The position numbers and the translations under genes are program-made. From an uncultured virus (IMG/VR IMGVR_UViG_3300033149_005651) (lineage: Duplodnaviria; Heunggongvirae; Uroviricota; Caudoviricetes), in IMG/VR virus record IMGVR_UViG_3300033149_005651: a stretch of DNA of 64,000 bases. One strand, 5' to 3'. Below the pieces are notes generated by a model. That model was not told the DNA's origin. It ran no database searches and saw only the letters and a list, made by a program, of their open reading frames with translations. This document shows positions 1 through 64,000 of this stretch, one piece after another. Numbering within the stretch: the first letter of the stretch is position 1; every line of letters starts with the position of its first letter.

Positions 1-30
1 TTCTATGATTACTTGTTCGATGTCGGTCAT
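1..30 (-). CDS. Cassette-array protein, partial (N-terminus MTDIEQVIIE; runs off the left edge)
   Basis: Same N-terminal motif and ATGA stop/start overlap as neighbouring array members. Confidence 0.75.
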   Translation of the reverse strand, partial: MTDIEQVIIE

Positions 31-299
31 GTTTTGGCCCAGTCCTCGATGTTTTGGAGGGAGTTGGGGTGATTAAGGTCGATGGTGATTGTGTCCCAAG
101 TGTTCTGAGTGGTGACGGTGTGTTGGTTGAGTGTGATTTGGGTTCCGGTTATATTGATGATTTTGTCGTGGTTGATGCCGAGAGCAATGTTGTGGTCGAT
201 GTTGCTGAGACTGGCGGTTTGTTTGGAGAAAAATTCGTTTTCTTTTGCGAATCCATGGGGTTTAAGTAGTTCTGATAATACTTTTTCTATGTCTGTCAT
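27..299 (-). CDS. Cassette-array protein (MTDIE...DLxxPNSL..IEDWAK family)
   Basis: Conserved termini, variable core, ATGA overlaps with both neighbours. Confidence 0.9.
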   Translation of the reverse strand: MTDIEKVLSELLKPHGFAKENEFFSKQTASLSNIDHNIALGINHDKIINITGTQITLNQHTVTTQNTWDTITIDLNHPNSLQNIEDWAKT

Positions 300-511
300 G
301 ACTTGGCCCAGTCCTCGATGATTTGGAGGGAGTTGGGGTCACAGAGGTCAATGGTGGTGCTTTTCCAGTCGATGCCCCATTGGCATAGTTTAACTTGTTC
401 TCTTATGATGTGAATAGATCTGTTTCTGTGGTTGTTGACAATATGTAAGCGGTCTTTTTTGAACCCGTGGGGTTTGAGTAGTTCTTCTAATACTTTTTCT
501 ATGTCTGTCAT
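296..511 (-). CDS. Cassette-array protein
   Basis: MTDIEKVLEELLKPHGF...IDLCDPNSLQIIEDWAKS. Confidence 0.9.
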   Translation of the reverse strand: MTDIEKVLEELLKPHGFKKDRLHIVNNHRNRSIHIIREQVKLCQWGIDWKSTTIDLCDPNSLQIIEDWAKS

Positions 512-780
512 GACTTGGCCCAGTCCTCGATGATTCGGAGGGAATTGGGGTCACAGAGGTCGATGGTGATTTCGCTATCGATTGCTGCCATCATGAGGGC
601 ACATAGGTTGTGACGCATATCTGTGGTGGCGATGTTATATAGTGTGATTTTATCTTCTTGGATGCTGAGGATTTTGTTGGTGTTTAGGTAGAATTGGATT
701 GCGTCGGGGGGTATTTGGGGTTCTTTTATGAATCCGTGTGGTGTTAGTATTTCTATGATGACTTGTTCTATGTCGGTCAT
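508..780 (-). CDS. Cassette-array protein
   Basis: MTDIEQVIIEILTPHGF...IDLCDPNSLRIIEDWAKS. Confidence 0.9.
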   Translation of the reverse strand: MTDIEQVIIEILTPHGFIKEPQIPPDAIQFYLNTNKILSIQEDKITLYNIATTDMRHNLCALMMAAIDSEITIDLCDPNSLRIIEDWAKS

Positions 781-1082
781 GGGATTTGTATGGTGTTGGG
801 TTCTTTTACCCAGTCCTCGATGATCTGGATGGAGTTGGGATCGCAGAGATCAATAGCGATATCATTTCGGACCCATTGGGTTCGAGAATCGGTACGGTTC
901 CATTTGGTCAGTCTGATCTGATCCTCGAAGATACAAACAGTCTTATAACTAGTGGCGTTGCTGCTGGTATCTTGAAAATACGAAGTCAAGTAATTAGCGG
1001 TGAATCCGTGACATATATCGAAGCCGTATGGTTTTAATAGCTCTAATATTACTTGTTCAATCATAATTACTTGTTCAATCAT
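777..1082 (-). CDS. Cassette-array protein with an 18-bp tandem duplication of its start (MIEQVI x2)
   Basis: Conserved termini; duplicated ATGATTGAACAAGTAAT. Confidence 0.88.
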   Translation of the reverse strand: MIEQVIMIEQVILELLKPYGFDICHGFTANYLTSYFQDTSSNATSYKTVCIFEDQIRLTKWNRTDSRTQWVRNDIAIDLCDPNSIQIIEDWVKEPNTIQIP

Positions 1083-1348
1083 GTTGGGCCTTTTTCTTTT
1101 GCCCAGTCTTCAATGATTTGGATGGAGTTGGGGTCACAGAGATCAATAATGATTTCGTACCAATTTTGTTTGGATCGTGCGACGAAGCCCGGTTGGAGTT
1201 GGGTATCCCATTGTTTTAGTTCGACTTGGCTATTGGTAATATGAACTAGTTTACAGAGGTGATTGTTGTGATAATAATAACTATGTGTGTTGGTTGTGAA
1301 CCCGTGGGATTCTAGGAGTTCTTGGAGGACTTTTTCTATGTCTGTCAT
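1079..1348 (-). CDS. Cassette-array protein (start corrected to MTDIEKV at 1348)
   Basis: The track's N-terminal extension is the out-of-frame tail of the upstream cassette. Confidence 0.88.
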   Translation of the reverse strand: MTDIEKVLQELLESHGFTTNTHSYYYHNNHLCKLVHITNSQVELKQWDTQLQPGFVARSKQNWYEIIIDLCDPNSIQIIEDWAKEKGPT

Positions 1349-1629
1349 GGTTTGGCCCAGTCCTCGATAATCTTGAGGGAGTTGGGGTCGCAAAGGTCAG
1401 TAAGGATAATATCCCAATCTGTTTGACCCCAGCAGAGTAGTTTGACTTGGGTTTCGGTTATTTCGATGATTTTGTCGCCGTTGCTAATAAGACTATTGTC
1501 ATTTCTGTTGAAGGAGATATTGCTGAAGCTGGCGAAGTCTTTGTCGTAGCAGTTGTTGTAATTGTGTGCGGTACTTATGAATCCGTGGGGTTCTAGTAAT
1601 TGATGAATTACTTTTTCTATGTCTGTCAT
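1345..1629 (-). CDS. Cassette-array protein (internal start MTDIEKVIHQLLEPHGF)
   Basis: Conserved termini; core related to the 1698-1994 member. Confidence 0.88.
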   Translation of the reverse strand: MTDIEKVIHQLLEPHGFISTAHNYNNCYDKDFASFSNISFNRNDNSLISNGDKIIEITETQVKLLCWGQTDWDIILTDLCDPNSLKIIEDWAKP

Positions 1630-1701
1630 GACTTGGCCCAGTCCTCGATGATTTGGAGGGAGTTCTAGTAATTGATGAATTACTCGCTCAATGTCTGTCA
1701 T
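1626..1701 (-). pseudogene. 'Empty' cassette: conserved 5' end fused directly to conserved 3' end, core deleted
   Basis: ATGACAGACATTGAGCGAGTAATTCATCAATTACTAGAAC joined to TCCCTCCAAATCATCGAGGACTGGGCCAAGTCATGA. Confidence 0.8.
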
Positions 1702-1994
1702 GGTTTTGCCCAGTCCTCGATGGTTTGGAGGGAGTTGGGGTCGCAGAGGTCAGTGGAAGTGATTTCCCAATCTGCTTGTTCACGGTTCCAGTAGAGTAGT
1801 TTGACCTTGGTTTCGGTTATTTCGACGAATTTGTCGCTGTCGTCAAGGCCATTGCTATTAAAGCCATTGCTGAAGCTGACGAAGCTACTGTGACATGATC
1901 CGGTATAGACACCGTTGTAGTTGTTGACATATGTGTTTTTTATGAATCCATGAGGTTTTAACATTTCTTGGATTACTTGTTCGATGTCTGTCAT
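1698..1994 (-). CDS. Cassette-array protein (start corrected to 1994)
   Basis: MTDIEQVIQEMLKPHGF...TDLCDPNSLQTIEDWAKP. Confidence 0.88.
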   Translation of the reverse strand: MTDIEQVIQEMLKPHGFIKNTYVNNYNGVYTGSCHSSFVSFSNGFNSNGLDDSDKFVEITETKVKLLYWNREQADWEITSTDLCDPNSLQTIEDWAKP

Positions 1995-1996
1995 GA

Positions 1997-2221
1997 TTAG
2001 CAGCGGCCTGTGCCTCCGCATTTTGAGCAGAGGTCGGTTTGGTTGGTGATGGTTTTTACGCCGCTACCGCGTTGGATTACGCGGTAGCTAACACCTTGGT
2101 GGACTAAATGTGAAATGATATATTTAGCGGATGCGTTATCTGTGACTGTGCATTTGATGTTCTCTTCATTGCGTAGGCGATTGATGATGTTATCGCATGC
2201 TGTTTGGTTGATTCGTGCCAT
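1997..2221 (-). CDS. Hypothetical protein with a C-terminal CxxCGGxGxC motif; first gene of the array transcript
   Basis: ORF directly downstream of the promoter motif at 2242-2267. Confidence 0.75.
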   Translation of the reverse strand: MARINQTACDNIINRLRNEENIKCTVTDNASAKYIISHLVHQGVSYRVIQRGSGVKTITNQTDLCSKCGGTGRC

Positions 2222-2241
2222 GGGGTGATTCCTGTTTGAAT

Positions 2242-2267
2242 TGTTACAAGATACAATGGGATGTTAA
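2242..2267 (-). promoter_or_regulatory. Phage promoter motif TTAAC-N13-TTGTAACA
   Basis: One of 19 fixed-spacing copies, all upstream of minus-strand genes. Confidence 0.75.
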
Positions 2268-2540
2268 CACTCGTTTCGGTCTAAGAATTCTGTTAGTCCT
2301 CGGTGGTTGTGACTTTTTTGCCCAGTCCTCAATGAGGGTGAGGGAATTGGGGTCACAGAGATCAAATACTAACTCTTCCCATCGTGCATCGGTCCATCGA
2401 CAAAGCGCGACATGGTCTTCTATAATATAAAGAGATTTGTAACCATTTAAAAACCATCTGCCGGATGATTTTGGCGGTTTGATGTTGACAAATTCGTATG
2501 GTTCCAACAAAATCATTATCGCTTGTTCAATATCGGTCAT
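2244..2540 (-). CDS. Cassette-family protein (start corrected to 2540)
   Basis: MTDIEQAIMILLEPYEF...FDLCDPNSLTLIEDWAK. Confidence 0.85.
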   Translation of the reverse strand: MTDIEQAIMILLEPYEFVNIKPPKSSGRWFLNGYKSLYIIEDHVALCRWTDARWEELVFDLCDPNSLTLIEDWAKKSQPPRTNRILRPKRVLTSHCIL

Positions 2541-3115
2541 TATTGCACCCCACCGTGTTTTTCGATTTTGTAGTTTGATTCTTGTCGCCATGGGCCGGTG
2601 GATTTACATGTGATGTCTAAACAACGCAAGAGTTTTATCTGTCGTTGTCCTTCGCTCATTCTTATTTCAGAGATTGTGAAATATGGGCCGAATCCGCTGA
2701 TGTTCTGTACAAGATCACCGACACTGAAAGTGTCGTTCATTTTGTATGTATGTGTCTCTTCTTCTCTTTTGCGATCAAAGTCTTTGGTGATTACCATGAT
2801 GTCGAGCATGAATGTGATTTGATTGTTGTATGTTCCAAGGAAGACTGCCTCTTCTTTACTTTCATCGAACCATTCACCGGCCATCCACATATTTTCAACC
2901 CAAATTTCTTGGGAGAGGAGTTCGTTGACGAAGTTTTCGACGGTGAGTTTATCGAAGCCAGTAATCTGACAGATTTCTCCAATATCTCTGGTGGCCCAAC
3001 CCATCCATAAGACAATTATTGCTTGTCTGTGTAATTCACAAAGACCCGCCCATTCGGAGAAATTCTCGGCGAGTTCAACAGAGGTTTCGTATCTTTCTTG
3101 GTGTGTTTTATTCAT
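2540..3115 (-). CDS. Hypothetical protein
   Basis: 191-aa ORF coupled to both neighbours. Confidence 0.75.
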   Translation of the reverse strand: MNKTHQERYETSVELAENFSEWAGLCELHRQAIIVLWMGWATRDIGEICQITGFDKLTVENFVNELLSQEIWVENMWMAGEWFDESKEEAVFLGTYNNQITFMLDIMVITKDFDRKREEETHTYKMNDTFSVGDLVQNISGFGPYFTISEIRMSEGQRQIKLLRCLDITCKSTGPWRQESNYKIEKHGGVQ

Positions 3116-3375
3116 TTTGAAGTCGATAATATCCAGTTTCTGATGATATCAAAAGAGTTGGGGTCACAGAGATCGACGAAAGTTTTGTCCCAGCGTGATT
3201 CATTACCCCATTGACTTAATACGATTTGGCCGCCAGCAACGCGGATTAGTCTGTAGCGATAGTCGTTGTTGTCATGATAGTAGTTTGGCCAGCCGCTTGC
3301 GAGCTTGTTTGGTGAGAATCCATATGGCTTTAGGAATTCTAACATTACTTGTTCGATGTCTGTTGTGGGTTTCAT
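3112..3375 (-). CDS. Cassette-family protein (divergent)
   Basis: TTDIEQVMLEFLKPYGF...VDLCDPNSFDIIRNW. Confidence 0.85.
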   Translation of the reverse strand: MKPTTDIEQVMLEFLKPYGFSPNKLASGWPNYYHDNNDYRYRLIRVAGGQIVLSQWGNESRWDKTFVDLCDPNSFDIIRNWILSTSK

Positions 3376-4166
3376 TTGAAGGTTTCTTCAACATAGATTC
3401 TGATAGCTGTTTGAATCATTCGTTTGTCGACTTGGTTGAATTTGGTGGAGTCTAAAGTCACCTTGGGGAAGTTGCTTCTAAGTTTCACTTTTTTAGTAGA
3501 ATTAGTGACTCTTGTGATCGGGTAGAAGGTTTCGCCGTTTGTAATAATGCTGAAAGATGCTCCTTGATGTCCTATCCCGCCACATAGAAAGAATGGCTCT
3601 TTGTCTGGTTTAGACGGTGCTTCTAATATCACTGTCCGTCTGTTTAAAGAAACAATACTTTTGACACAGACTGTGCTGATTTGCGCACAGTTTGTTACAA
3701 ATGTCTCATTAATGACGAAGTCCTCGTCGCAGAATTCACTAGGAACAACGTATGCTTTTGATCCTAAGATACGTTCTACATTTTCTAACAAATCGTCAAG
3801 AGTTTTATCACCTACATCGGCATTTTCGTATCCACTACCGACGGTTTTTTGTTTGATGAGCCATCGCACTGAGAAGTGACGGGCTGATCTTTCGTTTATG
3901 GGGTTTGCACTATAGGATGGCATTCGATATTGAACGACAGCTTTCACGCTGATCCCGAGTTTCTTATTTATCGCTTTAAGTATGAGGAACGGTGGGCAAT
4001 CAGAAACCCCATTGTAGTAAGGGGTGCTCTTTTTACAGGAAACTCGATAGCCGTTTTCTGGTGTTCTTGCACCTTTCAGCGTTGGTTCTCCGAATTGGTT
4101 GCAGAAAGAGCGAAAATTGACGCGGATGTGTTCTCGGATTTCGGCGTCGTTTTTGAATTTTTCCAT
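3372..4166 (-). CDS. Hypothetical protein, possible distant paralog of 8654-9502 and 14340-15083
   Basis: Similar C-terminus (FF.....; D..MIQTAIRI). Confidence 0.75.
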   Translation of the reverse strand: MEKFKNDAEIREHIRVNFRSFCNQFGEPTLKGARTPENGYRVSCKKSTPYYNGVSDCPPFLILKAINKKLGISVKAVVQYRMPSYSANPINERSARHFSVRWLIKQKTVGSGYENADVGDKTLDDLLENVERILGSKAYVVPSEFCDEDFVINETFVTNCAQISTVCVKSIVSLNRRTVILEAPSKPDKEPFFLCGGIGHQGASFSIITNGETFYPITRVTNSTKKVKLRSNFPKVTLDSTKFNQVDKRMIQTAIRIYVEETFK

Positions 4167-4170
4167 TATT

Positions 4171-4389
4171 TTATCGCTTTCGTAGGTGGGCGTTACGGGC
4201 TTGGCGGAGTGCTTCGGGGTTGTTTTGTGGGATCATGATGATGGTGGCGGCACAGCCTTTTGCAGCTGTTCCGACCATGAAGCCCATTTGGCGGCCCGTT
4301 TGCGAGCATTTGACGCACGTTGTCGTGCTGGGGAGGATTTCGAGGCGTTCGGTGGGGATTGGTTCGCCACATTTTTCGCAGTTTCGCAT
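4171..4389 (-). CDS. TraR/DksA-type C4 zinc-finger protein
   Basis: CEKCGEPIPTERLEILPSTTTCVKC; SD GGAG before the ATG at 4389. Confidence 0.85.
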   Translation of the reverse strand: MRNCEKCGEPIPTERLEILPSTTTCVKCSQTGRQMGFMVGTAAKGCAATIIMIPQNNPEALRQARNAHLRKR

Positions 4390-4426
4390 TGCCTTCTCTC
4401 CTGTGTGTGGGTGGTGCCTACACAGA

Positions 4427-4452
4427 TGTTGCAAGACGAATCCCCCCGTTAA
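4427..4452 (-). promoter_or_regulatory. Phage promoter motif TTAAC-N13-TTGCAACA
   Basis: Motif copy upstream of the TraR-like gene. Confidence 0.75.
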
Positions 4453-4503
4453 ATGGGGCTTATTGGGTGATTTGGGCCTGAATAGGCCAAATAAGACAAA
4501 TCT

Positions 4504-4887
4504 CTACTCTAAATCAATTTCGACCTCGCGGCAAATCCCCGGAGGGATTTCGGCGATAATCACGTAATCACCGTCCATGTCTTCTTCATACTCAAATTCA
4601 TCGTATTCTTCGATACGCTGGATTGCTTCTTCTCGCGTGCTATTCCGAACAGCAAAAACCTTGGTTTCTCCGAGTTTATTGATAATCAACCAGTCTTTTT
4701 TCATATCCTTAGCCGCTGTCAAATAGATCTCGACTTCTTCAACACACACATTGTGTGGATGGTCGTCCCAACCATCAACTGAAAATGTAGTCTCGCGGAC
4801 CCGACTCTCAGCTTCTTTTTGAGTCTCAGCGTCCTGAACTTCGACAGCTAAAGCAATAGTGAAATAAGCTACAACTCTATGGCTCAT
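4504..4887 (-). CDS. Hypothetical acidic protein
   Basis: 127-aa ORF with ATGA overlap. Confidence 0.7.
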   Translation of the reverse strand: MSHRVVAYFTIALAVEVQDAETQKEAESRVRETTFSVDGWDDHPHNVCVEEVEIYLTAAKDMKKDWLIINKLGETKVFAVRNSTREEAIQRIEEYDEFEYEEDMDGDYVIIAEIPPGICREVEIDLE

Positions 4888-5429
4888 GATAAGGCTTTAT
4901 CTTTCCAGTATCCGAAGGATTCACGCATTTGTGCTTCGAACTCTATGGGGGTCATATTGGTTTTGGTGCCGCCGCTGGAACCAAAATGATTATGCAATAA
5001 GGTGTCTGGATCGATTGGGGCTATTTCTCTTGTTGGGAAGCCGTTGATCGATATAATCTCCCAATCTTTATCGCTTTCGGCGTCATCGTCTTCTGTCAAT
5101 ATGTTATGACTGTAACAGATGATATGGACAAGTTGGGCGGGGATTTTACCGTTGCTACGATTCACCCGAATTGATTTTCGGGATTTTTCTCCATCGCGGC
5201 GCGGTTTGAATTCGCCGGTTAATTGGTCCCCATCACAGAGTGTCACTAAGCCGGTGAAGAACCCAGCGGGTGGTACCTCTATGATGATGACGCCTTCTCG
5301 GTATCCTGGTTTGATAATGGCGCTTGCTTGGACGAGAGCTAAGAGTTCTTTGTCGGTCCATGTGTGATGTGTGTAAGGGCTTTCGGGTGTTTGTCGCCGA
5401 ACGAATGAGTTGATGTGGATGTCGTTAAT
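4884..5429 (-). CDS. DUF3228-like protein with a probable AUU start
   Basis: Frame stays open upstream of the track start to ATT at 5429, 7 nt after AAGGAG; motifs FVRRQ, PGYREGV, WEIISI, GG...YW. Confidence 0.75.
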   Translation of the reverse strand: MNDIHINSFVRRQTPESPYTHHTWTDKELLALVQASAIIKPGYREGVIIIEVPPAGFFTGLVTLCDGDQLTGEFKPRRDGEKSRKSIRVNRSNGKIPAQLVHIICYSHNILTEDDDAESDKDWEIISINGFPTREIAPIDPDTLLHNHFGSSGGTKTNMTPIEFEAQMRESFGYWKDKALS

Positions 5430-5497
5430 TTGATTTCTCCTTATTAAATTCGTTAATAGACTGTTGCAAGATCGGGTACCGCGTGAAATTTTTTCTC

Positions 5498-6058
5498 CTA
5501 ACGCGGTCCACGGATTTTGGATTCATCGAGCCATTTCTTTATTTCATCAAAACAAGCTGGATTTGCTAATTCAAACCGTTTGAATTCAGCCATTCTATCA
5601 TATCTTGCTCGTGGGTAATAGATAAAAATTTTTATTGTATCGCCATCATCGTCAGTTTGTACATGTATCAATTTGTTAGGAAGAGAATGAAAACGCCGGT
5701 ATGAATAATTAATTTCCCTCCGACCTTTTAGATGCAGGAAAAGACGCAGCATCTGTATAATATATCTCAATTTAGTGGGCGGACTTTCAGATCTGGTATA
5801 CATTTCATGATGATATGGTCTTTTTTCACGGATTATTGGATATCCGAAATATTTTGCAATTGCCCATGCGATAGGATCTGGTTCAGTTTCACAGAAAACA
5901 ATCCATTTGGTCTTTCTATATTTCCAATCGAATCGCCTACGAAGAGAAAACAGTATGAGCCATTTCGGAAGCAATAATATATCAAAAATGCAGTACCATA
6001 TCGTGATGTAACTGCTAACCATTAAAAAGTAGCTAAGAACTATGGTGGTGATGTCCAT
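5498..6058 (-). CDS. Hypothetical membrane-anchored protein with a DP-type C-terminus (FELANPACFDEIKKW)
   Basis: Hydrophobic N-terminus; motif. Confidence 0.7.
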   Translation of the reverse strand: MDITTIVLSYFLMVSSYITIWYCIFDILLLPKWLILFSLRRRFDWKYRKTKWIVFCETEPDPIAWAIAKYFGYPIIREKRPYHHEMYTRSESPPTKLRYIIQMLRLFLHLKGRREINYSYRRFHSLPNKLIHVQTDDDGDTIKIFIYYPRARYDRMAEFKRFELANPACFDEIKKWLDESKIRGPR

Positions 6059-6665
6059 CTTGCTTTATGATTTTTTCACACTTACACCATGGACAGCACA
6101 TTGGCGATTGAGGATCTGAGGTATAGAATTTTTTATCGCAACCCGGACAAGTATATTGTACACCGCTGCAGATAACAATGCTTTCAGGTTTGCTAAATTT
6201 AACGTTATTTCTTTCCTTCTTTTCTAGTTTATCTTTTTTGTTCTGTTCTCGTCTAAATTTACGAAGATGATTGCATTCTTTTTTCCCGCATATATGACAA
6301 ACTGCTCTAAAAACAGTTTTCACGACTTTATAATCACCACAGTCCTTAACAATTAAAACAATACGGGTGCTTTTATCAAAGATTAGTTCTTCACAATCCT
6401 GTAATGTTGCGTGTATGAACCATGGTCGAAGTTCTTTATCGTTTACATCAACAGCACAACCACGACAATAAATCACGTAAATTTTCGTAGCACAAACAGT
6501 ATTTTGTTTTAACAATTTGCTATTTTCATAGACCACGCCGCATCGTTCACGGAATCGATCGATCGCATGCGTTGATATAGCAAGTGAAAGGATTCGAAGC
6601 TGGCCATCGACAAACGTTGGATCTAAATCCCCACTACGTCTTTCTGTTTCCGATTCTTCTTTCAT
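6033..6665 (-). CDS. Hypothetical protein with an HAxxRxxER motif and C-terminal Zn ribbon
   Basis: HAIDRFRER; CPGC...CPWC. Confidence 0.7.
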   Translation of the reverse strand: MKEESETERRSGDLDPTFVDGQLRILSLAISTHAIDRFRERCGVVYENSKLLKQNTVCATKIYVIYCRGCAVDVNDKELRPWFIHATLQDCEELIFDKSTRIVLIVKDCGDYKVVKTVFRAVCHICGKKECNHLRKFRREQNKKDKLEKKERNNVKFSKPESIVICSGVQYTCPGCDKKFYTSDPQSPMCCPWCKCEKIIKQDGHHHHSS

Positions 6666-7405
6666 CCTAGGCTTTCGATGATATTATCAAGTATTTCATC
6701 TAAAGGTTTAATACCGTCAAATATTATGCCCTGGCTCATACCAGCACCAACCAAGATCGTACCAGTACCATCTTTATAAAAATTTGCCATAGAAAAATCC
6801 CATTGCTTAAAAATTTTATCCCCTTTATTATATTCATCCGAGACTTCGGCTGCTATTGTGTTTTTGATACCATCTAACCAAATTTTGACTGCACTACCAT
6901 CACATATCGCAACAGCTTTTGGAAAACCACGATCTCTGCAGGCCCGAATAGTTACTGACTTTGCCGTATTACCCGGAAGATTAATACGTCCCATTCTTGC
7001 GATTTGATCCGTGTTTGTAGCAGACATCATCAAAGCTTTGAAAGTATCGGCGATTGAGAGGATTTTCTCAATTGTGGCTTCGGGATCGCAATTTGGATTT
7101 CGCACATCACCGTGGCTGAATTCAAGTTTATGGTAAGCTCTTCGGTTATAGCTACCAGCAGCACCAGAAATGAGTTCAATACTGATACTTTCATCGGTTA
7201 CATGAACTATTGGGTTACCAAAAATAGCAAGCTGCAATCCGCCCATTTTACGGACCCAGGCTATCTGTCGCTCGCTAAGTTTTTGTTCGAGGATTCTTTT
7301 ATAGATCCCAGCGAATGTTTTCGGCGGCATATTAACCTCTGGCTCCGAATATTTCTGGAAGACGACGATTGAATGCTTCTCTTTCGATTTTCGACATACG
7401 TACAT
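6662..7405 (-). CDS. Hypothetical protein
   Basis: Long ORF in the operon; start uncertain. Confidence 0.7.
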   Translation of the reverse strand: MYVCRKSKEKHSIVVFQKYSEPEVNMPPKTFAGIYKRILEQKLSERQIAWVRKMGGLQLAIFGNPIVHVTDESISIELISGAAGSYNRRAYHKLEFSHGDVRNPNCDPEATIEKILSIADTFKALMMSATNTDQIARMGRINLPGNTAKSVTIRACRDRGFPKAVAICDGSAVKIWLDGIKNTIAAEVSDEYNKGDKIFKQWDFSMANFYKDGTGTILVGAGMSQGIIFDGIKPLDEILDNIIESLG

Positions 7406-7880
7406 GTTTGAAATACTTCACAATGACTTCATCGAAAAAAGTTGATCTTGCGCTTGTATTATCATGAACCTTAATTTCTTTAGATTCAAAGGCTGGGTAA
7501 TATCCGTCCATACATTGCGGATCGTCACTAGGAACATGAAACTTTCCCTCTGTAACAACATGAAACAAAGTAACAGGAAGTACCATAAGCCTATCAGAAA
7601 CAAACCTCCAAGTTCGAATACCACTTGAAACAATGCTGAGAGCATGCTGAAAATTTTTAAATGCAAAAAAGCAAGCCTTTTCATCATCTACTTGTATACG
7701 CTTGTTTGGAGCATATACAAGATCATGTTTAAATGCTCCAGCAAATGCTGTTTGAAGTTCTTCATGTTCATTACGAATGAAGATCTTATATGCTTCAACT
7801 TGCAAGATTTCGACGGGTTTTTCACATGTCATACACATTTTTATTCCTCGATTTTCACTTGTTCTGCCCGCTTTTCGCAA
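7332..7880 (-). CDS. Hypothetical protein
   Basis: ORF in the operon; start uncertain. Confidence 0.65.
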   Translation of the reverse strand: MRKAGRTSENRGIKMCMTCEKPVEILQVEAYKIFIRNEHEELQTAFAGAFKHDLVYAPNKRIQVDDEKACFFAFKNFQHALSIVSSGIRTWRFVSDRLMVLPVTLFHVVTEGKFHVPSDDPQCMDGYYPAFESKEIKVHDNTSARSTFFDEVIVKYFKHVRMSKIEREAFNRRLPEIFGARG

Positions 7881-8653
7881 GCTTCTCGGTAGGTGTCAAC
7901 ATACGGCGACTCAGTAGGGAGAGTCCTACCATGTGCCGCATAGGCAGATTCGATAGCGCACGCCACGTGAGAAACCATCGCGTTTTGGTGATGGTCGTCA
8001 GAGCCCACAGGCAGATTACAGATATTACAACGCATGGTTTTCTCTCCAATTAATCAGAAAAGAAGAAATCAGCAACAGATGCTCGAAAAATCGGATCATC
8101 GGAAATCACAAAGACTGATTCAACATAACCATTATCGAACCAAACGATCTCCGCCAATTGCTCTCCACGAGTTACATGGATCGAGCACAAACTATCAGAA
8201 TTGATGACGTCATATTCATATGATGTCGAGTTCACGGCCCCAACACTCCGACGTTCTGCATTAAAACCCTGTTCTCGTAATTCAACAACAATCTTATCAG
8301 CGTTCATGTTCTCTCCTAGTTAATATTCGCACGTTCTTCAAGAGTCGTCGATTTGTACCAAGCATTGAGAATCATCTTCATGTGCTTGAAAAAGTCCTCC
8401 GGTGAGTGTTCATCCGGCTCGCCTAGAATATGATCCCAGATGTATTCACAGCAGACTTCGCAGAGATGGGATAGCCCAATATTCCCGCTGATTTCTCCGG
8501 CCATCATCAAACAAACAGATAAATCACATCCCCGCATGGTCCAATTAGCGATGCTCCTGTGACAAAGATATATCATATTGTTCAGTTCACCAGCACTCGG
8601 CACATAATCATCCGAAACCGGTAGATCTAAAGATAGCGTCATTTTTGATGTTT

Positions 8654-9502
8654 CTATATAGTTAGGATTTTTATTGCTTGTTGCAATAACAACATATCAT
8701 TTGTGTTGATATTGATAAGCCGCAATGGATTATTGCCAGTAACGAAAAGGCAATCATGATCAGTTATCTTAATACACTTTGGGTTATGTTGAACCGCGAT
8801 CATGAATTCATTCGTGTCCTTGAGCAAAACGACGAAGGACCGATTATAGTAATCTATCACATCAAGAAAAAAATAAACATTCTTAATATTTGGATCATCA
8901 ACTATTTTGCTCACTCTTGCGAAATTTTCATCAATAGTGCAGAATCCTTCGCATATAGCTCTTTTAATAGTATTCGTCCATCGAATTGAGCCACCGATTC
9001 CTTTTTCCATGAGAACGGTTGATGGTTTTCGCACCCGCATGAGTTTTTCTGCTTTTGGGTCTCTTTTTCGTTTTTTCCTTTGTATCGTATCGCCCCGCAG
9101 ATCGTTTGCGATCGTTATTACCTTTTCAATGCTTGCTTCGTCTGATAGTCCTGGAACTGTTGCTTCGATATACTTGCCACTGCTTCTTCGCATATAAATA
9201 GCAAAGGTATAGTGTCCAGGATTTTTTGAGTTATCACATACCGATCCATCAAGTGGGTCGTCCGAACCAGGATGATAACGAACTTCGATACCAATACCGC
9301 GTTTGCTATTATACTGTCTCGCATAAACGGCGTATTTTTCGCCATTTTTTCCATTGACGATATTTGATTCTCGTATGGATGATGGTGCTGCGGTCATGTA
9401 ATATGCATTACGCAATAAATCAATAGTTCGCCAAACCCTATTATGGTCCGTATTAAAGACTAAGTTAAGAGAGCTTTGTGGGATTATTGTCGATTCAGAC
9501 AT
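8654..9502 (-). CDS. Hypothetical protein, paralog of 14340-15083
   Basis: Shared SKRG, RRSS(G)KYI and LF.(T/S)G..PL.L..I...DM motifs. Confidence 0.8.
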   Translation of the reverse strand: MSESTIIPQSSLNLVFNTDHNRVWRTIDLLRNAYYMTAAPSSIRESNIVNGKNGEKYAVYARQYNSKRGIGIEVRYHPGSDDPLDGSVCDNSKNPGHYTFAIYMRRSSGKYIEATVPGLSDEASIEKVITIANDLRGDTIQRKKRKRDPKAEKLMRVRKPSTVLMEKGIGGSIRWTNTIKRAICEGFCTIDENFARVSKIVDDPNIKNVYFFLDVIDYYNRSFVVLLKDTNEFMIAVQHNPKCIKITDHDCLFVTGNNPLRLININTNDMLLLQQAIKILTI

Positions 9503-9899
9503 CGTTATAGAACCTTTTAAGAGCGATTAGCAAGTAATCAAACATCTTGGGATCAGCGTATAAGATATCAACAGTCCAAGATTTTTCTGACCAACTGCCT
9601 GATAGAACTGATACTTTATCCTCGCTAAAAATAATACTACCAGTCCGTCTTACAGAAGTGTAATCCACATTCGTTGATAAATAGATTGTTTGTTTTGTTG
9701 CCTTGCGAAAATTAATCGCTTGCTTAATCATCGGCGGTAAAGATTCATCAATCCATTCAGTGATCGCTATGATGAAGTCTTTCGGGGGTCCTCCAATGAT
9801 TCCTGTTTCATCCTGCATCGCCCATCGATCGTTATTTGGCGTATTCGATCCATAATTATAGATCTTGGAATATTGCAATTTTTTAGGTCCGTAGTACAT
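9495..9899 (-). CDS. DP-motif family protein
   Basis: ILYADPKMFDYL; promoter motif at 9941-9966. Confidence 0.75.
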   Translation of the reverse strand: MYYGPKKLQYSKIYNYGSNTPNNDRWAMQDETGIIGGPPKDFIIAITEWIDESLPPMIKQAINFRKATKQTIYLSTNVDYTSVRRTGSIIFSEDKVSVLSGSWSEKSWTVDILYADPKMFDYLLIALKRFYNDV

Positions 9900-9928
9900 G
9901 CTATTCCTTTGCGTGTGGGCGATTTCTT

Positions 9929-10447
9929 CTAATAATATTTTGTTACAGAGGAATGGTCCGCATTAAATAAGAAGTATGGATCTTTAGTGTTTCTCGCCAA
10001 TCTTTTCCGTTTTGATACAGATCTACAATGCGATATAGCAAAAAAGGCATTGATATCTGTCGCCGCCAATTTCAAAAATCTGATGAAATTATCAGGGAAT
10101 CCTGGATCACAGAAAGCAAAAGTGAAGAAAACAATATCATATTGACGGCGAAAACCAATTGATTTTGTAGATAGTTCGATACGATCGTCAAAAATTGCGA
10201 AATTCGCATAATAAGCCCAAGGTTCTCCCCCACCAGCACTAACCGAACACATGTATTTAGTATCAGTAACACATGTGGGTGTGTGCGAAACATCACCTAT
10301 ATATGTACTATTTGGATTTTTTTCAATCCAAACCCATGTAGCACAATGAATCCGTCTGCGTCTGACGAATTCAACCTGAAAAGTATGCGAACGCTTATTA
10401 TCGAGAAGTATTTCATCGATTTCAGCAATTACTGCGTTTTTAACCAT
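9929..10447 (-). CDS. DP-motif family protein (FxFCDPxFP subgroup)
   Basis: FAFCDPGFPDNF; paralog of 18154-18666 and 20822-21187. Confidence 0.8.
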   Translation of the reverse strand: MVKNAVIAEIDEILLDNKRSHTFQVEFVRRRRIHCATWVWIEKNPNSTYIGDVSHTPTCVTDTKYMCSVSAGGGEPWAYYANFAIFDDRIELSTKSIGFRRQYDIVFFTFAFCDPGFPDNFIRFLKLAATDINAFFAISHCRSVSKRKRLARNTKDPYFLFNADHSSVTKYY

Positions 10448-10448
10448 G

Positions 10449-11213
10449 CTACCAATTCTTATAATCTTCGGCTGTTTGTCGGAAAACCGCTATTCGATGT
10501 TTGTACCATATTTGATGAATTTTTTCTAATTCTCGCATGTGTTCAATCGTCTTAGTTGCCATTTTGTAAAGAAGGTTAGGATCGAATTTTGGATCCGCAA
10601 ATATGGGAATAGTAATGCTTGTTCCACCATCTTGTCCACGACCAATAACAAGTTCTCCAGACTTTAAACTGATACAAATATTCGCGTAACACTTCGAAGC
10701 GGAAAGAATCAATGCAGAATGGCTACTTTCCTTTTTTGCTTTAAATAAAAACCGAACATTCTTAAACCCATCATTATGCAATCTATCACGTAAATCGCTA
10801 AGAACAAGATTTTGGATGATATCTTCATATGCTCTCTTCGGTACATCAAGACCTTTAAGAGTTGTTAAGTGTTGTTTAAGCGATTCGACTGCATCCGCCC
10901 ATGTAGAGAATTTGGCTACGGGAGCATCTTGTTTCTTATACATCATCATCAAATGACCTAATGTATAAGAAATGTCTTCTGAATAAAATCCAACAATTTC
11001 ACCAGATTGTTTCTTATGGTGTTTTCTAGTAAGGAGCACGATCCGACTCAATGAATCATCCAAGTCCAGGATGAATTCTACTTGTGCGCCGAGTTTATAA
11101 TTCGAAGCACGTATAATGCACCTATTGTGGACAAAATACCCATAGCCCAAGCCTTTTAGCCAAACCTTCAGATCAGAAACATCATTATACTGTCGGTAAT
11201 TAATGGGAATCAT
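10449..11213 (-). CDS. Two-domain DP-motif protein, paralog of 21175-21978
   Basis: LKVWLK, QNLVLSDLRDRL, KAKKE, DPKFDP shared. Confidence 0.82.
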   Translation of the reverse strand: MIPINYRQYNDVSDLKVWLKGLGYGYFVHNRCIIRASNYKLGAQVEFILDLDDSLSRIVLLTRKHHKKQSGEIVGFYSEDISYTLGHLMMMYKKQDAPVAKFSTWADAVESLKQHLTTLKGLDVPKRAYEDIIQNLVLSDLRDRLHNDGFKNVRFLFKAKKESSHSALILSASKCYANICISLKSGELVIGRGQDGGTSITIPIFADPKFDPNLLYKMATKTIEHMRELEKIHQIWYKHRIAVFRQTAEDYKNW

Positions 11214-12138
11214 TGTGATTCTCTAAAGATTTAAGCGCTTCGCGGTGTTTTTTCTGAAGACTTTTCAATTCAAGCAATACCTTTGCTTCTCGCATATCTG
11301 CTTCAGCACAGCGTTTCATCCAAGTAGCTATATTTTCAGGTGTGAATAATGGATTTTCTGGGGTTATGTTGATTGTGTAATTATTCCCCATTTGCGAAAC
11401 AACTCGAATAGTCCCATCGATATTTATAAAAATACAAAACGTGCCATGATGCTGACCATCGTAAAAATCATGATGCTGACCATCGTAAAAATCAAAATCA
11501 ACATTGCCTATCAAAGTTTTGTGCGACCCCTTGAAACTGAGTTTAGCAGCCTCATTATCATCGCGGGCTTTATACAACGAGCACTTAGCATCAGTAAAAT
11601 CTATAAGATCTCTGACTTCCATCGCAACAAGATTTTGAACTAAGTCATTACGATTAAGTTTACTACCCTGTGCGTTTTCAATGCTGTGAATTATCGAATC
11701 GTTCAGCGTATCATCATCGTTAATAACATCGTTAGGATAAAAGCATTTTTCTTGAACATACTTTTTACCTTTTCGAATATAGAAACTAAGCTTTCCATTG
11801 CCAAAAGTTATCCTTACGCCCCTTTTTAGATTAAAGAGTCTAAGATATCCGTCATAAAGCATAGGACAAGTTGATGGACTGGTCGAAGATGCTTTAAATC
11901 CATTTTTCTCGGCTAAATCGACAATTAACCGTAAAATGTCCACTCTAGGTGGATGGATTTCGATACCGTAACGAAAAGAAGGAATGACCACGCCAGCATC
12001 CGCTATTTCAATCGCGATTTCTTCCGTAGTTTTCTCTACATTTTGCGTTTTCTTTGCAATTTTATTTATGATGAGATTATAGTTCACAGCATACAAGGAA
12101 TGGTCTTTGACGCGCCACGTAAATGTATTGCTCAGCAT
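11200..12138 (-). CDS. Hypothetical protein related to 10449-11213; contains a 24-bp tandem duplication
   Basis: QNLVAMEVRDL; DFYDGQHH x2. Confidence 0.8.
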   Translation of the reverse strand: MLSNTFTWRVKDHSLYAVNYNLIINKIAKKTQNVEKTTEEIAIEIADAGVVIPSFRYGIEIHPPRVDILRLIVDLAEKNGFKASSTSPSTCPMLYDGYLRLFNLKRGVRITFGNGKLSFYIRKGKKYVQEKCFYPNDVINDDDTLNDSIIHSIENAQGSKLNRNDLVQNLVAMEVRDLIDFTDAKCSLYKARDDNEAAKLSFKGSHKTLIGNVDFDFYDGQHHDFYDGQHHGTFCIFINIDGTIRVVSQMGNNYTINITPENPLFTPENIATWMKRCAEADMREAKVLLELKSLQKKHREALKSLENHNDSH

Positions 12139-12653
12139 TTATTGGTCCCTATTTCTACTAAATCATCTTGGCAATGATCACACAAAGGAGATAGGCCAAG
12201 CGATGATCTCTTTGTATATCGTTTTTCATTTTTATACTCGCCGCAATTGATACAATATTCGTCTTTAGGGATCAATCGTTCTTCGGCTAATTCTTCGTCT
12301 TTGATATCGTATCCAACGATTTCTGTTGTTAGCCATTTAGCTTCGATCATTTGTCGAACTACAGCAGATGCAGAATACAAAAGTGTATAGATCGGTTCAT
12401 CATACTCGATGTTGTCTTCATTTAGAACTTTTTCAGCGGCTATCTGTAATGATTCTACTTCGGTTTCTACTTGACGCAAATCAGCGACTACCTGTTCCAT
12501 TTTGCGAACAGTATCAGAAAAGACAGCATGAAGATGACCAAAAGCTCCTGCGATGCCATATTCGTCATAGCGTTGCGCAAAAATTTCGTCAACATCGATC
12601 TTCTTGATGGTGGCCAAACGCTCTTCTGCGAATTTTGTCTTGAATAGGTCCAT
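12132..12653 (-). CDS. Hypothetical protein with a coiled coil and C-terminal Zn finger
   Basis: CINC...CDHC; promoter motif at 12672-12697. Confidence 0.75.
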   Translation of the reverse strand: MDLFKTKFAEERLATIKKIDVDEIFAQRYDEYGIAGAFGHLHAVFSDTVRKMEQVVADLRQVETEVESLQIAAEKVLNEDNIEYDEPIYTLLYSASAVVRQMIEAKWLTTEIVGYDIKDEELAEERLIPKDEYCINCGEYKNEKRYTKRSSLGLSPLCDHCQDDLVEIGTNKC

Positions 12654-12671
12654 CGCATCCCCCTACGAATC

Positions 12672-12697
12672 TGTTACAAGACACCCATTCGGGTTAA
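12672..12697 (-). promoter_or_regulatory. Phage promoter motif
   Basis: TTAAC-N13-TTGTAACA. Confidence 0.75.
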
Positions 12698-12755
12698 TAT
12701 CAGTGTTCGCTAGTGTTGCAAGCCGATAAGGTATTTTGCGATCTTTGCGATCCTG

Positions 12756-13238
12756 CTAGCAACGGCGTCTTCTGACGATAGCCTTTCCGATTGCTCCAGC
12801 ACTCGTCACAGCCTTCTTCGTCGCATGTTTCTTTTTGACAGTTTGTTTACTTGTGTGCTGTTTGCTGTCGAGTTCGTTTTGAAGCTGTTCATTTTTTACC
12901 ATGAGGTTTTCAATAGTGGCTCCACAATCACAGTCTTTTTCATCCCATGCGTTATCCGTTCCTCGGTACCCTCGGCAGTGAATGCTGTGCGGGATTTTTC
13001 GTTTTTTGATTCTTTTGGTGGTGATAGTGACATTACAGAGTTCGTAACCTTTGGCGAGTCCTTCCCAGTTGTTTGTGTTTTGGGCGGATTTGAGATCTGG
13101 CCAGAGGCATGGTCCATCGTAAGGATCACAGCAGACGAGGTCTTTCATGAAAAGTAAATCTCCGGTGGGACCGATGATTCCTACATATTCCCGATCATTC
13201 TGATACTCTTTGGAATCGGTTTCGACGACGTTTGACAT
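12756..13238 (-). CDS. Hypothetical protein with a basic C-terminus
   Basis: SD GGAG; 160-aa ORF. Confidence 0.7.
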   Translation of the reverse strand: MSNVVETDSKEYQNDREYVGIIGPTGDLLFMKDLVCCDPYDGPCLWPDLKSAQNTNNWEGLAKGYELCNVTITTKRIKKRKIPHSIHCRGYRGTDNAWDEKDCDCGATIENLMVKNEQLQNELDSKQHTSKQTVKKKHATKKAVTSAGAIGKAIVRRRRC

Positions 13239-13689
13239 GATTAGATCTCCGTTTGAAGGAAGGGATTGATGTTTAGTCAGATTGGGTCGGAGAGTGATAA
13301 ATTACGCTCAAACCGGGAGAAGGTGTCTTTCCTCTGTTCAGAGGCACAAGCGTTGATAAGTTTGATTAAATTCTCTAAAATATGAGGAGAATTATAAGGA
13401 AGTTTTCCAAAAACGGTCTCGCCATATAATATATACCAAACTTTGATGGATTCAATACCATACGTAACTAGGGTTTTTTCATCCCCGAAAATTATACTAG
13501 TAAGACAGAAAATGTTATCAGAAGTCTCAAACGCATGGGTTACCATCAATTCAAGATGCGTACAGGTCTTGGATTGCGTATAGATCTTGGCTAATTCTTC
13601 ATGGAAACCTTCGCCTATTGCGCGAAGAATAGGATCACATCTTTCGATTGGGATATCATACAGAACAGATGCATCATTCATCGAGATTT

Positions 13690-13914
13690 TCACCGATAAA
13701 GGTCAATATATTCGCCAAAGTGTTTGTCGAACACCTCGATCAAGTGCTCATAATCACTCAACATCATTTCATCCAAAATCGCCTTACCGTCTAGATCCAA
13801 ATCCTTGGCATATCGCCTAGCATAAGCAAACAAAACAAATACATTGCCGTCCGGTCCATTAAGATCGATTTCGATCTTCCCCCGTTCATCTACATCCAAG
13901 CTCTTAATTGTCAT
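13690..13914 (-). CDS. Conserved small phage protein (IDLxGPDGNxF family)
   Basis: Motif recalled from small proteins of T4-like and other large phages. Confidence 0.7.
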   Translation of the reverse strand: MTIKSLDVDERGKIEIDLNGPDGNVFVLFAYARRYAKDLDLDGKAILDEMMLSDYEHLIEVFDKHFGEYIDLYR

Positions 13915-14339
13915 CTAAATCTCCTTGTTAAACATTGCGTTTCAGTATTAGATATTGTCGTGTGTGTGCTCTCGGATGATTTAGTATATTAAACAACTTA
14001 TCCGGAGAATCAAACAAAAGGTCAAAAGTGTCGATACCATCCTTCCCCAAAGCTTCAAGCATTTCAGGATCTTCGATAAATTCGTAGATCCTACTAAAAA
14101 AGTCAGCTTTACCCTGTAAAGTATGCTGAGTTACTAAGATAACATCTTTTATGTCTCTCATCAATCTTCCTCAAGCATTTTCATTAATTTGGCCGTGAGT
14201 TTTTTCTCACATTTTTGACAGCGGTCCTGATAAGTAACAAGCAATCCTCGTTCATTTCGGAATGAGCCAAATATGAGTTGACGAGCACTTGGCTCAGTAG
14301 AAACGGTATTGTTTTGAACTCCACATACTTCGCAAGTTT

Positions 14340-15083
14340 TCATAAAGCCTTTACCCATACTTTTATCGCTTTATTCACAAAAGCCATGTCTTCAATACTG
14401 ATCATAGAAAGATCAAGTGGATACGTTCCAGACATAAACAATTGATTGCTGTTAACAATCTTGCAAACTCTACCACGGGTTAATGCGATCAAAAACTTTA
14501 CACCATCGTTGGTTATAACATAGACTTCGCGATCACGAATATCTAAGCATCGCACAAAGAAAAATGTATCAGCATCTGGTTTAGCAACTTCACTCAGCAA
14601 GATTGTCCCAGTTGACGAAATTTGACAGACACCCATCGTCTGCGCAGTCAAGAGTATACATGGTCTCGTAATCGCGTAGTGGTCTCCTACTTCAATCCCT
14701 GCGCGCGTTGCTGTCCGCCATTTAGGAATTTTCCTATTTTCTTTACTTTTAGGTGGGTCGCCAGAAAGTTGTTTTGATTCTGTGATTGCTTCTTCAAGTG
14801 TGTCGTACAACGAATACCAGATATACTTAGAACTACGCCGAACCAGTACAACAACCGTAGCATTCTTAAGGTGGGTGTTGAGATAATCGTATACGATCGA
14901 AACACCACGTTTAGAATCAAAGCCAGATATAGAAAATTGACCATCAGCCGTTTGATGATCAAGACGTGGTCGATAACCAGCGTCCTTCAGAATTTTCCGG
15001 ACATCATCAATATCAAGCATCGTAAACCTCATGCAAAACGTAAGTATTCCACATATTGGAGTAACAAACAATATGGGACCCAC
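14340..15083 (-). CDS. Hypothetical protein, paralog of 8654-9502
   Basis: Shared motifs; true start probably MLDIDD. Confidence 0.78.
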   Translation of the reverse strand: MGPILFVTPICGILTFCMRFTMLDIDDVRKILKDAGYRPRLDHQTADGQFSISGFDSKRGVSIVYDYLNTHLKNATVVVLVRRSSKYIWYSLYDTLEEAITESKQLSGDPPKSKENRKIPKWRTATRAGIEVGDHYAITRPCILLTAQTMGVCQISSTGTILLSEVAKPDADTFFFVRCLDIRDREVYVITNDGVKFLIALTRGRVCKIVNSNQLFMSGTYPLDLSMISIEDMAFVNKAIKVWVKAL

Positions 15084-15629
15084 TCGTCATGATTTCATCC
15101 GCTTCTGCAGTAATTTCTGGATACTGACACGGCGGATCATTGTCACAATAGAACCAACTGTGGGAGTAGTCCACATCGTGGTTGCCAGGACACATACTGT
15201 TAGCATGCAGTTGACGGTTGAATAAAGCAATACAGAATTCGCGTTTGGTCTGAACACTTGCTATTATCATCAATTGTTACTCCATGGGGGAAGATGGTCA
15301 GCTTGAAAGATTTGTTTTCGCTGTTCTTCCATCGCTTCTTCTTTTGCGATTTGATCTGGATCATGCTGAGAAGCCCATTGATGCATTAGAATGCCTTCGA
15401 AGATTCGCTCTATTGGTGGCCAATCTGATTGGGCTAATTCGTAACCGCGACTAATGACCTTTTGGATTTGAGGTCTTGCGGTGGTGCTGACGCGGATCAA
15501 GACATGGAATACTCGATCTGACTCTTCCAAACAAATCCGAAGAAGTCGGGATTGCTGCTTTTTGCTTTGTGACACTTTTGGTCCTCCTACCAAATTGTTA
15601 CAAAGCGAAGATGATAGTTAATAGAAGTT

Positions 15630-15980
15630 TTATTTTCTCTTTTTGCTCATGACATATTCAAAAATGTCTTGCAGAGAATCAGGATGTTTTAAGTCAATGC
15701 GACAAGACCCAGCGACTGTAGTAACCTTATGACCATGTTGACTCTTCCATCCGTTGGTGGTCCGCCAGGATGATATGCTTAAATATGTAAGATCATTATT
15801 GTCATCTTCCTCGATTTCAAGAATAATCGAATGATTCTTACGGTTGACAGTGATAGAATCACCCATTAAAATTTCGACAGGCACATTTCTATCAAATAAA
15901 TATTGCCATACTGCTTGGAGCAATTCATTATCTGAAGTTATTCCCCAATCATCCATTTTCTTGACCCTTAATTTTCGCAA
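15630..15980 (-). CDS. DP-motif family protein
   Basis: IDLKHPDSLQDIFEY. Confidence 0.75.
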   Translation of the reverse strand: MRKLRVKKMDDWGITSDNELLQAVWQYLFDRNVPVEILMGDSITVNRKNHSIILEIEEDDNNDLTYLSISSWRTTNGWKSQHGHKVTTVAGSCRIDLKHPDSLQDIFEYVMSKKRK

Positions 15981-17100
15981 TCCCGTTAATCTTGTTTCTC
16001 ACCATTCACATAGACCTCAGAGTAGTCCTGCCTGTACTCAGCAATAATCTTCCCCTTCTTTCGCCGCTCAAGATAAGCATCGTCGATCGGGTCCCCATCC
16101 ACAAAGGGCTGCACTTCATACCTAAAACCAACATCTCTGATATGAGCACTGGCTTTCGTAATGTTGAGATGTACCACTTTTTCGGTCCTCTTCGGTGCAT
16201 AAGCATGCACCATCCGTTCGGCCTGCTCCGTAGGCACACTGGTATCAATCTGATCGAAATTAGGGACGGTCTTATGCAGTTCCTTCCAACCAAAGGGATG
16301 TGAACTCTCTACTCCGACATAATCTGACGCGAGTAAAGCACCCACCACAAGGCCATCATTAACAGCAAGAATCACATTTATCTGCGTAGCGGGCATACTC
16401 TCTCCTAGATATTATCTATCACATCACGAGTTTAAGAAGCTGATTTTCTCACGTTTTGGATTTCGTCGCGATACTCAAAGCGGAAGCAATCGAGACATTG
16501 ATATTCGTCCTGTTGATGCGGAACCAACCGGATTAAGAGAGAGCATCGTTTGTCCTCACAAATTCCGCAATGAAATTTGGAGCGATGGCCATTGGGGAGT
16601 TTTTCCCACCCATGGCCTTCAGCCACGGACATTTCGGTTTTGTTTAGTTTCATCTAATCCTCACGGTGCTCTTCTCTTTTTCATATCAGTCTCAGTAAAG
16701 TATCCGGAATTTTTGACGTAACAACAATCAATCTATCCACAAGACACATCGAAGTGATTGTTGTATACTCTTTATCATCAAACAAAAGAGTACCATGTTC
16801 CCATGAAATGATCACAATATCAGTTACATTTGGGCCTTCAAGATTAGTATCCAAGAACCACTGAGTTTCAAAAGGAAAATATGGGTCATTAGAACTCTGC
16901 TTGATCAGCCTATAGTATTCAAGCATAACGACGACGATCCATAAAAAAGGTTCGCGACTTAGTGGCCCATAATGGTCTTGGTCCGAATTGTGACCAACTT
17001 GCCTTAACTTTGAACCATTTAAAGCAAGCATTCGTCTCAAGTATGACTTCATCAGCCATCCAAAAAGACTGATCCTGTTGGAAAATTTGACCTTTTACCA

Positions 17101-17610
17101 TTATTTCTCTAGCTTCTCTAGATAGGCATAAACTTCTGGGTGCCATTCATCATGTAAAGCGTAAAACGCATCGGACAAAGTATCCGAAAGAGGCATGATC
17201 GTATTCTCCCAATCATCCCCGATCTCGAAATCACCTTCATCTTCATCCACATGTGCCATCATTTGACAGCATAGATCGAGGACTTTCTTCGATGCAGGCC
17301 CCATTTCTTCGAGAATATCCGGGAGCCAATCCCAGGATTTGACAGCATAGCCGTTGCTGACCCACTGAGAAAATCCACCATTGTCAACCTGTTGATTCAA
17401 CTTGCCAAGAACACAAGCGACGCGTTCAGCTTGGTTATAACATCCATTGTTCAACATACCCTTGAATGACCACCGACGTTTGTTATGAGCAATCGCACTG
17501 ATTTTGTCAGCTCTACGAAGTTGATCGAGTTCCTTACAATGTTTCTGCCAACGATCATAAGGACCATCCATCAGTTGCTGCCATCGGCAGTTATCACCAC
17601 GAAGCGTCAT
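17101..17610 (-). CDS. DMP19/DUF4375-family protein (putative DNA mimic)
   Basis: QQVDNGGFSQWVSN motif; acidic C-terminal half. Confidence 0.7.
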   Translation of the reverse strand: MTLRGDNCRWQQLMDGPYDRWQKHCKELDQLRRADKISAIAHNKRRWSFKGMLNNGCYNQAERVACVLGKLNQQVDNGGFSQWVSNGYAVKSWDWLPDILEEMGPASKKVLDLCCQMMAHVDEDEGDFEIGDDWENTIMPLSDTLSDAFYALHDEWHPEVYAYLEKLEK

Positions 17611-17651
17611 GTCAATTCCTCCTCAAAATGAGCATTTGTTTTCTACTCATT

Positions 17652-17677
17652 TGTTACAAGACTGGCGTGAGAGTTAA
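17652..17677 (-). promoter_or_regulatory. Phage promoter motif
   Basis: TTAAC-N13-TTGTAACA. Confidence 0.75.
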
Positions 17678-18153
17678 TATGTTTTACCATATTGTTTGAC
17701 ACTTGTGTGAATCGCCACGTTTCTCTTTCTGGGTGCCTGTAATGATTAACCATCTGTTTACTATAATAAAGAGTGATTTCATCTGCTTTGCAAAAACGAG
17801 TGATTTTATCTCCACGCCGTGGTTCTATTTCCCGATACCATTTCCCAAGCCAGCCAGATTTGCTAAGTTGTCCTAAGAGTTTTTCTTCGAAAAGGACGTC
17901 CTCGATCGCATTCTTGACAATTGGTACAGCTACCAGCATTACATGATCGTCAGAATTACGTTCACATTCTGCATATGGTTTGATTTTAGATAATTGTGCT
18001 CTAATAGCTGTCTCGATATTGATCAAGACAAGACTGGAAAGATCAAACATTATTTCGCTTTCTTGTCCTTATGCTTAGGACATTTTGATACCAATGTATA
18101 CTTCCGCAAAACCCTATTACTTCGCCAACAAGTGCATTTCATGAACTTCATCC

Positions 18154-18666
18154 TTATGATTCTCTGGGGGTATCTCGAAGGTATCGACGGTATTTTTCCC
18201 ATCTTCTATAATAGGCAAGTTGAAAACAATAATGCGCATTAAGTGTAGCCGCATCTAAAAAATCTAAAAAATTAATCGGGAATCTAGGGTCACAAAACTC
18301 AAAATTATGCGATTTAAACTCAGTGCGATTGGACACAATTCCTCTAATCGTTGTGGCAGAAGCCACGATCCGTAAGTCTTCGATCACAAATCCGCCAAAA
18401 TAAGACCAAGCACCACCAGGACAACTAGCAACACTACAACGATATTCGAACACCTCTTTGGTCCGTGAAATCAACTGCCAAACATTTCGATTATTTTTCT
18501 GAGGTCGACCAAATGACCCACCCATCCCCATCCAACCCTCAGAAGAAACAGATAATTGTCTTTTACCATCATACCATTCTGTATCTGAATTATGAAACGA
18601 TGATGACGACCCAAACGCGAATATATCATTTAATTCTGCTGTAACTATTGATTGGATTGATTGCAT
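18154..18666 (-). CDS. DP-motif family protein (FxFCDPxFP subgroup)
   Basis: FEFCDPRFPINF; SVASCPGGAWSY matches SVSAGGGEPWAY of 9929-10447. Confidence 0.8.
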   Translation of the reverse strand: MQSIQSIVTAELNDIFAFGSSSSFHNSDTEWYDGKRQLSVSSEGWMGMGGSFGRPQKNNRNVWQLISRTKEVFEYRCSVASCPGGAWSYFGGFVIEDLRIVASATTIRGIVSNRTEFKSHNFEFCDPRFPINFLDFLDAATLNAHYCFQLAYYRRWEKYRRYLRDTPRES

Positions 18667-18764
18667 AATTTGATTTTTCTAATACAGGTGTCACAACTTC
18701 TATCGTCCCCAAATTGCATTCCACGCTGTTTCGATATTTAGCGTGCTGGTGTAGACTTCCAAAT

Positions 18765-19337
18765 CTACATGAGTGGAATATCGATAGTCAACATTCTAAA
18801 TATGGTCCCCCATAACCGTTCAAGTATCCATGGTGATTGTTGATCACTCTTTATATATGTGAGCACTGATTGGTAAAAATCAATCGGTTTGCTCTCCAAC
18901 CGTTTCTGACTCACCATAAACTGAGCCCCATGTACAAAATGATATCTATCAAATGTCCGTCCGAGCATAGACCGGCACACAGCGTCGACCTTTAGCCCTC
19001 TATGATGGGGGGACCCATTCCCTTCACACGCAAGTTTACGACCAATCTCGATATAATCGATTTTGTGTTTGTGTTTATCAATGTTATCGATATCACTGAT
19101 GAAGTTTTTAGCGTGAGGGAATGGATTCCCCTGGCAGAATACCGTGTGACCATCTAATTGACCGTAATTGTTAACAATATGCTGGATGTATGTATCCGCT
19201 TCTCTGCCAATATTTTTCAGATGAATACTTCCCGCTATCGGTTTATCACTTTTATCGTAAACAACGACATCATGACTGGCTTTAAGTTGTTCAGCCCATC
19301 GCACATCTTCCTCATATTTCGCGATCACGATTATCAT
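18765..19337 (-). CDS. DUF3431-family protein (glycosyltransferase-like)
   Basis: VIAKYEED, NIGREADTY, TVFCQGNPFPH, GAQF, ERLW. Confidence 0.8.
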   Translation of the reverse strand: MIIVIAKYEEDVRWAEQLKASHDVVVYDKSDKPIAGSIHLKNIGREADTYIQHIVNNYGQLDGHTVFCQGNPFPHAKNFISDIDNIDKHKHKIDYIEIGRKLACEGNGSPHHRGLKVDAVCRSMLGRTFDRYHFVHGAQFMVSQKRLESKPIDFYQSVLTYIKSDQQSPWILERLWGTIFRMLTIDIPLM

Positions 19338-20725
19338 TCATTCACTTTCATCCTGATCACATTGCCCCAACTTGGTCCCTCTGTTTGATTTTCTGGGGTT
19401 GTGATCACGCAAATGTAGGGGAATTTCTTATCTTCCGACCAATTTGCATGACCATCAGTGAGCATCACCGTACAATCGGGCACCAAACCATTGTCACACA
19501 ACCACTCCATCGGTGCAGCCATGTCTGTGCCTCCACGTCCTTTGATGGTCAATTTCTTCCAATCGCCACGACGGTAGGGGTCGTAGCCTTGGAATTGTGC
19601 ATCCCATTGCAGGATTGTGACTTTAGCACGGCTGCTAATCGATTCGATTTCGCCAAAGAATTGTTCTAATTCTTTTTTACCGACCGAACCGCTCGTATCG
19701 ATGATCACACAAACGGTTGCAGCAGCATGGTGGCTGACTCCAGCCATGCCGAACATACGACGACGACGGTTTCGTCGTGAGTAAGTTTTCCGTTGATTCC
19801 CAACATGCTTACCAAGATAAGATCTGAGTAAATCACGCCACCGAACTACTGGCTTAGCTAGCTCTTTGATCGCAGCTTCAAGATGACCGGGGCAATGTCC
19901 CTGACATTTCTCGGTCGCTTGATCGACCAAATCCTTGATCAGTTGACGAGCTTCATCAGCAGATACATCCGATTGGTTCCAGACACTGTGGTCATCGATA
20001 ACCTTTCCGCTAACACCGCCGAAGCTGTATTCGCCAGTAGTTTCTTGCCCACATTGCCCACATTTTTCACCTTCACCTTCGCCACCGCCGTCTCCGTCTT
20101 CACCTTCTTTACCTTTTCCCTTCCCCTTTCCCTTCCCGCCGCCGCCGCCTTTTTCTTTGAGTGGTTTACCACATTGTCCGCAGCATTTGCCTTTTTTGGA
20201 CTGGTTCTTTTCAAGTCTTTCGTAAAAATACTCGGTAGTTTCATCATTTGGCCAGTCTTCTGGGATCCAGACGATATTACCTTTCAGCGGTACGATCAAC
20301 TCGCTCGTTGTCGGTTCTTGGTATCCGATCCGGGGCTTGTTGCGGCGACCGTTGACGCACATATCAGCGGCAATATTCCAGGCTTCTGGGTTTCGATGAT
20401 CACTGCGTGTGCAATGACATCGGACAATGTGCTCGATTTCATGCTGGATGACCGCGAACAATTCCTTGATTGTGAGCGTGTCAACAAATGGGGGATAATA
20501 CATGCACTGGATATCACCGCCGTTGACGATTCGAACCCCCATTGTTCTCCTTGATTCCGGCATCCAAGGCATAGCCGACGGAATCCAAATCATGCCCATC
20601 GCAACGTGCCCATACCAGGGTTCGCGTGTCATAAGCCTGCAGCGTGCATTCATCAGTCTTTCAGACTGTTCTTGCGTTGTCTTGATCTTAGCGTTTCCCA
20701 AGACCACCATATTATTCGTGCTCAA
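19334..20725 (-). CDS. DUF2201-type metallopeptidase-like plus vWA domain protein
   Basis: HEIEH, WNIAAD, DTSGS MIDAS motif, GRGGTD, LTDG. Confidence 0.88.
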   Translation of the reverse strand: MSTNNMVVLGNAKIKTTQEQSERLMNARCRLMTREPWYGHVAMGMIWIPSAMPWMPESRRTMGVRIVNGGDIQCMYYPPFVDTLTIKELFAVIQHEIEHIVRCHCTRSDHRNPEAWNIAADMCVNGRRNKPRIGYQEPTTSELIVPLKGNIVWIPEDWPNDETTEYFYERLEKNQSKKGKCCGQCGKPLKEKGGGGGKGKGKGKGKEGEDGDGGGEGEGEKCGQCGQETTGEYSFGGVSGKVIDDHSVWNQSDVSADEARQLIKDLVDQATEKCQGHCPGHLEAAIKELAKPVVRWRDLLRSYLGKHVGNQRKTYSRRNRRRRMFGMAGVSHHAAATVCVIIDTSGSVGKKELEQFFGEIESISSRAKVTILQWDAQFQGYDPYRRGDWKKLTIKGRGGTDMAAPMEWLCDNGLVPDCTVMLTDGHANWSEDKKFPYICVITTPENQTEGPSWGNVIRMKVNE

Positions 20726-20758
20726 ATCTATCTCCTTTTTGTGGTGTGACTACTCATT

Positions 20759-20784
20759 TGTTGCAAAGAGGAATTGGTTGTTAA
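20759..20784 (-). promoter_or_regulatory. Phage promoter motif
   Basis: TTAAC-N13-TTGCAACA upstream of the vWA gene. Confidence 0.75.
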
Positions 20785-20821
20785 ATGATACCCATGGACA
20801 TTTCTAATTATTTTGTTTTTC

Positions 20822-21187
20822 TTAAATATCGTGCGATTGCTCTAACTCAACAAACACATTGTCTGGAAACGCTGGATCACAAAACAAGAAGCCAAAAATT
20901 TTAGAACGGCCCCGTCCTTCCCGCTTGACATCGCGATAGACCATAGTAAGCTCAACCCTATCGGCGAGGATTGTTAAACTACCTAAATAGCGTGTGCGTG
21001 AGTGTATATGTGGATCTACAAAACCTGATCTAGTGTTATAGCAATCATAAGAAGCAATCCCATTAATAGTAGCAAATGCTTCTTGCTTCTTAAGAGTTCT
21101 AATGAATGATAATCCCGATTTCATACTATCGAATTTTTCTTCGAAGTCTGCTTTAACTGCTTGTGCTAAGTTCATCATGGGCACCAT
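20822..21187 (-). CDS. DP-motif family protein (FxFCDPxFP subgroup)
   Basis: FLFCDPAFPDNVF. Confidence 0.78.
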   Translation of the reverse strand: MVPMMNLAQAVKADFEEKFDSMKSGLSFIRTLKKQEAFATINGIASYDCYNTRSGFVDPHIHSRTRYLGSLTILADRVELTMVYRDVKREGRGRSKIFGFLFCDPAFPDNVFVELEQSHDI

Positions 21188-21978
21188 GAATTTTTGAAGT
21201 CATTCTTAACAATATCATACGCTTCTGTTCGTTTTGCATTGAAGGCTTTGGATTCTATCTCAAGGGCTTGCATTGTTTCGATGGCTCTAAGACATATGTT
21301 GAATAACACTTCTGGATCAAATTTCGGATCTTCAAAGTTTGGGATACCGATTTTTAAGCCGTATGATCCTTCAAAACTTATTGTTAATTGGCCTCGTTTG
21401 AGACCAACATGTATAACACAATAGACGCTTGAAACGCATAATAAAAGATATGTCTTTGTATTTTCTTTTTTAGCCTTCGACAAAAATCTAATATTACCGA
21501 AACCAGCCTTTCGCAAACGATCCTTCAGATCACTCATCACGATATTTTGCAGCAAGTCCCTATGAACTTTTTTAGGTACCGGATCACCATCGAGAGTATC
21601 GAGATAATAACCGACTTTTTCAACTACCGCAGGCCAATCATCTAAAACCAATCTAGTTTTCCCAAATTCAACAGACCATGTCTTATTGCATTGGGTGATG
21701 GCTATAGTGCGATGATACACACTCTTCATTTCACCAGACCATTGTTCTACAGCTTTACGAACAAGGAACGTGATAAGATTTATTGATCCTTCTGATGTTT
21801 CAAATATGATTTCTACACCACGTTTCATGTTTTTGCCGGACATTGTCCTAGGCCATGAGGATGATCCGGCATAGGTAAACGTGGTGTCACCACCTTGAAA
21901 ATGACCAATACCAAACTGCTTTAACCAAACTTTGAGTGCACGAACATCATATTCACTATTGCACACTTGTTTAATCAT
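21175..21978 (-). CDS. Two-domain DP-motif protein, paralog of 10449-11213
   Basis: LKVWLK, QNIVMSDLKDRL, EDPKFDP. Confidence 0.82.
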   Translation of the reverse strand: MIKQVCNSEYDVRALKVWLKQFGIGHFQGGDTTFTYAGSSSWPRTMSGKNMKRGVEIIFETSEGSINLITFLVRKAVEQWSGEMKSVYHRTIAITQCNKTWSVEFGKTRLVLDDWPAVVEKVGYYLDTLDGDPVPKKVHRDLLQNIVMSDLKDRLRKAGFGNIRFLSKAKKENTKTYLLLCVSSVYCVIHVGLKRGQLTISFEGSYGLKIGIPNFEDPKFDPEVLFNICLRAIETMQALEIESKAFNAKRTEAYDIVKNDFKNSWCP

Positions 21979-22076
21979 CTAAGCTCCCCAAAAAATCCAT
22001 TAAGTAGACTGTTTATTCTATTTGATTGTTACAAATCCCACTGATCTCGTTAAATAGCATTTTTGAAAATTTTCAT

Positions 22077-23039
22077 CTAACTCCCAGTACAAAAATGATA
22101 AACCGCAATGTTATCAGCACGAGACGCCTTTTTATCCAAATAAACACCCTCAAGAAAATGATGATGGAAGTCTTTAGTAACCTTCACCGATTCATTGAAT
22201 AATACACACAGTTGTAACCATGTCACATCTTCCACCACTTCTGATTCATATTCTTCATCATTGTATCCTTCATCCAAGCCGCCGCCAAAGTCTACAAGCA
22301 CGGCTTTGCCTTGAATAGCAACCTCATCGAGATTATTAACCGGGACATCGTCCACAGTTTTATAAGCGCTATAAGCCACATGACAATCACCAATGATAGC
22401 ATCAATCACTCGTTGTTCCATAGCACTAGAGACTTTGCAATATTCCTCATGTTGTCTAGCACATTTCTCAGCCTCTTTCGGTGTAGATAATTTCAAACCA
22501 ACCGAACTGCAATTATTTCGATCGCAAAAATGAGGTCGAACCACCGTTTTAAGGTCAAACAACTCCATGCTGCCATCATCGATAAAACCGTAAGTAACCT
22601 TAGCTGGTACCTTTTCGTTTAGAAGATTGTCCTTTTGCCCGACAATCTTAACTCGTTCCCACTGGCGTCGAACACTGTATTTGCCCTGCCCCTCCTCTCC
22701 ATCAATTTCAAATCCTTGGCCGATTTTGACATCAACAACCAAACAATGAGTAGGCAAGTCCTCTTTATCAGCATCGATAAGAAGTTCGATGCGATAATCA
22801 GACCCCCACTCTTTGATCAACAGATCAAATTCAGCACGAAATGCTTTAAGATCATGCTTACCTTCACAAAATTGAGTATCAACATTCCAGATATCAGTCA
22901 ATGCACAATCAGGTGCTATGTGCGAAGCCCAACAGCTAGATTTCGTACCCAAAGTGACGTTATAACCATCATTATCAACTCTTGCTGTCAAAAATGCAAG
23001 CATACGATTGGATAACGAAACACGGTGTGCAATTTTCAT
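22077..23039 (-). CDS. Hypothetical protein
   Basis: SD AGGAG; 320-aa ORF. Confidence 0.8.
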   Translation of the reverse strand: MKIAHRVSLSNRMLAFLTARVDNDGYNVTLGTKSSCWASHIAPDCALTDIWNVDTQFCEGKHDLKAFRAEFDLLIKEWGSDYRIELLIDADKEDLPTHCLVVDVKIGQGFEIDGEEGQGKYSVRRQWERVKIVGQKDNLLNEKVPAKVTYGFIDDGSMELFDLKTVVRPHFCDRNNCSSVGLKLSTPKEAEKCARQHEEYCKVSSAMEQRVIDAIIGDCHVAYSAYKTVDDVPVNNLDEVAIQGKAVLVDFGGGLDEGYNDEEYESEVVEDVTWLQLCVLFNESVKVTKDFHHHFLEGVYLDKKASRADNIAVYHFCTGS

Positions 23040-23547
23040 CGAATTCTCCTAAATTTGTTTAAGGTTCTAAAAACTTGGTGTCGTCGTTCTCATGTCTCTT
23101 GTTTGATCATCATTTCATAAGCAATAATCCGAAGTTTGTCGGCATCACTCTTTAACATACCAGCATTTTTTGCTGCATATGCCACACTACCAAGATCATC
23201 CCAGATTCGTTTATGTGGATGATGCGGAATAGTTGCACAACACCCGACCATAGAATTATTGTGACCATTAAGCCGTGAATTTGGTTTATCTGTTCCAACA
23301 CCCATTCTAACTGCTAAACCCAATTCGCGAGCCTTTACACAAATCGCATCAAAAGCCTTTGTGATAAGATCAAAGTCATCTTGATTATTTTGATCAGATG
23401 ATGGACTATTACTGAGAGAAAAATAATAGGTTCCATCAGTTCCGCCATAATAATAACGGAACCTAGATTTGGCAACACCTTTCGGGAATGATCCCAAAAA
23501 TGCTTTCTTGAGTTTCTTACTATGATTTTTAAATTGATCTGCTGGAT

Positions 23548-23973
23548 TCATCTTTTACTCCTAAAAGGTCCCGCCATGCGGTGTTTTACACTAAGTTCTA
23601 ATATGTGATCCAACAAAAGTTGACATAGTTTCTCAATTGCTCTAGGGTCTCTAGCATCGGTCTCTAACACTGAAACAGAACTCAACACAGAACCACTGGC
23701 CATTAACGTAATATCAGACGAGAATGACCCCTCATCCATACACACAGAAAAATTAAGTCGAAAGAATTTGTCGCAATGATTACTACGTAATTCGTATATC
23801 GGCGCAAATGAAACTCCTTTACCACTAAAACCACTATATTCGACAATACGCCAATCACAAATGAATAATGGTTTAAAAAAATCCATTATATCAGCGCCAA
23901 GTTGTGTGGACAAATCAACATCGAATATTCTTGCGCGCATTGCTTCATTAAATATCGAATCTATATCGGGCAT
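23548..23973 (-). CDS. DP-motif family protein (start MPDID)
   Basis: SD AGGAG; TDARDPRAIEKL. Confidence 0.72.
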   Translation of the reverse strand: MPDIDSIFNEAMRARIFDVDLSTQLGADIMDFFKPLFICDWRIVEYSGFSGKGVSFAPIYELRSNHCDKFFRLNFSVCMDEGSFSSDITLMASGSVLSSVSVLETDARDPRAIEKLCQLLLDHILELSVKHRMAGPFRSKR

Positions 23974-23987
23974 ATGTCTCCTTTCTA

Positions 23988-24019
23988 CACCAACGGCCCG
24001 CAAGTCGCGGGCCGTGGTG
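23988..24019 (-). terminator. GC-rich hairpin downstream of the AAA ATPase gene
   Basis: ACGGCCCGC / GCGGGCCGT inverted repeat; U-tract not evident. Confidence 0.5.
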
Positions 24020-24038
24020 CCGTCTTGGGAGGACGAAA

Positions 24039-25406
24039 TTAATCATCAGTATCGTCGCCCGTTGTCCCCCACGAAACCCTCGACAGAGCACTTTGCAAAT
24101 CCGGGCGTTCGGTGAGTCGATCGATGAAATTCTTCTTCGTTGATCCAGCCCGTGTGTTGAACTTGGCGATCATCGTCGCCAGTCGGGGATTGGAGATCAC
24201 CGCAACACGAGCCTTTTCCTGATGGTCGCTGGTGTTTCCGCCGCTGACCAAGGCTCGGCAGAATGCCACGACAACATCCTTGTCATGAGCGTGCTTCACC
24301 ATGAAGGAGGCAAAATCCAAACAAACCTCAGCGGTTTTATCCTCGTCGATATTGCCCTTGGCGAATGACACCAGACCCCACATTAGGCCGGTCAATTGGT
24401 TCCGATTCAAACCTTTCAGTTTCTCCTCGAAAACCGCCACACCACGAGACATCAACTCACGAGGCTTGACAGGACAAGAATGTCGGCTGAATGAACGACT
24501 CAGTTCCCGACCGATCAAACCAGCAAGCACTTCCTCACGAGCATGATCCTGGAATCCATTCTGTGCACAAGAATCGTAGACCCGCACAACTTGATCCCAA
24601 GATCGTCGTGACGGCTGGACTGAGAAGCCCAATTCGCCGGGGATATCACCATCCAGATGCTTGACATTCTGAGAGGCAAATTCGATCACGTCCGCCGCAT
24701 GGCTACCATGCACATCAGACATCCAGTTGACCCATTCCTCTAGCGTTGTCGCACCACCAGAAAGTGTCAGATGACAGAAACGATCCAGAAAAGCTGGATC
24801 ATTGAAACCGGACACCATGTAGCCTTCGGTGAAATTACCGGCAGCCACGACACACCACCCTGGCGGGAGGACATACTGACCGACGCGGCGATCGAGAACC
24901 AACTGGAAGATGGCCTGCAAAACGTCATCTTGGGCTCGGTTGACTTCGTCGATGAACAGGATGCCATTTTGGAATCGCGGCTGCAAGGTTTGCAACTTGG
25001 CGTAATACTGCCGTTCTGTCTCTAGGTCAGCTTGTTCGAGTGCTTTGCGGATTTTATCCGCAATCGCATCTTGACTGAGCCCTTCGACCGATATCCCGAT
25101 GGTCCCTGCTAGTTGGGCAGTGATTTCTTCGCGAGTCAGGTCACCAACAGGCATGTCAGCAGGCGGCAGATAATGCGTCCGAAAGTCATCCTTCAGACCG
25201 AGATTCACACCTGTTTCTGGCAAGCCACGCACATCGGATGCTTCTAACTGTGAGCATCGGAGATCGAGGAATCCCCAACCGCTCTCTCCCGCCAGTTGAT
25301 GAACAAGACTCGATTTTCCGAGTCCTCGGTGCCCCCAAATGAATGGAGTAATATTTGCCGCTCGACAAATCTTGATCGCTTCCGTGATTGCACTAATTGT
25401 TGCCAT
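24039..25406 (-). CDS. MoxR-type (AAA_5) ATPase
   Basis: Walker A GHRGLGKS, Walker B LFIDEVNRA, AAGN, DRF, SRRSW. Confidence 0.9.
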   Translation of the reverse strand: MATISAITEAIKICRAANITPFIWGHRGLGKSSLVHQLAGESGWGFLDLRCSQLEASDVRGLPETGVNLGLKDDFRTHYLPPADMPVGDLTREEITAQLAGTIGISVEGLSQDAIADKIRKALEQADLETERQYYAKLQTLQPRFQNGILFIDEVNRAQDDVLQAIFQLVLDRRVGQYVLPPGWCVVAAGNFTEGYMVSGFNDPAFLDRFCHLTLSGGATTLEEWVNWMSDVHGSHAADVIEFASQNVKHLDGDIPGELGFSVQPSRRSWDQVVRVYDSCAQNGFQDHAREEVLAGLIGRELSRSFSRHSCPVKPRELMSRGVAVFEEKLKGLNRNQLTGLMWGLVSFAKGNIDEDKTAEVCLDFASFMVKHAHDKDVVVAFCRALVSGGNTSDHQEKARVAVISNPRLATMIAKFNTRAGSTKKNFIDRLTERPDLQSALSRVSWGTTGDDTDD

Positions 25407-25451
25407 TTTGTCCTCCCAAAGGTATAGCGTTGAAAAAATGTCTCAAATAGG

Positions 25452-25477
25452 TGTTGCAAGACCGTCTATGTCGTTAA
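25452..25477 (-). promoter_or_regulatory. Phage promoter motif
   Basis: TTAAC-N13-TTGCAACA upstream of the AAA gene. Confidence 0.75.
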
Positions 25478-27008
25478 TTCAGAACCAAAATGGGCCATTA
25501 CTCGTTTATGTGTCTCAAGCATTTCATAATTACCATTACCATCATCTTGGGTGCAATAGCGAACATAAAAACGATGAAGTCCTGCTAACAAACCGTGAGT
25601 AACTTCACAAGCAAAATTATTCGAATCTTCCCACCAAACAGGAGAAGATACAATACTATCACCTTCGAAATTCTTTAATTCCCATCCAATGACAACATAT
25701 TCGCTACCACCGTCACACGCAATATCGATATGTCCCCAATACACAGAATTCGGTTTTGGGAACAAATGACCCCAAGTATTGAATTCGACTATCCGACGAT
25801 TTCTTTCATCGACCGGAGCAAATGCTTGTTCCATGTAATCCATGCTAGCTTTCTCCTTCAGTTGAAGCACCACTTAGAGCGTATTCCATTTGGACATTAC
25901 AAATTGCTGCCCAGGCTGCCAACATAAACTCATTATACAAATAGCCTTGGCCAATAAAATCGAACAACAACTGCTTCAACACAGTTTGAAGTGGTGAACT
26001 TTCTTTTTCTTCTTTCCATTCTTCCAACGATTTACAACCACCAAGACCACTGAATGATTTGTGAATGTCATATTCATAAACCAGCTCACTGGCGGATTCA
26101 ATCACTAAAGATCGCACATGCTGTCTCATACAGTGTGTGCTTTCACCATTTCCATCCTTCTTTGGAGTAAACTTGAGAAGAAGAAAAATGATTTCGTCAG
26201 GCGGAACATAATCAAGTATTCCGTCATCATTGTAATAATGTTTCATTTTTCAACTACCTGGGATTTCAATAGAAGCAAACAGGCCGTCCGCATCTTCAAG
26301 TTCGATTGAATGAAAAGCGTATTGTTTCTTCTTGTAATACGAAAGACCGTTCGTATCATTCCCCATTACCCAGAATTTGTCGTTGTAAAACCAAAGCTCT
26401 GGGCGATTATGATTAAGAGCACCGCTTTTAAAGCGTAATAAAATCTTCCCCAAAAGAAGAGCGACATCATTATCAGGATCGGCCAGATCCGCGACCTGCT
26501 TAAGCTTGACCATGACGAATTCCGTATCAGGTGCTAAATCAGACTTGATTGTGTCAAGTACGGTAATCGTATACCAAACGCCTTTTTTATTATGGCGTAG
26601 TTCCCACTTCTGCGGAGCGGTACCAACAGCTCGTGTTATTTTCAGTTTTCTCATGCGTTCTCCTTGATTCTTCTCTATGTTGCAAAACATTATTAATGGT
26701 TAATCTTCATCTTCTTTTAGCCCTAAAATCCTACAGTAAAAGAGATCTTCTCGTAATTGCAACAAATGCGTATCGACTTCATCGATTTCGTTAAGTAATC
26801 GCCGTAATTTTTTCGCAAGCACTTCTAATTCTGGTACTTCGAAATCACCATCTATCGGAAGCATAAGCCCACGTTTACGAAGCCCAATAGCAATATCGAT
26901 TGTTAGCATGATATACCCCTAGAGTCGAGAATGAAACCCCCACTCCGTGTTATTGCAATCCCAAAATAATTTGTTAACAAGCAAAGAATATAGGATTTGT
27001 GCAAAAAG

Positions 27009-27020
27009 CAAAAATAATAC
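27009..27020 (+). promoter_or_regulatory. Candidate late promoter CAAAAATAATAC abutting the ATG
   Basis: Identical 12-mer at 48020 and 53140, each at a strand switch. Confidence 0.6.
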
Positions 27021-27545
27021 ATGAAACTGACCCACATTGCGTATAGTATACCGTTATTCGAACAACGGACCAATATCGGACAATCCATAATCACGATTAA
27101 CCGAATGCAACGAGGTGTAGCAGTATCGATCAGAGGAGAAATCACAGGATCAGTTGAAGCAAATTATCTGAAATATGAACCCAACATGCTAGCCGTAGAA
27201 AGTTCGGCAGTCGACAGAGGCTACGGACCAACACTCTACGACATACTCCTAGAAGTCACTGGCTCTGATGGTAAATGGGTAGTCGCAGACAGACACTCCA
27301 TCTCAGATACAGCCTACAATATCTGGAAATTCTACTATCTCAACAGAGATGACGTAGAGAAAAAAGAACTAGAGCCCGGATCCTGGTATATGGGACGCTA
27401 CGCCAGACCATACTTGGAAAAAATGACCGAAGACAAATCAACATGGCCCGACAAAAGAGAACCAATCTGGTCACTTTGGCACGCTTACCGGAAAAACGAA
27501 CCAACAATCATCAACAAACTCCGCAAGAAAATCCAATTAAAATGA
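27021..27545 (+). CDS. GNAT-like acetyltransferase-fold protein
   Basis: RGYGPTLYD (acetyl-CoA-binding-like) and DRHSISDTAYNIW. Confidence 0.65.
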   Translation: MKLTHIAYSIPLFEQRTNIGQSIITINRMQRGVAVSIRGEITGSVEANYLKYEPNMLAVESSAVDRGYGPTLYDILLEVTGSDGKWVVADRHSISDTAYNIWKFYYLNRDDVEKKELEPGSWYMGRYARPYLEKMTEDKSTWPDKREPIWSLWHAYRKNEPTIINKLRKKIQLK

Positions 27546-27552
27546 AATCCTC

Positions 27553-28392
27553 ATGAACCCATATGACGTTTTAGACGACACCGACAAATTCCGTCCAGCT
27601 ACAGAATGTAGTGAATGTGGGGCTAATCATTCATTAGCAAGGAGAATTTGGATACATAACTGTGACGAGTGCGGTGTTGGTATATGCGAAGCATGTTTAA
27701 ATCGACCCGGATCCAAATGGCAATATGATTATGCAACCGATACTGGAAGCACAGTAATCTGCCCAGAATGTCAAAAAGATATAGCAGAAAGCGTCTACGA
27801 TCACCTAGACGACGAAGAATCATTTGACGACGACGGCATCATATGCCAAAGTTGCTTGAACTCCGTCGATCAAGACGACATAATAGAATGTGGTGGATGT
27901 GATACAGCTGCTTGCGTAAATTGCGTTAGGGGTGATGCTCCACGTCATTTTTATGGAATAACACAGACTGGATGGTTATATAATAGAAGGGGAGATTCAT
28001 TCTGCCCAAAATGTATGACGGAAGAAGCCGTCAACGAAAATGCTTATGATCACCTAGACGACACTGATTTGTTTAGCGACGGCCAACTTTACAATCTAAC
28101 GGTCGATGAAGATTTCGTCATACTTTATTCACAATGGTCAGGGATGTTTATACATGACCCACTTTATGCTGTGGTAAAACGAGCGATGGTAGGACAAAGC
28201 CGACACCAACAATGGACGGGTTACCCAGACGAATCATCGTGGCCTAAAAACCTATTAATTGATCAAGACGAAGCAGAACGTTTAATCAACATATCACAAA
28301 AAATCATTAGAGATCCAGAAGTATCAGATGATGAAAAAAGAATCGCCGACAAATACGCTCAGCAAATTGATGGTCCAAGATGGTTTGAATAA
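27553..28392 (+). CDS. Modular Cys-rich Zn-finger protein with three YDxLDDxxxF linkers
   Basis: Two Cys-rich blocks of CxxC pairs; repeated linker motif. Confidence 0.8.
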   Translation: MNPYDVLDDTDKFRPATECSECGANHSLARRIWIHNCDECGVGICEACLNRPGSKWQYDYATDTGSTVICPECQKDIAESVYDHLDDEESFDDDGIICQSCLNSVDQDDIIECGGCDTAACVNCVRGDAPRHFYGITQTGWLYNRRGDSFCPKCMTEEAVNENAYDHLDDTDLFSDGQLYNLTVDEDFVILYSQWSGMFIHDPLYAVVKRAMVGQSRHQQWTGYPDESSWPKNLLIDQDEAERLINISQKIIRDPEVSDDEKRIADKYAQQIDGPRWFE

Positions 28393-29007
28393 CGGATAAA
28401 AAGGTGCTTGGTACTAACACGTAAAACATCAGTTATCAAGATTGACGGGATTTTATCTAGTTTGATGGTAGCAATTCGTCGCCCAGGAGTTACTTCAGTA
28501 ATCACACCAGGCCAATAATGAACAGTAGCCATTCGGTATTCTAGAATTGCTCTATTTCCAACTTTCATTGGGTTCCGCTTTCGTCTATGACTGATCTTAT
28601 CTTATAAATCACGGAAAATCGAGATTCAGGGAGATTATGTCCTTCGTCTAATCGCTGATATTGTGAAACCCACCTATCTAACATGTTTAACAATTTAGCA
28701 TATTCTGACAATCTGCATGGATCTTTTTCATATGATGAATTACGTTGTGTCTCTTCTATATATCGAAACATATTGATATCATATACGCACCATGTATCAC
28801 CACGCCAGAAAAATCGTTGGGTCCCCGCCCTTCTATAAACAGCAATAGGTTCACTTTTCGGATCTTCGAGATTACCGGTATCATATTCGATAAGATAGAT
28901 TTTCTCGCCGAACTCATGTAAAGGTAAACCAGTGTATAATGCTGTTCGGATAACAGCGACATCAAGTAGTTTACAAAATTGGGGACTTGTTTCTATCATA
29001 TGATTTC

Positions 29008-29448
29008 CTACCTGGAAACTGGTTTCCAGCCAATATATGGGGCTATTGCTGCATAAAGCTGCTGTAGGATCACTGTTGGAAATGTAGGATCAGAAAGATC
29101 AAAAGAACCAGCATCAGCAAGAATAGCTTGTTGAACAATTCTATGTGAAACTGGTAACATCGCATGGGCTACCCCAAATTCGAAGACAATCATACCAATA
29201 GGACTATCCTTAGCGAGGACTACAAGCGCCCTGCCGTTGCGATTAGAAGGTGTCGTACCGTCAGGCCCATAAACCTGGACATCGACACAACATTTTAGGT
29301 CTTGCCGAATTGATTCAGCAAGACCTATGGCTATTTTGATATTTACAAGACTCTGTGAACAATATTTCTCATGACGCACATCTTTATCGTCGATTCTTTC
29401 CATACCATGGAAGATCCACTTGGTCAATTCAAATTGCCAATCGGACAT
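29008..29448 (-). CDS. DP-motif family protein
   Basis: FDLSDPTFPTVI. Confidence 0.75.
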   Translation of the reverse strand: MSDWQFELTKWIFHGMERIDDKDVRHEKYCSQSLVNIKIAIGLAESIRQDLKCCVDVQVYGPDGTTPSNRNGRALVVLAKDSPIGMIVFEFGVAHAMLPVSHRIVQQAILADAGSFDLSDPTFPTVILQQLYAAIAPYIGWKPVSR

Positions 29449-29457
29449 TTGATAATC

Positions 29458-29835
29458 CTATCGGGCTTTCCGCGCATTTGCCAGCAAATCTTCTATGATC
29501 TTGAGCAAATTATCGGGGAATTTTGGATTAGTTGTCTCTAATAGAATACATTCGCTTTTATATTGTTTCCGTATTATGCGTTCAACTGTAATATTGATCG
29601 GTGCGAGTGTTGCAGTCGCGTTTTCGATCTGGATATAAAATAATTGACCATACAATTTGTCATCAATATCAACGTTAGTATCGCTTACTACAACCATAGC
29701 ATGCGCTAAAATAGCCCCAACAGCGGGTCCGTAAACACCAGTATCTAAATTACAAACATGATTGATCTCTTTACCAAGACCATCAGCGATAGCAGTGTTA
29801 ATGTTATTCATGTCTGTATGGTTTTCTTCGATCAT
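29458..29835 (-). CDS. DP-motif family protein
   Basis: LETTNPKFPDNL. Confidence 0.75.
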   Translation of the reverse strand: MIEENHTDMNNINTAIADGLGKEINHVCNLDTGVYGPAVGAILAHAMVVVSDTNVDIDDKLYGQLFYIQIENATATLAPINITVERIIRKQYKSECILLETTNPKFPDNLLKIIEDLLANARKAR

Positions 29836-29887
29836 GATTACCTTTCATTGAAAATGTTAAAATCCTGTTGCAGATCATAACCGTCAA

Positions 29888-30163
29888 TTAATGCCATCCC
29901 CAATAATCACGAAGAAAAATTATAAGATCATCCATAAAGTCCACACTAGGATCAGAAATAAGAGCCTCAAAAATTCTCGCTGAACCGGGTTTTCTCACAA
30001 CTAATATGTCATCATAAACCCCAAGCCATAATGAATTACGGTGTCTACCTTTAAAAGACACAGACGTTGGGCATATAATATATAAATCATTTGAAGCTGC
30101 GCGGATAGCCAAGCCTGTATCTTCTAACTCAAGCTGTATTGCTTTAAGTATTATGCTTACCAA
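29888..30163 (-). CDS. DP-motif family protein
   Basis: ALISDPSVDFMDDL. Confidence 0.72.
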   Translation of the reverse strand: MVSIILKAIQLELEDTGLAIRAASNDLYIICPTSVSFKGRHRNSLWLGVYDDILVVRKPGSARIFEALISDPSVDFMDDLIIFLRDYWGWH

Positions 30164-30444
30164 TTGTCTAGTATCCTTTTAACTTCCACTTGAAGCAACA
30201 ATAAAGAATTAGGATCTGATAAATCTATTCTAGAACAAAAAATCCCATCATCAGTATCTAAAGGCCATGATTTGTTCGATATCCGCAATTCGGCACCAAC
30301 TAATCTAATCCATACCAGTGAAGGATGAGACGACGTTATAAGTAATAAGTCTCCCATATGCTTATCGCTTACGATTTCAATATAAACACCACTTATTGAT
30401 TCTTGAAGAAACAACTGAATAGTTTCGAAAACATCATTCTTCAT
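30157..30444 (-). CDS. DP-motif family protein
   Basis: IDLSDPNSLLLL. Confidence 0.78.
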   Translation of the reverse strand: MKNDVFETIQLFLQESISGVYIEIVSDKHMGDLLLITSSHPSLVWIRLVGAELRISNKSWPLDTDDGIFCSRIDLSDPNSLLLLQVEVKRILDNW

Positions 30445-31069
30445 ATCTAACCCAAAAACAGATCAGATCCAAACCATTTGCAAAGACCTAACAAAGCCTC
30501 TTCGCGATCTGATGTCGTGTAGCGATAAGATAGCTTAAATGTTCTGACGTCCCATTTAAGAAGTTGTTTCTTTGACTCTTCATCCGGCCCTGTTGTCTCA
30601 ATTTTACGAAGCCAGTAATCATTGCTATCATTGAGTTGCCACTTTTTCCCATCTTCTTGCCAATATGGGGGTAATTTATTCTCACCATCCCAAGATGGGC
30701 TAACAAGTCCTAAACACATTGCAACTCGGCAAGCAACTGCTCGATCATCCCACCGATTGCGAATCTTAAATGTAAAATCAGCCATCATCTCTCCTTTTTA
30801 ACACAACTTTGTCTTCTTCTATCGAAACATGATGAGAGTGAAATGAAAAGAGGACCGCCCCCCGATGTGCAGGGGGACGGCCCTCAGTCGCAGGACGCTC
30901 AGCCGTAAAAGTTGGTCTATCGATCCATTCAACCCTTAATGCACCGAACCTGCAATACATTAACCATTGTCGTTTATAACAACGAGTACAGACACGACGA
31001 CCGCGATCTGTTACCCATTTGTGCCCAAATATGCGGCACAGTAAAAATCGGAATCGTTCTGACATCTTA

Positions 31070-31375
31070 TTACTCCACAAGATCTGGATCTCTGTACACA
31101 GCAATAACATCATCTATTGGGATAACAAACCGATTATTATCCCCATCAAGTTCGACAGGAATAGCATCCCTTGGATCAACAATAACTTTATCATATTGTT
31201 TAATCGGTAATTCAGCGTTGTTTTCGATATCTGGCGAAACAGCTAAAACGCGACCGGTCAAAACTTCTGTCTTAGCACTATCTGGGAGTACAATTCCACC
31301 TTTTGTCGTACCTTTGGCGTTGTCCTTCAAGAACAGAATTCGACCACCAAGTGGAATGATCACATGTTCAGGCAT
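31070..31375 (-). CDS. groES: Co-chaperonin GroES-like protein
   Basis: PLGGRIL, TTKGGIVLPDSAK, GRVLAV; SD GGAGG before MPEH. Confidence 0.9.
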   Translation of the reverse strand: MPEHVIIPLGGRILFLKDNAKGTTKGGIVLPDSAKTEVLTGRVLAVSPDIENNAELPIKQYDKVIVDPRDAIPVELDGDNNRFVIPIDDVIAVYRDPDLVE

Positions 31376-31397
31376 TACGCGATTTCCTCCTTGGAAA

Positions 31398-31976
31398 CTA
31401 TTCATTATTAAGAACAAGTATTCTTGCCGAAAGATTATTTATATAAGATTTCATGATTGTAGAAATTGCCTTTCGAGCAATTTGGTTAGCACTACAAGGA
31501 TCACCGAGTGCGATCTTATCAATATGAATTATCGTTTCACTACCATGATCTTTTCGCCCTCGGTTTCGTCTACCTTTTGTGATCCGAATTATTTTATACA
31601 AACGAAACACAGTCCCAGAATCATAAATAAAATCAGGGCATCTATGATAAGACTTCGAAATCGATCTGCAAGTTTGCTTCCATCCTTCTCCAGACCAATA
31701 ACTAAGAATTAAATTATGGCCTTCAATTTCACATTTAATAAATCGTAAGGATTTTTGGTGAATTTTGATTTTGATATAACACATTCTATTAGTATAGAAA
31801 TTTGTCATGTGGTCAATGAAAAAATCCGTCGGAGACTGATTAACCAATGGGTGCATTGACTGCATATAATCATTAATAGTCAAAAGTGGGATCACCGGCT
31901 CAATTCGCCACCCATTCGTCAAAGACCGCAGGTGATCAATAAAATCAAGAGTTGCAACTCCTAACATATTCATCAT
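31398..31976 (-). CDS. DP-motif family protein
   Basis: IALGDPCSANQI. Confidence 0.7.
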   Translation of the reverse strand: MMNMLGVATLDFIDHLRSLTNGWRIEPVIPLLTINDYMQSMHPLVNQSPTDFFIDHMTNFYTNRMCYIKIKIHQKSLRFIKCEIEGHNLILSYWSGEGWKQTCRSISKSYHRCPDFIYDSGTVFRLYKIIRITKGRRNRGRKDHGSETIIHIDKIALGDPCSANQIARKAISTIMKSYINNLSARILVLNNE

Positions 31977-32427
31977 GCAAATCCTCTAAAAACTCGTCAA
32001 GAACAGTCATCATAGCCGGGTCGCTAATTAATTGTGCATATTGTTTGATCACAAGCGATAAATGGTATCTGTTAGCGTCGGTGTGGTCTATGATACCAGT
32101 AATTGATACAACATTGGTTTCTAAATTGATCAAAATCCGAGTTATTTTTAGAGTTCTTTTAGCACCGGTCAACCCAACGCAACAATACTCAAGAAATTGT
32201 GAAACACGTTCTGTGCCTCGTCTTTTATTTTTTAAGAAATTGATGATATGATCTTTGAGTACTGTGTAAAACACACGGCTCTCAGATTCACCTCTATATT
32301 GCCACCCAGCGGTTTTAGCTGCTCGTTCTTCTTGCCGCTTTCTTGCTAATTCACGTTGGGCTCGACGGCGCTTTTTCGCTCTTTCTTTCTTTACTTTCGA
32401 TGTTAAACGTGTCCCGCTTCTACTCAT
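31945..32427 (-). CDS. DP-motif family protein with a basic N-terminus
   Basis: QLISDPAMMTVL. Confidence 0.7.
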   Translation of the reverse strand: MSRSGTRLTSKVKKERAKKRRRAQRELARKRQEERAAKTAGWQYRGESESRVFYTVLKDHIINFLKNKRRGTERVSQFLEYCCVGLTGAKRTLKITRILINLETNVVSITGIIDHTDANRYHLSLVIKQYAQLISDPAMMTVLDEFLEDLHDEYVRSCNS

Positions 32428-32848
32428 TTGATTTGTCTTCGTTTTCTGTCCAGTTTTCGTCTTCTTCTTCGGCTAGGGTCATGCCTTCGTAGGGTGGTGG
32501 GTTGGTTGGTGGGTAGGGTAGGCCGTCTGCACAGCATTTTTCTCCTGGATACCATGGTAGGCTTATACAAAAGGCGACTTTTTTGCTGCTGAATGATGGT
32601 GGAGGCACAAGTGCGGCCATCAATGAATTATTGTCGCCTGCATCATCCATTTCACCGATGAAGAGATAGTGGGTTCTATCCTCTGAAATGCGATAGAAGA
32701 AAGATCTATCTTCTTCGGCGGCGGCGTCTGGATTGGTTGGCGGATTGATTGGTTTTTTGACCATTTTGTGCTTTCGGCGGGGGTTGGTTAGTCTTGTTGC
32801 AGGTTAGGAATATTACACCAATCACTTGTTGCAAAACAGCGGAAGTCG

Positions 32849-33826
32849 TTAATTCTTAAGGATATAATCCACAAATTGTATCTTTAATATTTTGATAGCA
32901 ACTTCAGGCGTAACCGGATTAGCCCAATTGATGTTGATTATTCGATCGATATGGTTTATGACAAATTCCGGGGGTGCTTCGGACACAACTTCTTTACTAA
33001 TCGTCTTAAGTCCAGCACGCATAAACCAATTCTCATAAGTAGCCATCGGCTTAATTATTTTTAGAACTTGGTCTAGTTTAAGACCATTTTCAACCAATTC
33101 ATCTTGTGTTAAAAGAAGATGGAGATGACTCAGATTAATCTGTTCATAAAGATGACCACCATGTTTTGCTGTCCACGGATGACATCTACAATAAATAACA
33201 CCATCATCAGCTAATAACGAGGCAAGCGTCTTCATCGTTTCGCCAGGATCTACTGCTTGAAGATGATCAATCACATCATATAAGAGAATTAAGTCATAAG
33301 GACCTTGCTGTATGATATCATCATAATCATCCGTCAATTTTATAGTATCAAGTTGCTTTTTATCCCACCCTTGATGCATTTTAGGATCGAATCCTAACAC
33401 GCTTTCAGCTTGGTGTGCTAATTCGAAAGCAGTATGTCCTTCGCCACATCCAAAGTCTAATATTCGTTTACCAGCATGATCAACATGGTCGGCGGGTAAA
33501 AGACCAACAATCTGCATCGCCCGAAATTCCTTTTCGGATTCATCAGCAGTGGCAGAAACTATCAAATTCTGATCAACGCATGGAGGCCATGTTGTGTCAG
33601 CAAGATCTGGGGGTGGTCCTAATTCAATCGGCACTGTGGGGATATTTTGTTCAACGGGGGCCTTATCAGCGGGGGTCTTATCGGGGGGTGCAGGCTGGGA
33701 TCGTAAGAGATTTCTTGTTAATCGAAGTGTCCCTACCAGCATTGATTCTAGTTTACGAAGTTTTTCGATTTGATCCATTAGATTAATCGCCTTTGCTAAC
33801 GTCCCACGGAAACGCCGTCTTGACAT
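32849..33826 (-). CDS. Class I SAM-dependent methyltransferase
   Basis: ILDFGCGEG, YDLILLYDVIDH, HPW...GGHL. Confidence 0.88.
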   Translation of the reverse strand: MSRRRFRGTLAKAINLMDQIEKLRKLESMLVGTLRLTRNLLRSQPAPPDKTPADKAPVEQNIPTVPIELGPPPDLADTTWPPCVDQNLIVSATADESEKEFRAMQIVGLLPADHVDHAGKRILDFGCGEGHTAFELAHQAESVLGFDPKMHQGWDKKQLDTIKLTDDYDDIIQQGPYDLILLYDVIDHLQAVDPGETMKTLASLLADDGVIYCRCHPWTAKHGGHLYEQINLSHLHLLLTQDELVENGLKLDQVLKIIKPMATYENWFMRAGLKTISKEVVSEAPPEFVINHIDRIININWANPVTPEVAIKILKIQFVDYILKN

Positions 33827-33910
33827 TTCCTTTGCATTTTTAAAATAAAATCGTCTCTCTGGACCCTCCTCTACCGAAGATTCACTCCGGTGAAGAAAAA
33901 GCCCTTCCTT

Positions 33911-34396
33911 TCAATGTGGATCAATAATAATATGCCCACTACGCATTTTCTCGATAGATTTCACGATTTTCTGAGCCATAATTTCTGTAGAATCGGGTGC
34001 ATCCAATAAACTATAAATACCACCACAAACTACCGATCGCGTCTGTTTATATCTAGAATTCCAAGACATGCCATAATATACTTTGCATTCTATGAAGATT
34101 TTACCATTATATTTATGGTACATTGATGAACCGTTCCAGAGTTCATTATCAATCTTCAATACGATTGTGTAATAACCACCACCATCATATTTCTGCTGCA
34201 TTACCCAATCATTTGGTTGGTAATGCTTAGACTGGCGGAGGAAGAATATCGCACGCGGTGGGCTTTTATAAGACGACGGTGTGATACCGCTATCATGAAT
34301 TTCAAAAGACATTTGATTTTTATCCAACAGATGTTGGATATCATCTCGCAGGAGATGACTTACTGCTCGTGTCAGTTGTTTGTCTTTGTGAAGCAT
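33911..34396 (-). CDS. Hypothetical protein (DP-like C-terminus)
   Basis: YSLLDAPDSTEIM. Confidence 0.68.
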   Translation of the reverse strand: MLHKDKQLTRAVSHLLRDDIQHLLDKNQMSFEIHDSGITPSSYKSPPRAIFFLRQSKHYQPNDWVMQQKYDGGGYYTIVLKIDNELWNGSSMYHKYNGKIFIECKVYYGMSWNSRYKQTRSVVCGGIYSLLDAPDSTEIMAQKIVKSIEKMRSGHIIIDPH

Positions 34397-34743
34397 GAAG
34401 AAGAGCTGATGTTTCTTGTAGATCTGTTAATGATACATTGGCAAGATTTGATAACATAGTCATAGTTGTGGCGTTGACCACTGACCACACAGCATCTTCC
34501 CAAATTATATATTGCGAACAATGTTTCTCATGTAAAATAGATGCTAAGACAACAATATTCGCAGATGGGTCTGATAATTCTTCATCTTCTATTTCTATAG
34601 TCAAAAAGGCAGATCCACAAGTAGTAATCCTATTAACAATCCTACAAATGCGATATAATCTCGCATTTGTAAAATTAGCCAAATCGATATCTAAACTATC
34701 AACGTCAAGATTTGTTTTGGTTATGCTAAGTTGTTGTTTCATA

Positions 34744-35106
34744 TTAACCAGCTGCAGAAACTACCTGAAAAACAGGTGATTCTTCCGCTTTGCCGGAATC
34801 CAATGTAATATCCCTACCGACAGCTTTGGCGATCAACAAAACTGTGCGATATTGCGGTCGTTTGGTCCACCTTTCCCCCAGATTAACAACTGTAGCATAC
34901 GCAAGCCCCGATCGTTCGGACAATTCAGCCCAAGCTTGCATACCAAATTCATCCGTCGCCGCCTCAAACAATTCATCAAGAATTTTATCAAGCTGATCGT
35001 AATAAAATTGATGCTTATTACGATCTTTTTTCTCGATTTGTCGTTCATAAAAATCGATAAATTTGATTGTACGGGTCACACTTGTTCTCCGGAAAAGGGT
35101 AAACAC
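34744..35106 (-). CDS. Xre-like helix-turn-helix protein
   Basis: WAELSERSGLAYATVVNL...PQYRTVLLIAKAVG. Confidence 0.75.
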   Translation of the reverse strand: MFTLFRRTSVTRTIKFIDFYERQIEKKDRNKHQFYYDQLDKILDELFEAATDEFGMQAWAELSERSGLAYATVVNLGERWTKRPQYRTVLLIAKAVGRDITLDSGKAEESPVFQVVSAAG

Positions 35107-35614
35107 TAACTAAAAATCAAGAGACAACTCTTTAGACGTAAAAGTACCATTCTCGATAAGCTTTTTAATAATCGCAAGCCTAGCTATGACCATAGCATCG
35201 CAAAGCGAACCACATTGCTTTTTTATAAGCCCTTCAATCATCAACACACAACAATCTCGTTCATCTTCAAAACTTTGACAATAAACAAACTCGGGGTGAT
35301 TATTATGCAAAGAATATAAATCCACCCGCAATGGTTCTGAATCCGCCTCTTCAATAATAAGTTCTTCCCCATCAAACCATGGTTCATAACCACTATGATC
35401 GACAATCGAATATGTAATCGTAGGTCGTTTTAAATCGAATCTTTTCCCACAATAATCGCAAAATCGAGCGACTACAATTTCTACTGTGTGTGATGGTTCA
35501 CCAGTTGTCTCACTATACCGCAATTTACTTGAATAAATGTTCATAATATTCAAATACGTTCGTATTTCAATCCAACAGCGATCGTAAGATCGCTGTGAGT
35601 AGCCAAGACAACGG

Positions 35615-36214
35615 TCAAGAGCCAACCACCCCATTTTTTATCAAGAATTGTGCATAATCTTTACATTGTTGCATAACTTGATCTATAGGGCGATCATCGT
35701 GTATCTTTAGATGTAGCAATGTTTGCCAGCCGTTGTTGGTGAAAATTTGTAATTTTCGGCTGATGCTACCAATGAAATCAAAACTCACTCGGAGCATTTT
35801 GCCATTGTGAAACAGGTGTGGCATTCCTTCCGCTTCTTGCCAGTCTTTTATTTCAGATTCGGGTTCGAGACTAGCACCACCATCGACTTTTTTCTTGAGA
35901 TTACGATCGGATTCAGATTTGGGTTCAGATTTGGGTTGCAATAATCGAAGTTCTTTCTCCGATCCTGAGCCACGAATTTCAACAAGTCCTCGTCTTTTAG
36001 CACTGTTCATAACCCTGCTGATAAGACGATATTTCCCATACTTAATCTGAAAACGGAGTTCTTGTTTACAGTCTGATCTTATCGTATACCGATAAGTTCG
36101 TGTGGCAACTTCTGGGGATATATGATCAGCCAGAAATATAAATTCTCTGAAATGGTGCCATTCGTTATTTTCTAGGATTTCGAGCACCGATTCGTGGCTT
36201 ATCATCGGTTTCAT
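35615..36214 (-). CDS. Hypothetical protein, possible winged helix
   Basis: MNSAKRRGLVEIRG. Confidence 0.65.
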   Translation of the reverse strand: MKPMISHESVLEILENNEWHHFREFIFLADHISPEVATRTYRYTIRSDCKQELRFQIKYGKYRLISRVMNSAKRRGLVEIRGSGSEKELRLLQPKSEPKSESDRNLKKKVDGGASLEPESEIKDWQEAEGMPHLFHNGKMLRVSFDFIGSISRKLQIFTNNGWQTLLHLKIHDDRPIDQVMQQCKDYAQFLIKNGVVGS

Positions 36215-37197
36215 TTACTCTTTTTTCCTTTCTTTACCCATTGTTTGCATTGACCAATCAATGGTTTCATGCGTTCGTTGATTTCATCCCATTCATTCAA
36301 GAATCTTTGGGCTTCGATCAAGTCAAGGGAAAGGTCGTTGACTGTTTTGATTGGTTTTCCCTTCTTGCCTATTGTTAGTAACCTAAGATGCTTCTTGAAC
36401 AAATTAAACATTTTGGTCTTGTTCAAAGAAGTTCGCGGTGCTTTAGGCAACGCAGCCATTTCGGCCAAATTGCTACTCCATTGGGCAAGGATCGTATGCA
36501 TAGATCGCTCTGATCCAGCAGCTTTAATTTCTCTTACCATATCACTAACTCTATCGGCAGACATTTTATATGTCCCCGCTAGACGGGCAGCTTCATAAAC
36601 TACATCCGTGACCACGGCGATAAGATTTAAAGCATTGAGGCTCGAAATAGACAGATGGTCGGTGTTGATATTGGCCAATTCGAGCTTTTCACCCAATTTC
36701 TTAGCTCTGATCATGTATTGAGCTTTTTGAGGCTGTATCGAGCACGAATTAGCAAGCTCAGTAAGAGAAGTCCCGTAAGTCGTATGCATATAATAAATAT
36801 GCTCAAATATTTCTTCATCGGTTTGCCCTTTACCCTCAAGAGCATTATCAGACCTAGTGATGATTTCGGCGATTTCATCGCCGCATTCGATGATATATCC
36901 GCCAACGGTTTTGAGTTTATTCTTTTTAGCCGCATCGATCCGATGGTTACCAGCTAAAACAAAATACTTAACGGTTCCGACGTTACGCACGGTAACACCC
37001 GGAACCGATCGCCCCGAAGCAAGAGAGACAGCGATCTTTCCAGAATGCACTGTATCCATTTGGCATTCGACCCGTGCATTATTTCTTTTCGATTTCTCGA
37101 TATCGATCATGCTTAGGCTAATGCGATCCTGCCATTTGAATTTAGCATTGAATCTGATGAATATATCTTCGCGAACTTTATCATGTACCCACGCCAT
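36211..37197 (-). CDS. ParB/Srx-like N-terminal domain plus HTH protein
   Basis: YFVLAGNHRIDAAK; SLTELANSCSIQPQKA. Confidence 0.75.
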   Translation of the reverse strand: MAWVHDKVREDIFIRFNAKFKWQDRISLSMIDIEKSKRNNARVECQMDTVHSGKIAVSLASGRSVPGVTVRNVGTVKYFVLAGNHRIDAAKKNKLKTVGGYIIECGDEIAEIITRSDNALEGKGQTDEEIFEHIYYMHTTYGTSLTELANSCSIQPQKAQYMIRAKKLGEKLELANINTDHLSISSLNALNLIAVVTDVVYEAARLAGTYKMSADRVSDMVREIKAAGSERSMHTILAQWSSNLAEMAALPKAPRTSLNKTKMFNLFKKHLRLLTIGKKGKPIKTVNDLSLDLIEAQRFLNEWDEINERMKPLIGQCKQWVKKGKKSK

Positions 37198-37208
37198 CTG
37201 CTTCTCCC

Positions 37209-38729
37209 TTACTTACGGTTTTGTAACACAGCCATTTTCTCAACGAATTGCTGGACATCTTGATGTTGCCCTAACCATTTGATGAGTTCGTCTCGCTCAT
37301 TAACAAGAGCGTCAAATTCCCCCAAAAGTTGAACAACGACCTCGTGCCGAGTTTTCTTCTGTTCTAATTCTTCGACCAAACTAAACAATTCATCAAACGA
37401 TCTTTTGCCTTTAGTTGCATCCTTTTCTTTGGTAACTATCGATTTTGGTTTTGTCATGCTTTTGAGCGATCCATTGGGTTCTGGTTCAACTGGTTTTATA
37501 ACTGGCTTGGGTTGCCACTCGACACGAACACCTTTAATTGCATCAGGTTTTATCTCCTTGGGCTTTGTTACAACCGATTTGGTGGTGTTAATTTTTGACT
37601 TCGGCTTCGGTGGTTCAATACCTAAGAAACGATATCCTTCCTCCCACATACAATACCCAATCGATACCTTATCTCCGCGAGTATTGGTACCAGCATGAGC
37701 ATAGATATAATTTTTCTCTTGTAAAAGTCGCATGATCCCACTAAGAGAAACAACCTTCTTAGCCTTCCATTGACGACAGATCCCGTCCCTCACATCTTCT
37801 GTTACAAAACGCGCTGGAGCGAACTCATAACCATCACCCTCTAAAAGCACCTTGCCAACAACGAAATATTTCTTTTGTGCTCTCTCCCACGCATCATTAT
37901 TGCTATGAGCGTCGATAGAATCTTTAACCATCGAAAGAGCTATAGCAATCCTTTCATCGTTTTTAGTGAATTTAATTAACGAAAGCTTGCCCTTACTATC
38001 AGGGGTCGGATTGAATCCATCAACAGCCGGAAGCAATATCTTGCGGCTCACAATCGCGGAATAATCAGCAGAAGAAGTGCAGATCACACGCACCATCTGA
38101 CCAATATGAATCACTTCATCCAAATCGTCAAAATATTGATGACTAATGTCTACATCGGCACATTTTGCATCGCGATATTTTGCTGGATTATCCGGGAAAA
38201 TAGAAATAGACACCGTGTCTTTTGTATATGACGAAATTTTCCCTAGATAAATTTCACCCTTTTCGGCTCTATCGATTGGAGTGCCATCAGATTTTTTCGG
38301 AACCACTGTAACACCAGACAATTTTTGATAAACTTCAGAGCAATCCAAATCAGCTGGAGGTATTAAAGTTCCTCCGTACACTGATTTGCGATCACTATGG
38401 GTCTTGACGATGATTTTGATACCTTGTGTTTCAGAATTTTTCACCATGGTAATACATTTAGCCATAAAGTCTTTTGAGCCTCTGTAGTTCATCAAACGCT
38501 CAATAGAACTCCACCGCCAAATGCCTTTATAACCAACTTTGTCAAGTTCATCAACAATAATCGCCTTACCGGCGCTCTGCATCCTATTAGTCATGCTAAT
38601 AGGAATATTGTCAAATGTCAATGTCAATGGTAAGTTAGCAATTTGTCGCAAATCCTGTTGTAAACCATTTATCGTTGCTTGGTTTGATACGTTCCGAAAA
38701 TTTGATTTACGTTTTCTTCTTCGCTTCAT
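37209..38729 (-). CDS. Large protein with an S1-like OB-fold RNA-binding domain
   Basis: GEIYLGKISS...DISHQYFDDLDEVIHIGQMVRVI. Confidence 0.65.
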   Translation of the reverse strand: MKRRRKRKSNFRNVSNQATINGLQQDLRQIANLPLTLTFDNIPISMTNRMQSAGKAIIVDELDKVGYKGIWRWSSIERLMNYRGSKDFMAKCITMVKNSETQGIKIIVKTHSDRKSVYGGTLIPPADLDCSEVYQKLSGVTVVPKKSDGTPIDRAEKGEIYLGKISSYTKDTVSISIFPDNPAKYRDAKCADVDISHQYFDDLDEVIHIGQMVRVICTSSADYSAIVSRKILLPAVDGFNPTPDSKGKLSLIKFTKNDERIAIALSMVKDSIDAHSNNDAWERAQKKYFVVGKVLLEGDGYEFAPARFVTEDVRDGICRQWKAKKVVSLSGIMRLLQEKNYIYAHAGTNTRGDKVSIGYCMWEEGYRFLGIEPPKPKSKINTTKSVVTKPKEIKPDAIKGVRVEWQPKPVIKPVEPEPNGSLKSMTKPKSIVTKEKDATKGKRSFDELFSLVEELEQKKTRHEVVVQLLGEFDALVNERDELIKWLGQHQDVQQFVEKMAVLQNRK

Positions 38730-38738
38730 TGTTACTCC

Positions 38739-39338
38739 TTATGACAATTTTCTTCCGATGGCCTCTTCGACTTTCTGAGTCAATTTATAAAGAGGATGGC
38801 TGGAAGTAACAATTTGACGGGTGATAATATAATTCGCATCTTGAACATCAAATGTTTTATCAGCCGCAAACACAAATTTGAAACGATTGCGACCATCATA
38901 TTTTATACGTGTCTCAAAGTTGACTAACAAACCCGGATTACAAGCAGGATTGAATAATCGATCCTCGTCGATGTGTGTAAAGCTGTTATCATCGGCAAAC
39001 TCGACCCACTGTAATTCATGACACTTATTAGAAGTGCCTACGATAGCAGCTTCGATGCACATAGCTTCAAACCGAGCGTGATCGATTTTATTCCCGTGCG
39101 CATCTTTATCTGTATATCCTTTTCGCTGCTTCTCGTAGAACTTGTTATCGATAAAGTTAGCGGCAGCATAATTGCTACCAAAGTGTTTCTCTTGCGATTG
39201 TCCTTTCGTTCCGAGCCGACCCCATCTAATGTGTGCTATCCCAGTGCTATCATCATAATGAGCAGCCCAGAATTTATTATGACCAGCACTTTGCTGTACA
39301 ACAATCCGCTCTTCTTTATATCGATCTTGCCACGCCAT
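38739..39338 (-). CDS. WGR-domain protein
   Basis: HNKFW...RWGRLGTKGQ...EKQRKGY. Confidence 0.88.
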   Translation of the reverse strand: MAWQDRYKEERIVVQQSAGHNKFWAAHYDDSTGIAHIRWGRLGTKGQSQEKHFGSNYAAANFIDNKFYEKQRKGYTDKDAHGNKIDHARFEAMCIEAAIVGTSNKCHELQWVEFADDNSFTHIDEDRLFNPACNPGLLVNFETRIKYDGRNRFKFVFAADKTFDVQDANYIITRQIVTSSHPLYKLTQKVEEAIGRKLS

Positions 39339-39422
39339 GATTTTTCCTTCCATTCTATGATTTGTTATCTATAATTATTATTACAAGACCAACCTATGGG
39401 TTAAATACAGACAAAATACAGC

Positions 39423-39452
39423 AATAGCCCAAGGAATAATCCCTGGGCTATT
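39423..39452 (-). terminator. Intrinsic terminator-like hairpin
   Basis: AATAGCCCA...TGGGCTATT inverted repeat. Confidence 0.6.
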
Positions 39453-39474
39453 AATCATGCTTTCAATTGCTTCA

Positions 39475-39897
39475 TTAACCAGCAAGGCTTTTAGCCACTG
39501 CGCCAGGATCTTTCTGCAAATCATCGACATATTTATCGAAAACATCCTTTGACACTGTCATTATTTGATCCAGACTCCAAGTTTTTGTTGTTGGTTTGGT
39601 TGGCTTATATGGACCAACCCATATAATGCAGGTAATTTCAGCAGTCTTATTTGATTCAAAAGCGAAAATCGCACTTTGAACATCCGGAATCCATTGTCCA
39701 TCTTGATTCAAAATGATGAATTTACTAGGTTCCGAATCACAAATTATGCAAAATACTGACGCAGCAGCAGCACTATTGATTGTGATAGCTGGGGTGTTAA
39801 CAATCGCATCTTCCGGATTCAAATTAATTTCGGCATCTTGAGCAAACAATGCTCCTATACCCAAAACCAGAACCAAAGCTAAAGCGAGCCATTTCAT
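39475..39897 (-). CDS. Secreted or membrane protein with a signal peptide
   Basis: MKWLALALVLVLGIGALFA-Q. Confidence 0.75.
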   Translation of the reverse strand: MKWLALALVLVLGIGALFAQDAEINLNPEDAIVNTPAITINSAAAASVFCIICDSEPSKFIILNQDGQWIPDVQSAIFAFESNKTAEITCIIWVGPYKPTKPTTKTWSLDQIMTVSKDVFDKYVDDLQKDPGAVAKSLAG

Positions 39898-39922
39898 GTT
39901 TCTACTCCAAAAATTGTTTGCA

Positions 39923-40423
39923 TCAAAAAGTAGGACGATCAACAAGATGTTCGGTGAATACTTCACTCGAAACTTGATTTGTTACTGTGTTATAATTGCT
40001 AGTATTAAAATACCATGCATCTGTTTCATCTTTACAAAATTCATTCATTAAATCTAAACCAACAACTTTTGCAATCGGTAAAAAACAATGAGGACAACTA
40101 CTCCAACCATATTTTTCTAGTATTTCGAATTCCATAGATTCATGCGTATCCATTTGGAACAAATCCAAGAAGCATTCTTCTGGAGTTTTAGGATTTCCCC
40201 CATATTTAACACAATACTCTGACATTTCGATAGAATATTCTTTGAACGCTATTTTAAATAATTCTGCTACTTCTGTTGGATTTTTATCTTTTTCGACAAT
40301 AAAGTAAAAAGGAATAACAGCAACAGAAGCCCCTTCAATGTGCCCTTTCGCAAGCAATACAAGGTACTGCTTCCATCCTTTTTTTCTTAATTCTTGATAA
40401 GATTCGAAATATTGTTTACCCAT
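39923..40423 (-). CDS. Hypothetical protein
   Basis: 166-aa ORF. Confidence 0.7.
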   Translation of the reverse strand: MGKQYFESYQELRKKGWKQYLVLLAKGHIEGASVAVIPFYFIVEKDKNPTEVAELFKIAFKEYSIEMSEYCVKYGGNPKTPEECFLDLFQMDTHESMEFEILEKYGWSSCPHCFLPIAKVVGLDLMNEFCKDETDAWYFNTSNYNTVTNQVSSEVFTEHLVDRPTF

Positions 40424-40479
40424 CGCTAAGTCTTCAAAGAAAGGTTATTGTAAAAGTGCTTAATTTTCAATACATAAAT

Positions 40480-40790
40480 CAAGGTCGCCAAATATTCCAT
40501 TTTTGACGACCTTGCTAAACCCTATTTGGCGGAGATCTTGGACGAATTAGCTTCCTGCCATCGTCTCACTCCTATTATAATATTTTAACATTTTACGGCG
40601 ATGCTCTAATTTTCATAATAGTTTCCCTTTGTCTTGTCTTGTTTTGTTAAATTTTGTTGTGACATCAAAAATCATATGGGGATCATGGACCTTGGTCTTA
40701 CCCCTATTTTCTACACCATCAGTTCCATCTGATGTTACTCATTCGGAGATCCTGGACGAACTTATGGTCCTACCGTCGTCTTACCCCTTA
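40480..40790 (-). ncRNA. Candidate structured RNA with three kink-turn-like hairpins and a 13-bp hairpin
   Basis: Three repeats GGRG-URA-GAC..GUC-CAN-GAU-CYCC with compensatory changes; G.U pairs favour the minus strand. Confidence 0.55.
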
Positions 40791-40803
40791 GTATTTTTAC
40801 TTT

Positions 40804-40870
40804 ACTGTAACTTGTGTTTCTTCTACTACTACTGTAACTTGTTTCTTCTACTTGTGTTTCTTCTATTACT
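40804..40870. repeat. Low-complexity tandem repeats (ACTGTAACTTGT / TTTCTTCTA)
   Basis: Directly visible. Confidence 0.7.
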
Positions 40871-40955
40871 CAATTTCTTTTGCTTCTTTTTCTGTTCCCC
40901 TTTCTAAAGAACTTTTAAAGTACAACTATAAAATACGTAAAGATAAAAGCACTAC

Positions 40956-41108
40956 CTATTCCTTAGGATCTCGCAATTCTTCCTTATCGCATATTATATG
41001 TGCACCAAACAGCGTCATAACTTTAACATCATTATTATCAATCGAAAGAAGTGTTACCAATTCCCCGCGATAATCATATTCGTTGCCTACTATAAGAGAA
41101 TTCATCAT
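40956..41108 (-). CDS. Small hypothetical protein (50 aa, not in the track)
   Basis: SD GGAG; MMNSLIVGNEYDYRGE... Confidence 0.6.
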   Translation of the reverse strand: MMNSLIVGNEYDYRGELVTLLSIDNNDVKVMTLFGAHIICDKEELRDPKE

Positions 41109-41120
41109 TATTTCTCCGAA

Positions 41121-42023
41121 TTAAGATGTGATTATAATCGTTTGATCCATATATCGCAAAGCACGATCATCCGCCGCTTCTAGTTGTAAAAATTGAGTAA
41201 CTGTGGGATACCCAGCAGAATTCGGAATATTCAAATCTGGAATAACTCGATGATCATGACCCATCATAAATGCATCCCCGAGCACATTTTGCCCAATAAT
41301 CACATTACTATTTTGGTCAATCTTGAACAAACCAACCCTAACAACATTCGTAGAACCAACTGCTTCGTCCTCGAATGGATATTCCAACCCATCGCCACCA
41401 TTGAATAATTCATCAACATCTGTCTGTACTAGATCTTTATCCCATACCATCAATGAATCAAGATCATATGCCAAAAGACTATTTTTAGCCCAGTTCGAAC
41501 CAACAGAAATCCTATCAACTTCATAAGCTGGACCTGCCCACCCAGGATTGCCTATAAATTCGACTGTATCGACCCATATAGAGTTAGACCCAGTGACCTC
41601 ATTAAAAGAAGCCGCCACATGGTGCCAATCTAAATCCTGAACTATTGGAGCAGGGGACAAACTCCTAGAACCGGCCACAGCTTTATGTTGTACATTCCCA
41701 GAGGACCTACTTAATTGACCATATGCTACGGTTGTAGCAGTGCTTTGCGATAGCAATATAACTATTCTATCTGTATTACTTGCTATAGTTGGAAACTTAA
41801 TCCAATAGGACCAGCTTATACTACTAGTTGTTAAGATAAGTCCGCCAAAAGATCCTTGTTGGAGAACACGATCCTGAGTTCCATCGAATCTCCAACCTTT
41901 TCCTTTCTTGCCTGGGACAAAGTTATCAGCACCGGTTGCTATTAATTCTGTTCCATTTACTTTGCCTATTAAGGAATTATTAAAATTCCAGGCTTCTACT
42001 GGTGTCTTGTCTTTGATTGCCAT
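41121..42023 (-). CDS. LamG/concanavalin A-like domain protein (virion-type)
   Basis: WHHVAASF, SIWVD, LDSLMVWDKDL..DVDELFN. Confidence 0.8.
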   Translation of the reverse strand: MAIKDKTPVEAWNFNNSLIGKVNGTELIATGADNFVPGKKGKGWRFDGTQDRVLQQGSFGGLILTTSSISWSYWIKFPTIASNTDRIVILLSQSTATTVAYGQLSRSSGNVQHKAVAGSRSLSPAPIVQDLDWHHVAASFNEVTGSNSIWVDTVEFIGNPGWAGPAYEVDRISVGSNWAKNSLLAYDLDSLMVWDKDLVQTDVDELFNGGDGLEYPFEDEAVGSTNVVRVGLFKIDQNSNVIIGQNVLGDAFMMGHDHRVIPDLNIPNSAGYPTVTQFLQLEAADDRALRYMDQTIIITS

Positions 42024-42037
42024 CTATTACTCCCTAA

Positions 42038-42114
42038 AGGGTCTGGGCAGACTCGAAACTACCAACGACACGACGAAATGAATCGCCGCCGCTCTACCTT
42101 TGAGCTACAGACCC
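42038..42114 (-). tRNA. Atypical tRNA-like gene (extended anticodon stem, loop TTCATT, 8-nt T-loop)
   Basis: GGGTCTG/CAGACCC acceptor stem; canonical D-arm; anticodon ambiguous (CAT or TCA). Confidence 0.6.
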
Positions 42115-42519
42115 TATCTTAAGACGAGCGACGTTCATCTATTGTTGTTATCAGCCACTCGTTAGCATAATCATTAATTTCTTTTTCACACGCATCAACA
42201 CCATGCCATAACTCCAATCCTTCATTGATGCTTTCAGACGGTGTTCCAACACCAATACAAGCTTTCCAAAATTCTAAACGCAATGCCGCCTCTGCATATT
42301 TGCTTTGAATAGGAAGGTTTTTAGCATGACGATACCATTCTTTTCGGCAATCATGGCAAAGCCACGCAACCAACCCGAAAGCCATTTGAACTTCAAGACA
42401 AAGAGGATCAGGTTTTGAAGCATTTTCCCCCGCTCCACATCTTTCACAACATCGAATAGGCCGAACATGTTGCTGTTCTGACCATTCATCATATTCATCG
42501 TACATATAATTCCTTTGAA

Positions 42520-43098
42520 CTAAGGCTCATTGCCAAGAATCACATTCCTATTATCAATCGGAATAAATCCAGACATTTTCAAATCATCAACAACCCACCG
42601 ATACAATTTTTCAGCATTATCCCCCAACATATCAAGAGGGAGACTTGCTAACCAACAGACCTGTTGAGCACAAACCACCGACCCAGAATAATCCAGCATC
42701 ACCCTTGCAAATTCTTTAAGATCTTCTGGTATCTCATATCCAGTTTGTTCCTTTACAAATGCTGGAGCAGACACCATAAACATCTTACGTACGCGATTAC
42801 CACCCATATCGTAAGTATCATCGTCTTTCGGCCCTATATAAATATAAGGATTGATTCCTTCAAAAACCCACCGCGTAGGGTCAATAATATTATTATCTGT
42901 AACAACCCAACCATGATGCGTAAACGATCTTGATCCAAATATCGAATTAGGATCAATAAAACCATGATAATGACCGTAAACCGCTTTACCTTTTACAACA
43001 TTATGCTTCACCATCTGTGAAGCAATGTGGAAGCAATTTCCAGGCCAATCATTCACACAGATTCCTATTTGTTCTGCTACTATTTGTGGGTCCATCAT
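42520..43098 (-). CDS. Hypothetical protein, possible Cys-His-Asp (transglutaminase-like) fold
   Basis: GNCF, HHGWV, IIDPT. Confidence 0.6.
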   Translation of the reverse strand: MMDPQIVAEQIGICVNDWPGNCFHIASQMVKHNVVKGKAVYGHYHGFIDPNSIFGSRSFTHHGWVVTDNNIIDPTRWVFEGINPYIYIGPKDDDTYDMGGNRVRKMFMVSAPAFVKEQTGYEIPEDLKEFARVMLDYSGSVVCAQQVCWLASLPLDMLGDNAEKLYRWVVDDLKMSGFIPIDNRNVILGNEP

Positions 43099-43793
43099 CG
43101 ACTTTCTGGCTCAGCAAATACAAATCTATCAATTTCTTCACCGCTCAGGTTATAGCCAACCATCGCAAGACGTCGGTCAATCCAAGGACGAATCGATAAC
43201 ATTCCGCTCGAAGAATCGATTTGGGTCCGCTCATAGGTAACGCGCACAACCCCAAAACTGTCTTTTTCTTCAACAGAAGTATAGCCCATGTCTTTTGGTA
43301 ATGCACTTGGCGGGTTTTCGCCTTTGACAAAACCATCCCATAGAGCTTGCATCATTTCATCCATCGTCGCCTGATCGATATCGTTAATTGCGTCGAGGAT
43401 TTTTTGCCAAATTGTCTGCATTGTAGCCTCCAGAACTTTTGAACTGATTACTTATTGCAGACCTTGATAAGGAGTTAATTTTTGAATTCGCCTAAAATAG
43501 GGTCAATGCTGATGTTTATTTCTTGTTTTTCTTCTGTTTTGATAAGTAATCGTTTTTCAATACGGTCTTTCATTTTATACCATGTATCTGAAATATCATG
43601 ATGGCCCCATGTGATACTACGCATGATCTTACAAACATCGTGCCAATCTTCTTGATCACATTGAATAAGAATTTTTGTCATATTTCTAGTTCTTAGTTTT
43701 CAAGAGTATTCGTGTGACTAAGATAGTCCCTAACACTAATGCAATCATGACAGAAGTATAAAGAGTGATTTCTAAATTTAACACTAAAGCTCC

Positions 43794-44135
43794 TTATGTT
43801 GCAACTGTTTCTCGTATTCGCTTAATGGCTGTCGTAAGAATATGACAATTATTTATTAATGTACCAATGCGTGATATGGTCATGATGTCGCTCATTGGTA
43901 TTTCTTGTGCCTCTTTATTTTCTGTACACGCTTCTACAGCATTTTGTGGTAATAAAGGTTCTAGTTTATTCTCCAACAAGGTAATTTCATGTTGGACACT
44001 CTCCATTTCAGAACTTAAATCATCAAGCGATTGTTGTAACATCCCACGTTGTTGTGGTTGTGCATCCATAACGCCTGAAGGAGCCCTGCCTGATTCTTGC
44101 ATTTTGTGCGGGAAGGGAGCTATAACCATTTTCAT
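43794..44135 (-). CDS. Hypothetical coiled-coil protein (start trimmed to avoid tRNA-Tyr)
   Basis: The track ORF overlaps the tRNA. Confidence 0.6.
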   Translation of the reverse strand: MKMVIAPFPHKMQESGRAPSGVMDAQPQQRGMLQQSLDDLSSEMESVQHEITLLENKLEPLLPQNAVEACTENKEAQEIPMSDIMTISRIGTLINNCHILTTAIKRIRETVAT

Positions 44136-44163
44136 CACCTTACATAGAGCTAGAACTGAGAAG

Positions 44164-44244
44164 TGGGAGGCAGAGGAATTGAACCTCCAGGTGCCACCCA
44201 GCATTAACCAACGAGTTTACAGCCCGCCGCTGGGAATACCTCCC
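44164..44244 (-). tRNA. tRNA-Tyr(GTA), lacking a normal D-arm
   Basis: Acceptor GGGAGGT/GCCTCCC, loop CTGTAAA, T-arm GGAGG-TTCAATT-CCTCT. Confidence 0.7.
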
Positions 44245-44248
44245 CGAG

Positions 44249-44319
44249 CAGGCCCTTCCGGATTTGAACCGAAACTTCAGCTTTTGGAGAGCAGTGTGCT
44301 ACCATTACACTAAGGACCC
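44249..44319 (-). tRNA. tRNA-Trp(CCA)
   Basis: Cloverleaf; loop CTCCAAA. Confidence 0.9.
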
Positions 44320-44350
44320 GTACATCAATACCAAAGCCAATAAAATTGAG

Positions 44351-44650
44351 TCATTTCATTTCTCCAAAAATTTCATTTCTAAGCTGCATTCGACTATTCA
44401 AGTTATATGTCTTAGCCTTAACCTTGATTTCATTTAATTCATTATGGGTGATATACTCGTCGCGCATTGCTTCTTGAATTATGGACTGAGTTTTTGGTAT
44501 ATTCACGTATAGATAACGCACTTGATCGTATTCATCTGCTGAAATACTTGACCTATAGTATCTATCAATGGCAACGTTAATAACGTTAACAATACCAATA
44601 CCCGCTGCTACCGAAATGCAAATAATATAAACGTAACTAAACATTTTCAT
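44351..44650 (-). CDS. Membrane-anchored hypothetical protein
   Basis: N-terminal hydrophobic segment. Confidence 0.7.
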   Translation of the reverse strand: MKMFSYVYIICISVAAGIGIVNVINVAIDRYYRSSISADEYDQVRYLYVNIPKTQSIIQEAMRDEYITHNELNEIKVKAKTYNLNSRMQLRNEIFGEMK

Positions 44651-44853
44651 TTTAGATTACGATCCAGTTCGACCAATTCTTCGGGGTTAGGACTTTGAAG
44701 CGAAAGATTTGTGCAAAGGTGCGAGTATCAATTTGTTTTCTCCAAAAGGTAATTCTTTTTATGTCTTTACTGATGGATAAAAGTTTCAATTTTTCTAAAA
44801 ACCGCATGGACATTGATGTGGGCTTTTAGACGAACTGGGAGTTTTCTTTGTGA

Positions 44854-45057
44854 CTAGGTTAAATCTTCTTTCTTCCAATCATGAATCGGGTCAACAGGCG
44901 TTGGAGCAGCCGAGTGTGAATTGCTCATGTTTGTGTCGAAAATATCTATTATCCGTCTAGGATAGATTCTTCGTATTAACGGAATTGTGATCCGTTCGAA
45001 ATTAGAAATGTCTACTGTGTTTTTTAGTTCCATCTTTTCCATCTTTTCCCAGTTCAC
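44854..45057 (-). CDS. Small protein carrying a gp23-type major-capsid N-terminal motif
   Basis: NFERITIPLIRRIYP. Confidence 0.6.
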   Translation of the reverse strand: MNWEKMEKMELKNTVDISNFERITIPLIRRIYPRRIIDIFDTNMSNSHSAAPTPVDPIHDWKKEDLT

Positions 45058-45091
45058 AATGACTATTTAAGCAACACTTGTCCTTAATAAG

Positions 45092-45176
45092 CGGAAGTGG
45101 AGAGACTCGAACTCTCAACGGACGTAATGCCGCAACCGGCTAGCAACCGGCGTCCTCACCAATTCGGATCACTTCC
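45092..45176 (-). tRNA. tRNA-Ser(GCT)
   Basis: Long variable arm; loop TTGCTAG. Confidence 0.88.
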
Positions 45177-45180
45177 ATTC

Positions 45181-45379
45181 ACAGGGTCAGTTTTCGTCTT
45201 GGTTCTAGACCAAGCTAGGGTCACCATTGAGTCTTATTACTGCTATTGGACTGACGGTGTAAGCAATACCTGTTACGCTCTCATCTCCCCGCTTACGACA
45301 GGGTTTGCAAAGTTTAAAGAGTCATTGACCATAACAGTGGAAGCCTTGCCAGTTAGATTCAAAGTCTAACATATCCTGT
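45181..45379 (-). ncRNA. Candidate structured spacer RNA with an anticodon-like arm
   Basis: Ends pair (ACAGG/CCTGT); GTTAGA-CTTTGAA-TCTAAC hairpin. Confidence 0.45.
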
Positions 45380-45382
45380 GAG

Positions 45383-45454
45383 AGGGTGAAGCGAGAGTCG
45401 AACTCGCGTAATCGAAATTTGCAATCTCGAACCTAGCCACTCGGTCATTCACCC
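45383..45454 (-). tRNA. tRNA-Cys(GCA)
   Basis: Cloverleaf; loop TTGCAAA; U discriminator. Confidence 0.9.
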
Positions 45455-45501
45455 ATTGTTTAAATTAGTCCTCCAGTGAAAGCAATAGCGCAACCAGCAC
45501 A

Positions 45502-45792
45502 AGTACCATGAGCCAAGCCAAGTCTCCGCCAACATACTAGGCTCGATTCCCTCAAATTACCTCGCGATTTCCTACTTGGAAACCAGTAAAAATTGGCACC
45601 TCGGATTCATCAATTTAAGGTCAATTCGGGGTTAGCAAGACCATGCTGATTCTTGCCTTGGCGTACCTCCCGATTAATCAAAGGGCCACTCAGCATATAA
45701 AGCCCAAAAAAATTTCACCCATAATCGATTACCACTGCTTGATCAAAGCTTAATAGACCCCTCAAGTGAGCCAGTGGATCGTCATTGGTACC
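45502..45792 (-). ncRNA. Candidate ~290-nt structured spacer RNA
   Basis: GGTACCA.TGA/TCATGGTACT closing helix and several internal hairpins. Confidence 0.45.
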
Positions 45793-45794
45793 AG

Positions 45795-45877
45795 CGGAAG
45801 CGGTGAGACTCGAACTCACAAAGGTGTTACCCTCACTAGTTTTCGAAACTAGATCCCAATCCAGCAGGATCACTTCC
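45795..45877 (-). tRNA. tRNA-Ser(CGA)
   Basis: CTAGT-TTCGAAA-ACTAG; long variable arm. Confidence 0.88.
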
Positions 45878-46322
45878 GTGGTTCTTCGTTTGCAGCATAA
45901 GCTCTAATTTTCTCAAAAAACCTCCCAAATTTGCCAAGTTTCTTCGTCTCAAGTTCCTGTTGCGAAGCAGGAACCTGCGTTAATTCTTTTCCCGTCCACC
46001 CAGATATAATACGAATAGAAGGTTTTTTCGGTTTTTGCATATATCCCGGAAATTTGCCACACATCCGAGTATGACCACCCCATGGTCCACCACATTCCTT
46101 ACAATATTCTGCGGAAAGTGGAAACTGATTCCCATGTAACTGCTGGCTAGCTATCTCATCTATGTCAGGTATTTCAACTGGTTCGCTATGACAAACTGGT
46201 GGCCTTAAAACTTGCGGATATTCACCATCATTGTACCACTCAAACCCGACTTTATCCCACCATTCTCGCCATCCCTTTACTTCAGCAAGAAGCTGTTCTT
46301 TTGTCATTTTGTCTATGTTCAT
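45870..46322 (-). CDS. Hypothetical protein; its stop codon lies inside the tRNA-Ser 5' end
   Basis: 150-aa ORF with ATGA coupling. Confidence 0.7.
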   Translation of the reverse strand: MNIDKMTKEQLLAEVKGWREWWDKVGFEWYNDGEYPQVLRPPVCHSEPVEIPDIDEIASQQLHGNQFPLSAEYCKECGGPWGGHTRMCGKFPGYMQKPKKPSIRIISGWTGKELTQVPASQQELETKKLGKFGRFFEKIRAYAANEEPRK

Positions 46323-46594
46323 TTTATCGCAGCTAACAAATTATCAGGAAATTCAGGATCACAATAAGGGAAGGATTCTGCAGTAATATCAAAACATGAT
46401 AGAACAGCTTTATCTTCCTGGAGATAGATAAAATAAATTACAGGTGGTAAGAATTTGCCCTTATAAAGTAGTATCCGACGTGTTGTCCACTCAATACATA
46501 ATTGCGACGCATACCCACTAGCACCCAATCCTTTAAGGATCTCATGGCCCATTAAATACTCATATATAGCGTCAATAATCACGAATCCAACCAC
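46319..46594 (-). CDS. DP-motif family protein
   Basis: FPYCDPEFPDNL. Confidence 0.72.
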   Translation of the reverse strand: MVGFVIIDAIYEYLMGHEILKGLGASGYASQLCIEWTTRRILLYKGKFLPPVIYFIYLQEDKAVLSCFDITAESFPYCDPEFPDNLLAAIK

Positions 46595-46771
46595 ATATCA
46601 ACAACTCGTTCAATTGGTTCTAGTTCTTTGATTGTTGTTGCTTTCTTCACTTCTTCAATCATGTCTGTATGACCGAATTCATTTTTATGCCACTCATCCC
46701 GATACCACTCGATTGTATCGATAAGTCCTTCTTTTGCATCTTCTAGCTCATCCATAAAATTTAGCTCCTAG

Positions 46772-46840
46772 TAGCAGACTTGGGTACCGAGCCCAACAAT
46801 TCGCCCATATGAAAGGCAAATGTGCACCTGCACGTCTGCT
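46772..46840 (-). tRNA. Atypical tRNA(CAT), 69 nt
   Basis: No 8-9 linker, 4-nt D-loop, 7-bp anticodon stem, loop TTCATAT. Confidence 0.65.
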
Positions 46841-46845
46841 ATAAG

Positions 46846-46920
46846 TACCCCCTCTCGGATTTGAACCGAGGACCTATTGATTAAAAGTCAATTACTCTAA
46901 CCAGACTGAGTTAAGAGGGC
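46846..46920 (-). tRNA. tRNA-Lys(TTT)
   Basis: Canonical cloverleaf; loop CTTTTAA. Confidence 0.92.
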
Positions 46921-46938
46921 CGGGACGGCTTTCGCCAG

Positions 46939-47010
46939 TACCCCCGGTGGTGTTCGAGACCACGACATTCCGCTTAAAAGGCGGACACTCTACCTCTGAG
47001 TTACGGGGGT
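46939..47010 (-). tRNA. tRNA-Lys(TTT), second copy
   Basis: TCCGC-CTTTTAA-GCGGA; T-loop CTCGAAC. Confidence 0.85.
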
Positions 47011-47179
47011 AAAATACAAACAGCTGGTACTGGGCCAGCGTTTATATCTCCCTCGCATTGTCGATAGTTGTCGAATCATCAGTCTGTCCCTCCTGAATGG
47101 AGGCTAAAGGTGTCAAAATCCATAATCACTTAGAGTATTTTAATTTTTGACTCGTCTTGGTGCATTATGGTGTTTATAG

Positions 47180-47254
47180 TGGCGGTGGCAAGATTCGAAC
47201 TTGCGATCTCGACGTTATGAGCGTCGTGAGATGACCGGGCTTCTCCACACCGCA
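47180..47254 (-). tRNA. tRNA-Met(CAT), initiator-like
   Basis: 1:72 mismatch, A11:U24, loop CTCATAA; lacks the GGG/CCC anticodon-stem pairs. Confidence 0.85.
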
Positions 47255-47280
47255 TCAATGTTCTATTTTTGCTAAAATCA

Positions 47281-47408
47281 TACCGCTCAGGGTCGCTATG
47301 TCCACATTCTGGATACAAGAGCGTAATTTATGCCCCACAGCATCACAGCATCACTGCACTTTATATAATCTATTAACGCGCGATTATATTAGTCCCGTCA
47401 TTGCGGTA
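47281..47408 (-). ncRNA. Candidate structured spacer RNA
   Basis: TACCGC/GCGGTA closing stem; ATATAATC/GATTATAT and CGCTC/GAGCG stems. Confidence 0.4.
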
Positions 47409-47410
47409 AG

Positions 47411-47493
47411 CGGAAGTTCTGGGAATCGAACCCAGGACGGTTTTACCCGCAGCAGTTTTCAAAACTGGTTCCTAAACCAACCGGATAACTTCC
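47411..47493 (-). tRNA. tRNA-Ser(TGA)
   Basis: Loop TTTGAAA; long variable arm. Confidence 0.88.
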
Positions 47494-47499
47494 GTAAAG

Positions 47500-47603
47500 T
47501 GCCTCACGTGTGGAATCGAACCACAATTTTCAGGATGCTTAGAGTGCTTAGAGTTTCGGTGTAAAACACAAATCCCGACGGTTTACCATTAACCTACCGA
47601 GGC
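47500..47603 (-). tRNA. tRNA-like gene with a ~30-nt insertion in the anticodon loop
   Basis: D-arm and T-arm intact; insert contains ACTCTAAGC x2. Confidence 0.6.
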
Positions 47604-47639
47604 AAAATCATTAATAACGTGGAATTGTCATATTACCCC

Positions 47640-47666
47640 TGTTACAAAAAAGGACACACTAGTTAA
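47640..47666 (-). promoter_or_regulatory. Phage promoter motif heading the tRNA operon
   Basis: TTAAC-N14-TTGTAACA; CAAAGATA also at 47683-47690. Confidence 0.75.
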
Positions 47667-48077
47667 TATCAAGGTTCGCATTTATCTTTGAACTAGACGC
47701 CGCAGAAGATTAATTACCCCGCCCTGGTCGACGCACATGTTGTTCCGCCAATCGTTCACCATGAAGACGGTATGTCGCCTCTAATTCATCAATCACAACG
47801 AAAAGTTCACGACTATCAGCAACCCATATCTCACGTGTTCGTCGTTTTTTCCAAAATGGCCAATACCATTTCCGACTTATCGTAAGCCGATATAAAAGAT
47901 AATCAAGCTCACCACTAAGCGTATCATCTAAAGCACGTTTAAGAGAATAACCAATACAAAAAGATGGTTCATATATCGCACCATCTTGATTCCGCAATAC
48001 GTATTTCATATTTTACCCTCAAAAATAATACATAAAAGCCATTATTAAACCAATGACAATTATGAAAGGAACCAATA

Positions 48078-48302
48078 ATGCAATTCTATTTCGACGAAAA
48101 CCAATCCCCACCCCCACCACCGAGAAAGAAAAAAAGGCACCCACTCCCAAAACCAATTTATCCAGGGTCCACAGCAGCAAAAGAAAAAGAAAGACAAAAC
48201 AAATATACTAAAGATCAAAAAGAAAGAGAAAGAAGCGGAAAAAACCGTAACCCATTCGGTGATTCTCTTATCCGCGATATCGAAAGGATGCTAAGAGATT
48301 GA
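48078..48302 (+). CDS. Small basic proline-rich protein
   Basis: ORF after the CAAAAATAATAC motif, coupled to the next gene. Confidence 0.65.
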   Translation: MQFYFDENQSPPPPPRKKKRHPLPKPIYPGSTAAKEKERQNKYTKDQKERERSGKNRNPFGDSLIRDIERMLRD

Positions 48303-48679
48303 AACTATCAACAATAAACGAATCAAAAAGACAAATAATCCTAGCAGTAGACCTAGACGGAACACTAGCCAATGAAGATAGTGATTTTGATACTGAAAAA
48401 ATAGGATCACCAATCTACAACGCCAAAAAGATCATGGACGAAGTCAAAGAACTTGACGTTTGTATCATAATCAACACATGCAGGGGCGATAAAAAAGTCA
48501 TATCAGCATGGCTCGACGAACATGAAATCGCTTACGATCATGTAAACGAGAACCCTCATCAGCCGAATGACTCAAGTGATAAAATAATGGCCGACAGATA
48601 CTGGGATAATAAACAACCCAGTTGGCGAGGACTCCAATACGCCCTCGAAGAATTAAAAAGATATATGAACCGAAGTTAA
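48299..48679 (+). CDS. HAD-superfamily phosphatase with an MKLSTINES leader
   Basis: AVDLDGTL, TCR, KIMADRYWDN. Confidence 0.8.
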   Translation: MKLSTINESKRQIILAVDLDGTLANEDSDFDTEKIGSPIYNAKKIMDEVKELDVCIIINTCRGDKKVISAWLDEHEIAYDHVNENPHQPNDSSDKIMADRYWDNKQPSWRGLQYALEELKRYMNRS

Positions 48680-49557
48680 TTGCTTACCTTCTGCCAATAA
48701 GCATGAACAATCCCAGGTTCCTTACGAGTAATGATCTTCTTATATAACACATTCATTTTAGCATTGTAATAATAATCTTTTCGATATGTTGCCGGATCTG
48801 GTTCAAAAGCAGTTGGTTCAATAACAGAAGCGCCGCGTAATTCCATAAACCAGGCAGTATTATTATTACCAACAGAGGAAACTCCTCTAGCACCAGACAA
48901 TTCCGTCCAAAAATCATGCTCTTCGATTGGAACGTATTCTGGTGTGTTATACATTTCTAATGCCTCTTCATCGGTTGGGATAAAATGCATAAAAGTCACT
49001 GAATCAGTATATCCAGTAGGAGGTGCAAAAGTACGCACGCCACCGCTAACATATAATGTATCAAATGCGTCGATAGTAATAGGCGATCCTGTTACAGGTG
49101 TCGTTGGAACACCATCAAGCCATGAATATAATTTGGTTTGTTGTATATCTAAAGCATAAATAAAATTATGCCAATCCTCATCATAATCAATCGTGTTTTG
49201 TATCACAGCACCACCATAAGCAAGTGCTGTAAAAGTAATAGTATTTAGAAAATGGATCGATAATTCGGACCACATAATGTTGCCACTACCTTCTCCATAA
49301 GATGAGATATGTTTAAGAGAACCAAGTAAAAATGCCGAACTCTTAAACCACACTGATATAGCAACTTTATCAGTAGTTATAAAATCCGGATCTACACGAT
49401 ATAATCTACGATCCAGACTACCATTAGTATTCCAACACTGACCGGTTACCCCACCCTCGATAAAATAATCATTCCCATCGATACTTGTAAGTTCCTTACC
49501 AGCAATCGCACCAATCAGCGAATTATCAAGACCCCAATACTCAACAGGCTTTCTCAT
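48676..49557 (-). CDS. LamG-like domain protein (virion-type)
   Basis: ISVWFK, WHNFIY, SWLDG; layout similar to 41121-42023. Confidence 0.72.
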   Translation of the reverse strand: MRKPVEYWGLDNSLIGAIAGKELTSIDGNDYFIEGGVTGQCWNTNGSLDRRLYRVDPDFITTDKVAISVWFKSSAFLLGSLKHISSYGEGSGNIMWSELSIHFLNTITFTALAYGGAVIQNTIDYDEDWHNFIYALDIQQTKLYSWLDGVPTTPVTGSPITIDAFDTLYVSGGVRTFAPPTGYTDSVTFMHFIPTDEEALEMYNTPEYVPIEEHDFWTELSGARGVSSVGNNNTAWFMELRGASVIEPTAFEPDPATYRKDYYYNAKMNVLYKKIITRKEPGIVHAYWQKVSN

Positions 49558-50410
49558 TCCAATCTCTCATTGAATTTCCCAAAGCCTCACGAACTGGTCT
49601 AAGACTAATTCCAGCACTGAGTGCTTTAGCATTACTCAACACACACGAAGATCGTGGTGTTCGCACGGTCTTCGTAAAATCATTACAATCTTCAAAATAA
49701 GTAAATTTCTTATCTGTAAGCCCAAAATGTACCGTCATTTCAGCAATTTCTCTAGTCGAAATACTCCCACCATTCGTCATATGATAAATACCAAATGGTG
49801 CTTTAATAGTCCAGCATTGCCAACAAGCTTTAACAAACTCATCAAGATGACATAAACTATTTTGCACATCCAACAATTTATCATATCTCAAAATCTTAGA
49901 AATATAATTCCTATCTGAGTCAACCTCATTGAATGGAATCCGAAGCCGCCAGATATAGCATTGACTATTTGCGTTTGCTACTAATTCCTCCCCAAGTGCT
50001 TTCGAACCCGAGTAGAAACTACTCTTAAGGGGTGATGTAAAACAGAGATTAGGTGGATCATTCTCTTCCCACCCTGCTCCGTATCTTTTACCTTGATATA
50101 CACAGCCTGACGAAATATGACCCCAAGGAACATTAGCAACAGCACAAGCACGAGCTATTATGCCGGGTAATACAGCATTTGCGTGTAAACAGCTTGTTTT
50201 ATTATCTTCGCAAGCGTCTACATTTGGTTTGCCAGTATACCCAGCACAGTTGATAAGAAATTCAGGCTGTTTTAGTTTAAGAATATGTGTTAATTCCTGC
50301 TCGTCATAGTAGCAGAACCGGCATATTCTTTTAACTTCTAGCCGTTTGGTGGATAGGTATTTGCTGAATGCTGAACCAACATACCCATTGGATCCGAGAA
50401 GAATTATCAT
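49541..50410 (-). CDS. RmlD-like NDP-4-keto-6-deoxysugar reductase/epimerase-reductase
   Basis: GSNGYVG, GYTGKPNVDACE, SSGCVY, YSGSK. Confidence 0.88.
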   Translation of the reverse strand: MIILLGSNGYVGSAFSKYLSTKRLEVKRICRFCYYDEQELTHILKLKQPEFLINCAGYTGKPNVDACEDNKTSCLHANAVLPGIIARACAVANVPWGHISSGCVYQGKRYGAGWEENDPPNLCFTSPLKSSFYSGSKALGEELVANANSQCYIWRLRIPFNEVDSDRNYISKILRYDKLLDVQNSLCHLDEFVKACWQCWTIKAPFGIYHMTNGGSISTREIAEMTVHFGLTDKKFTYFEDCNDFTKTVRTPRSSCVLSNAKALSAGISLRPVREALGNSMRDWNEKAC

Positions 50411-50411
50411 A

Positions 50412-50861
50412 CTACATATTTGTATGGTGACTCGCCCACAATGGCTCATCTACTTCTAATGGTTCCCATTTTTCAGCCATTCGGCGAATGGCGGCTGATA
50501 GATTTTTGAAGTGATTATCGTCTTTACATGTCAATTTAGCGCGGTGAATACAGTCTTCTTCCATTTCTGGTCCACCAAATTGCATATAATTAAGTTCCCA
50601 ATCGGAGGATCTCCATTCATTCCTCCGACGTTGTGTATTGTTCACCGAATCGACAATAACTGTTTCTTCACCGTAAATGAATAATGCCCTTACCATTATT
50701 TTAGCTATAGCCCATACCATTGGTTCGGCTGAACCAATAAATGGTTGTCCATGAAGTGCTAATCTAATAGAATCTGGGTCAACAACTGGAAGATTTTGTG
50801 CTTTAGCCCATGTGCTTTTTCCACTTCTGGGTAAACCAACGGTAAGAATTAGCGTTTTCAT
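50412..50861 (-). CDS. Polynucleotide-kinase-type P-loop kinase (AAA_33)
   Basis: VGLPRSGKSTWAK, DSIR, VIVDSVN. Confidence 0.85.
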   Translation of the reverse strand: MKTLILTVGLPRSGKSTWAKAQNLPVVDPDSIRLALHGQPFIGSAEPMVWAIAKIMVRALFIYGEETVIVDSVNNTQRRRNEWRSSDWELNYMQFGGPEMEEDCIHRAKLTCKDDNHFKNLSAAIRRMAEKWEPLEVDEPLWASHHTNM

Positions 50862-51304
50862 CTATTCCTCTTCTGTAATAGTCTCCTCCTCTACTTCGGC
50901 GAGCAAATCGCCAATGATATTGTACTTTTTCAAAGGTGGTCCGTCATCGTCCGATTTCGGATTAATCAACATATCAAAATCTTCGTTTGTTTCGCATTGG
51001 TAATATTCGATGGTGCCGAATAATAGGCCAACAACACTGATCAATTCATCCATCCGACCGATATGCGTTGTGAACATGGTGGCGGGTTTTGTAGTGACTG
51101 TTTCATATACTTCTTTTACCCGTTTCAACGTTGCGACTTTGTGATCATCAAGCGGGATCAACGTATATTGCTTCCCATTTTTGATATTCGGAAAATTAAG
51201 ACTATTGACATCAATAATTCCTGCTTCTGGATTCAATAGGTCCATATCCATTTCAATCTTACAAATTGATTCATGGCTTGGTACGTGAAAAAGTTGAAAG
51301 CGAG

Positions 51305-51943
51305 CTAATTTCGACATTTTTTCTGTTTCTTTCGTTTGAGTAAGAGTTTTTCCCATTCTGATGTTGCAAAGTCAATTAGGTTCGTTGTATCTCTTTGGTT
51401 CCTAAGAGTAATAGTATCAAATGGGTCGCAATAACCAACTCGTCTTTTTACCTTACGACGTACAGCTGATATAATCTTATCAATATAATACTCGGCCCGA
51501 AAGATAGAATCTGGATGATTCAATTCAAAACTGATTTCGTCCCAGTTTTGAAGATATGACGAATTCGGAAAAAATGCAGAAGGACGTGGGGATTGGGCTC
51601 GTTGCATACCACGCATCAGTTCTCTGCGTTTAAGGTTCTCTTTCTTGCGTTTTGATTTTGACTTAGGACATTTCTGAATCGTAATAGTGTAACCGACATA
51701 TTCTACATCGACACTATCGATTGGCATGCGCACATTAAGGATCAGTGTATCAGATATGTCTAAACAAAGAAATGGAGTATTACCAATTCCGGCGATGACT
51801 TGCGGTTTTGCGTTGAATATACCAACGATAATTGTGATCACTCCCCTGGTCGTTTTTTTATAACGATTGTCAAAATGATTGAGAAGTGTGTCGACGATTT
51901 CACCAGGCCGGTAAAATGTAGAATCCTCGGAAATAATATACAT
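51305..51943 (-). CDS. DP-motif family protein
   Basis: FELNHPDSIFRA. Confidence 0.7.
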   Translation of the reverse strand: MYIISEDSTFYRPGEIVDTLLNHFDNRYKKTTRGVITIIVGIFNAKPQVIAGIGNTPFLCLDISDTLILNVRMPIDSVDVEYVGYTITIQKCPKSKSKRKKENLKRRELMRGMQRAQSPRPSAFFPNSSYLQNWDEISFELNHPDSIFRAEYYIDKIISAVRRKVKRRVGYCDPFDTITLRNQRDTTNLIDFATSEWEKLLLKRKKQKKCRN

Positions 51944-52414
51944 TTATTTTTCTTTAATAGCAGCATAAATCCCAGCTATGGTCATCCTCTTACTGATATG
52001 AAATACTGCTTGTCTAGTTATATTGAACCGGAGAGCGATACTAGCCTGTTGTTCACCACGAATCAAGGCAGCAATTATTTTATAAGAACTTCTTGGCACT
52101 TTGCTCAGTGTTTGGGCCGCTGCGATCCCGTTTTCTTTGCGGGAACTTTCTACCAAACCAAGACTAATTTTAAATTTATTAGCAGTAGCCTTGTCGCCAT
52201 ATTCATTAGCATATTTTGCGATATTCTCTCGTCGAATTTTTCGATCAATATGCGATAATTCCACCGCCGATTTAAACCCATTTTCTCTGCAAGATTTTTT
52301 AACCAAACAGAGGCTAACACTAAATTTATCAGCAGCAGCCTTACCACCATGCTTATTAGCATATTTTGCAATATTCTCTCGTCGAATTTTTCGATCAACA
52401 TGTGATAATGCCAT
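51944..52414 (-). CDS. Tandem-HTH DNA-binding protein (two ~50-aa repeats plus a C-terminal HTH)
   Basis: LSHxDRKIRRENIAKYAN x2; QASIALRFNITRQAV. Confidence 0.8.
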   Translation of the reverse strand: MALSHVDRKIRRENIAKYANKHGGKAAADKFSVSLCLVKKSCRENGFKSAVELSHIDRKIRRENIAKYANEYGDKATANKFKISLGLVESSRKENGIAAAQTLSKVPRSSYKIIAALIRGEQQASIALRFNITRQAVFHISKRMTIAGIYAAIKEK

Positions 52415-53098
52415 AGTGATCCTATGTTAAGAATTTCTCAGGATTTTCAACGATATTTCATCTTTTTTCCATCGCTCTACTTTATTCTGCAGAGCATTGA
52501 TGTCACAAGTGGTATCTTCAATATATGCGCCAACAGTTTCTTCGGTAAATGGGATAGCCGGGCGAACTTTATTATTCATCCAAACAACAACATCATATCT
52601 TGCTTTATTTTTAGCTACTTCTTCCATACATAGCCAACATTGGGCATCATCACCGTTCCCAGCAGATTTTGTTCGCCACAAACTATAAGCAACTGAATTA
52701 AGTATCGTAAATTCATCAAGTTCTTTTGACGTAAGAACCGTCATTTTCTAAGCCCTCTCAGCATAGTAAGTTCGTCTTCGTACACTCGTAAAGCAGCAGA
52801 ATCAGCTTCCCAAATAGCAGTACCACCATCACCAATATGAGGAGCATAGAAAAGATTTTCAGCACCTTTGACAGGAACAAGTTTATCCGGGAAAATATTC
52901 ACATGTTTCTGCGGAACAGAGATGATCTGCGGTTTTCCGTCTATAATTGGAGGAATACCAGGATCACCATAAGTTTCAATATAACCAGAAAGACATCCTC
53001 CACATCGTTCAACCCATTTTCTCTGGTCTTTGATACGAACTAAAAGTTTACTAATTCTTTGTTTGCGTGTCGCCGCCATGATAATTCCTCCGAAATAC

Positions 53099-53124
53099 TG
53101 TTACAAAAGGATTCTATTAGTTAA
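53099..53124 (-). promoter_or_regulatory. Phage promoter motif, back-to-back with the late-type motif at 53140-53151
   Basis: TTAAC-N13-TTGTAACA. Confidence 0.75.
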
Positions 53125-53151
53125 ATACACCAGAGCATTCAAAAATAATAC

Positions 53152-54288
53152 ATGAAACTCAGAATAATATCAGAAGATATCAGAAAAACCGATTTTTTCG
53201 ACTTCTATGCATTAGTACACGTTTATTTAGACCTGAAGCAAAATGTTGCTAATCCAGAGTATCTACACGAAGTTGAGCAAGAGTTATATCACACAGCTAG
53301 ATATATTTATAATGATCAAATCGACCAGTTAGCAGAAATACTCGCTAAAAGATGGATCGAGGATGGAGACGACGTCTCCGATAACTTATTTAACACCTAC
53401 CAAAAACATGGTATACAGTTAAAGAGAATCTTAGAAGAACCTGGAATGTTCATCTTCAAAAAAGGTGATATCAGAAGAATGCCCAGGAAGCATCAAATTT
53501 CACTAATCAGAGAATTAATAACAGATAATCAATACCCAAATGCGTCCACAGGCCCAACCTGGACAAACATAGGAAGATTCTTTCTAGACGTTGCCAAACC
53601 TAAGACAAATAACCAATTGATAAGAGCTGTAGACAGAATTTATGGCGCAACCCACCATAGTGGTGTGATAGCTGATTATTTCGATGAAAAAGACTGGTTA
53701 GAAAAAGCTCTAAACACCAGAACCGTAGCATCACCAAAGAATCTAATCGCAAGAACGAGCACTAGAATACGCGAATTGCTAACTAGTGCTTCTATAGGAA
53801 TACCAAAATATGAAGAAATTGATATACTCAATGAACTAACAGTAGCCCTCAATAGAGTAGCTCGTCGCCTCGATTTGTTTGATCATGAATATCAACCAAT
53901 CGACAAAAACCACTTCAAATTCAGCTTAACATATCGAATCATCAGCTTCCCAATTGAACAACGAATCATGAAAATACCCATTATGTCTGCTAATTATTAT
54001 GACAACCTGGGAGATCACGACCAAAGTAACGATGAAGAACATGTACTCACATGCCTCGGTACCGTAGAAAACAATGATATAATCATACAACCAACAAATA
54101 ATCAAAACTTGAAAACCAAAACCATCAAAATTGGGAATAGAAAAGCTTCTGATATAGCCGGAATGTTATTCACATCAGCTTTCGATATTGTCAGAAGACG
54201 ACCACGCTTTATACGCCCACCAAAGACACCGCCACGCCCGCTATTACAAAGAGGTGTACCCAAAACCAAGCCAAAATCCAGAGATTAA
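53152..54288 (+). CDS. Hypothetical protein with an MKLRIISED leader (candidate head-internal protein)
   Basis: No SD; ATG directly after CAAAAATAATAC. Confidence 0.8.
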   Translation: MKLRIISEDIRKTDFFDFYALVHVYLDLKQNVANPEYLHEVEQELYHTARYIYNDQIDQLAEILAKRWIEDGDDVSDNLFNTYQKHGIQLKRILEEPGMFIFKKGDIRRMPRKHQISLIRELITDNQYPNASTGPTWTNIGRFFLDVAKPKTNNQLIRAVDRIYGATHHSGVIADYFDEKDWLEKALNTRTVASPKNLIARTSTRIRELLTSASIGIPKYEEIDILNELTVALNRVARRLDLFDHEYQPIDKNHFKFSLTYRIISFPIEQRIMKIPIMSANYYDNLGDHDQSNDEEHVLTCLGTVENNDIIIQPTNNQNLKTKTIKIGNRKASDIAGMLFTSAFDIVRRRPRFIRPPKTPPRPLLQRGVPKTKPKSRD

Positions 54289-54488
54289 ATGTTATTCTTC
54301 TTCATATAGCTCTGACTCAGCTAACATCATTAAATCAGTAGAAATTATCGGGACCATCCATTTAGGTGGGGTTGATACAACTGATCTGGTAATAAACGTA
54401 TGCAAAGGCCATTCTTCCCTGATCATTTTGCATTTCTTTCGAATTTCTCTTTGAGATGGTTCATACGTAGGCCGCTTGTGTCCATTCA

Positions 54489-54980
54489 TCAGTACCTGTC
54501 CTCTTCATCTTCATTTGGGATTTCCATTTCAAACTCAAGAACTTTATCCTCTAGATCCTCCCATTTAGCCTCCAAGCTATGCTTAATCAATTCAATTTGC
54601 CTATCCGAAAGAGGGGTGGAATCGTCACTTCTACCAACTTGTTCTGAATACCTCTGTGCCGTCCATGATGCTAATGTATCACCAGTGAGAGGATCAAATA
54701 CTGTAAACCACATCGTTCGCGGATTTGAAATCTCTAAATCCGCGAATTCCTCTGGTTCATAATGTGTAGCCCTACGATATTTACCGATAGTGGTAGCATC
54801 ATATGCAACATTTGCGGTTACATTAAGTGATGTACCATCAGGCATAGGAATATGTACCGGGTCAAATTCCCAAATACCTGACTCCCGGCCACCATTCCAC
54901 TCATTACTAGGAGTTAATTCAAACTGCTCTGTATCATCTAATTTATCGTAAACACTTTCGGCTATTTTGTTGATCTTCAT
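54489..54980 (-). CDS. Acidic protein with an MKINKIAES-VYDKLDDTEQF leader
   Basis: Motif shared with 27553-28392; CAAAGATA upstream. Confidence 0.8.
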   Translation of the reverse strand: MKINKIAESVYDKLDDTEQFELTPSNEWNGGRESGIWEFDPVHIPMPDGTSLNVTANVAYDATTIGKYRRATHYEPEEFADLEISNPRTMWFTVFDPLTGDTLASWTAQRYSEQVGRSDDSTPLSDRQIELIKHSLEAKWEDLEDKVLEFEMEIPNEDEEDRY

Positions 54981-55015
54981 ACTGTATCTTTGTATTTAAC
55001 AATAGGAGAACAAAA

Positions 55016-55240
55016 ATGTTTGAATTCATTAAGAACATATTCAAAACCAAACCAACCCATTGGGCTTATGAAAGCTATTGGCGTTGTAGTACCCATATGG
55101 TAACGCTAAAAAATCATGGAAAGATAATCTATAGCGGCCCAAAAGACCAAATGCCGCCAAAAATTAAAAAAGAATGGGAGAAATACTCTGAAGAAGTGGA
55201 GAAATTATGGAAATCAGCCGAAGATTTATTCGAAATATAA
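55016..55240 (+). CDS. Small hypothetical protein
   Basis: SD AGGAG. Confidence 0.65.
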   Translation: MFEFIKNIFKTKPTHWAYESYWRCSTHMVTLKNHGKIIYSGPKDQMPPKIKKEWEKYSEEVEKLWKSAEDLFEI

Positions 55241-55751
55241 ACTCCCCAGGAGGTCCTCTAATTCTTATTAATTCAAATAGAAATGATGAAGATATTGTAA
55301 TACCAAGTGTTACAATTCTACGCACAACATGCGGATCATAAATCGGTTGTGCATTATCAGCATACCAATCATCTGTTTCTTCCCATAAAGACCCGCCTTC
55401 AAGCAATTTATCAATAGCTATTTTTAATTCATCAAAAAATGATGGATCGTCATAAGCAGCGGTCCAATCTTGGATTTGCAAAAATAATTCATAACAATGC
55501 AAATCAACTAGCCATTCTCGTTCATCTCTTGTTGTGTATGATATTCTGATAATACCAGAATTATCGGCTTCCCAATGGCACGCCCAATCCTGTTTCTGCT
55601 TGTCCCACTTGCTTGCTAATTTGCCACAGTAATTCTCTTGTAACCATAAATCTATCGCACCAATAAATTCATCTGGCGCAATACTTGACATATACGTCCG
55701 CCCAGACCAACTCTGTTTTAATAAAGGCGGATGATTAGAAGTTGCTTGCAA
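55164..55751 (-). CDS. DP-motif family protein (start uncertain)
   Basis: AAYDDPSFFDELK. Confidence 0.65.
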   Translation of the reverse strand: MQATSNHPPLLKQSWSGRTYMSSIAPDEFIGAIDLWLQENYCGKLASKWDKQKQDWACHWEADNSGIIRISYTTRDEREWLVDLHCYELFLQIQDWTAAYDDPSFFDELKIAIDKLLEGGSLWEETDDWYADNAQPIYDPHVVRRIVTLGITISSSFLFELIRIRGPPGEFIFRINLRLISIISPLLQSISPILF

Positions 55752-55800
55752 TTAATGTTCACCAGCAAAAATATTTGAAACACACTTAAGGAGACATCAA

Positions 55801-56262
55801 ATGAAATTCGTTGGTAGATTCTCAGGCTTAATTACGTACAGTGATGATACAAAAGAACAATTCGCAGCCCATATTGACGAACATGGGCATATTGCTGTCA
55901 ACGCAGGAATCGTTGACACACCAAATGAAAGCAATTCAGCGATTCTTGAAATTCAAAATTCAAATACCTGGTTGCAAGATATACTTGCATTGGTAAGTGG
56001 TACACTTACCCTAGCACCACTTGGAACTGCAACAAAAACAGTAAATGGAGCAGTCCTCCATTTCTCTGGTCGCGTTGCAAAAGATGATGGAACAACAGAA
56101 GATTTTGCAGTACAGTACGATCGTAAAGCTGATGGTGAATTCGTACTAAATAGTAGCGGAAGCGGTGGTGGAGAAGTAACAGCGTATGATGAATTTTCTG
56201 CTTCAACTCTCACAGCTTGGTTTGGCGCACTTATTGGCGCTGCTCAAGTAACCGCCCCGTAA
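55801..56262 (+). CDS. Probable virion protein with an internal two-fold repeat
   Basis: FSGLITYSDDTKEQFAAHID / FSGRVAKDDGTTEDFAVQYD; strong SD; CAAAAATA upstream. Confidence 0.78.
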   Translation: MKFVGRFSGLITYSDDTKEQFAAHIDEHGHIAVNAGIVDTPNESNSAILEIQNSNTWLQDILALVSGTLTLAPLGTATKTVNGAVLHFSGRVAKDDGTTEDFAVQYDRKADGEFVLNSSGSGGGEVTAYDEFSASTLTAWFGALIGAAQVTAP

Positions 56263-56271
56263 CTGATTGTA

Positions 56272-56769
56272 CTATCGGTTGTATGACTCAGATTTATTAT
56301 ATTCACGATTTCCATTGTGGAAATCGTGATCGTTAGATTGGTTAGACTGGTATTGGTTAGATTTTGGCGTTCGTTCCCGAGTAAGCCGCTGCTGAACATC
56401 AAAACTCGCTCGGATAATTGGCCGCATCAGATCACGAATTTCCATCATGATACGCCCAAAACCGCTCATTTTGTTATCTTCCATTTCCATCGCACTGATG
56501 GACGCAGCTTGTGTAAGAGCAGAAATTTGCCTTCCGTCTGTGGTCAATCCTTTTTCAGCACGAATTATTCGGCATCGCGTAGGATCAGCCATAGCCGCTT
56601 GAAATGCTCTAAGCTCTTTCTCAGGAACATCATCCAGATCCACATCACCGATGAAAGACCGCAAAAGGTCTTTCATCTCATTATTCATTGTTACAACAAT
56701 AACCCCCTCGTAAGGCTCGAACACGTTAAAAGCGGGTCGGTTCATGGGTCGATCTGTAGGTCGATTCAT
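56272..56769 (-). CDS. Hypothetical protein
   Basis: Promoter motif at 56818-56843. Confidence 0.72.
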   Translation of the reverse strand: MNRPTDRPMNRPAFNVFEPYEGVIVVTMNNEMKDLLRSFIGDVDLDDVPEKELRAFQAAMADPTRCRIIRAEKGLTTDGRQISALTQAASISAMEMEDNKMSGFGRIMMEIRDLMRPIIRASFDVQQRLTRERTPKSNQYQSNQSNDHDFHNGNREYNKSESYNR

Positions 56770-57065
56770 AGATTTCTCTTTTCTAGTGATGATAAAAATA
56801 CCCTATTCTGTTAGAAGTGTTGCAAACTTGATTAAGATGTTAATATTTTTGATAAAGCACAATTTAAATACATAAAAAATATGTTTCAAGTTTTATGCCC
56901 GATTCCAAAGCATTAACATCGCTCTCCGGCTGGGCTTATCTTCGCCGCTGCTCTTTTTACCACTGATCCATATCGGCGCTATACCCATCAAAACCATATA
57001 AGTTGTCATAAGGATTCCCTCCATAATATCTTTGCAGCCCAAAAATAGAAATGGAGAAAATTTTT

Positions 57066-60000
57066 ATGGCTAATATACGATATTGTTTCGGTCCATGGCA
57101 ATGGACCAGTATACCAGAAGGTGGGGGTTACTGGGGACCCCCACCAGATACTATAGGACTGCTTGATCTTGGCTCACTACCCGAGCAAAGTCAAGCAGGT
57201 TCAGACAGTATACTAGAAAGACCTGCGGGTTTATTCTGTATCCCAGATTCTGTATCAACCCCATCTGGGTATGTTCTGTTAGATATCGGCGATTGCCGAA
57301 ATATCACAGCAATTCGGCGTCACACCGATCTCATCGAATCAGCTCTAGGTATCGATCTATCAGCCTATAAAGGCAAAAAATTATCTGAATTAATCTTCGA
57401 AATACTCCAAGCCGGGGACCCCACTGGCGAGGGATTATGGAAGCCATTACAACCAACCACCAGAGGAATCCTAGAAGTACGTCTTGGCGGACATTCTGCA
57501 ATCCACACAAAGAAATTCCAGTGGGAAACATCCTCATACGCAAACAAATTACGAGATCTAATTCGTCATGACCTAAAACAAACAACAGAAATAGAAGGTC
57601 ACAATGTAGCCCGCAAGGTACTAGGTGCATATTGTCAGAAATACTTCGGGAATTATAAAGATCCAAGATTCAGGGAATTCCTAACACCAAATGAAGCTGA
57701 TTTTGAACCTAGTAAACCAGAAACATCCATCAGTGATGATTTCAACCGATCGGACGCAAACACACTTGGCACTAACTGGACGCATGATGGAAATTACGAA
57801 ATAGTATCAAATCAAGCAAAAGCAACATCATATGGAGGGCAAGACCACGCCTATTATGGTACTGCTTTATCATCTGCTGATCAAAAAATGTCAACTGTCA
57901 ACACAGGATCAAGTGGTATCTACGTTGCCGGTGCTGGAAGAATGCTGGCGAATACAACCACAAGAACAGCTTATTTAGCATCATGGAATGGCTCACTACG
58001 GCTTCTCGGAAAAGTCGTATCTGGCTCATTTACTTCGTTAAGTCAAAACAATCCAGCCACTAACCCAACCGGTGAAAAAGGCGAATTAACATGTGATGGA
58101 TCATCAATATCAGCCGAGTATACCGGCGTTGGTTCATATTCATTAGGTCCAGTAACTGACACCGCAATCACTGGAAACACAAGAGCCGGACTATGGACCA
58201 ATAATCATGGATTCATAGCACAAGACACTTTTGTCGCAGAAGATTTACCAGCAGAAGTTTCAAAAACACATACTACTGATGCTAAATTAGACGATAATAC
58301 CGAAACCAGAACTCATACCACAGATGCTAAATTAGACGATGGCTCAACAGAATATTCAAAAACTCATACCACCGATGCTCTACTAAAAACAGAAGATACA
58401 CCAAAAACCCATACCACAGATGCTTTACTAAAAGCAGAAGGCATCAAGACCCATACCACCGATACCAAACTCCAAGCCGAGGGACTAACAAGAACTCACA
58501 CCACCGATGCACTACTCCAATCCGAAGGACTAACAAGAACCCATACAACCGATGCACTACTCCAAGCCGAAGACATCACCAAGACTCATACAACCGATGC
58601 ATTACTCCAAGCCGAAGACATCACCAAGACTCATACAACCGATGCTAAACTAGCTGCTGGTACAACAGAATACTCAAAAAATCACACTACTGATGCTTTG
58701 CTACAAGTAGAAAATGTACCAAAAACTCATACAACAGATGCTCTATTAACTAGCGAAGGATCAGAAGATCATACAACAAATGCACTACTCAAAGCCGAAA
58801 AATCAAAAGACCACATTACCGACGCTCTGTTACAATCCGCCAATAATGCTTGGGATCATACAACCGATGCTTTATTATTCGCTGAAGAATCAAAAAATCA
58901 CACTACCGACGCATTATTACAATCTATTAATAACTCTAGGACTCATACAACTGATGCTCTATTATTCGCCGAAGAGACAGAGAATCACACAACCAACGCG
59001 TTACTATTCGCCGAAACAACTAAAGACCACACTACTGATGCTTTACTTCAAGGTGGTGGTGGGATATACCACCTAACAAATGCTCTCCTACAAGCGATTA
59101 ATAGTTCTAAGACCCACACTACCGACGCATTATTACAATCCACCGATAACTCTGAGAATCACACAACAGATACTCTATTATTCGCCGAAGAATCGGAGAA
59201 TCATACAACTGATGCATTACTTCAAGCAGCTGATAATGTTAAGACTCACACTACTGATGCATTACTTCAAGGTGGTGGTGGGATATACCACCTAACAAAC
59301 GCTCTCTTACAGTCCATCAACAACCCTAAGAATCATACAACTGATGCATTATTATTCGCCGAAGAGGCAAAGAATCACACAACAGATGCATTATTATTCG
59401 CTGAAGAGACAAAGAATCACACAACTGATGCTTTACTTCAAGGTGGTGGTGGAATATATCACTTAACAAATGCTCTTCTACAATCCGTCGATAATACTAA
59501 GATTTATACAACTGACGCATTATTACAAGCCGAAGAGTCAGAAGATCACACAACTGATGCATTATTACAAGCGATCAACAATTCTAGGACTCATACTACC
59601 GATGCGTTACTTCAAGGTGGTGGTGGGATATACCACCTAACAAACGCTCTCTTACAGTCCATCAACAACCCTAAGAATCATACAACCGATGCGTTATTAT
59701 TCGCCGAAGAATCAGAAGACCACACAACTGATGCATTATTATTCGCTGAAGAATCAGAAAATCATACAACTGATGCTCTATTATTCGCCGAAGAGACAGA
59801 AGACCACACAACAGATGCACTATTATTCGCTGAAGAATCAGAAAATCATACAACTGATGCATTACTCCAAGCGGTTGATAATGCTAGGACTCATACTACC
59901 GATGCGTTACTTCAGGGCGGTAGTGGGATATACCACCTAACAAACGCTCTCCTACAATCCGTCAATAACTCTAGGGCTCACACTACCGACGCTCTCTTAC

Positions 60001-63000
60001 AGGCGACTAATAATACTAAGACTCACACTACCGACGCTCTATTATTCGCTGAAGAGACAGAAAATTATACAACAGATGCTTTACTTCAAGCGGTTGATAA
60101 TACCTGGGTTCATACTACCGATACATTACTTCAAGGCAGTGAAGAGACATATCACCTAACAAATGCCCTCTTACAATCCGCCAACAATACTTGGACTCAC
60201 ACAACTGACGCTTTATTATTTGCCGAAGAATCAGAGAGTCATACTACTGATGCACTGCTCCAAGTAATCGACAATTCTAGGGTTCATACTACCGATGCTT
60301 TGCTTCAAGGCGGTGGTGGGATATACCACTTAACAAATGCGTTGCTCCAGGCGGTTGATTACTCTAGGGCTCATACAACAGATGCATTATTACAATCCAT
60401 CGACAATTCTGAAGATCATACAACAGATGCGTTATTATTCGCTGAAGAATCAGAAGATCATACAACCGATGCGTTATTACAAGCAATTAATAATTCTAGG
60501 ACCCACACCACCGATGCTTTGCTTCAAGGTAGTGAGGGGGTATATCACCTAACAAACGCACTCCTACAATCCACCGACAACTCTAAGAATCATACAACAG
60601 ATGCTCTATTATTCGCTAAAGAATCAAAGACTCATACTGCCAATGCTCTGCTACAATCTATCGATAATTCTAAGATCCATACAACTGATGCTTTACTTCA
60701 AGGTGGCGGAGGAATATATCACCTAACAAACGCTCTCTTACAAGCTGAAGAATCAAAGACCCATACTACCGACGCTCTGCTACAATCCACCGATAACACT
60801 TGGGACCATACAACAGACGCTCTATTATTCGCCGAAGAGACAGAAAATCATACAACCGATGCATTACTCCAAGCGATCGACAATTTTAGGATTCACACTA
60901 CTGACGCTCTGCTTCAATCTATCGATAACTCTAGGGTTCACACTACCGATGCGTTACTTCAAGGTGGTGGTGGGATATACCACCTAACAAACGCACTCCT
61001 ACAATCCATCGATAATTCTGAAGATCATACAACAGATGCATTATTATTCGCCGAAGAGGCAGAGAATCATACGACTGACGCATTATTATTCGCCGAAGAG
61101 ACAGAAAATCATACAACCGATGCATTACTCCAAGCGATCGACAATTCTAAGATCCACACTACTGACGCTTTGCTTCAAGGCGGTAGTGGGATATACCACC
61201 TAACAAACGCTCTGCTACAAGCGATTGATAATACTAGGGTTCATACTACCGACGCTCTTCTACAATCCATCGACAATGATAAGAGCCATACAACCGATGC
61301 TTTATTATTCGCTGAAGAATCGGAGAACCACACAACAGACGCTTTGCTTCAAGCGGTCGATAATTCTAGGGATCACACCACCGATGCTTTGCTTCAAGCA
61401 GTTGGCACAAAGACTCATACTACCGATGCGTTACTTCAAGGTAGCGAAGGGATATACCACTTAACAAACGCTCTTCTACAATCCGTCAATAATTCTAAAG
61501 ATCATACAACCGATGCTTTATTATTCGCCGAAGAGTCAGAAGACCATACAACTGATGCTTTATTATTCGCTGAAGAGACAAAAAATCATACAACCGATGC
61601 TCTATTATTCGCTGAAGAGACAAAAAATCATACAACTGATGCCTTGCTTCAAGGTAGCGAAGGAATATATCACTTAACAAACGCTCTTCTACAATCCATC
61701 AATAATTCTGAAGATCATACAACCGATGCTTTATTATTCGCCGAAGAGACAGAGAGCCATACTACTGATGCACTGCTCCAAGCAGTTGATAACTCTAAAA
61801 TTCATACTACCGATGCTTTGCTTCAAGGCGGTGGTGGGATATATCATTTAACAAACGCTCTCTTACAAACGGTTGATAATTCTAGAACTCACACTACCGA
61901 TGCTTTACTACAAGCGGTTAATAATGCTAAGAGCCATACAACTGACGCTCTACTATTCGCTGAAGAATCAGAAAATCATACAACCGATGCATTACTACAG
62001 TCCATTGATAACACCTGGACTCATACAACCGACACTTTGCTTCAAGCGATTGATAACCCTAAGACTCATACTACCGATGCTCTGCTTCAAAGCAGTGAAG
62101 AGGCATATCACCTAACAAATGCTCTCTTACAATCCACCAACAATACTTGGACTCATACAACTGACGCTTTATTATTCGCTGAAGAGACAGAGGACCATAC
62201 GACAGATGCGTTACTCCAAGCGGTCGATAACTCTAAGATTCACACCACCGATGCTTTGCTTCAAGGCGGTGGTGGAATATATCATCTAACAAATGCGTTG
62301 CTACAAGCGATTGATAATACTAGGGCTCACACAACAGATGCATTATTACAATCCATCGATAATTCTGAAGATCATACAACAGATGCGTTATTATTCGCTG
62401 AAGAATCAGAAGATCATACGACTGACGCATTACTGCAAGCAATTAATAATGCTAAGAGCCACACTACCGATGCTTTATTATTCGCTGAAGAATCAAAGAC
62501 TCATACAACTGATGCGTTACTTCAAGCAATTGATAACACCTGGGCTCATACAACAGATGCATTACTCCAATCCATTAATAATACTAAGACTCATACTACC
62601 GATGCTTTGCTTCAAGGTAGCGGTGGGATATACCACCTAACAAACGCTCTTCTACAATCCGTCAATAATGATAAGAGTCATACGACAGATGCTCTATTAT
62701 TCGCTGAAGAGACAAAGAATCACACCACCGATGCATTACTCAAAGCAATTGATAATACTAGGATCCACACCACCGATGCTTTACTTCAAGGCGGTGGTGG
62801 GATATATCATTTAACAAACGCTCTCTTACAAACGGTTGATAATGCTAAGACCCACACTACCGATGCTTTATTACAAGCGGTTAATAATGCTAAGAGCCAT
62901 ACAACAGATGCATTATTATTCGCTGAAGAAACAGAGAATCATACGACTGACGCATTACTGCAAGCAATTAATAACACCTGGACTCACACAACTGACGCTC

Positions 63001-64000
63001 TCTTACAATCCATCGACAATGATAAGAGTCATACAACCGATGCGTTATTATTCGCCGAAGAAACAGAGAATCATACGACTGACGCATTACTGCAAGCAAT
63101 TAATAATGCTAAGAGCCACACTACCGATGCTTTATTATTCGCTGAAGAGACAGAGGATCATACAACAGATGCGTTACTACAAGCTGTCGATAATGCTAGG
63201 AATTATACGACAGATGCGTTATTATTCGCTGAAGAATCGGAGAACCATACAACAGACGCTTTGTTACAAGCGGTCGATAATGCTAAGACTCACACAACAG
63301 ATGCTCTGCTTCAAGGTAGCGGTGGAATACATCACCTAACAAATGCTCTCCTACAAGCCGTCAATAATTCTGAAGATCATACAACTGATGCATTATTATT
63401 CGCCGAAGAGACAAAAAATCACACAACTGATGCATTATTATTCGCCGAAGAATCAGAAGATCACACAACTGATGCTTTGCTTCAAAGTAGTGAAGAGATA
63501 TATCACCTAACAAATGCATTACTGCAAACAGTTGATAATGATAAGAGCCACACAACAGACGCATTATTATTCGCTGAAGAGACAGAAGATCACACTACCG
63601 ACGCACTGCTCCAAGCAGTCGATAACTCTAAGATCCATACAACCGATGCTTTGCTTCAGGGCGGTAGTGGGATATACCACCTAACAAATGCGTTATTACA
63701 ATCCATCGATAACACTAAGATTCACACTACTGACGCTCTCTTACAAGCTGTCGATAATACTAAGACTCATACAACAGATGCTTTATTATTCGCTGAAGAA
63801 TCAAAGACTCATACGACTGACGCATTACTCCAATCCATTGATAATACTAAGACTCATACAACCGATGCTTTATTATTCGCTGAAGAGACAAAGACTCACA
63901 CCACTGATGCATTACTCCAATCCATTGATAATACTAAGAGTCATACAACCGATGCTTTGCTTCGGAGCAGTGAAGAGATATACCACTTAACAAATGCTCT
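57066..64000 (+). CDS. Giant virion/fibre-type protein with HTTDALL repeats (partial, >2300 aa)
   Basis: SD GGAG, ATG at 57066 (MANIRYCFGPWQW...), ETSISDDFNRSD..LGTNW motif; no stop seen before the edge, so absent from the track. Confidence 0.88.
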   Translation, partial: MANIRYCFGPWQWTSIPEGGGYWGPPPDTIGLLDLGSLPEQSQAGSDSILERPAGLFCIPDSVSTPSGYVLLDIGDCRNITAIRRHTDLIESALGIDLSAYKGKKLSELIFEILQAGDPTGEGLWKPLQPTTRGILEVRLGGHSAIHTKKFQWETSSYANKLRDLIRHDLKQTTEIEGHNVARKVLGAYCQKYFGNYKDPRFREFLTPNEADFEPSKPETSISDDFNRSDANTLGTNWTHDGNYEIVSNQAKATSYGGQDHAYYGTALSSADQKMSTVNTGSSGIYVAGAGRMLANTTTRTAYLASWNGSLRLLGKVVSGSFTSLSQNNPATNPTGEKGELTCDGSSISAEYTGVGSYSLGPVTDTAITGNTRAGLWTNNHGFIAQDTFVAEDLPAEVSKTHTTDAKLDDNTETRTHTTDAKLDDGSTEYSKTHTTDALLKTEDTPKTHTTDALLKAEGIKTHTTDTKLQAEGLTRTHTTDALLQSEGLTRTHTTDALLQAEDITKTHTTDALLQAEDITKTHTTDAKLAAGTTEYSKNHTTDALLQVENVPKTHTTDALLTSEGSEDHTTNALLKAEKSKDHITDALLQSANNAWDHTTDALLFAEESKNHTTDALLQSINNSRTHTTDALLFAEETENHTTNALLFAETTKDHTTDALLQGGGGIYHLTNALLQAINSSKTHTTDALLQSTDNSENHTTDTLLFAEESENHTTDALLQAADNVKTHTTDALLQGGGGIYHLTNALLQSINNPKNHTTDALLFAEEAKNHTTDALLFAEETKNHTTDALLQGGGGIYHLTNALLQSVDNTKIYTTDALLQAEESEDHTTDALLQAINNSRTHTTDALLQGGGGIYHLTNALLQSINNPKNHTTDALLFAEESEDHTTDALLFAEESENHTTDALLFAEETEDHTTDALLFAEESENHTTDALLQAVDNARTHTTDALLQGGSGIYHLTNALLQSVNNSRAHTTDALLQATNNTKTHTTDALLFAEETENYTTDALLQAVDNTWVHTTDTLLQGSEETYHLTNALLQSANNTWTHTTDALLFAEESESHTTDALLQVIDNSRVHTTDALLQGGGGIYHLTNALLQAVDYSRAHTTDALLQSIDNSEDHTTDALLFAEESEDHTTDALLQAINNSRTHTTDALLQGSEGVYHLTNALLQSTDNSKNHTTDALLFAKESKTHTANALLQSIDNSKIHTTDALLQGGGGIYHLTNALLQAEESKTHTTDALLQSTDNTWDHTTDALLFAEETENHTTDALLQAIDNFRIHTTDALLQSIDNSRVHTTDALLQGGGGIYHLTNALLQSIDNSEDHTTDALLFAEEAENHTTDALLFAEETENHTTDALLQAIDNSKIHTTDALLQGGSGIYHLTNALLQAIDNTRVHTTDALLQSIDNDKSHTTDALLFAEESENHTTDALLQAVDNSRDHTTDALLQAVGTKTHTTDALLQGSEGIYHLTNALLQSVNNSKDHTTDALLFAEESEDHTTDALLFAEETKNHTTDALLFAEETKNHTTDALLQGSEGIYHLTNALLQSINNSEDHTTDALLFAEETESHTTDALLQAVDNSKIHTTDALLQGGGGIYHLTNALLQTVDNSRTHTTDALLQAVNNAKSHTTDALLFAEESENHTTDALLQSIDNTWTHTTDTLLQAIDNPKTHTTDALLQSSEEAYHLTNALLQSTNNTWTHTTDALLFAEETEDHTTDALLQAVDNSKIHTTDALLQGGGGIYHLTNALLQAIDNTRAHTTDALLQSIDNSEDHTTDALLFAEESEDHTTDALLQAINNAKSHTTDALLFAEESKTHTTDALLQAIDNTWAHTTDALLQSINNTKTHTTDALLQGSGGIYHLTNALLQSVNNDKSHTTDALLFAEETKNHTTDALLKAIDNTRIHTTDALLQGGGGIYHLTNALLQTVDNAKTHTTDALLQAVNNAKSHTTDALLFAEETENHTTDALLQAINNTWTHTTDALLQSIDNDKSHTTDALLFAEETENHTTDALLQAINNAKSHTTDALLFAEETEDHTTDALLQAVDNARNYTTDALLFAEESENHTTDALLQAVDNAKTHTTDALLQGSGGIHHLTNALLQAVNNSEDHTTDALLFAEETKNHTTDALLFAEESEDHTTDALLQSSEEIYHLTNALLQTVDNDKSHTTDALLFAEETEDHTTDALLQAVDNSKIHTTDALLQGGSGIYHLTNALLQSIDNTKIHTTDALLQAVDNTKTHTTDALLFAEESKTHTTDALLQSIDNTKTHTTDALLFAEETKTHTTDALLQSIDNTKSHTTDALLRSSEEIYHLTNA
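58268..64000 (+). repeat. Coding tandem repeat, 42/45-bp units, roughly 130 copies
   Basis: CAYACNACNGAYGCNYTNYTN recurs every 42-45 bp. Confidence 0.95.

Follow-up and report, generated by a model that had tools for sequence, protein, structure and literature searches.

The 64,000-nt window, which is the whole stretch of DNA from an uncultured virus that was analysed here, carries at its left end a tandem array of small genes. It probably represents a lineage-specific gene family, encoding a small soluble protein not described before, that diversified by duplication, indels and occasional gene conversion; its setting is probably a module of atypical codon usage and many ORFans within a large uncultured phage-like element. 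The array looks like an ordinary duplicated gene family, not a special gene-shuffling machine. In agreement with the earlier note, which had read this region as a tandem array of small paralogs whose tenth start is cut by the left edge, nine complete paralogs and one partial gene could be identified within positions 1-3375, together with one remnant, all on the minus strand. A profile search of the six-frame translation of the window found no family members outside 1-3387. The complete members encode proteins of 71-101 aa.

From the left edge, the partial tenth gene (30-1) starts with MTDIEQVIIE, identical to the first 10 residues of metagenome protein P0005, and passes off the edge; its ATG overlaps the stop of gene A (ATGA). 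Gene A (27-299, 90 aa; ORF, alignment and hmmsearch, E 2.8e-29) is followed by gene B (296-511; ORF, alignment and structure model), the shortest member with 71 aa, gene C (508-780, 90 aa; ORF, alignment and hmmsearch), gene D (777-1082, 101 aa; ORF and alignment), which has a comparatively long C-terminal tail, and gene E (1079-1348, 89 aa; ORF and alignment). Gene F (1345-1629) has 94 aa from its own ATG and 118 aa from the ATG of the remnant at 1701, and its sister, gene G (1698-1994, 98 aa), was placed by tree and structure model. ORF X1 (1997-2221, 74 aa), which is basic (pI 9.2) with the C-terminal end CSKCGGTGRC, had no family match and breaks the array. It is followed by gene H (2244-2540, 98 aa; alignment and profile search), which is divergent, has an extended C-terminal tail and resembles the rest of the window in codon composition (C3 0.22), by ORF X2 (2540-3115), an acidic protein of 191 aa unrelated to the family, and by gene I (3112-3375, 87 aa), the most divergent member. 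These features all lie on the minus strand. Gene coordinates confirmed the reported linkage of neighbouring cassettes by ATGA stop/start overlaps, seven in number (partial/A, A/B, B/C, C/D, D/E, E/F and remnant/G), which would make the array a translationally coupled operon. The promoter that had been proposed for it (2267-2240) appeared weak, matching 9 of 12 consensus positions, and the region contained 15 promoter-like sites versus 11.0 ± 3.3 in shuffles.

Structural phage genes, including capsid and protease genes, were absent from the window, so its presumed phage nature rests on nine tRNA predictions (six confirmed by Rfam), PHROG matches (DksA-like, ParB-like, ATPase and phrog_1314) and the density of ORFans, to which most other ORFs belong. 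Tandem paralog arrays in large phages have a published precedent from 2017 (PMC5646251), and about 35 zinc-ribbon copies have been reported in phage G (Iyer et al., 2021; PMC7824862). In these reports, numerous paralogs encoding one small protein lie head to tail in the genome of a large phage and are attributed to tandem duplication, and the present array, probably in a phage genome too, is alike. However, the present family is a different one, without Pfam or PHROG match above cut-off, and its copies (at least 10 visible) are far more diverged, with a mean column identity of 40% among window members, than the 'very similar genes' described for the published arrays.

AlphaFold models of B and G both consisted of one helix, five strands and one helix. 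The B model (pLDDT 91.8, pTM 0.77) has helices at residues 3-15 and 61-70 flanking the five strands, and the G model (pLDDT 83.3) repeats this order and has an insert of low confidence at residues 21-38 (pLDDT <50 at 24-27 and 30-34). In these models, the two helices correspond to the constant ends and loops to the variable parts, and the earlier proposal of one scaffold with variable parts is borne out by the shared fold and variable loops that the alignment and both models show. Each gene would encode one compact domain made of a five-stranded antiparallel sheet preceded by an N-terminal and followed by a C-terminal helix, in which the constant ends would be helices and caps (P-H/Y-G-F and D-L-C-D-P-N-S) probably packing on one face of the sheet. 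The variable core would comprise length-variable, low-confidence loops after strand 1 and the loop connecting strands 4 and 5, as well as alternate strand positions that differ between members and presumably face outward.

The end motifs described previously (MTDIE.V..E.L.P.GF and DLCDPNS...IEDW) are indeed present in the family, with exceptions in four members: D lacks MTD, H has EPYEF, A has DLNHPNS, and I begins with MKPTTDIE and terminates with IRNW (within ...IIRNWILSTSK). On the other hand, the cores could not be regarded as largely unalignable. A 17-residue block (K..I.I.e.QV.L..W with a second W), which corresponds to strands 3-5 of the model, aligns across all nine window members and also in the 26-member and 37-member family sets; alignment fails solely in the segment that follows GF and in the loop connecting strands 4 and 5.

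Foldseek found no match in the PDB at E ≤ 0.001, and the best BFVD match (E 1.1e-3) was an uncharacterised phage protein. In VIA-align, 26 chains had Z ≥ 5 and the best Z was 7.2, against a background in which the best Z for unmatched models is typically 7-8. Frataxin/CyaY, type III secretion chaperones, YbjN/AmyR, the T4 MotA C-terminal domain and Mediator Med17C show, like the family, a helix, an antiparallel sheet and a helix, and these two-layer sandwiches align over 60-70 of 71 residues (rmsd 1.9-3.0, Z 5.4-7.2), but sequence identity is 4-14%, functional residues are not in common and the Z values lie within the background of the tool. Judging from the models, the likeness to frataxin, T3SS-chaperone and YbjN-like proteins is a resemblance of fold only.

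The earlier note had interpreted the junctions between cassettes as dedicated recombination handles. According to this hypothesis, coding junctions would be selected for that role and whole cassettes would be swapped, gained and lost often, yielding a set of effectors that changes rapidly, as a coding analogue of PeSL shuffling; we consider it distinctly unlikely. Over 36 pairs, mean pS was 0.68 in the N block and 0.57 in the C block versus 0.66 in the middle block and 0.72 in the variable part, that is, junction synonymous sites were essentially as diverged as those of the cores, an outcome that the note itself had named as speaking against its idea. The third codon position was the least conserved in both end blocks (identity at positions 1/2/3 of 0.70/0.90/0.58 in the N block and 0.72/0.78/0.60 in the C block). 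The same-codon fraction at identical residues differed from that of the core by -0.001 for the N block (95% CI -0.19 to 0.18) and by a non-significant +0.12 for the C block (95% CI -0.02 to 0.26). Mean pN for the same pairs was 0.17, 0.23, 0.43 and 0.55 in the N, C, middle and variable parts, respectively. The constancy of the ends is probably due to purifying selection on the protein, not to homogenisation at the DNA level. Also unfavourable to selected handles is the preservation of the end motifs in distant relatives: ten such proteins (P0027-P0029 and P0031-P0037, five of which were flagged for an amino-acid make-up unlike the alignment) retain E..LELL.PFGF, V.L..W and DLCDPGSL..IE.WA.

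These data also bear on whether the array might be selfish or decaying repeated DNA with frames free of selection, which was already disfavoured and is extremely improbable. An empty junction unit, the duplicated start of D (an 18-nt tandem duplication at 1048-1082; period 18, 1.9 copies, 100% matches) and the extended tails of D, E and H hint at some sloppiness, but none of the nine frames is interrupted and their motifs are conserved, end-block pN is far below pS, the models are confident and relatives are conserved over distant lineages.

The near-identical junction of ~70 bp reported previously was found for three of the eight junctions (upstream of A, B and F) but not for the rest. These three have exact runs of 45-58 nt in common that span stop and start, and their 116-nt copies are 91% identical, as expected for handles; the remaining junction pairs are 60-80% identical with exact identity of ≤23 nt. 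It should be noted that junction R is tallied here among the five of eight that share ≤23 nt with any other, its 58-nt run with F, which derives from a 72-nt duplication, being excluded. This duplication, which had been overlooked, is a tandem copy of the G/F junction itself (1590-1736; period 72, 2.0 copies, 89% matches). Its second copy (1630-1701, minus strand) forms an 'empty' unit with in-frame readthrough into F (the 118-aa ORF), in which 13 N-terminal codons are joined out of frame, at an AAC microhomology, to the final ~33 nt of a C-terminal block. The existence of a duplicated empty junction might favour the handle hypothesis; however, a join at 3-nt microhomology within the blocks indicates illegitimate, not homologous, exchange.

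Additional observations could be cited on both sides of the handle hypothesis. All units are in frame and ATGA-linked, so junction exchange would leave genes intact, and core and end similarities correlate only weakly. On the other hand, neither a recombinase among the window ORFs scanned nor a hairpin at the junctions could be detected: the 99 ORFs compared with Pfam (15 at E ≤ 0.1 and 84 at E ≤ 1e-4) included no integrase, recombinase or reverse transcriptase, and five junction strands folded as DNA gave no stable hairpin (z -0.73 to +1.19 versus shuffles). Exact window alleles were found on 5-7 contigs, and Logan contigs from two runs contained no junction-to-junction joints, although the latter is a weak test with pieces of merely 151-402 nt. 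PeSL-mediated modular shuffling in T4-type phages was reportedly treated by Comeau et al. (2014; PMC4122927). For these phages, Arbiol et al. (2010; PMC2839356) document PeSL recombination and mini-circles. This is the nearest published analogue of the handle idea, in that short repeats lying beside small genes that are not essential might allow these to be deleted, duplicated or released as circles. PeSLs are intergenic cassettes of promoter and stem-loop, whereas the present junctions are ATGA overlaps without intergenic DNA, show no excess of promoter-like sites and no stable stem-loop, and the repeat is coding with diverged synonymous sites. On these features, PeSL-type regulatory cassettes were rejected. 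An integron cassette array was likewise discarded (no integrase among the 99 window ORFs and no attC-like fold in the five junction strands), as was a diversity-generating retroelement (no reverse transcriptase family; the repeats found are the paralogs themselves).

Some exchange within the array is nevertheless supported by the sequences, namely by the junction runs of 45-58 nt, the 72-nt duplication, a C-terminal run common to B and C (Bonferroni-corrected p 0.025, the sole significant pair of 36) and the middle block of F and G. The B/C run fits handles, but the clearest common patch, between F and G, is core and not ends (pS 0.10 in the middle block versus 0.59 and 0.50 in the end blocks). 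Junction-biased exchange may occur, considering the three junctions with long exact runs and the non-significant codon excess of the C block. Across 351 protein pairs, segment similarities were correlated at 0.13 (core-N), 0.09 (core-C) and -0.01 (N-C), and such near-zero values could mean that mosaicism exceeds what simple birth and death would produce, or could just be due to saturation. A bolder possibility, which seems unlikely, is that binder genes form an 'accordion', in frame and coupled in translation, in which the conserved ends that encode the helices also supply the homology for unequal exchange. If so, phage populations could rapidly add, drop and make mosaics of members of a repertoire directed at the host with reading frames unbroken, a coding-sequence counterpart of PeSL shuffling, and P0005, P0010, P0012, P0013, P0015, P0018, P0020, P0021 and P0025 would be further units of a ~19-member array. 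Under the preferred explanation of an ordinary duplicated family, the array would have grown by duplication (as for F/G), slippage or microhomology would have produced the 18-nt repeat in D and the 72-nt junction copy, in-frame indels in loops would add variation, and occasional gene conversion or unequal exchange would act where paralogs stay similar, in cores as well as ends.

With regard to function, our guess is that the products are small binding proteins, a set whose specificities for host or phage targets have diversified and which would be co-produced during infection; an anti-defence or host-takeover role for these candidate effectors is possible. Immunity genes of polymorphic toxin systems also occur as tandem arrays, and the paralogs could be immunity or antitoxin-like proteins, each neutralising its own toxin or superinfecting competitor. 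That the products are small, soluble and single-domain and are encoded by tandem paralogs would suit this role, DUF4304 clusters appeared in the Atlas structure search (TM 0.68-0.70 over 69 residues), one member has a weak Pfam DUF4304 match (E 0.004-0.006), and the TriTu immunity protein is in the VIA list (Z 5.4). This reading appears very unlikely, since that Z is within background, the DUF4304 match concerns one of 37 members and is below cut-off, no recognisable toxin gene is present among the 15 neighbouring ORFs scanned, and fused or longer forms were not found, which is weak evidence. DUF4304 (PF14137), for which we know of no function, resembles the family in its N-terminal helix ending in a GF motif; membership was rejected at 16.9 bits against a cut-off of 23.2.

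T-even phages have polymorphic loci of small proteins sharing a leader. By analogy with their capsid targeting sequence, the common N-terminus of ~17 residues, with I-x-E-like motifs, might be a targeting signal by which the proteins are packaged and injected. In phiKZ, the head or inner-body paralogs gp92-97/153/162/163, partly injected and with a common C-terminal domain (PF12699), are a published tandem family (bioRxiv 10.1101/2025.11.23.690004). They resemble the present family as multi-copy paralogs of a large phage with a conserved terminal region (the phiKZ members being individually dispensable), but they are virion components, and a sequence relationship could not be detected, PF12699 being absent from the Pfam matches of the present family. 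A targeting role is highly improbable, as both models place the N-terminal segment with confidence in a helix of the domain (pLDDT 87-94 over blocks 1-20), the C-terminus is conserved at least equally, which a leader leaves unexplained, and capsid and protease genes are missing from the window. A separate cleaved N-terminal leader, as in T-even internal proteins, was rejected on the models, in which residues 3-15 form a domain helix of high pLDDT.

Finally, we examined the relatives of the array. In line with birth and death of family genes, the window paralogs do not form a single clade, with 7 changes and equally low values in 106 of 500 shuffles. F and G are sisters (support 98/88), A clusters with P0011 and P0025 (97/78), and four more supported groups join proteins with differing longest contigs. 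At least two contigs of distant relatives hold two family members each. A variant contig from run X2 carries two in-frame insertions (21 nt after 708 and 15 nt after 1014), both of which fall within variable loops.

On the minus strand of 1-3375, nine complete genes of one family with common ends were confirmed, designated A (27-299), B (296-511, the shortest member), C (508-780), D (777-1082), E (1079-1348), F (1345-1629), G (1698-1994, 98 residues), H (2244-2540) and I (3112-3375), together with the start of a tenth (MTDIEQVIIE, 30..1, same strand), which is cut by the left edge of the window. The gene coordinates also bear out the reported ATGA stop/start overlaps, seven in number, by which the units are chained together from the partial gene to G. 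Two unrelated minus-strand ORFs interrupt the array, a basic one of 74 aa (1997-2221) and one of 191 aa (2540-3115), and a 37-member profile run on all six translated frames of the 64 kb found no family member outside the array. The 74-aa ORF has no family match, and its C-terminal end (CSKCGGTGRC) is one that we take to resemble the CxxCxGxG zinc-finger motif. Both end motifs of the family are real, MTDIE.V..E.L.P.GF at the N-terminus and DLCDPNS...IEDW at the C-terminus. The cores had been described as largely unalignable, which did not hold: every window member can be aligned over a 17-residue block (K..I.I.e.QV.L..W) and at a second tryptophan, and so can sets of 26 and 37 family members.

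The junctions, in which the end of the C-terminal block of one gene is linked by ATGA to the start of the N-terminal block of the next, had been regarded as near-identical repeats of ~70 bp. This is true only of the three junctions upstream of A, B and F, which have exact runs of 45-58 nt in common and 91% identity over their 116-nt copies; in the remaining junction pairs, exact runs are of no more than 23 nt and the copies are 60-80% identical. In addition, Tandem Repeats Finder detected two features absent from the earlier note, namely a perfect 18-nt duplication at the 5' end of D (1048-1082) and a tandem duplication of the G/F junction itself (72 nt, 89% matches, 1590-1736). The latter left an 'empty' unit (1630-1701) composed of 13 N-terminal codons and the last ~33 nt of the C-terminal block, out of frame, and the two partners have AAC in common at the join. 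This AAC points to an illegitimate, microhomology-type duplication rather than to exchange between long homologies. The promoter proposed at 2267-2240 agrees with the consensus at 9 of 12 positions, and such matches are not in excess in its region (15 versus 11.0 +/- 3.3 in shuffles). A Shine-Dalgarno reading of the junction was also considered. The glutamate of IEDW is encoded by GAG in 7 of 8 members (E5 is GAA in 9 of 9), which places GAGGA 12 nt upstream of the next ATG. However, such a motif was found for only 32 of the 87 other minus-strand ORFs, mostly at a spacing of 5-7 nt, and C-ending codons are abundant across the whole array; this reading was not relied on.

With regard to the left edge, no family protein is recorded outside the window on its own contig of 120,583 bp, and H and the 74-aa ORF are found as exact copies on contigs as long as 89,896 bp. 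The longest contig of P0005, one of the metagenome proteins matched by the family profile, is also of 89,896 bp, and the first ten residues of this protein are those of the cut gene. The simplest reading would be that the contig of the window stops within the array, to which P0005, P0010, P0012, P0013, P0015, P0018, P0020, P0021 and P0025 would also belong as units, bringing its total to ~19.

The earlier note had proposed that the junctions act as recombination handles for cassettes with hypervariable cores, a model that, by the note's own criterion, would be contradicted if the synonymous sites of junctions were as diverged as those of cores. A codon alignment of the nine genes was divided into the N block (17 codons), the middle block (17), the C block (22) and the remaining variable columns, and all 36 pairs were compared. 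Synonymous sites of the N block turned out to be as diverged as those of the cores, and those of the C block nearly so: the mean proportion of synonymous differences (pS) was 0.68 in the N block, 0.72 in the variable columns, 0.66 in the middle block and 0.57 in the C block, and the corresponding means for replacement differences (pN) were 0.17, 0.55, 0.43 and 0.23. At identical degenerate residues the same codon was used in fractions of 0.555, 0.583, 0.541 and 0.679, respectively; the difference from the core was -0.001 for the N block (95% CI -0.19 to 0.18) and +0.12 for the C block (95% CI -0.02 to 0.26; bootstrap over columns in both cases). Identity at codon positions 1, 2 and 3 was 0.70, 0.90 and 0.58 in the N block, 0.43, 0.40 and 0.43 in the variable columns, 0.47, 0.62 and 0.48 in the middle block, and 0.72, 0.78 and 0.60 in the C block. 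Thus, the third position is the least conserved in both end blocks, which is the signature of protein-level selection. The small same-codon excess of the C block may reflect the strong preference of the array for C-ending codons, as C occupies a fraction of 0.53 of third positions in this block, 0.42 in the family and 0.16 in the other 81 minus-strand ORFs.

Structure prediction (AlphaFold2 with a 37-sequence alignment) gave a confident model of B (pLDDT 91.8, pTM 0.77), with a helix at 3-15, five strands and a helix at 61-70. The model of G (pLDDT 83.3) has the same order of elements, and the additional residues of G lie between strands 1 and 2 in a stretch of low confidence (pLDDT <50 at 24-27 and 30-34). 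On these models, the constant ends would be two terminal helices with their caps, the conserved middle block would comprise strands 3-4 and the start of the next loop, and the variable parts would be loops. Such a frame of terminal helices would provide a structural reason for constant ends and a variable core, so that DNA-level processes are not needed. The proteins are predicted to be soluble and mostly acidic to neutral (pI 4.4-5.4 in six of the nine window members and 6.5-6.9 in the other three). Foldseek found nothing in the PDB at E <= 0.001. VIA-align against 48,161 chains gave a best Z of 7.2 (Mediator Med17C), followed by the C-terminal domain of T4 MotA (6.6-6.8), frataxin/CyaY (6.4) and, at 5.0-6.0, type III chaperones, YbjN/AmyR, the TriTu immunity protein and PsiB, all of which fall inside the stated background range of the tool. 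The best BFVD matches were to small, uncharacterised proteins from large phages (E 1.1e-3, TM 0.65), and in the ESM Atlas DUF4304 clusters were matched at TM 0.68-0.70, with all feature scores <=0.82; by Pfam, DUF4304 had a weak sub-threshold match in only one of 37 members. Overall, the fold comparison yields generic resemblances only, with no clear homologue of the predicted fold in the PDB, BFVD or the ESM Atlas. Pfam and PHROGs contained no family for the paralogs, the profile matched nothing among PDB sequences below E 0.17, and no longer or fused forms of the family were found, which is weak evidence.

The family is very narrowly distributed. The profile recovered 25 proteins from a collection of 5.8 billion clusters, and 31 representatives among 1.84 billion, of which 30 were genuine and eight were the window's own. 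P0038 (3460 aa) was rejected as a leucine-rich-repeat protein matching only a 16-residue motif. All members from outside the window come from JGI metagenome contigs. No relatives were found among species-representative prokaryote genomes or in IMG/VR, where the flanking gene at 3372-4166 also had none; blastn of 1-3400 against GenBank phages gave no match, and no DNA of relatives was recovered from metagenome contigs by profile or degenerate DNA pattern. Ten distant members (P0027-P0029 and P0031-P0037) retain E..LELL.PFGF, V.L..W and DLCDPGSL..IE.WA; the amino-acid make-up of five is unlike that of the alignment, seven have V as the first residue, and two members occur together on each of at least two of their contigs. 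Since the end motifs are kept across these distant relatives, DNA exchange within one array cannot explain their conservation. A maximum-likelihood tree built from 37 proteins (83 of 174 columns retained) did not unite the nine window members in one clade (seven changes, a value as low in 106 of 500 shuffles). F and G are sisters (support 98/88), A groups with P0011 and P0025 (97/78), and in another four supported groups the proteins have different longest contigs. This pattern is that of old, separately maintained paralogs rather than of concerted evolution. Exact window proteins recur on 5-7 contigs and flanking proteins on 4-7, which shows that the alleles are stable from one assembly to another.

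Signs of exchange were detected inside the array. F and G differ little at synonymous sites of the middle block (pS 0.10) compared with their N and C blocks (0.59 and 0.50), and A and F have a pS of 0.15 in the middle block; A and B, conversely, have a pS of 0.28 and 0.26 at the ends and 0.83 in the middle block. In a GENECONV-like permutation analysis of 153 polymorphic sites, only one of the 36 pairs passed the Bonferroni threshold, namely B and C, through a run in their C blocks (p 0.025). No correlation was seen between the similarity of C blocks and that of the N blocks they adjoin (r -0.06, p 0.61 by permutation), or between the similarities of the two ends of the same gene (r 0.03). The similarities of the three segments were almost uncorrelated across 351 pairs drawn from 27 near members (core-N 0.13, core-C 0.09, N-C -0.01), values that fit either mosaicism or saturation under constraint. 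Two DNA sequencing runs contain small parts of the stretch (0.19 and 0.15 of the words sampled), and none of the runs listed for it is from RNA. A variant contig from one sediment run has in-frame insertions of 21 nt after 708 and 15 nt after 1014, both in variable loops. Contigs of run X2 match a junction and then diverge at 460, 1313 and 1399, for which other paralogs or strains are possible sources; joints were absent from the run contigs, which are pieces of 151-402 nt. These signs are not confined to the junctions, and the dynamics of the array are probably those of duplication, slippage, indels and occasional gene conversion, which are ordinary for a tandem family.

Machinery for cassette exchange was also sought. 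Pfam revealed no integrase, reverse transcriptase or recombinase among 99 window ORFs (15 examined at E <= 0.1 and 84 at E <= 1e-4). When folded as single-stranded DNA, five junction strands were no more stable than shuffles (z -0.73 to +1.19), and Rfam found only tRNAs in the window. The synonymous-site test, the distant relatives and the neighbourhood thus lend no support to junctions as special recombination handles, and this mechanism is a minority possibility. The array is a real, new protein family in an ordinary tandem multigene arrangement. Tandem paralog arrays have been published for phages G and 121Q (PMC5646251) and for the zinc ribbons of phage G (PMC7824862), and a paralogous head-protein family for phiKZ (bioRxiv 10.1101/2025.11.23.690004). 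The nearest likeness to the cassette-handle mechanism is PeSL-mediated shuffling in T4-type phages (PMC2839356); PeSLs are intergenic promoter/terminator cassettes, which the window array lacks. Our committed guess is that the products are diversified small binding proteins expressed from one translationally coupled operon, proposed solely because of the scaffold-plus-variable-loop anatomy of the models and the genomic setting.

These data add a new small-protein family of very narrow distribution, which has a confident predicted fold and is covered by no model in Pfam or PHROGs. It joins a growing number of tandem multigene families in large uncultured phages, and such families are likely places in which to seek host-interaction or counter-defence proteins. 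They also offer a caution: a fold framed by two terminal helices can fully explain the 'constant ends, variable core' appearance of a tandem array, and a simple comparison of synonymous sites tells such constraint from DNA-level homogenisation. A new mechanism would be called for only if population data reveal junction-specific exchange.

The window consists almost wholly of minus-strand ORFans and contains no structural phage gene; PHROGs contributed only DksA-like, ParB-like, ATPase, methyltransferase, epimerase and kinase families, phrog_1314 (labelled HNH endonuclease) and a few of unknown function. The replicon is best called phage-like. ARAGORN predicted nine tRNAs (42037-47493, minus strand), six of which were confirmed by Rfam; the call at 42037-42115, which has a four-base anticodon (tcat) but lacks an amino-acid assignment, is not among them. 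The array and its neighbours to ~5.5 kb form a compositional island, with a plus-strand GC skew of +0.2 to +0.35 over the tandem part. C occupies 31-50% of third positions in the family genes and in the neighbours at 1997-2221, 2540-3115, 3372-4166, 4171-4434 and 4884-5246, versus 16% in the 81 other minus-strand ORFs. The island could represent a separately acquired or differently expressed module. In run X1, a Logan contig departs from the window at ~5410.

Several other genes deserve mention. A 169-aa protein (17101-17610, minus strand) has a DMP19-like domain (PF14300, E 2.3e-13); DMP19 is a family of DNA-mimic proteins. A protein with DUF2201 metallopeptidase and VWA-like matches (Pfam E 3e-25 and 1e-21; assigned by PHROGs to phrog_1314, labelled HNH endonuclease) and an AAA ATPase (phrog_1297, E 5e-51) are encoded ~3 kb apart, at 19334-20725 and 24039-25406 on the minus strand. 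A 204-aa protein with a WGR domain (38739-39353, minus strand; PF05406, E 3e-15) adjoins a 506-aa ORFan and a ParB-like protein (36211-37197). Dispersed paralog pairs were observed on the minus strand at 10449-11213 and 21175-21978 (34.5% over 255 aa, E 3e-43), at 8654-9502 and 14340-15083, and at 9929-10447 and 18154-18666. Finally, a plus-strand ORF (57051-63998) of >2316 aa, with no clear Pfam family, runs off the right edge and is internally repetitive, its alternative-frame ORFs matching one another at 40-72% identity.

Follow-up and report, generated by a model that had tools for sequence, protein, structure and literature searches.

Background

Kink-turns are docking sites for proteins of the L7Ae family, and synthetic RNA switches in wide use are built on them. 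Regulation by kink-turns in nature is documented mainly for archaea; the bacterial cases are a few riboswitches and OLE RNA. Homologues of L7Ae are patchy in bacteria. The box C/D consensus consists of a C box (RUGAUGA), a D box (CUGA) and a G-C pair at position 4b.4n.

The published definition describes a 3-nt bulge followed directly 3' by G.A and A.G pairs. According to the kink-turn review, a helix of L7Ae reads G1b and G2n and a hydrophobic loop caps L1 and L2; folding in metal ions alone follows the rules 3n = G or 3b = C, and kink-turns of box C/D and U4 do not fold unless protein is present. An A at 2n is a rare variant that still adopts the kink-turn in a solved complex with L7Ae (PMC3985660). 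In archaea, translation of the l7ae and nop5 mRNAs is repressed when L7Ae binds kink-turns in their 5' UTRs (Daume et al. 2017, PMC5539422). OLE RNA of Bacillota is a conserved non-coding RNA, about 600 nt long, that has a single such site. Its kink-turn is needed for binding by OapC (PMC9723947). Another module is the UAA/GAN or UA_handle motif, which Jaeger et al. (2009, PMC2615604) describe as a GNRA-like internal loop mediating contacts between RNAs.

Here we describe three related hairpins in a non-coding gap of the window, by which we mean the whole 64,000-nt stretch of viral DNA that was analyzed. A structured RNA element is probably real at this gap, and we tentatively read its hairpins as kink-turns that would be held in shape by a protein.

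Results

The three hairpins lie on the minus strand and have in common the frame GGRG-URA-GAC...GUC-CAN-GAU-CYCC. R1 (40531-40572) has the standard core and reads GGAG-UGA-GACGA[15 nt]UCGUC-CAA-GAU-CUCC; R2 (40678-40704) is the short copy, GGGG-UAA-GAC[CAAG]GUC-CAU-GAU-CCCC; and R3 (40745-40787) reads GGGG-UAA-GACGA[16 nt]UCGUC-CAG-GAU-CUCC. All were found exactly where a preliminary description of this DNA had placed them. That description gave the inner stem of R2 as GACC[AA]GGUC, which we correct to a 3-bp stem with a CAAG loop, since a fourth inner pair would leave a loop of 2 nt. In R1 the inner stem GACGA/UCGUC is extended by UGGC/GCUA. In R3 the outer stem GGGG/CUCC contains one G.U pair, and the apical part is 16 nt long. 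When the common frame was searched as a strict regular expression, it matched R1, R2 and R3 only, in the whole window and on both strands, and a repeat search paired the three with one another. A covariance model built from them returned R1, R3 and R2 at 66.1, 64.1 and 36.3 bits, respectively, and recovered no further copy in the 64 kb, the next best match scoring 10.7 bits (E 1.5). The starts of the copies are 83 and 132 nt apart and the unit lengths differ; the separation of R2 and R3 (67 nt) is no multiple of 3.

In order to compare the hairpins with the kink-turn, the inner, apical stem was assigned as the C helix and the outer stem as the NC helix, which places the bulge on the 3' strand. 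The bulged strand is then composed of UCGUC (C helix), C-A-N (L1 to L3), G at 1b, A at 2b, U at 3b and CYCC, and the non-bulged strand of GGRG, U at 3n, R at 2n, A at 1n and GACGA. R1 and R3 have GACGA/UCGUC as their C helix and R2 has GAC/GUC; the pair at -1b.-1n is C-G. The NC helix starts with G.A, continues with A.G (R1) or A.A (R2 and R3) and U.U, and ends in the four pairs GGRG/CYCC. R1 agrees with the standard simple kink-turn throughout, with U.U at 3b.3n. R2 and R3 have A at 2n and hence a non-standard A2b.A2n. The earlier view of R1 as canonical and of R2 and R3 as variants at 2n thus agrees with the published definition. The motif can be read on the minus strand only, which also carries the flanking genes; in plus-strand letters its loop is AUCNUG opposite UYA.

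Five positions, G1b, A2b, A1n, L1 (C) and L2 (A), are invariant in all copies, and L3 is the sole free base of the bulge, being A, U or G. Among the bases contacted by L7Ae, G1b, L1 and L2 are therefore constant; G2n is present only in R1 and absent from R2 and R3. Judged from the sequence, this pattern of variation fits the contacts made by the L7Ae family. Because U.U at 3b.3n is neither 3n = G nor 3b = C, R1, R2 and R3 would kink only with the help of a protein or a tertiary contact. When the kink-turn hairpin is defined loosely (at least 4 pairs in the C stem and 3 in the NC stem, G.U allowed, either orientation), it has 188 matches in the window, mostly inside genes. The motif by itself consequently carries little information, and the case rests on its repeated, conserved and non-coding context.

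The hairpins share several features with the box C/D-type kink-turn: the 3-nt bulge, the G.A and A.G pairs, U.U at 3b.3n and C-G at -1b.-1n, together with an NC helix that is continued by Watson-Crick pairs and a 3b.3n outside both metal-ion folding rules. They differ from box C/D RNA in that none of them has the C box (RUGAUGA), the D box (CUGA) or a guide, NGAUC and GURA standing in their place. In addition, the pair at 4b.4n is C-G, the bulge belongs to the 3' strand and the C helix to the apical end, A occupies 2n in two of the three copies, and no Rfam snoRNA or sRNA model matches. As in the archaeal 5' UTRs, a kink-turn hairpin stands in an untranslated leader and is read in trans by a protein, the latter being a prediction here. 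Unlike the archaeal leaders, this one has three copies over 260 nt, of which the nearest is 108 nt from the start codon with a hairpin between. The gene downstream here is moreover neither L7Ae nor a known RNP protein, the setting is phage-like and the host is more likely bacterial. The A2b.A2n of R2 and R3 has a counterpart in Kt-23 of Thelohania solenopsae (PMC3985660), which is ribosomal and rare, whereas A at 2n is the majority form here (two of three copies). OLE RNA provides a parallel, since a dedicated protein requires the kink-turn of this bacterial non-coding RNA in order to bind; it differs in its conservation, size, distribution in Bacillota and single such site, and no Rfam match to OLE was obtained here.

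Since R1, R2 and R3 are paralogues, they do not represent three independent events, and it is the pattern of their divergence that counts. Their flanks are no longer alignable. Between R1 and R3, 6 of 16 apical positions have changed, compared with 3 of 27 positions in the stems and loop core, namely an A/G opposite U in the NC stem, the 2n base (G/A) and L3. Across the copies the apical part ranges from 4 nt (CAAG) to 16 nt, and those of R1 and R3 have GGYAGGA and UAA in common. Covariation of the outer stem, as claimed at the outset, applies to one of its four pairs (A-U in R1, G-C in R2 and G.U in R3) and not to the other three, which are invariant G-C; it is true but thin, as only one pair covaries. 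The statement that mismatches read as G.U on the minus strand only is correct for two pairs, one in the outer stem of R3 and one in the hairpin H4 described below, both of which are A.C on the plus strand. The folding energy of R1 is -13.2 kcal/mol on the minus strand versus -10.6 kcal/mol on the plus strand. Folding of the whole region gave z values of -2.27 and -2.39, the minus strand being no better than the plus strand. The loops of 4 to 16 nt, the two minus-only G.U pairs and the stops in every minus frame favor an RNA hairpin over a coding sequence or duplex DNA sites; a variable apical length is tolerated by a hairpin but not by two half-sites on duplex DNA.

The gap that houses the hairpins is 532 nt long (40424-40955) and is bounded by two minus-strand ORFs. 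The upstream ORF (40956-41108, minus strand; 50 aa) has GGAG 6 nt before its ATG, and the gap leads into the downstream ORF (39923-40423, minus strand; 166 aa). We agree with the initial account of a gap of ~530 bp lacking a convincing ORF, as no minus-strand ORF of at least 30 aa occurs within it. Every minus frame contains TAA, TAG and TGA, and reassigning any one stop would therefore not open the gap. Recoded stops were considered in view of a nearby tRNA-like gene with a UCA-containing loop and rejected, since all of the stops fill the minus frames. Two low-complexity ORFs of 92 and 73 aa lie inside the gap on the plus strand, and neither had a match in a Pfam search. With these two set aside, the gap is the largest ORF- and tRNA-free stretch in the minus-strand gene block, followed by stretches of 260, 251 and 232 nt.

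The window has a GC content of 40.7%. From about 2 to 52 kb, ORFs of at least 150 aa are mostly on the minus strand, and all of the tRNAs (six by Rfam, nine by ARAGORN) are on that strand as well. Shine-Dalgarno-like words stand ahead of many ORFs. For eight tRNA genes, the preceding 80 nt were compared by eye and had no promoter word in common. Pfam matches were obtained for 11 of the 52 larger ORFs and PHROG matches for 6 of the 52, and no structural or replication genes were recognized in the window. For a DUF2201 protein, the best tblastn matches came from jumbo phages (24-31% identity). Overall, the window resembles a piece of a large, very dark phage. DksA/TraR, DMP19 and ParB domains were identified among the ORFs by Pfam, and the nearest clusters of the RmlD-like protein belong to Uroviricota, Verrucomicrobiota and Planctomycetota. 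These domains and clusters lean towards a bacterial host.

Other elements surround the three hairpins. H4 (40480-40514, minus strand) is the hairpin of 13 contiguous pairs, one of them G.U, that had been reported at this place, and it is followed on the minus strand by AUUUAUGUAUUG, which has U at 7 of 12 positions. In the repeat search its arms are 16 nt long and 88% complementary, and its folding energy is -18.5 kcal/mol on the minus strand versus -14.1 kcal/mol on the plus strand. A terminator scan over 39800-41300 did not call H4, and a promoter and terminator scan of the gap called nothing on the minus strand; H4 could be a weak terminator or a stabilizer. The sequence AAAUAGGGUUUAG precedes H4 and resembles the 5' start of R2. 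An antiterminator was also considered, in which CGCCAAAUA, located just 3' of R1, would pair with the 3' arm of H4. It was rejected because the forced alternative fold has -23.3 kcal/mol compared with -35.0 kcal/mol, which is 11.7 kcal/mol worse than the hairpins.

The spacer between R2 and R1 (40573-40677, minus strand) is A/C-rich with little structure. It includes (GACAA)n at 40629-40647 and a TATAAT at 40576-40581 that ends 3 nt before R1. Between R3 and R2 is a small 6-bp hairpin, CAUCAG[AUGGAA]CUGAUG (40717-40734, minus strand), whose stability is alike on both strands (-7.1 and -7.0 kcal/mol). Upstream of R3 (40803-40870, minus strand) are local direct repeats, comprising two copies of AGAAGAAACACAAGU and two of ACAAGUUACAGUA, within a purine-rich tract. 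TRF describes 40803-40852 as 1.9 copies of a 27-nt consensus unit, and exact copies of these direct repeats were found nowhere else.

Searches for relatives were carried out at the RNA, DNA and protein levels. Rfam 15, applied to the whole window at the gathering threshold, identified six tRNAs only and left the gap without a match. Applied to 40300-41100 with E up to 10, it produced three unrelated weak matches, all below gathering: SpF39 (23.1 bits, threshold 60), CRISPR-DR53 (18.6 bits, threshold 45) and rli40 (9.9 bits, threshold 100). The gap had no blastn match in GenBank phages and plasmids. The hairpin element is not a member of any described family. A loose-motif scan of IMG/VR returned at least 118 loci; among the matches listed, five have four outer pairs, for which our own arithmetic gives a chance expectation of about 2.3. 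Strict-motif scans of IMG/VR gave no match and one match, the latter in a contig taken as G+C-rich from its own letters, and an apical-motif scan gave none. A motif scan of metagenome contigs and species genomes found 12 and 9 loci, respectively (GC 0.50-0.73, one match each), which we judge to be due to chance from their composition and an expected count of about 8.

The 166-aa ORF and the neighboring 300-aa ORF had no relatives in IMG/VR. The 506-aa neighbor ORF had one relative in a protein collection (97% identity) and none in metagenome contigs. When public runs were searched for words of the window, one DNA run (small share) and no RNA run was listed; 13 of the 14 contig pieces from the DNA run were at least 99% alike to the window, and none spans 40015-41618. 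The literature on kink-turns in phages that we searched contained no natural phage RNA of repeated kink-turn hairpins.

A binding partner was sought among the proteins of the window. No ORF among the 112 searched with Pfam (52 + 60) matched PF01248, the L7Ae family, in this window, which is part of a genome. The 166-aa ORF is a member of an unnamed family, whose proteins are about 125-168 aa long. A HMMER search retrieved 18 remote relatives with 27-45% identity; a repetitive match of 1338 aa was left out, giving an alignment of 19 rows. A word-indexed protein search found only the protein itself, for whose identical sequence 7 contigs are on record, and neither the family alignments searched against IMG/VR nor tblastn against GenBank phages returned anything. 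With the 19-row alignment, the AlphaFold model of the protein had a pLDDT of 90.4 and a pTM of 0.85, compared with an unusable single-sequence model (pLDDT 39.5). Foldseek of the model against PDB and BFVD (E up to 0.001) found no match, VIA-align against 48,161 chains found no like fold (best Z 2.8), an Atlas search with the protein produced no usable match, and no L7Ae-like fold was among the listed matches. A role as a deaminase was suggested by weak APOBEC-like matches (Pfam E 0.03 and 0.057; PDB 5hx4_A, E 0.079) and was rejected, as the CPHC motif (CxxC) is not conserved across the family. The 166-aa protein is a candidate partner of the hairpins by position only.

Discussion

The reading we prefer, to which we give somewhat less than an even chance, is that of a minus-strand RNA element in the leader of ORF 39923-40423, whose three hairpins are docking sites formed by protein-dependent kink-turns. 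The gap would be co-transcribed with its neighbors on the minus strand, and its RNA would carry the three paralogous hairpins, with a box C/D-type kink-turn at the core of each. Each hairpin is predicted to dock one copy of a kink-turn-binding protein, which might be a host protein of the L7Ae/YbxF/YlxQ family or a phage protein, and the kink would form only when held by this protein or by a tertiary contact. A three-site RNP may thereby arise in the leader, upstream of H4. More speculatively, the RNP might act in cis on the fate of the transcript, through stability, processing or read-through at H4. Such an action would not proceed by blocking the ribosome-binding site, since R1 is about 108 nt upstream of the start of ORF 39923-40423. 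Several points count against the docking reading: there is one covarying pair in three paralogous copies only, no homologue was detected in GenBank phages, plasmids, IMG/VR, metagenome contigs or species genomes, and R2 and R3 are without G2n, one of the two guanines read by L7Ae. The folding of the whole region, no better on the minus strand, the 188 loose matches, the absence of PF01248 from the 112 ORFs and of called promoters and terminators from the minus strand of the gap, and the bacterial lean of the host weigh in the same direction. The kink-turn structure put forward in the preliminary description fits the published definition, while no result supports the functional part of that proposal, a scaffold, sponge or packaging RNA.

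The same internal loop could be viewed as a UAA/GAN or UGA/GAN loop of the UA_handle class, GNRA-like and engaged in A-minor RNA-RNA contacts, by which the hairpins would pack, free of protein, into a folded RNA of ~300 nt that has a function of its own. We regard this as unlikely. In R2 and R3, UAA is opposite GAU beside the same helix as in the published ccUAAg/uGAagg, and R1 reads UGA/GAU, for which a UGA/gAN variant is described; in all three the UAA or UGA faces GAN next to a G-C-closed helix. UA_handle also allows bulged bases and occurs in 'UA_handle turns' that kink a helix (PMC2615604). The apical GGYAGGA and UAA that R1 and R3 have in common would also not be needed by a pure protein-docking site. 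However, the published UAA/GAN loop is 3x3, and the 3' strand has 6 nt here (3x6), so that R1, R2 and R3 carry three extra bases and the 3+0 asymmetry of a kink-turn. These bases stand exactly at the position of the kink-turn bulge, and the third of them is free. On sequence grounds, they favor the kink-turn over UAA/GAN. Nor is a long-range partner evident, the folding of the whole region is unremarkable, and a folded RNA of this kind finds no match in any Rfam family. The hairpins could likewise serve at the level of DNA, as binding sites or single-strand DNA hairpins for a phage protein of replication, packaging or transcription (iterons, a pac site or hairpin promoters), with the likeness to a kink-turn being coincidental. 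The gap does hold local direct repeats and A+T-rich stretches (GC 0.27-0.33), it is the largest ORF- and tRNA-free stretch of its gene block, and there is one GATC per hairpin, although three GATC in ~260 nt are near the expectation of ~1 per 280 nt (our own arithmetic from base composition). Cumulative GC skew, by contrast, runs straight through 40.7 kb, with the only turn of the window near 4-6 kb, and a replication origin at the gap was rejected because no skew extremum is located there. The distance from arm to arm varies by 12 nt, which a duplex-DNA dimer site would not tolerate, a conserved asymmetric 3x6 loop would be meaningless in duplex DNA, and the G.U pairs are A.C on the other strand. 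With no replication or terminase gene recognized adjoining the gap, we consider a DNA element to be of low probability.

Local duplication without function must also be weighed, in which a small hairpin was copied twice in a decaying intergenic region and fits the kink-turn by chance. There are other recent local duplications in the region, kink-turn-like patterns are frequent by chance, as the 188 matches in the window illustrate, and no sign of conservation was seen outside the contig. Against this, the flanks have become unalignable and 6 of 16 apical positions differ between R1 and R3, yet the stems and core are intact, and the changes are only those that are compatible with pairing or structurally free. 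By our own estimate, an arbitrary 3x6 loop, allowing both orientations, matches 1b, 2b, 1n and a purine at 2n in ~1/64 of cases. We therefore find functionless duplication doubtful. Lastly, a module resembling type III toxin-antitoxin systems would have the hairpins as antitoxin units, H4 as the terminator and the 166-aa ORF as the toxin. In the ToxIN/AbiQ layout, near-identical RNA units repeated head-to-tail are followed by a terminator hairpin and then by the toxin, which has about 170 aa, and the order of repeats, H4 and 166-aa ORF, along with the size of the ORF, is similar. The copies are not head-to-tail, however, given their unequal spacing and unit lengths, and TRF finds no array over R1, R2 and R3. 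The 166-aa ORF is without a toxin match in PADLOC or Pfam, and no ToxN, AbiQ or CptN chain is among its listed fold matches. Such a module is very improbable.

Within the kink-turn docking reading, a more specific possibility is a multivalent decoy or scaffold RNA of a bacterial virus, which would capture a host protein of the L7Ae/YbxF/YlxQ type or a ribosomal protein, or would build a phage RNP, perhaps with the 166-aa protein. We consider this form quite unlikely. If it were true, phages would have a further, new class of non-coding RNA, and the synthetic switches made from L7Ae and kink-turns would have a natural counterpart in a virus. If the hairpins bind protein, the RNA, compact at about 330 nt, would show large uncultured phages employing kink-turns either in the assembly of RNPs or in the titration of a host factor. 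Should they not bind protein, the locus would still serve well for learning how sequence distinguishes a kink-turn from a UAA/GAN loop. In the UA_handle arrangement of the same letters, U3n pairs with A2b and U3b bulges out.

The gene directly downstream of the gap and mini-ORFs within it

The ORF directly downstream of the non-coding gap that holds the hairpins (39923-40423, minus strand) encodes a 166-aa member of an unnamed protein family, for which 18 remote relatives with lengths of 125-168 aa were found. A protein model built with the relatives' alignment reached a pLDDT of 90.4, and no similar fold was found for it in the PDB (Foldseek; VIA-align top Z 2.8) or in BFVD.

Within the gap, the interior of R1, one of three kink-turn-like hairpins, reads AGGAG, 7 nt, and then AUG GCA GGA AGC UAA at 40548-40574 on the minus strand, which combines a Shine-Dalgarno-like word with a mini-ORF of 4 codons. 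Because the AUG is missing from the other two hairpins, R2 and R3, we take this arrangement as coincidence. A second mini-ORF of 7 codons is located at 40592-40615.

Calls of tRNA-like genes

ARAGORN called a 79-nt tRNA-like gene at 42037-42115 on the minus strand, labeled SeC|Met, with an acceptor stem of 8 bp and an anticodon loop of 8 nt that contains UCAU. Rfam made no call for this gene at the gathering score. The gene may encode an opal suppressor or a selenocysteine-like tRNA, or else the call may be false. The 96-nt tRNA-Tyr called by ARAGORN at 44163-44258 (minus strand) is probably false; it overlaps tRNA-Trp by 11 nt, has a mismatched acceptor stem and was not detected by Rfam.

Other features of the window

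The minus strand encodes a DUF2201 metallopeptidase/VWA protein at 19334-20725 (phrog_1314) and an AAA ATPase at 24039-25406 (phrog_1297). Among GenBank phages, the top matches to the DUF2201 protein share 24-31% identity with it and come from jumbo phages (Salicola SCTP-2 and the PA5oct group). The maximum of the cumulative GC skew lies near 4-6 kb (region 1-8000) and is the sole turning point within the window; from there the curve declines steadily to 64 kb. Replication or transcription may have a boundary at this turn.

The plus strand carries an open frame at 57051-63998 that is longer than 2316 aa and extends beyond the window end. Several families of near-identical DNA repeats (~29 and ~38 nt), detected on the antisense strand in scans, occur within it (for example at 59758, 59800, 61582 and 63415, and at 60299, 61431 and 63956), and the giant protein is therefore internally repetitive.
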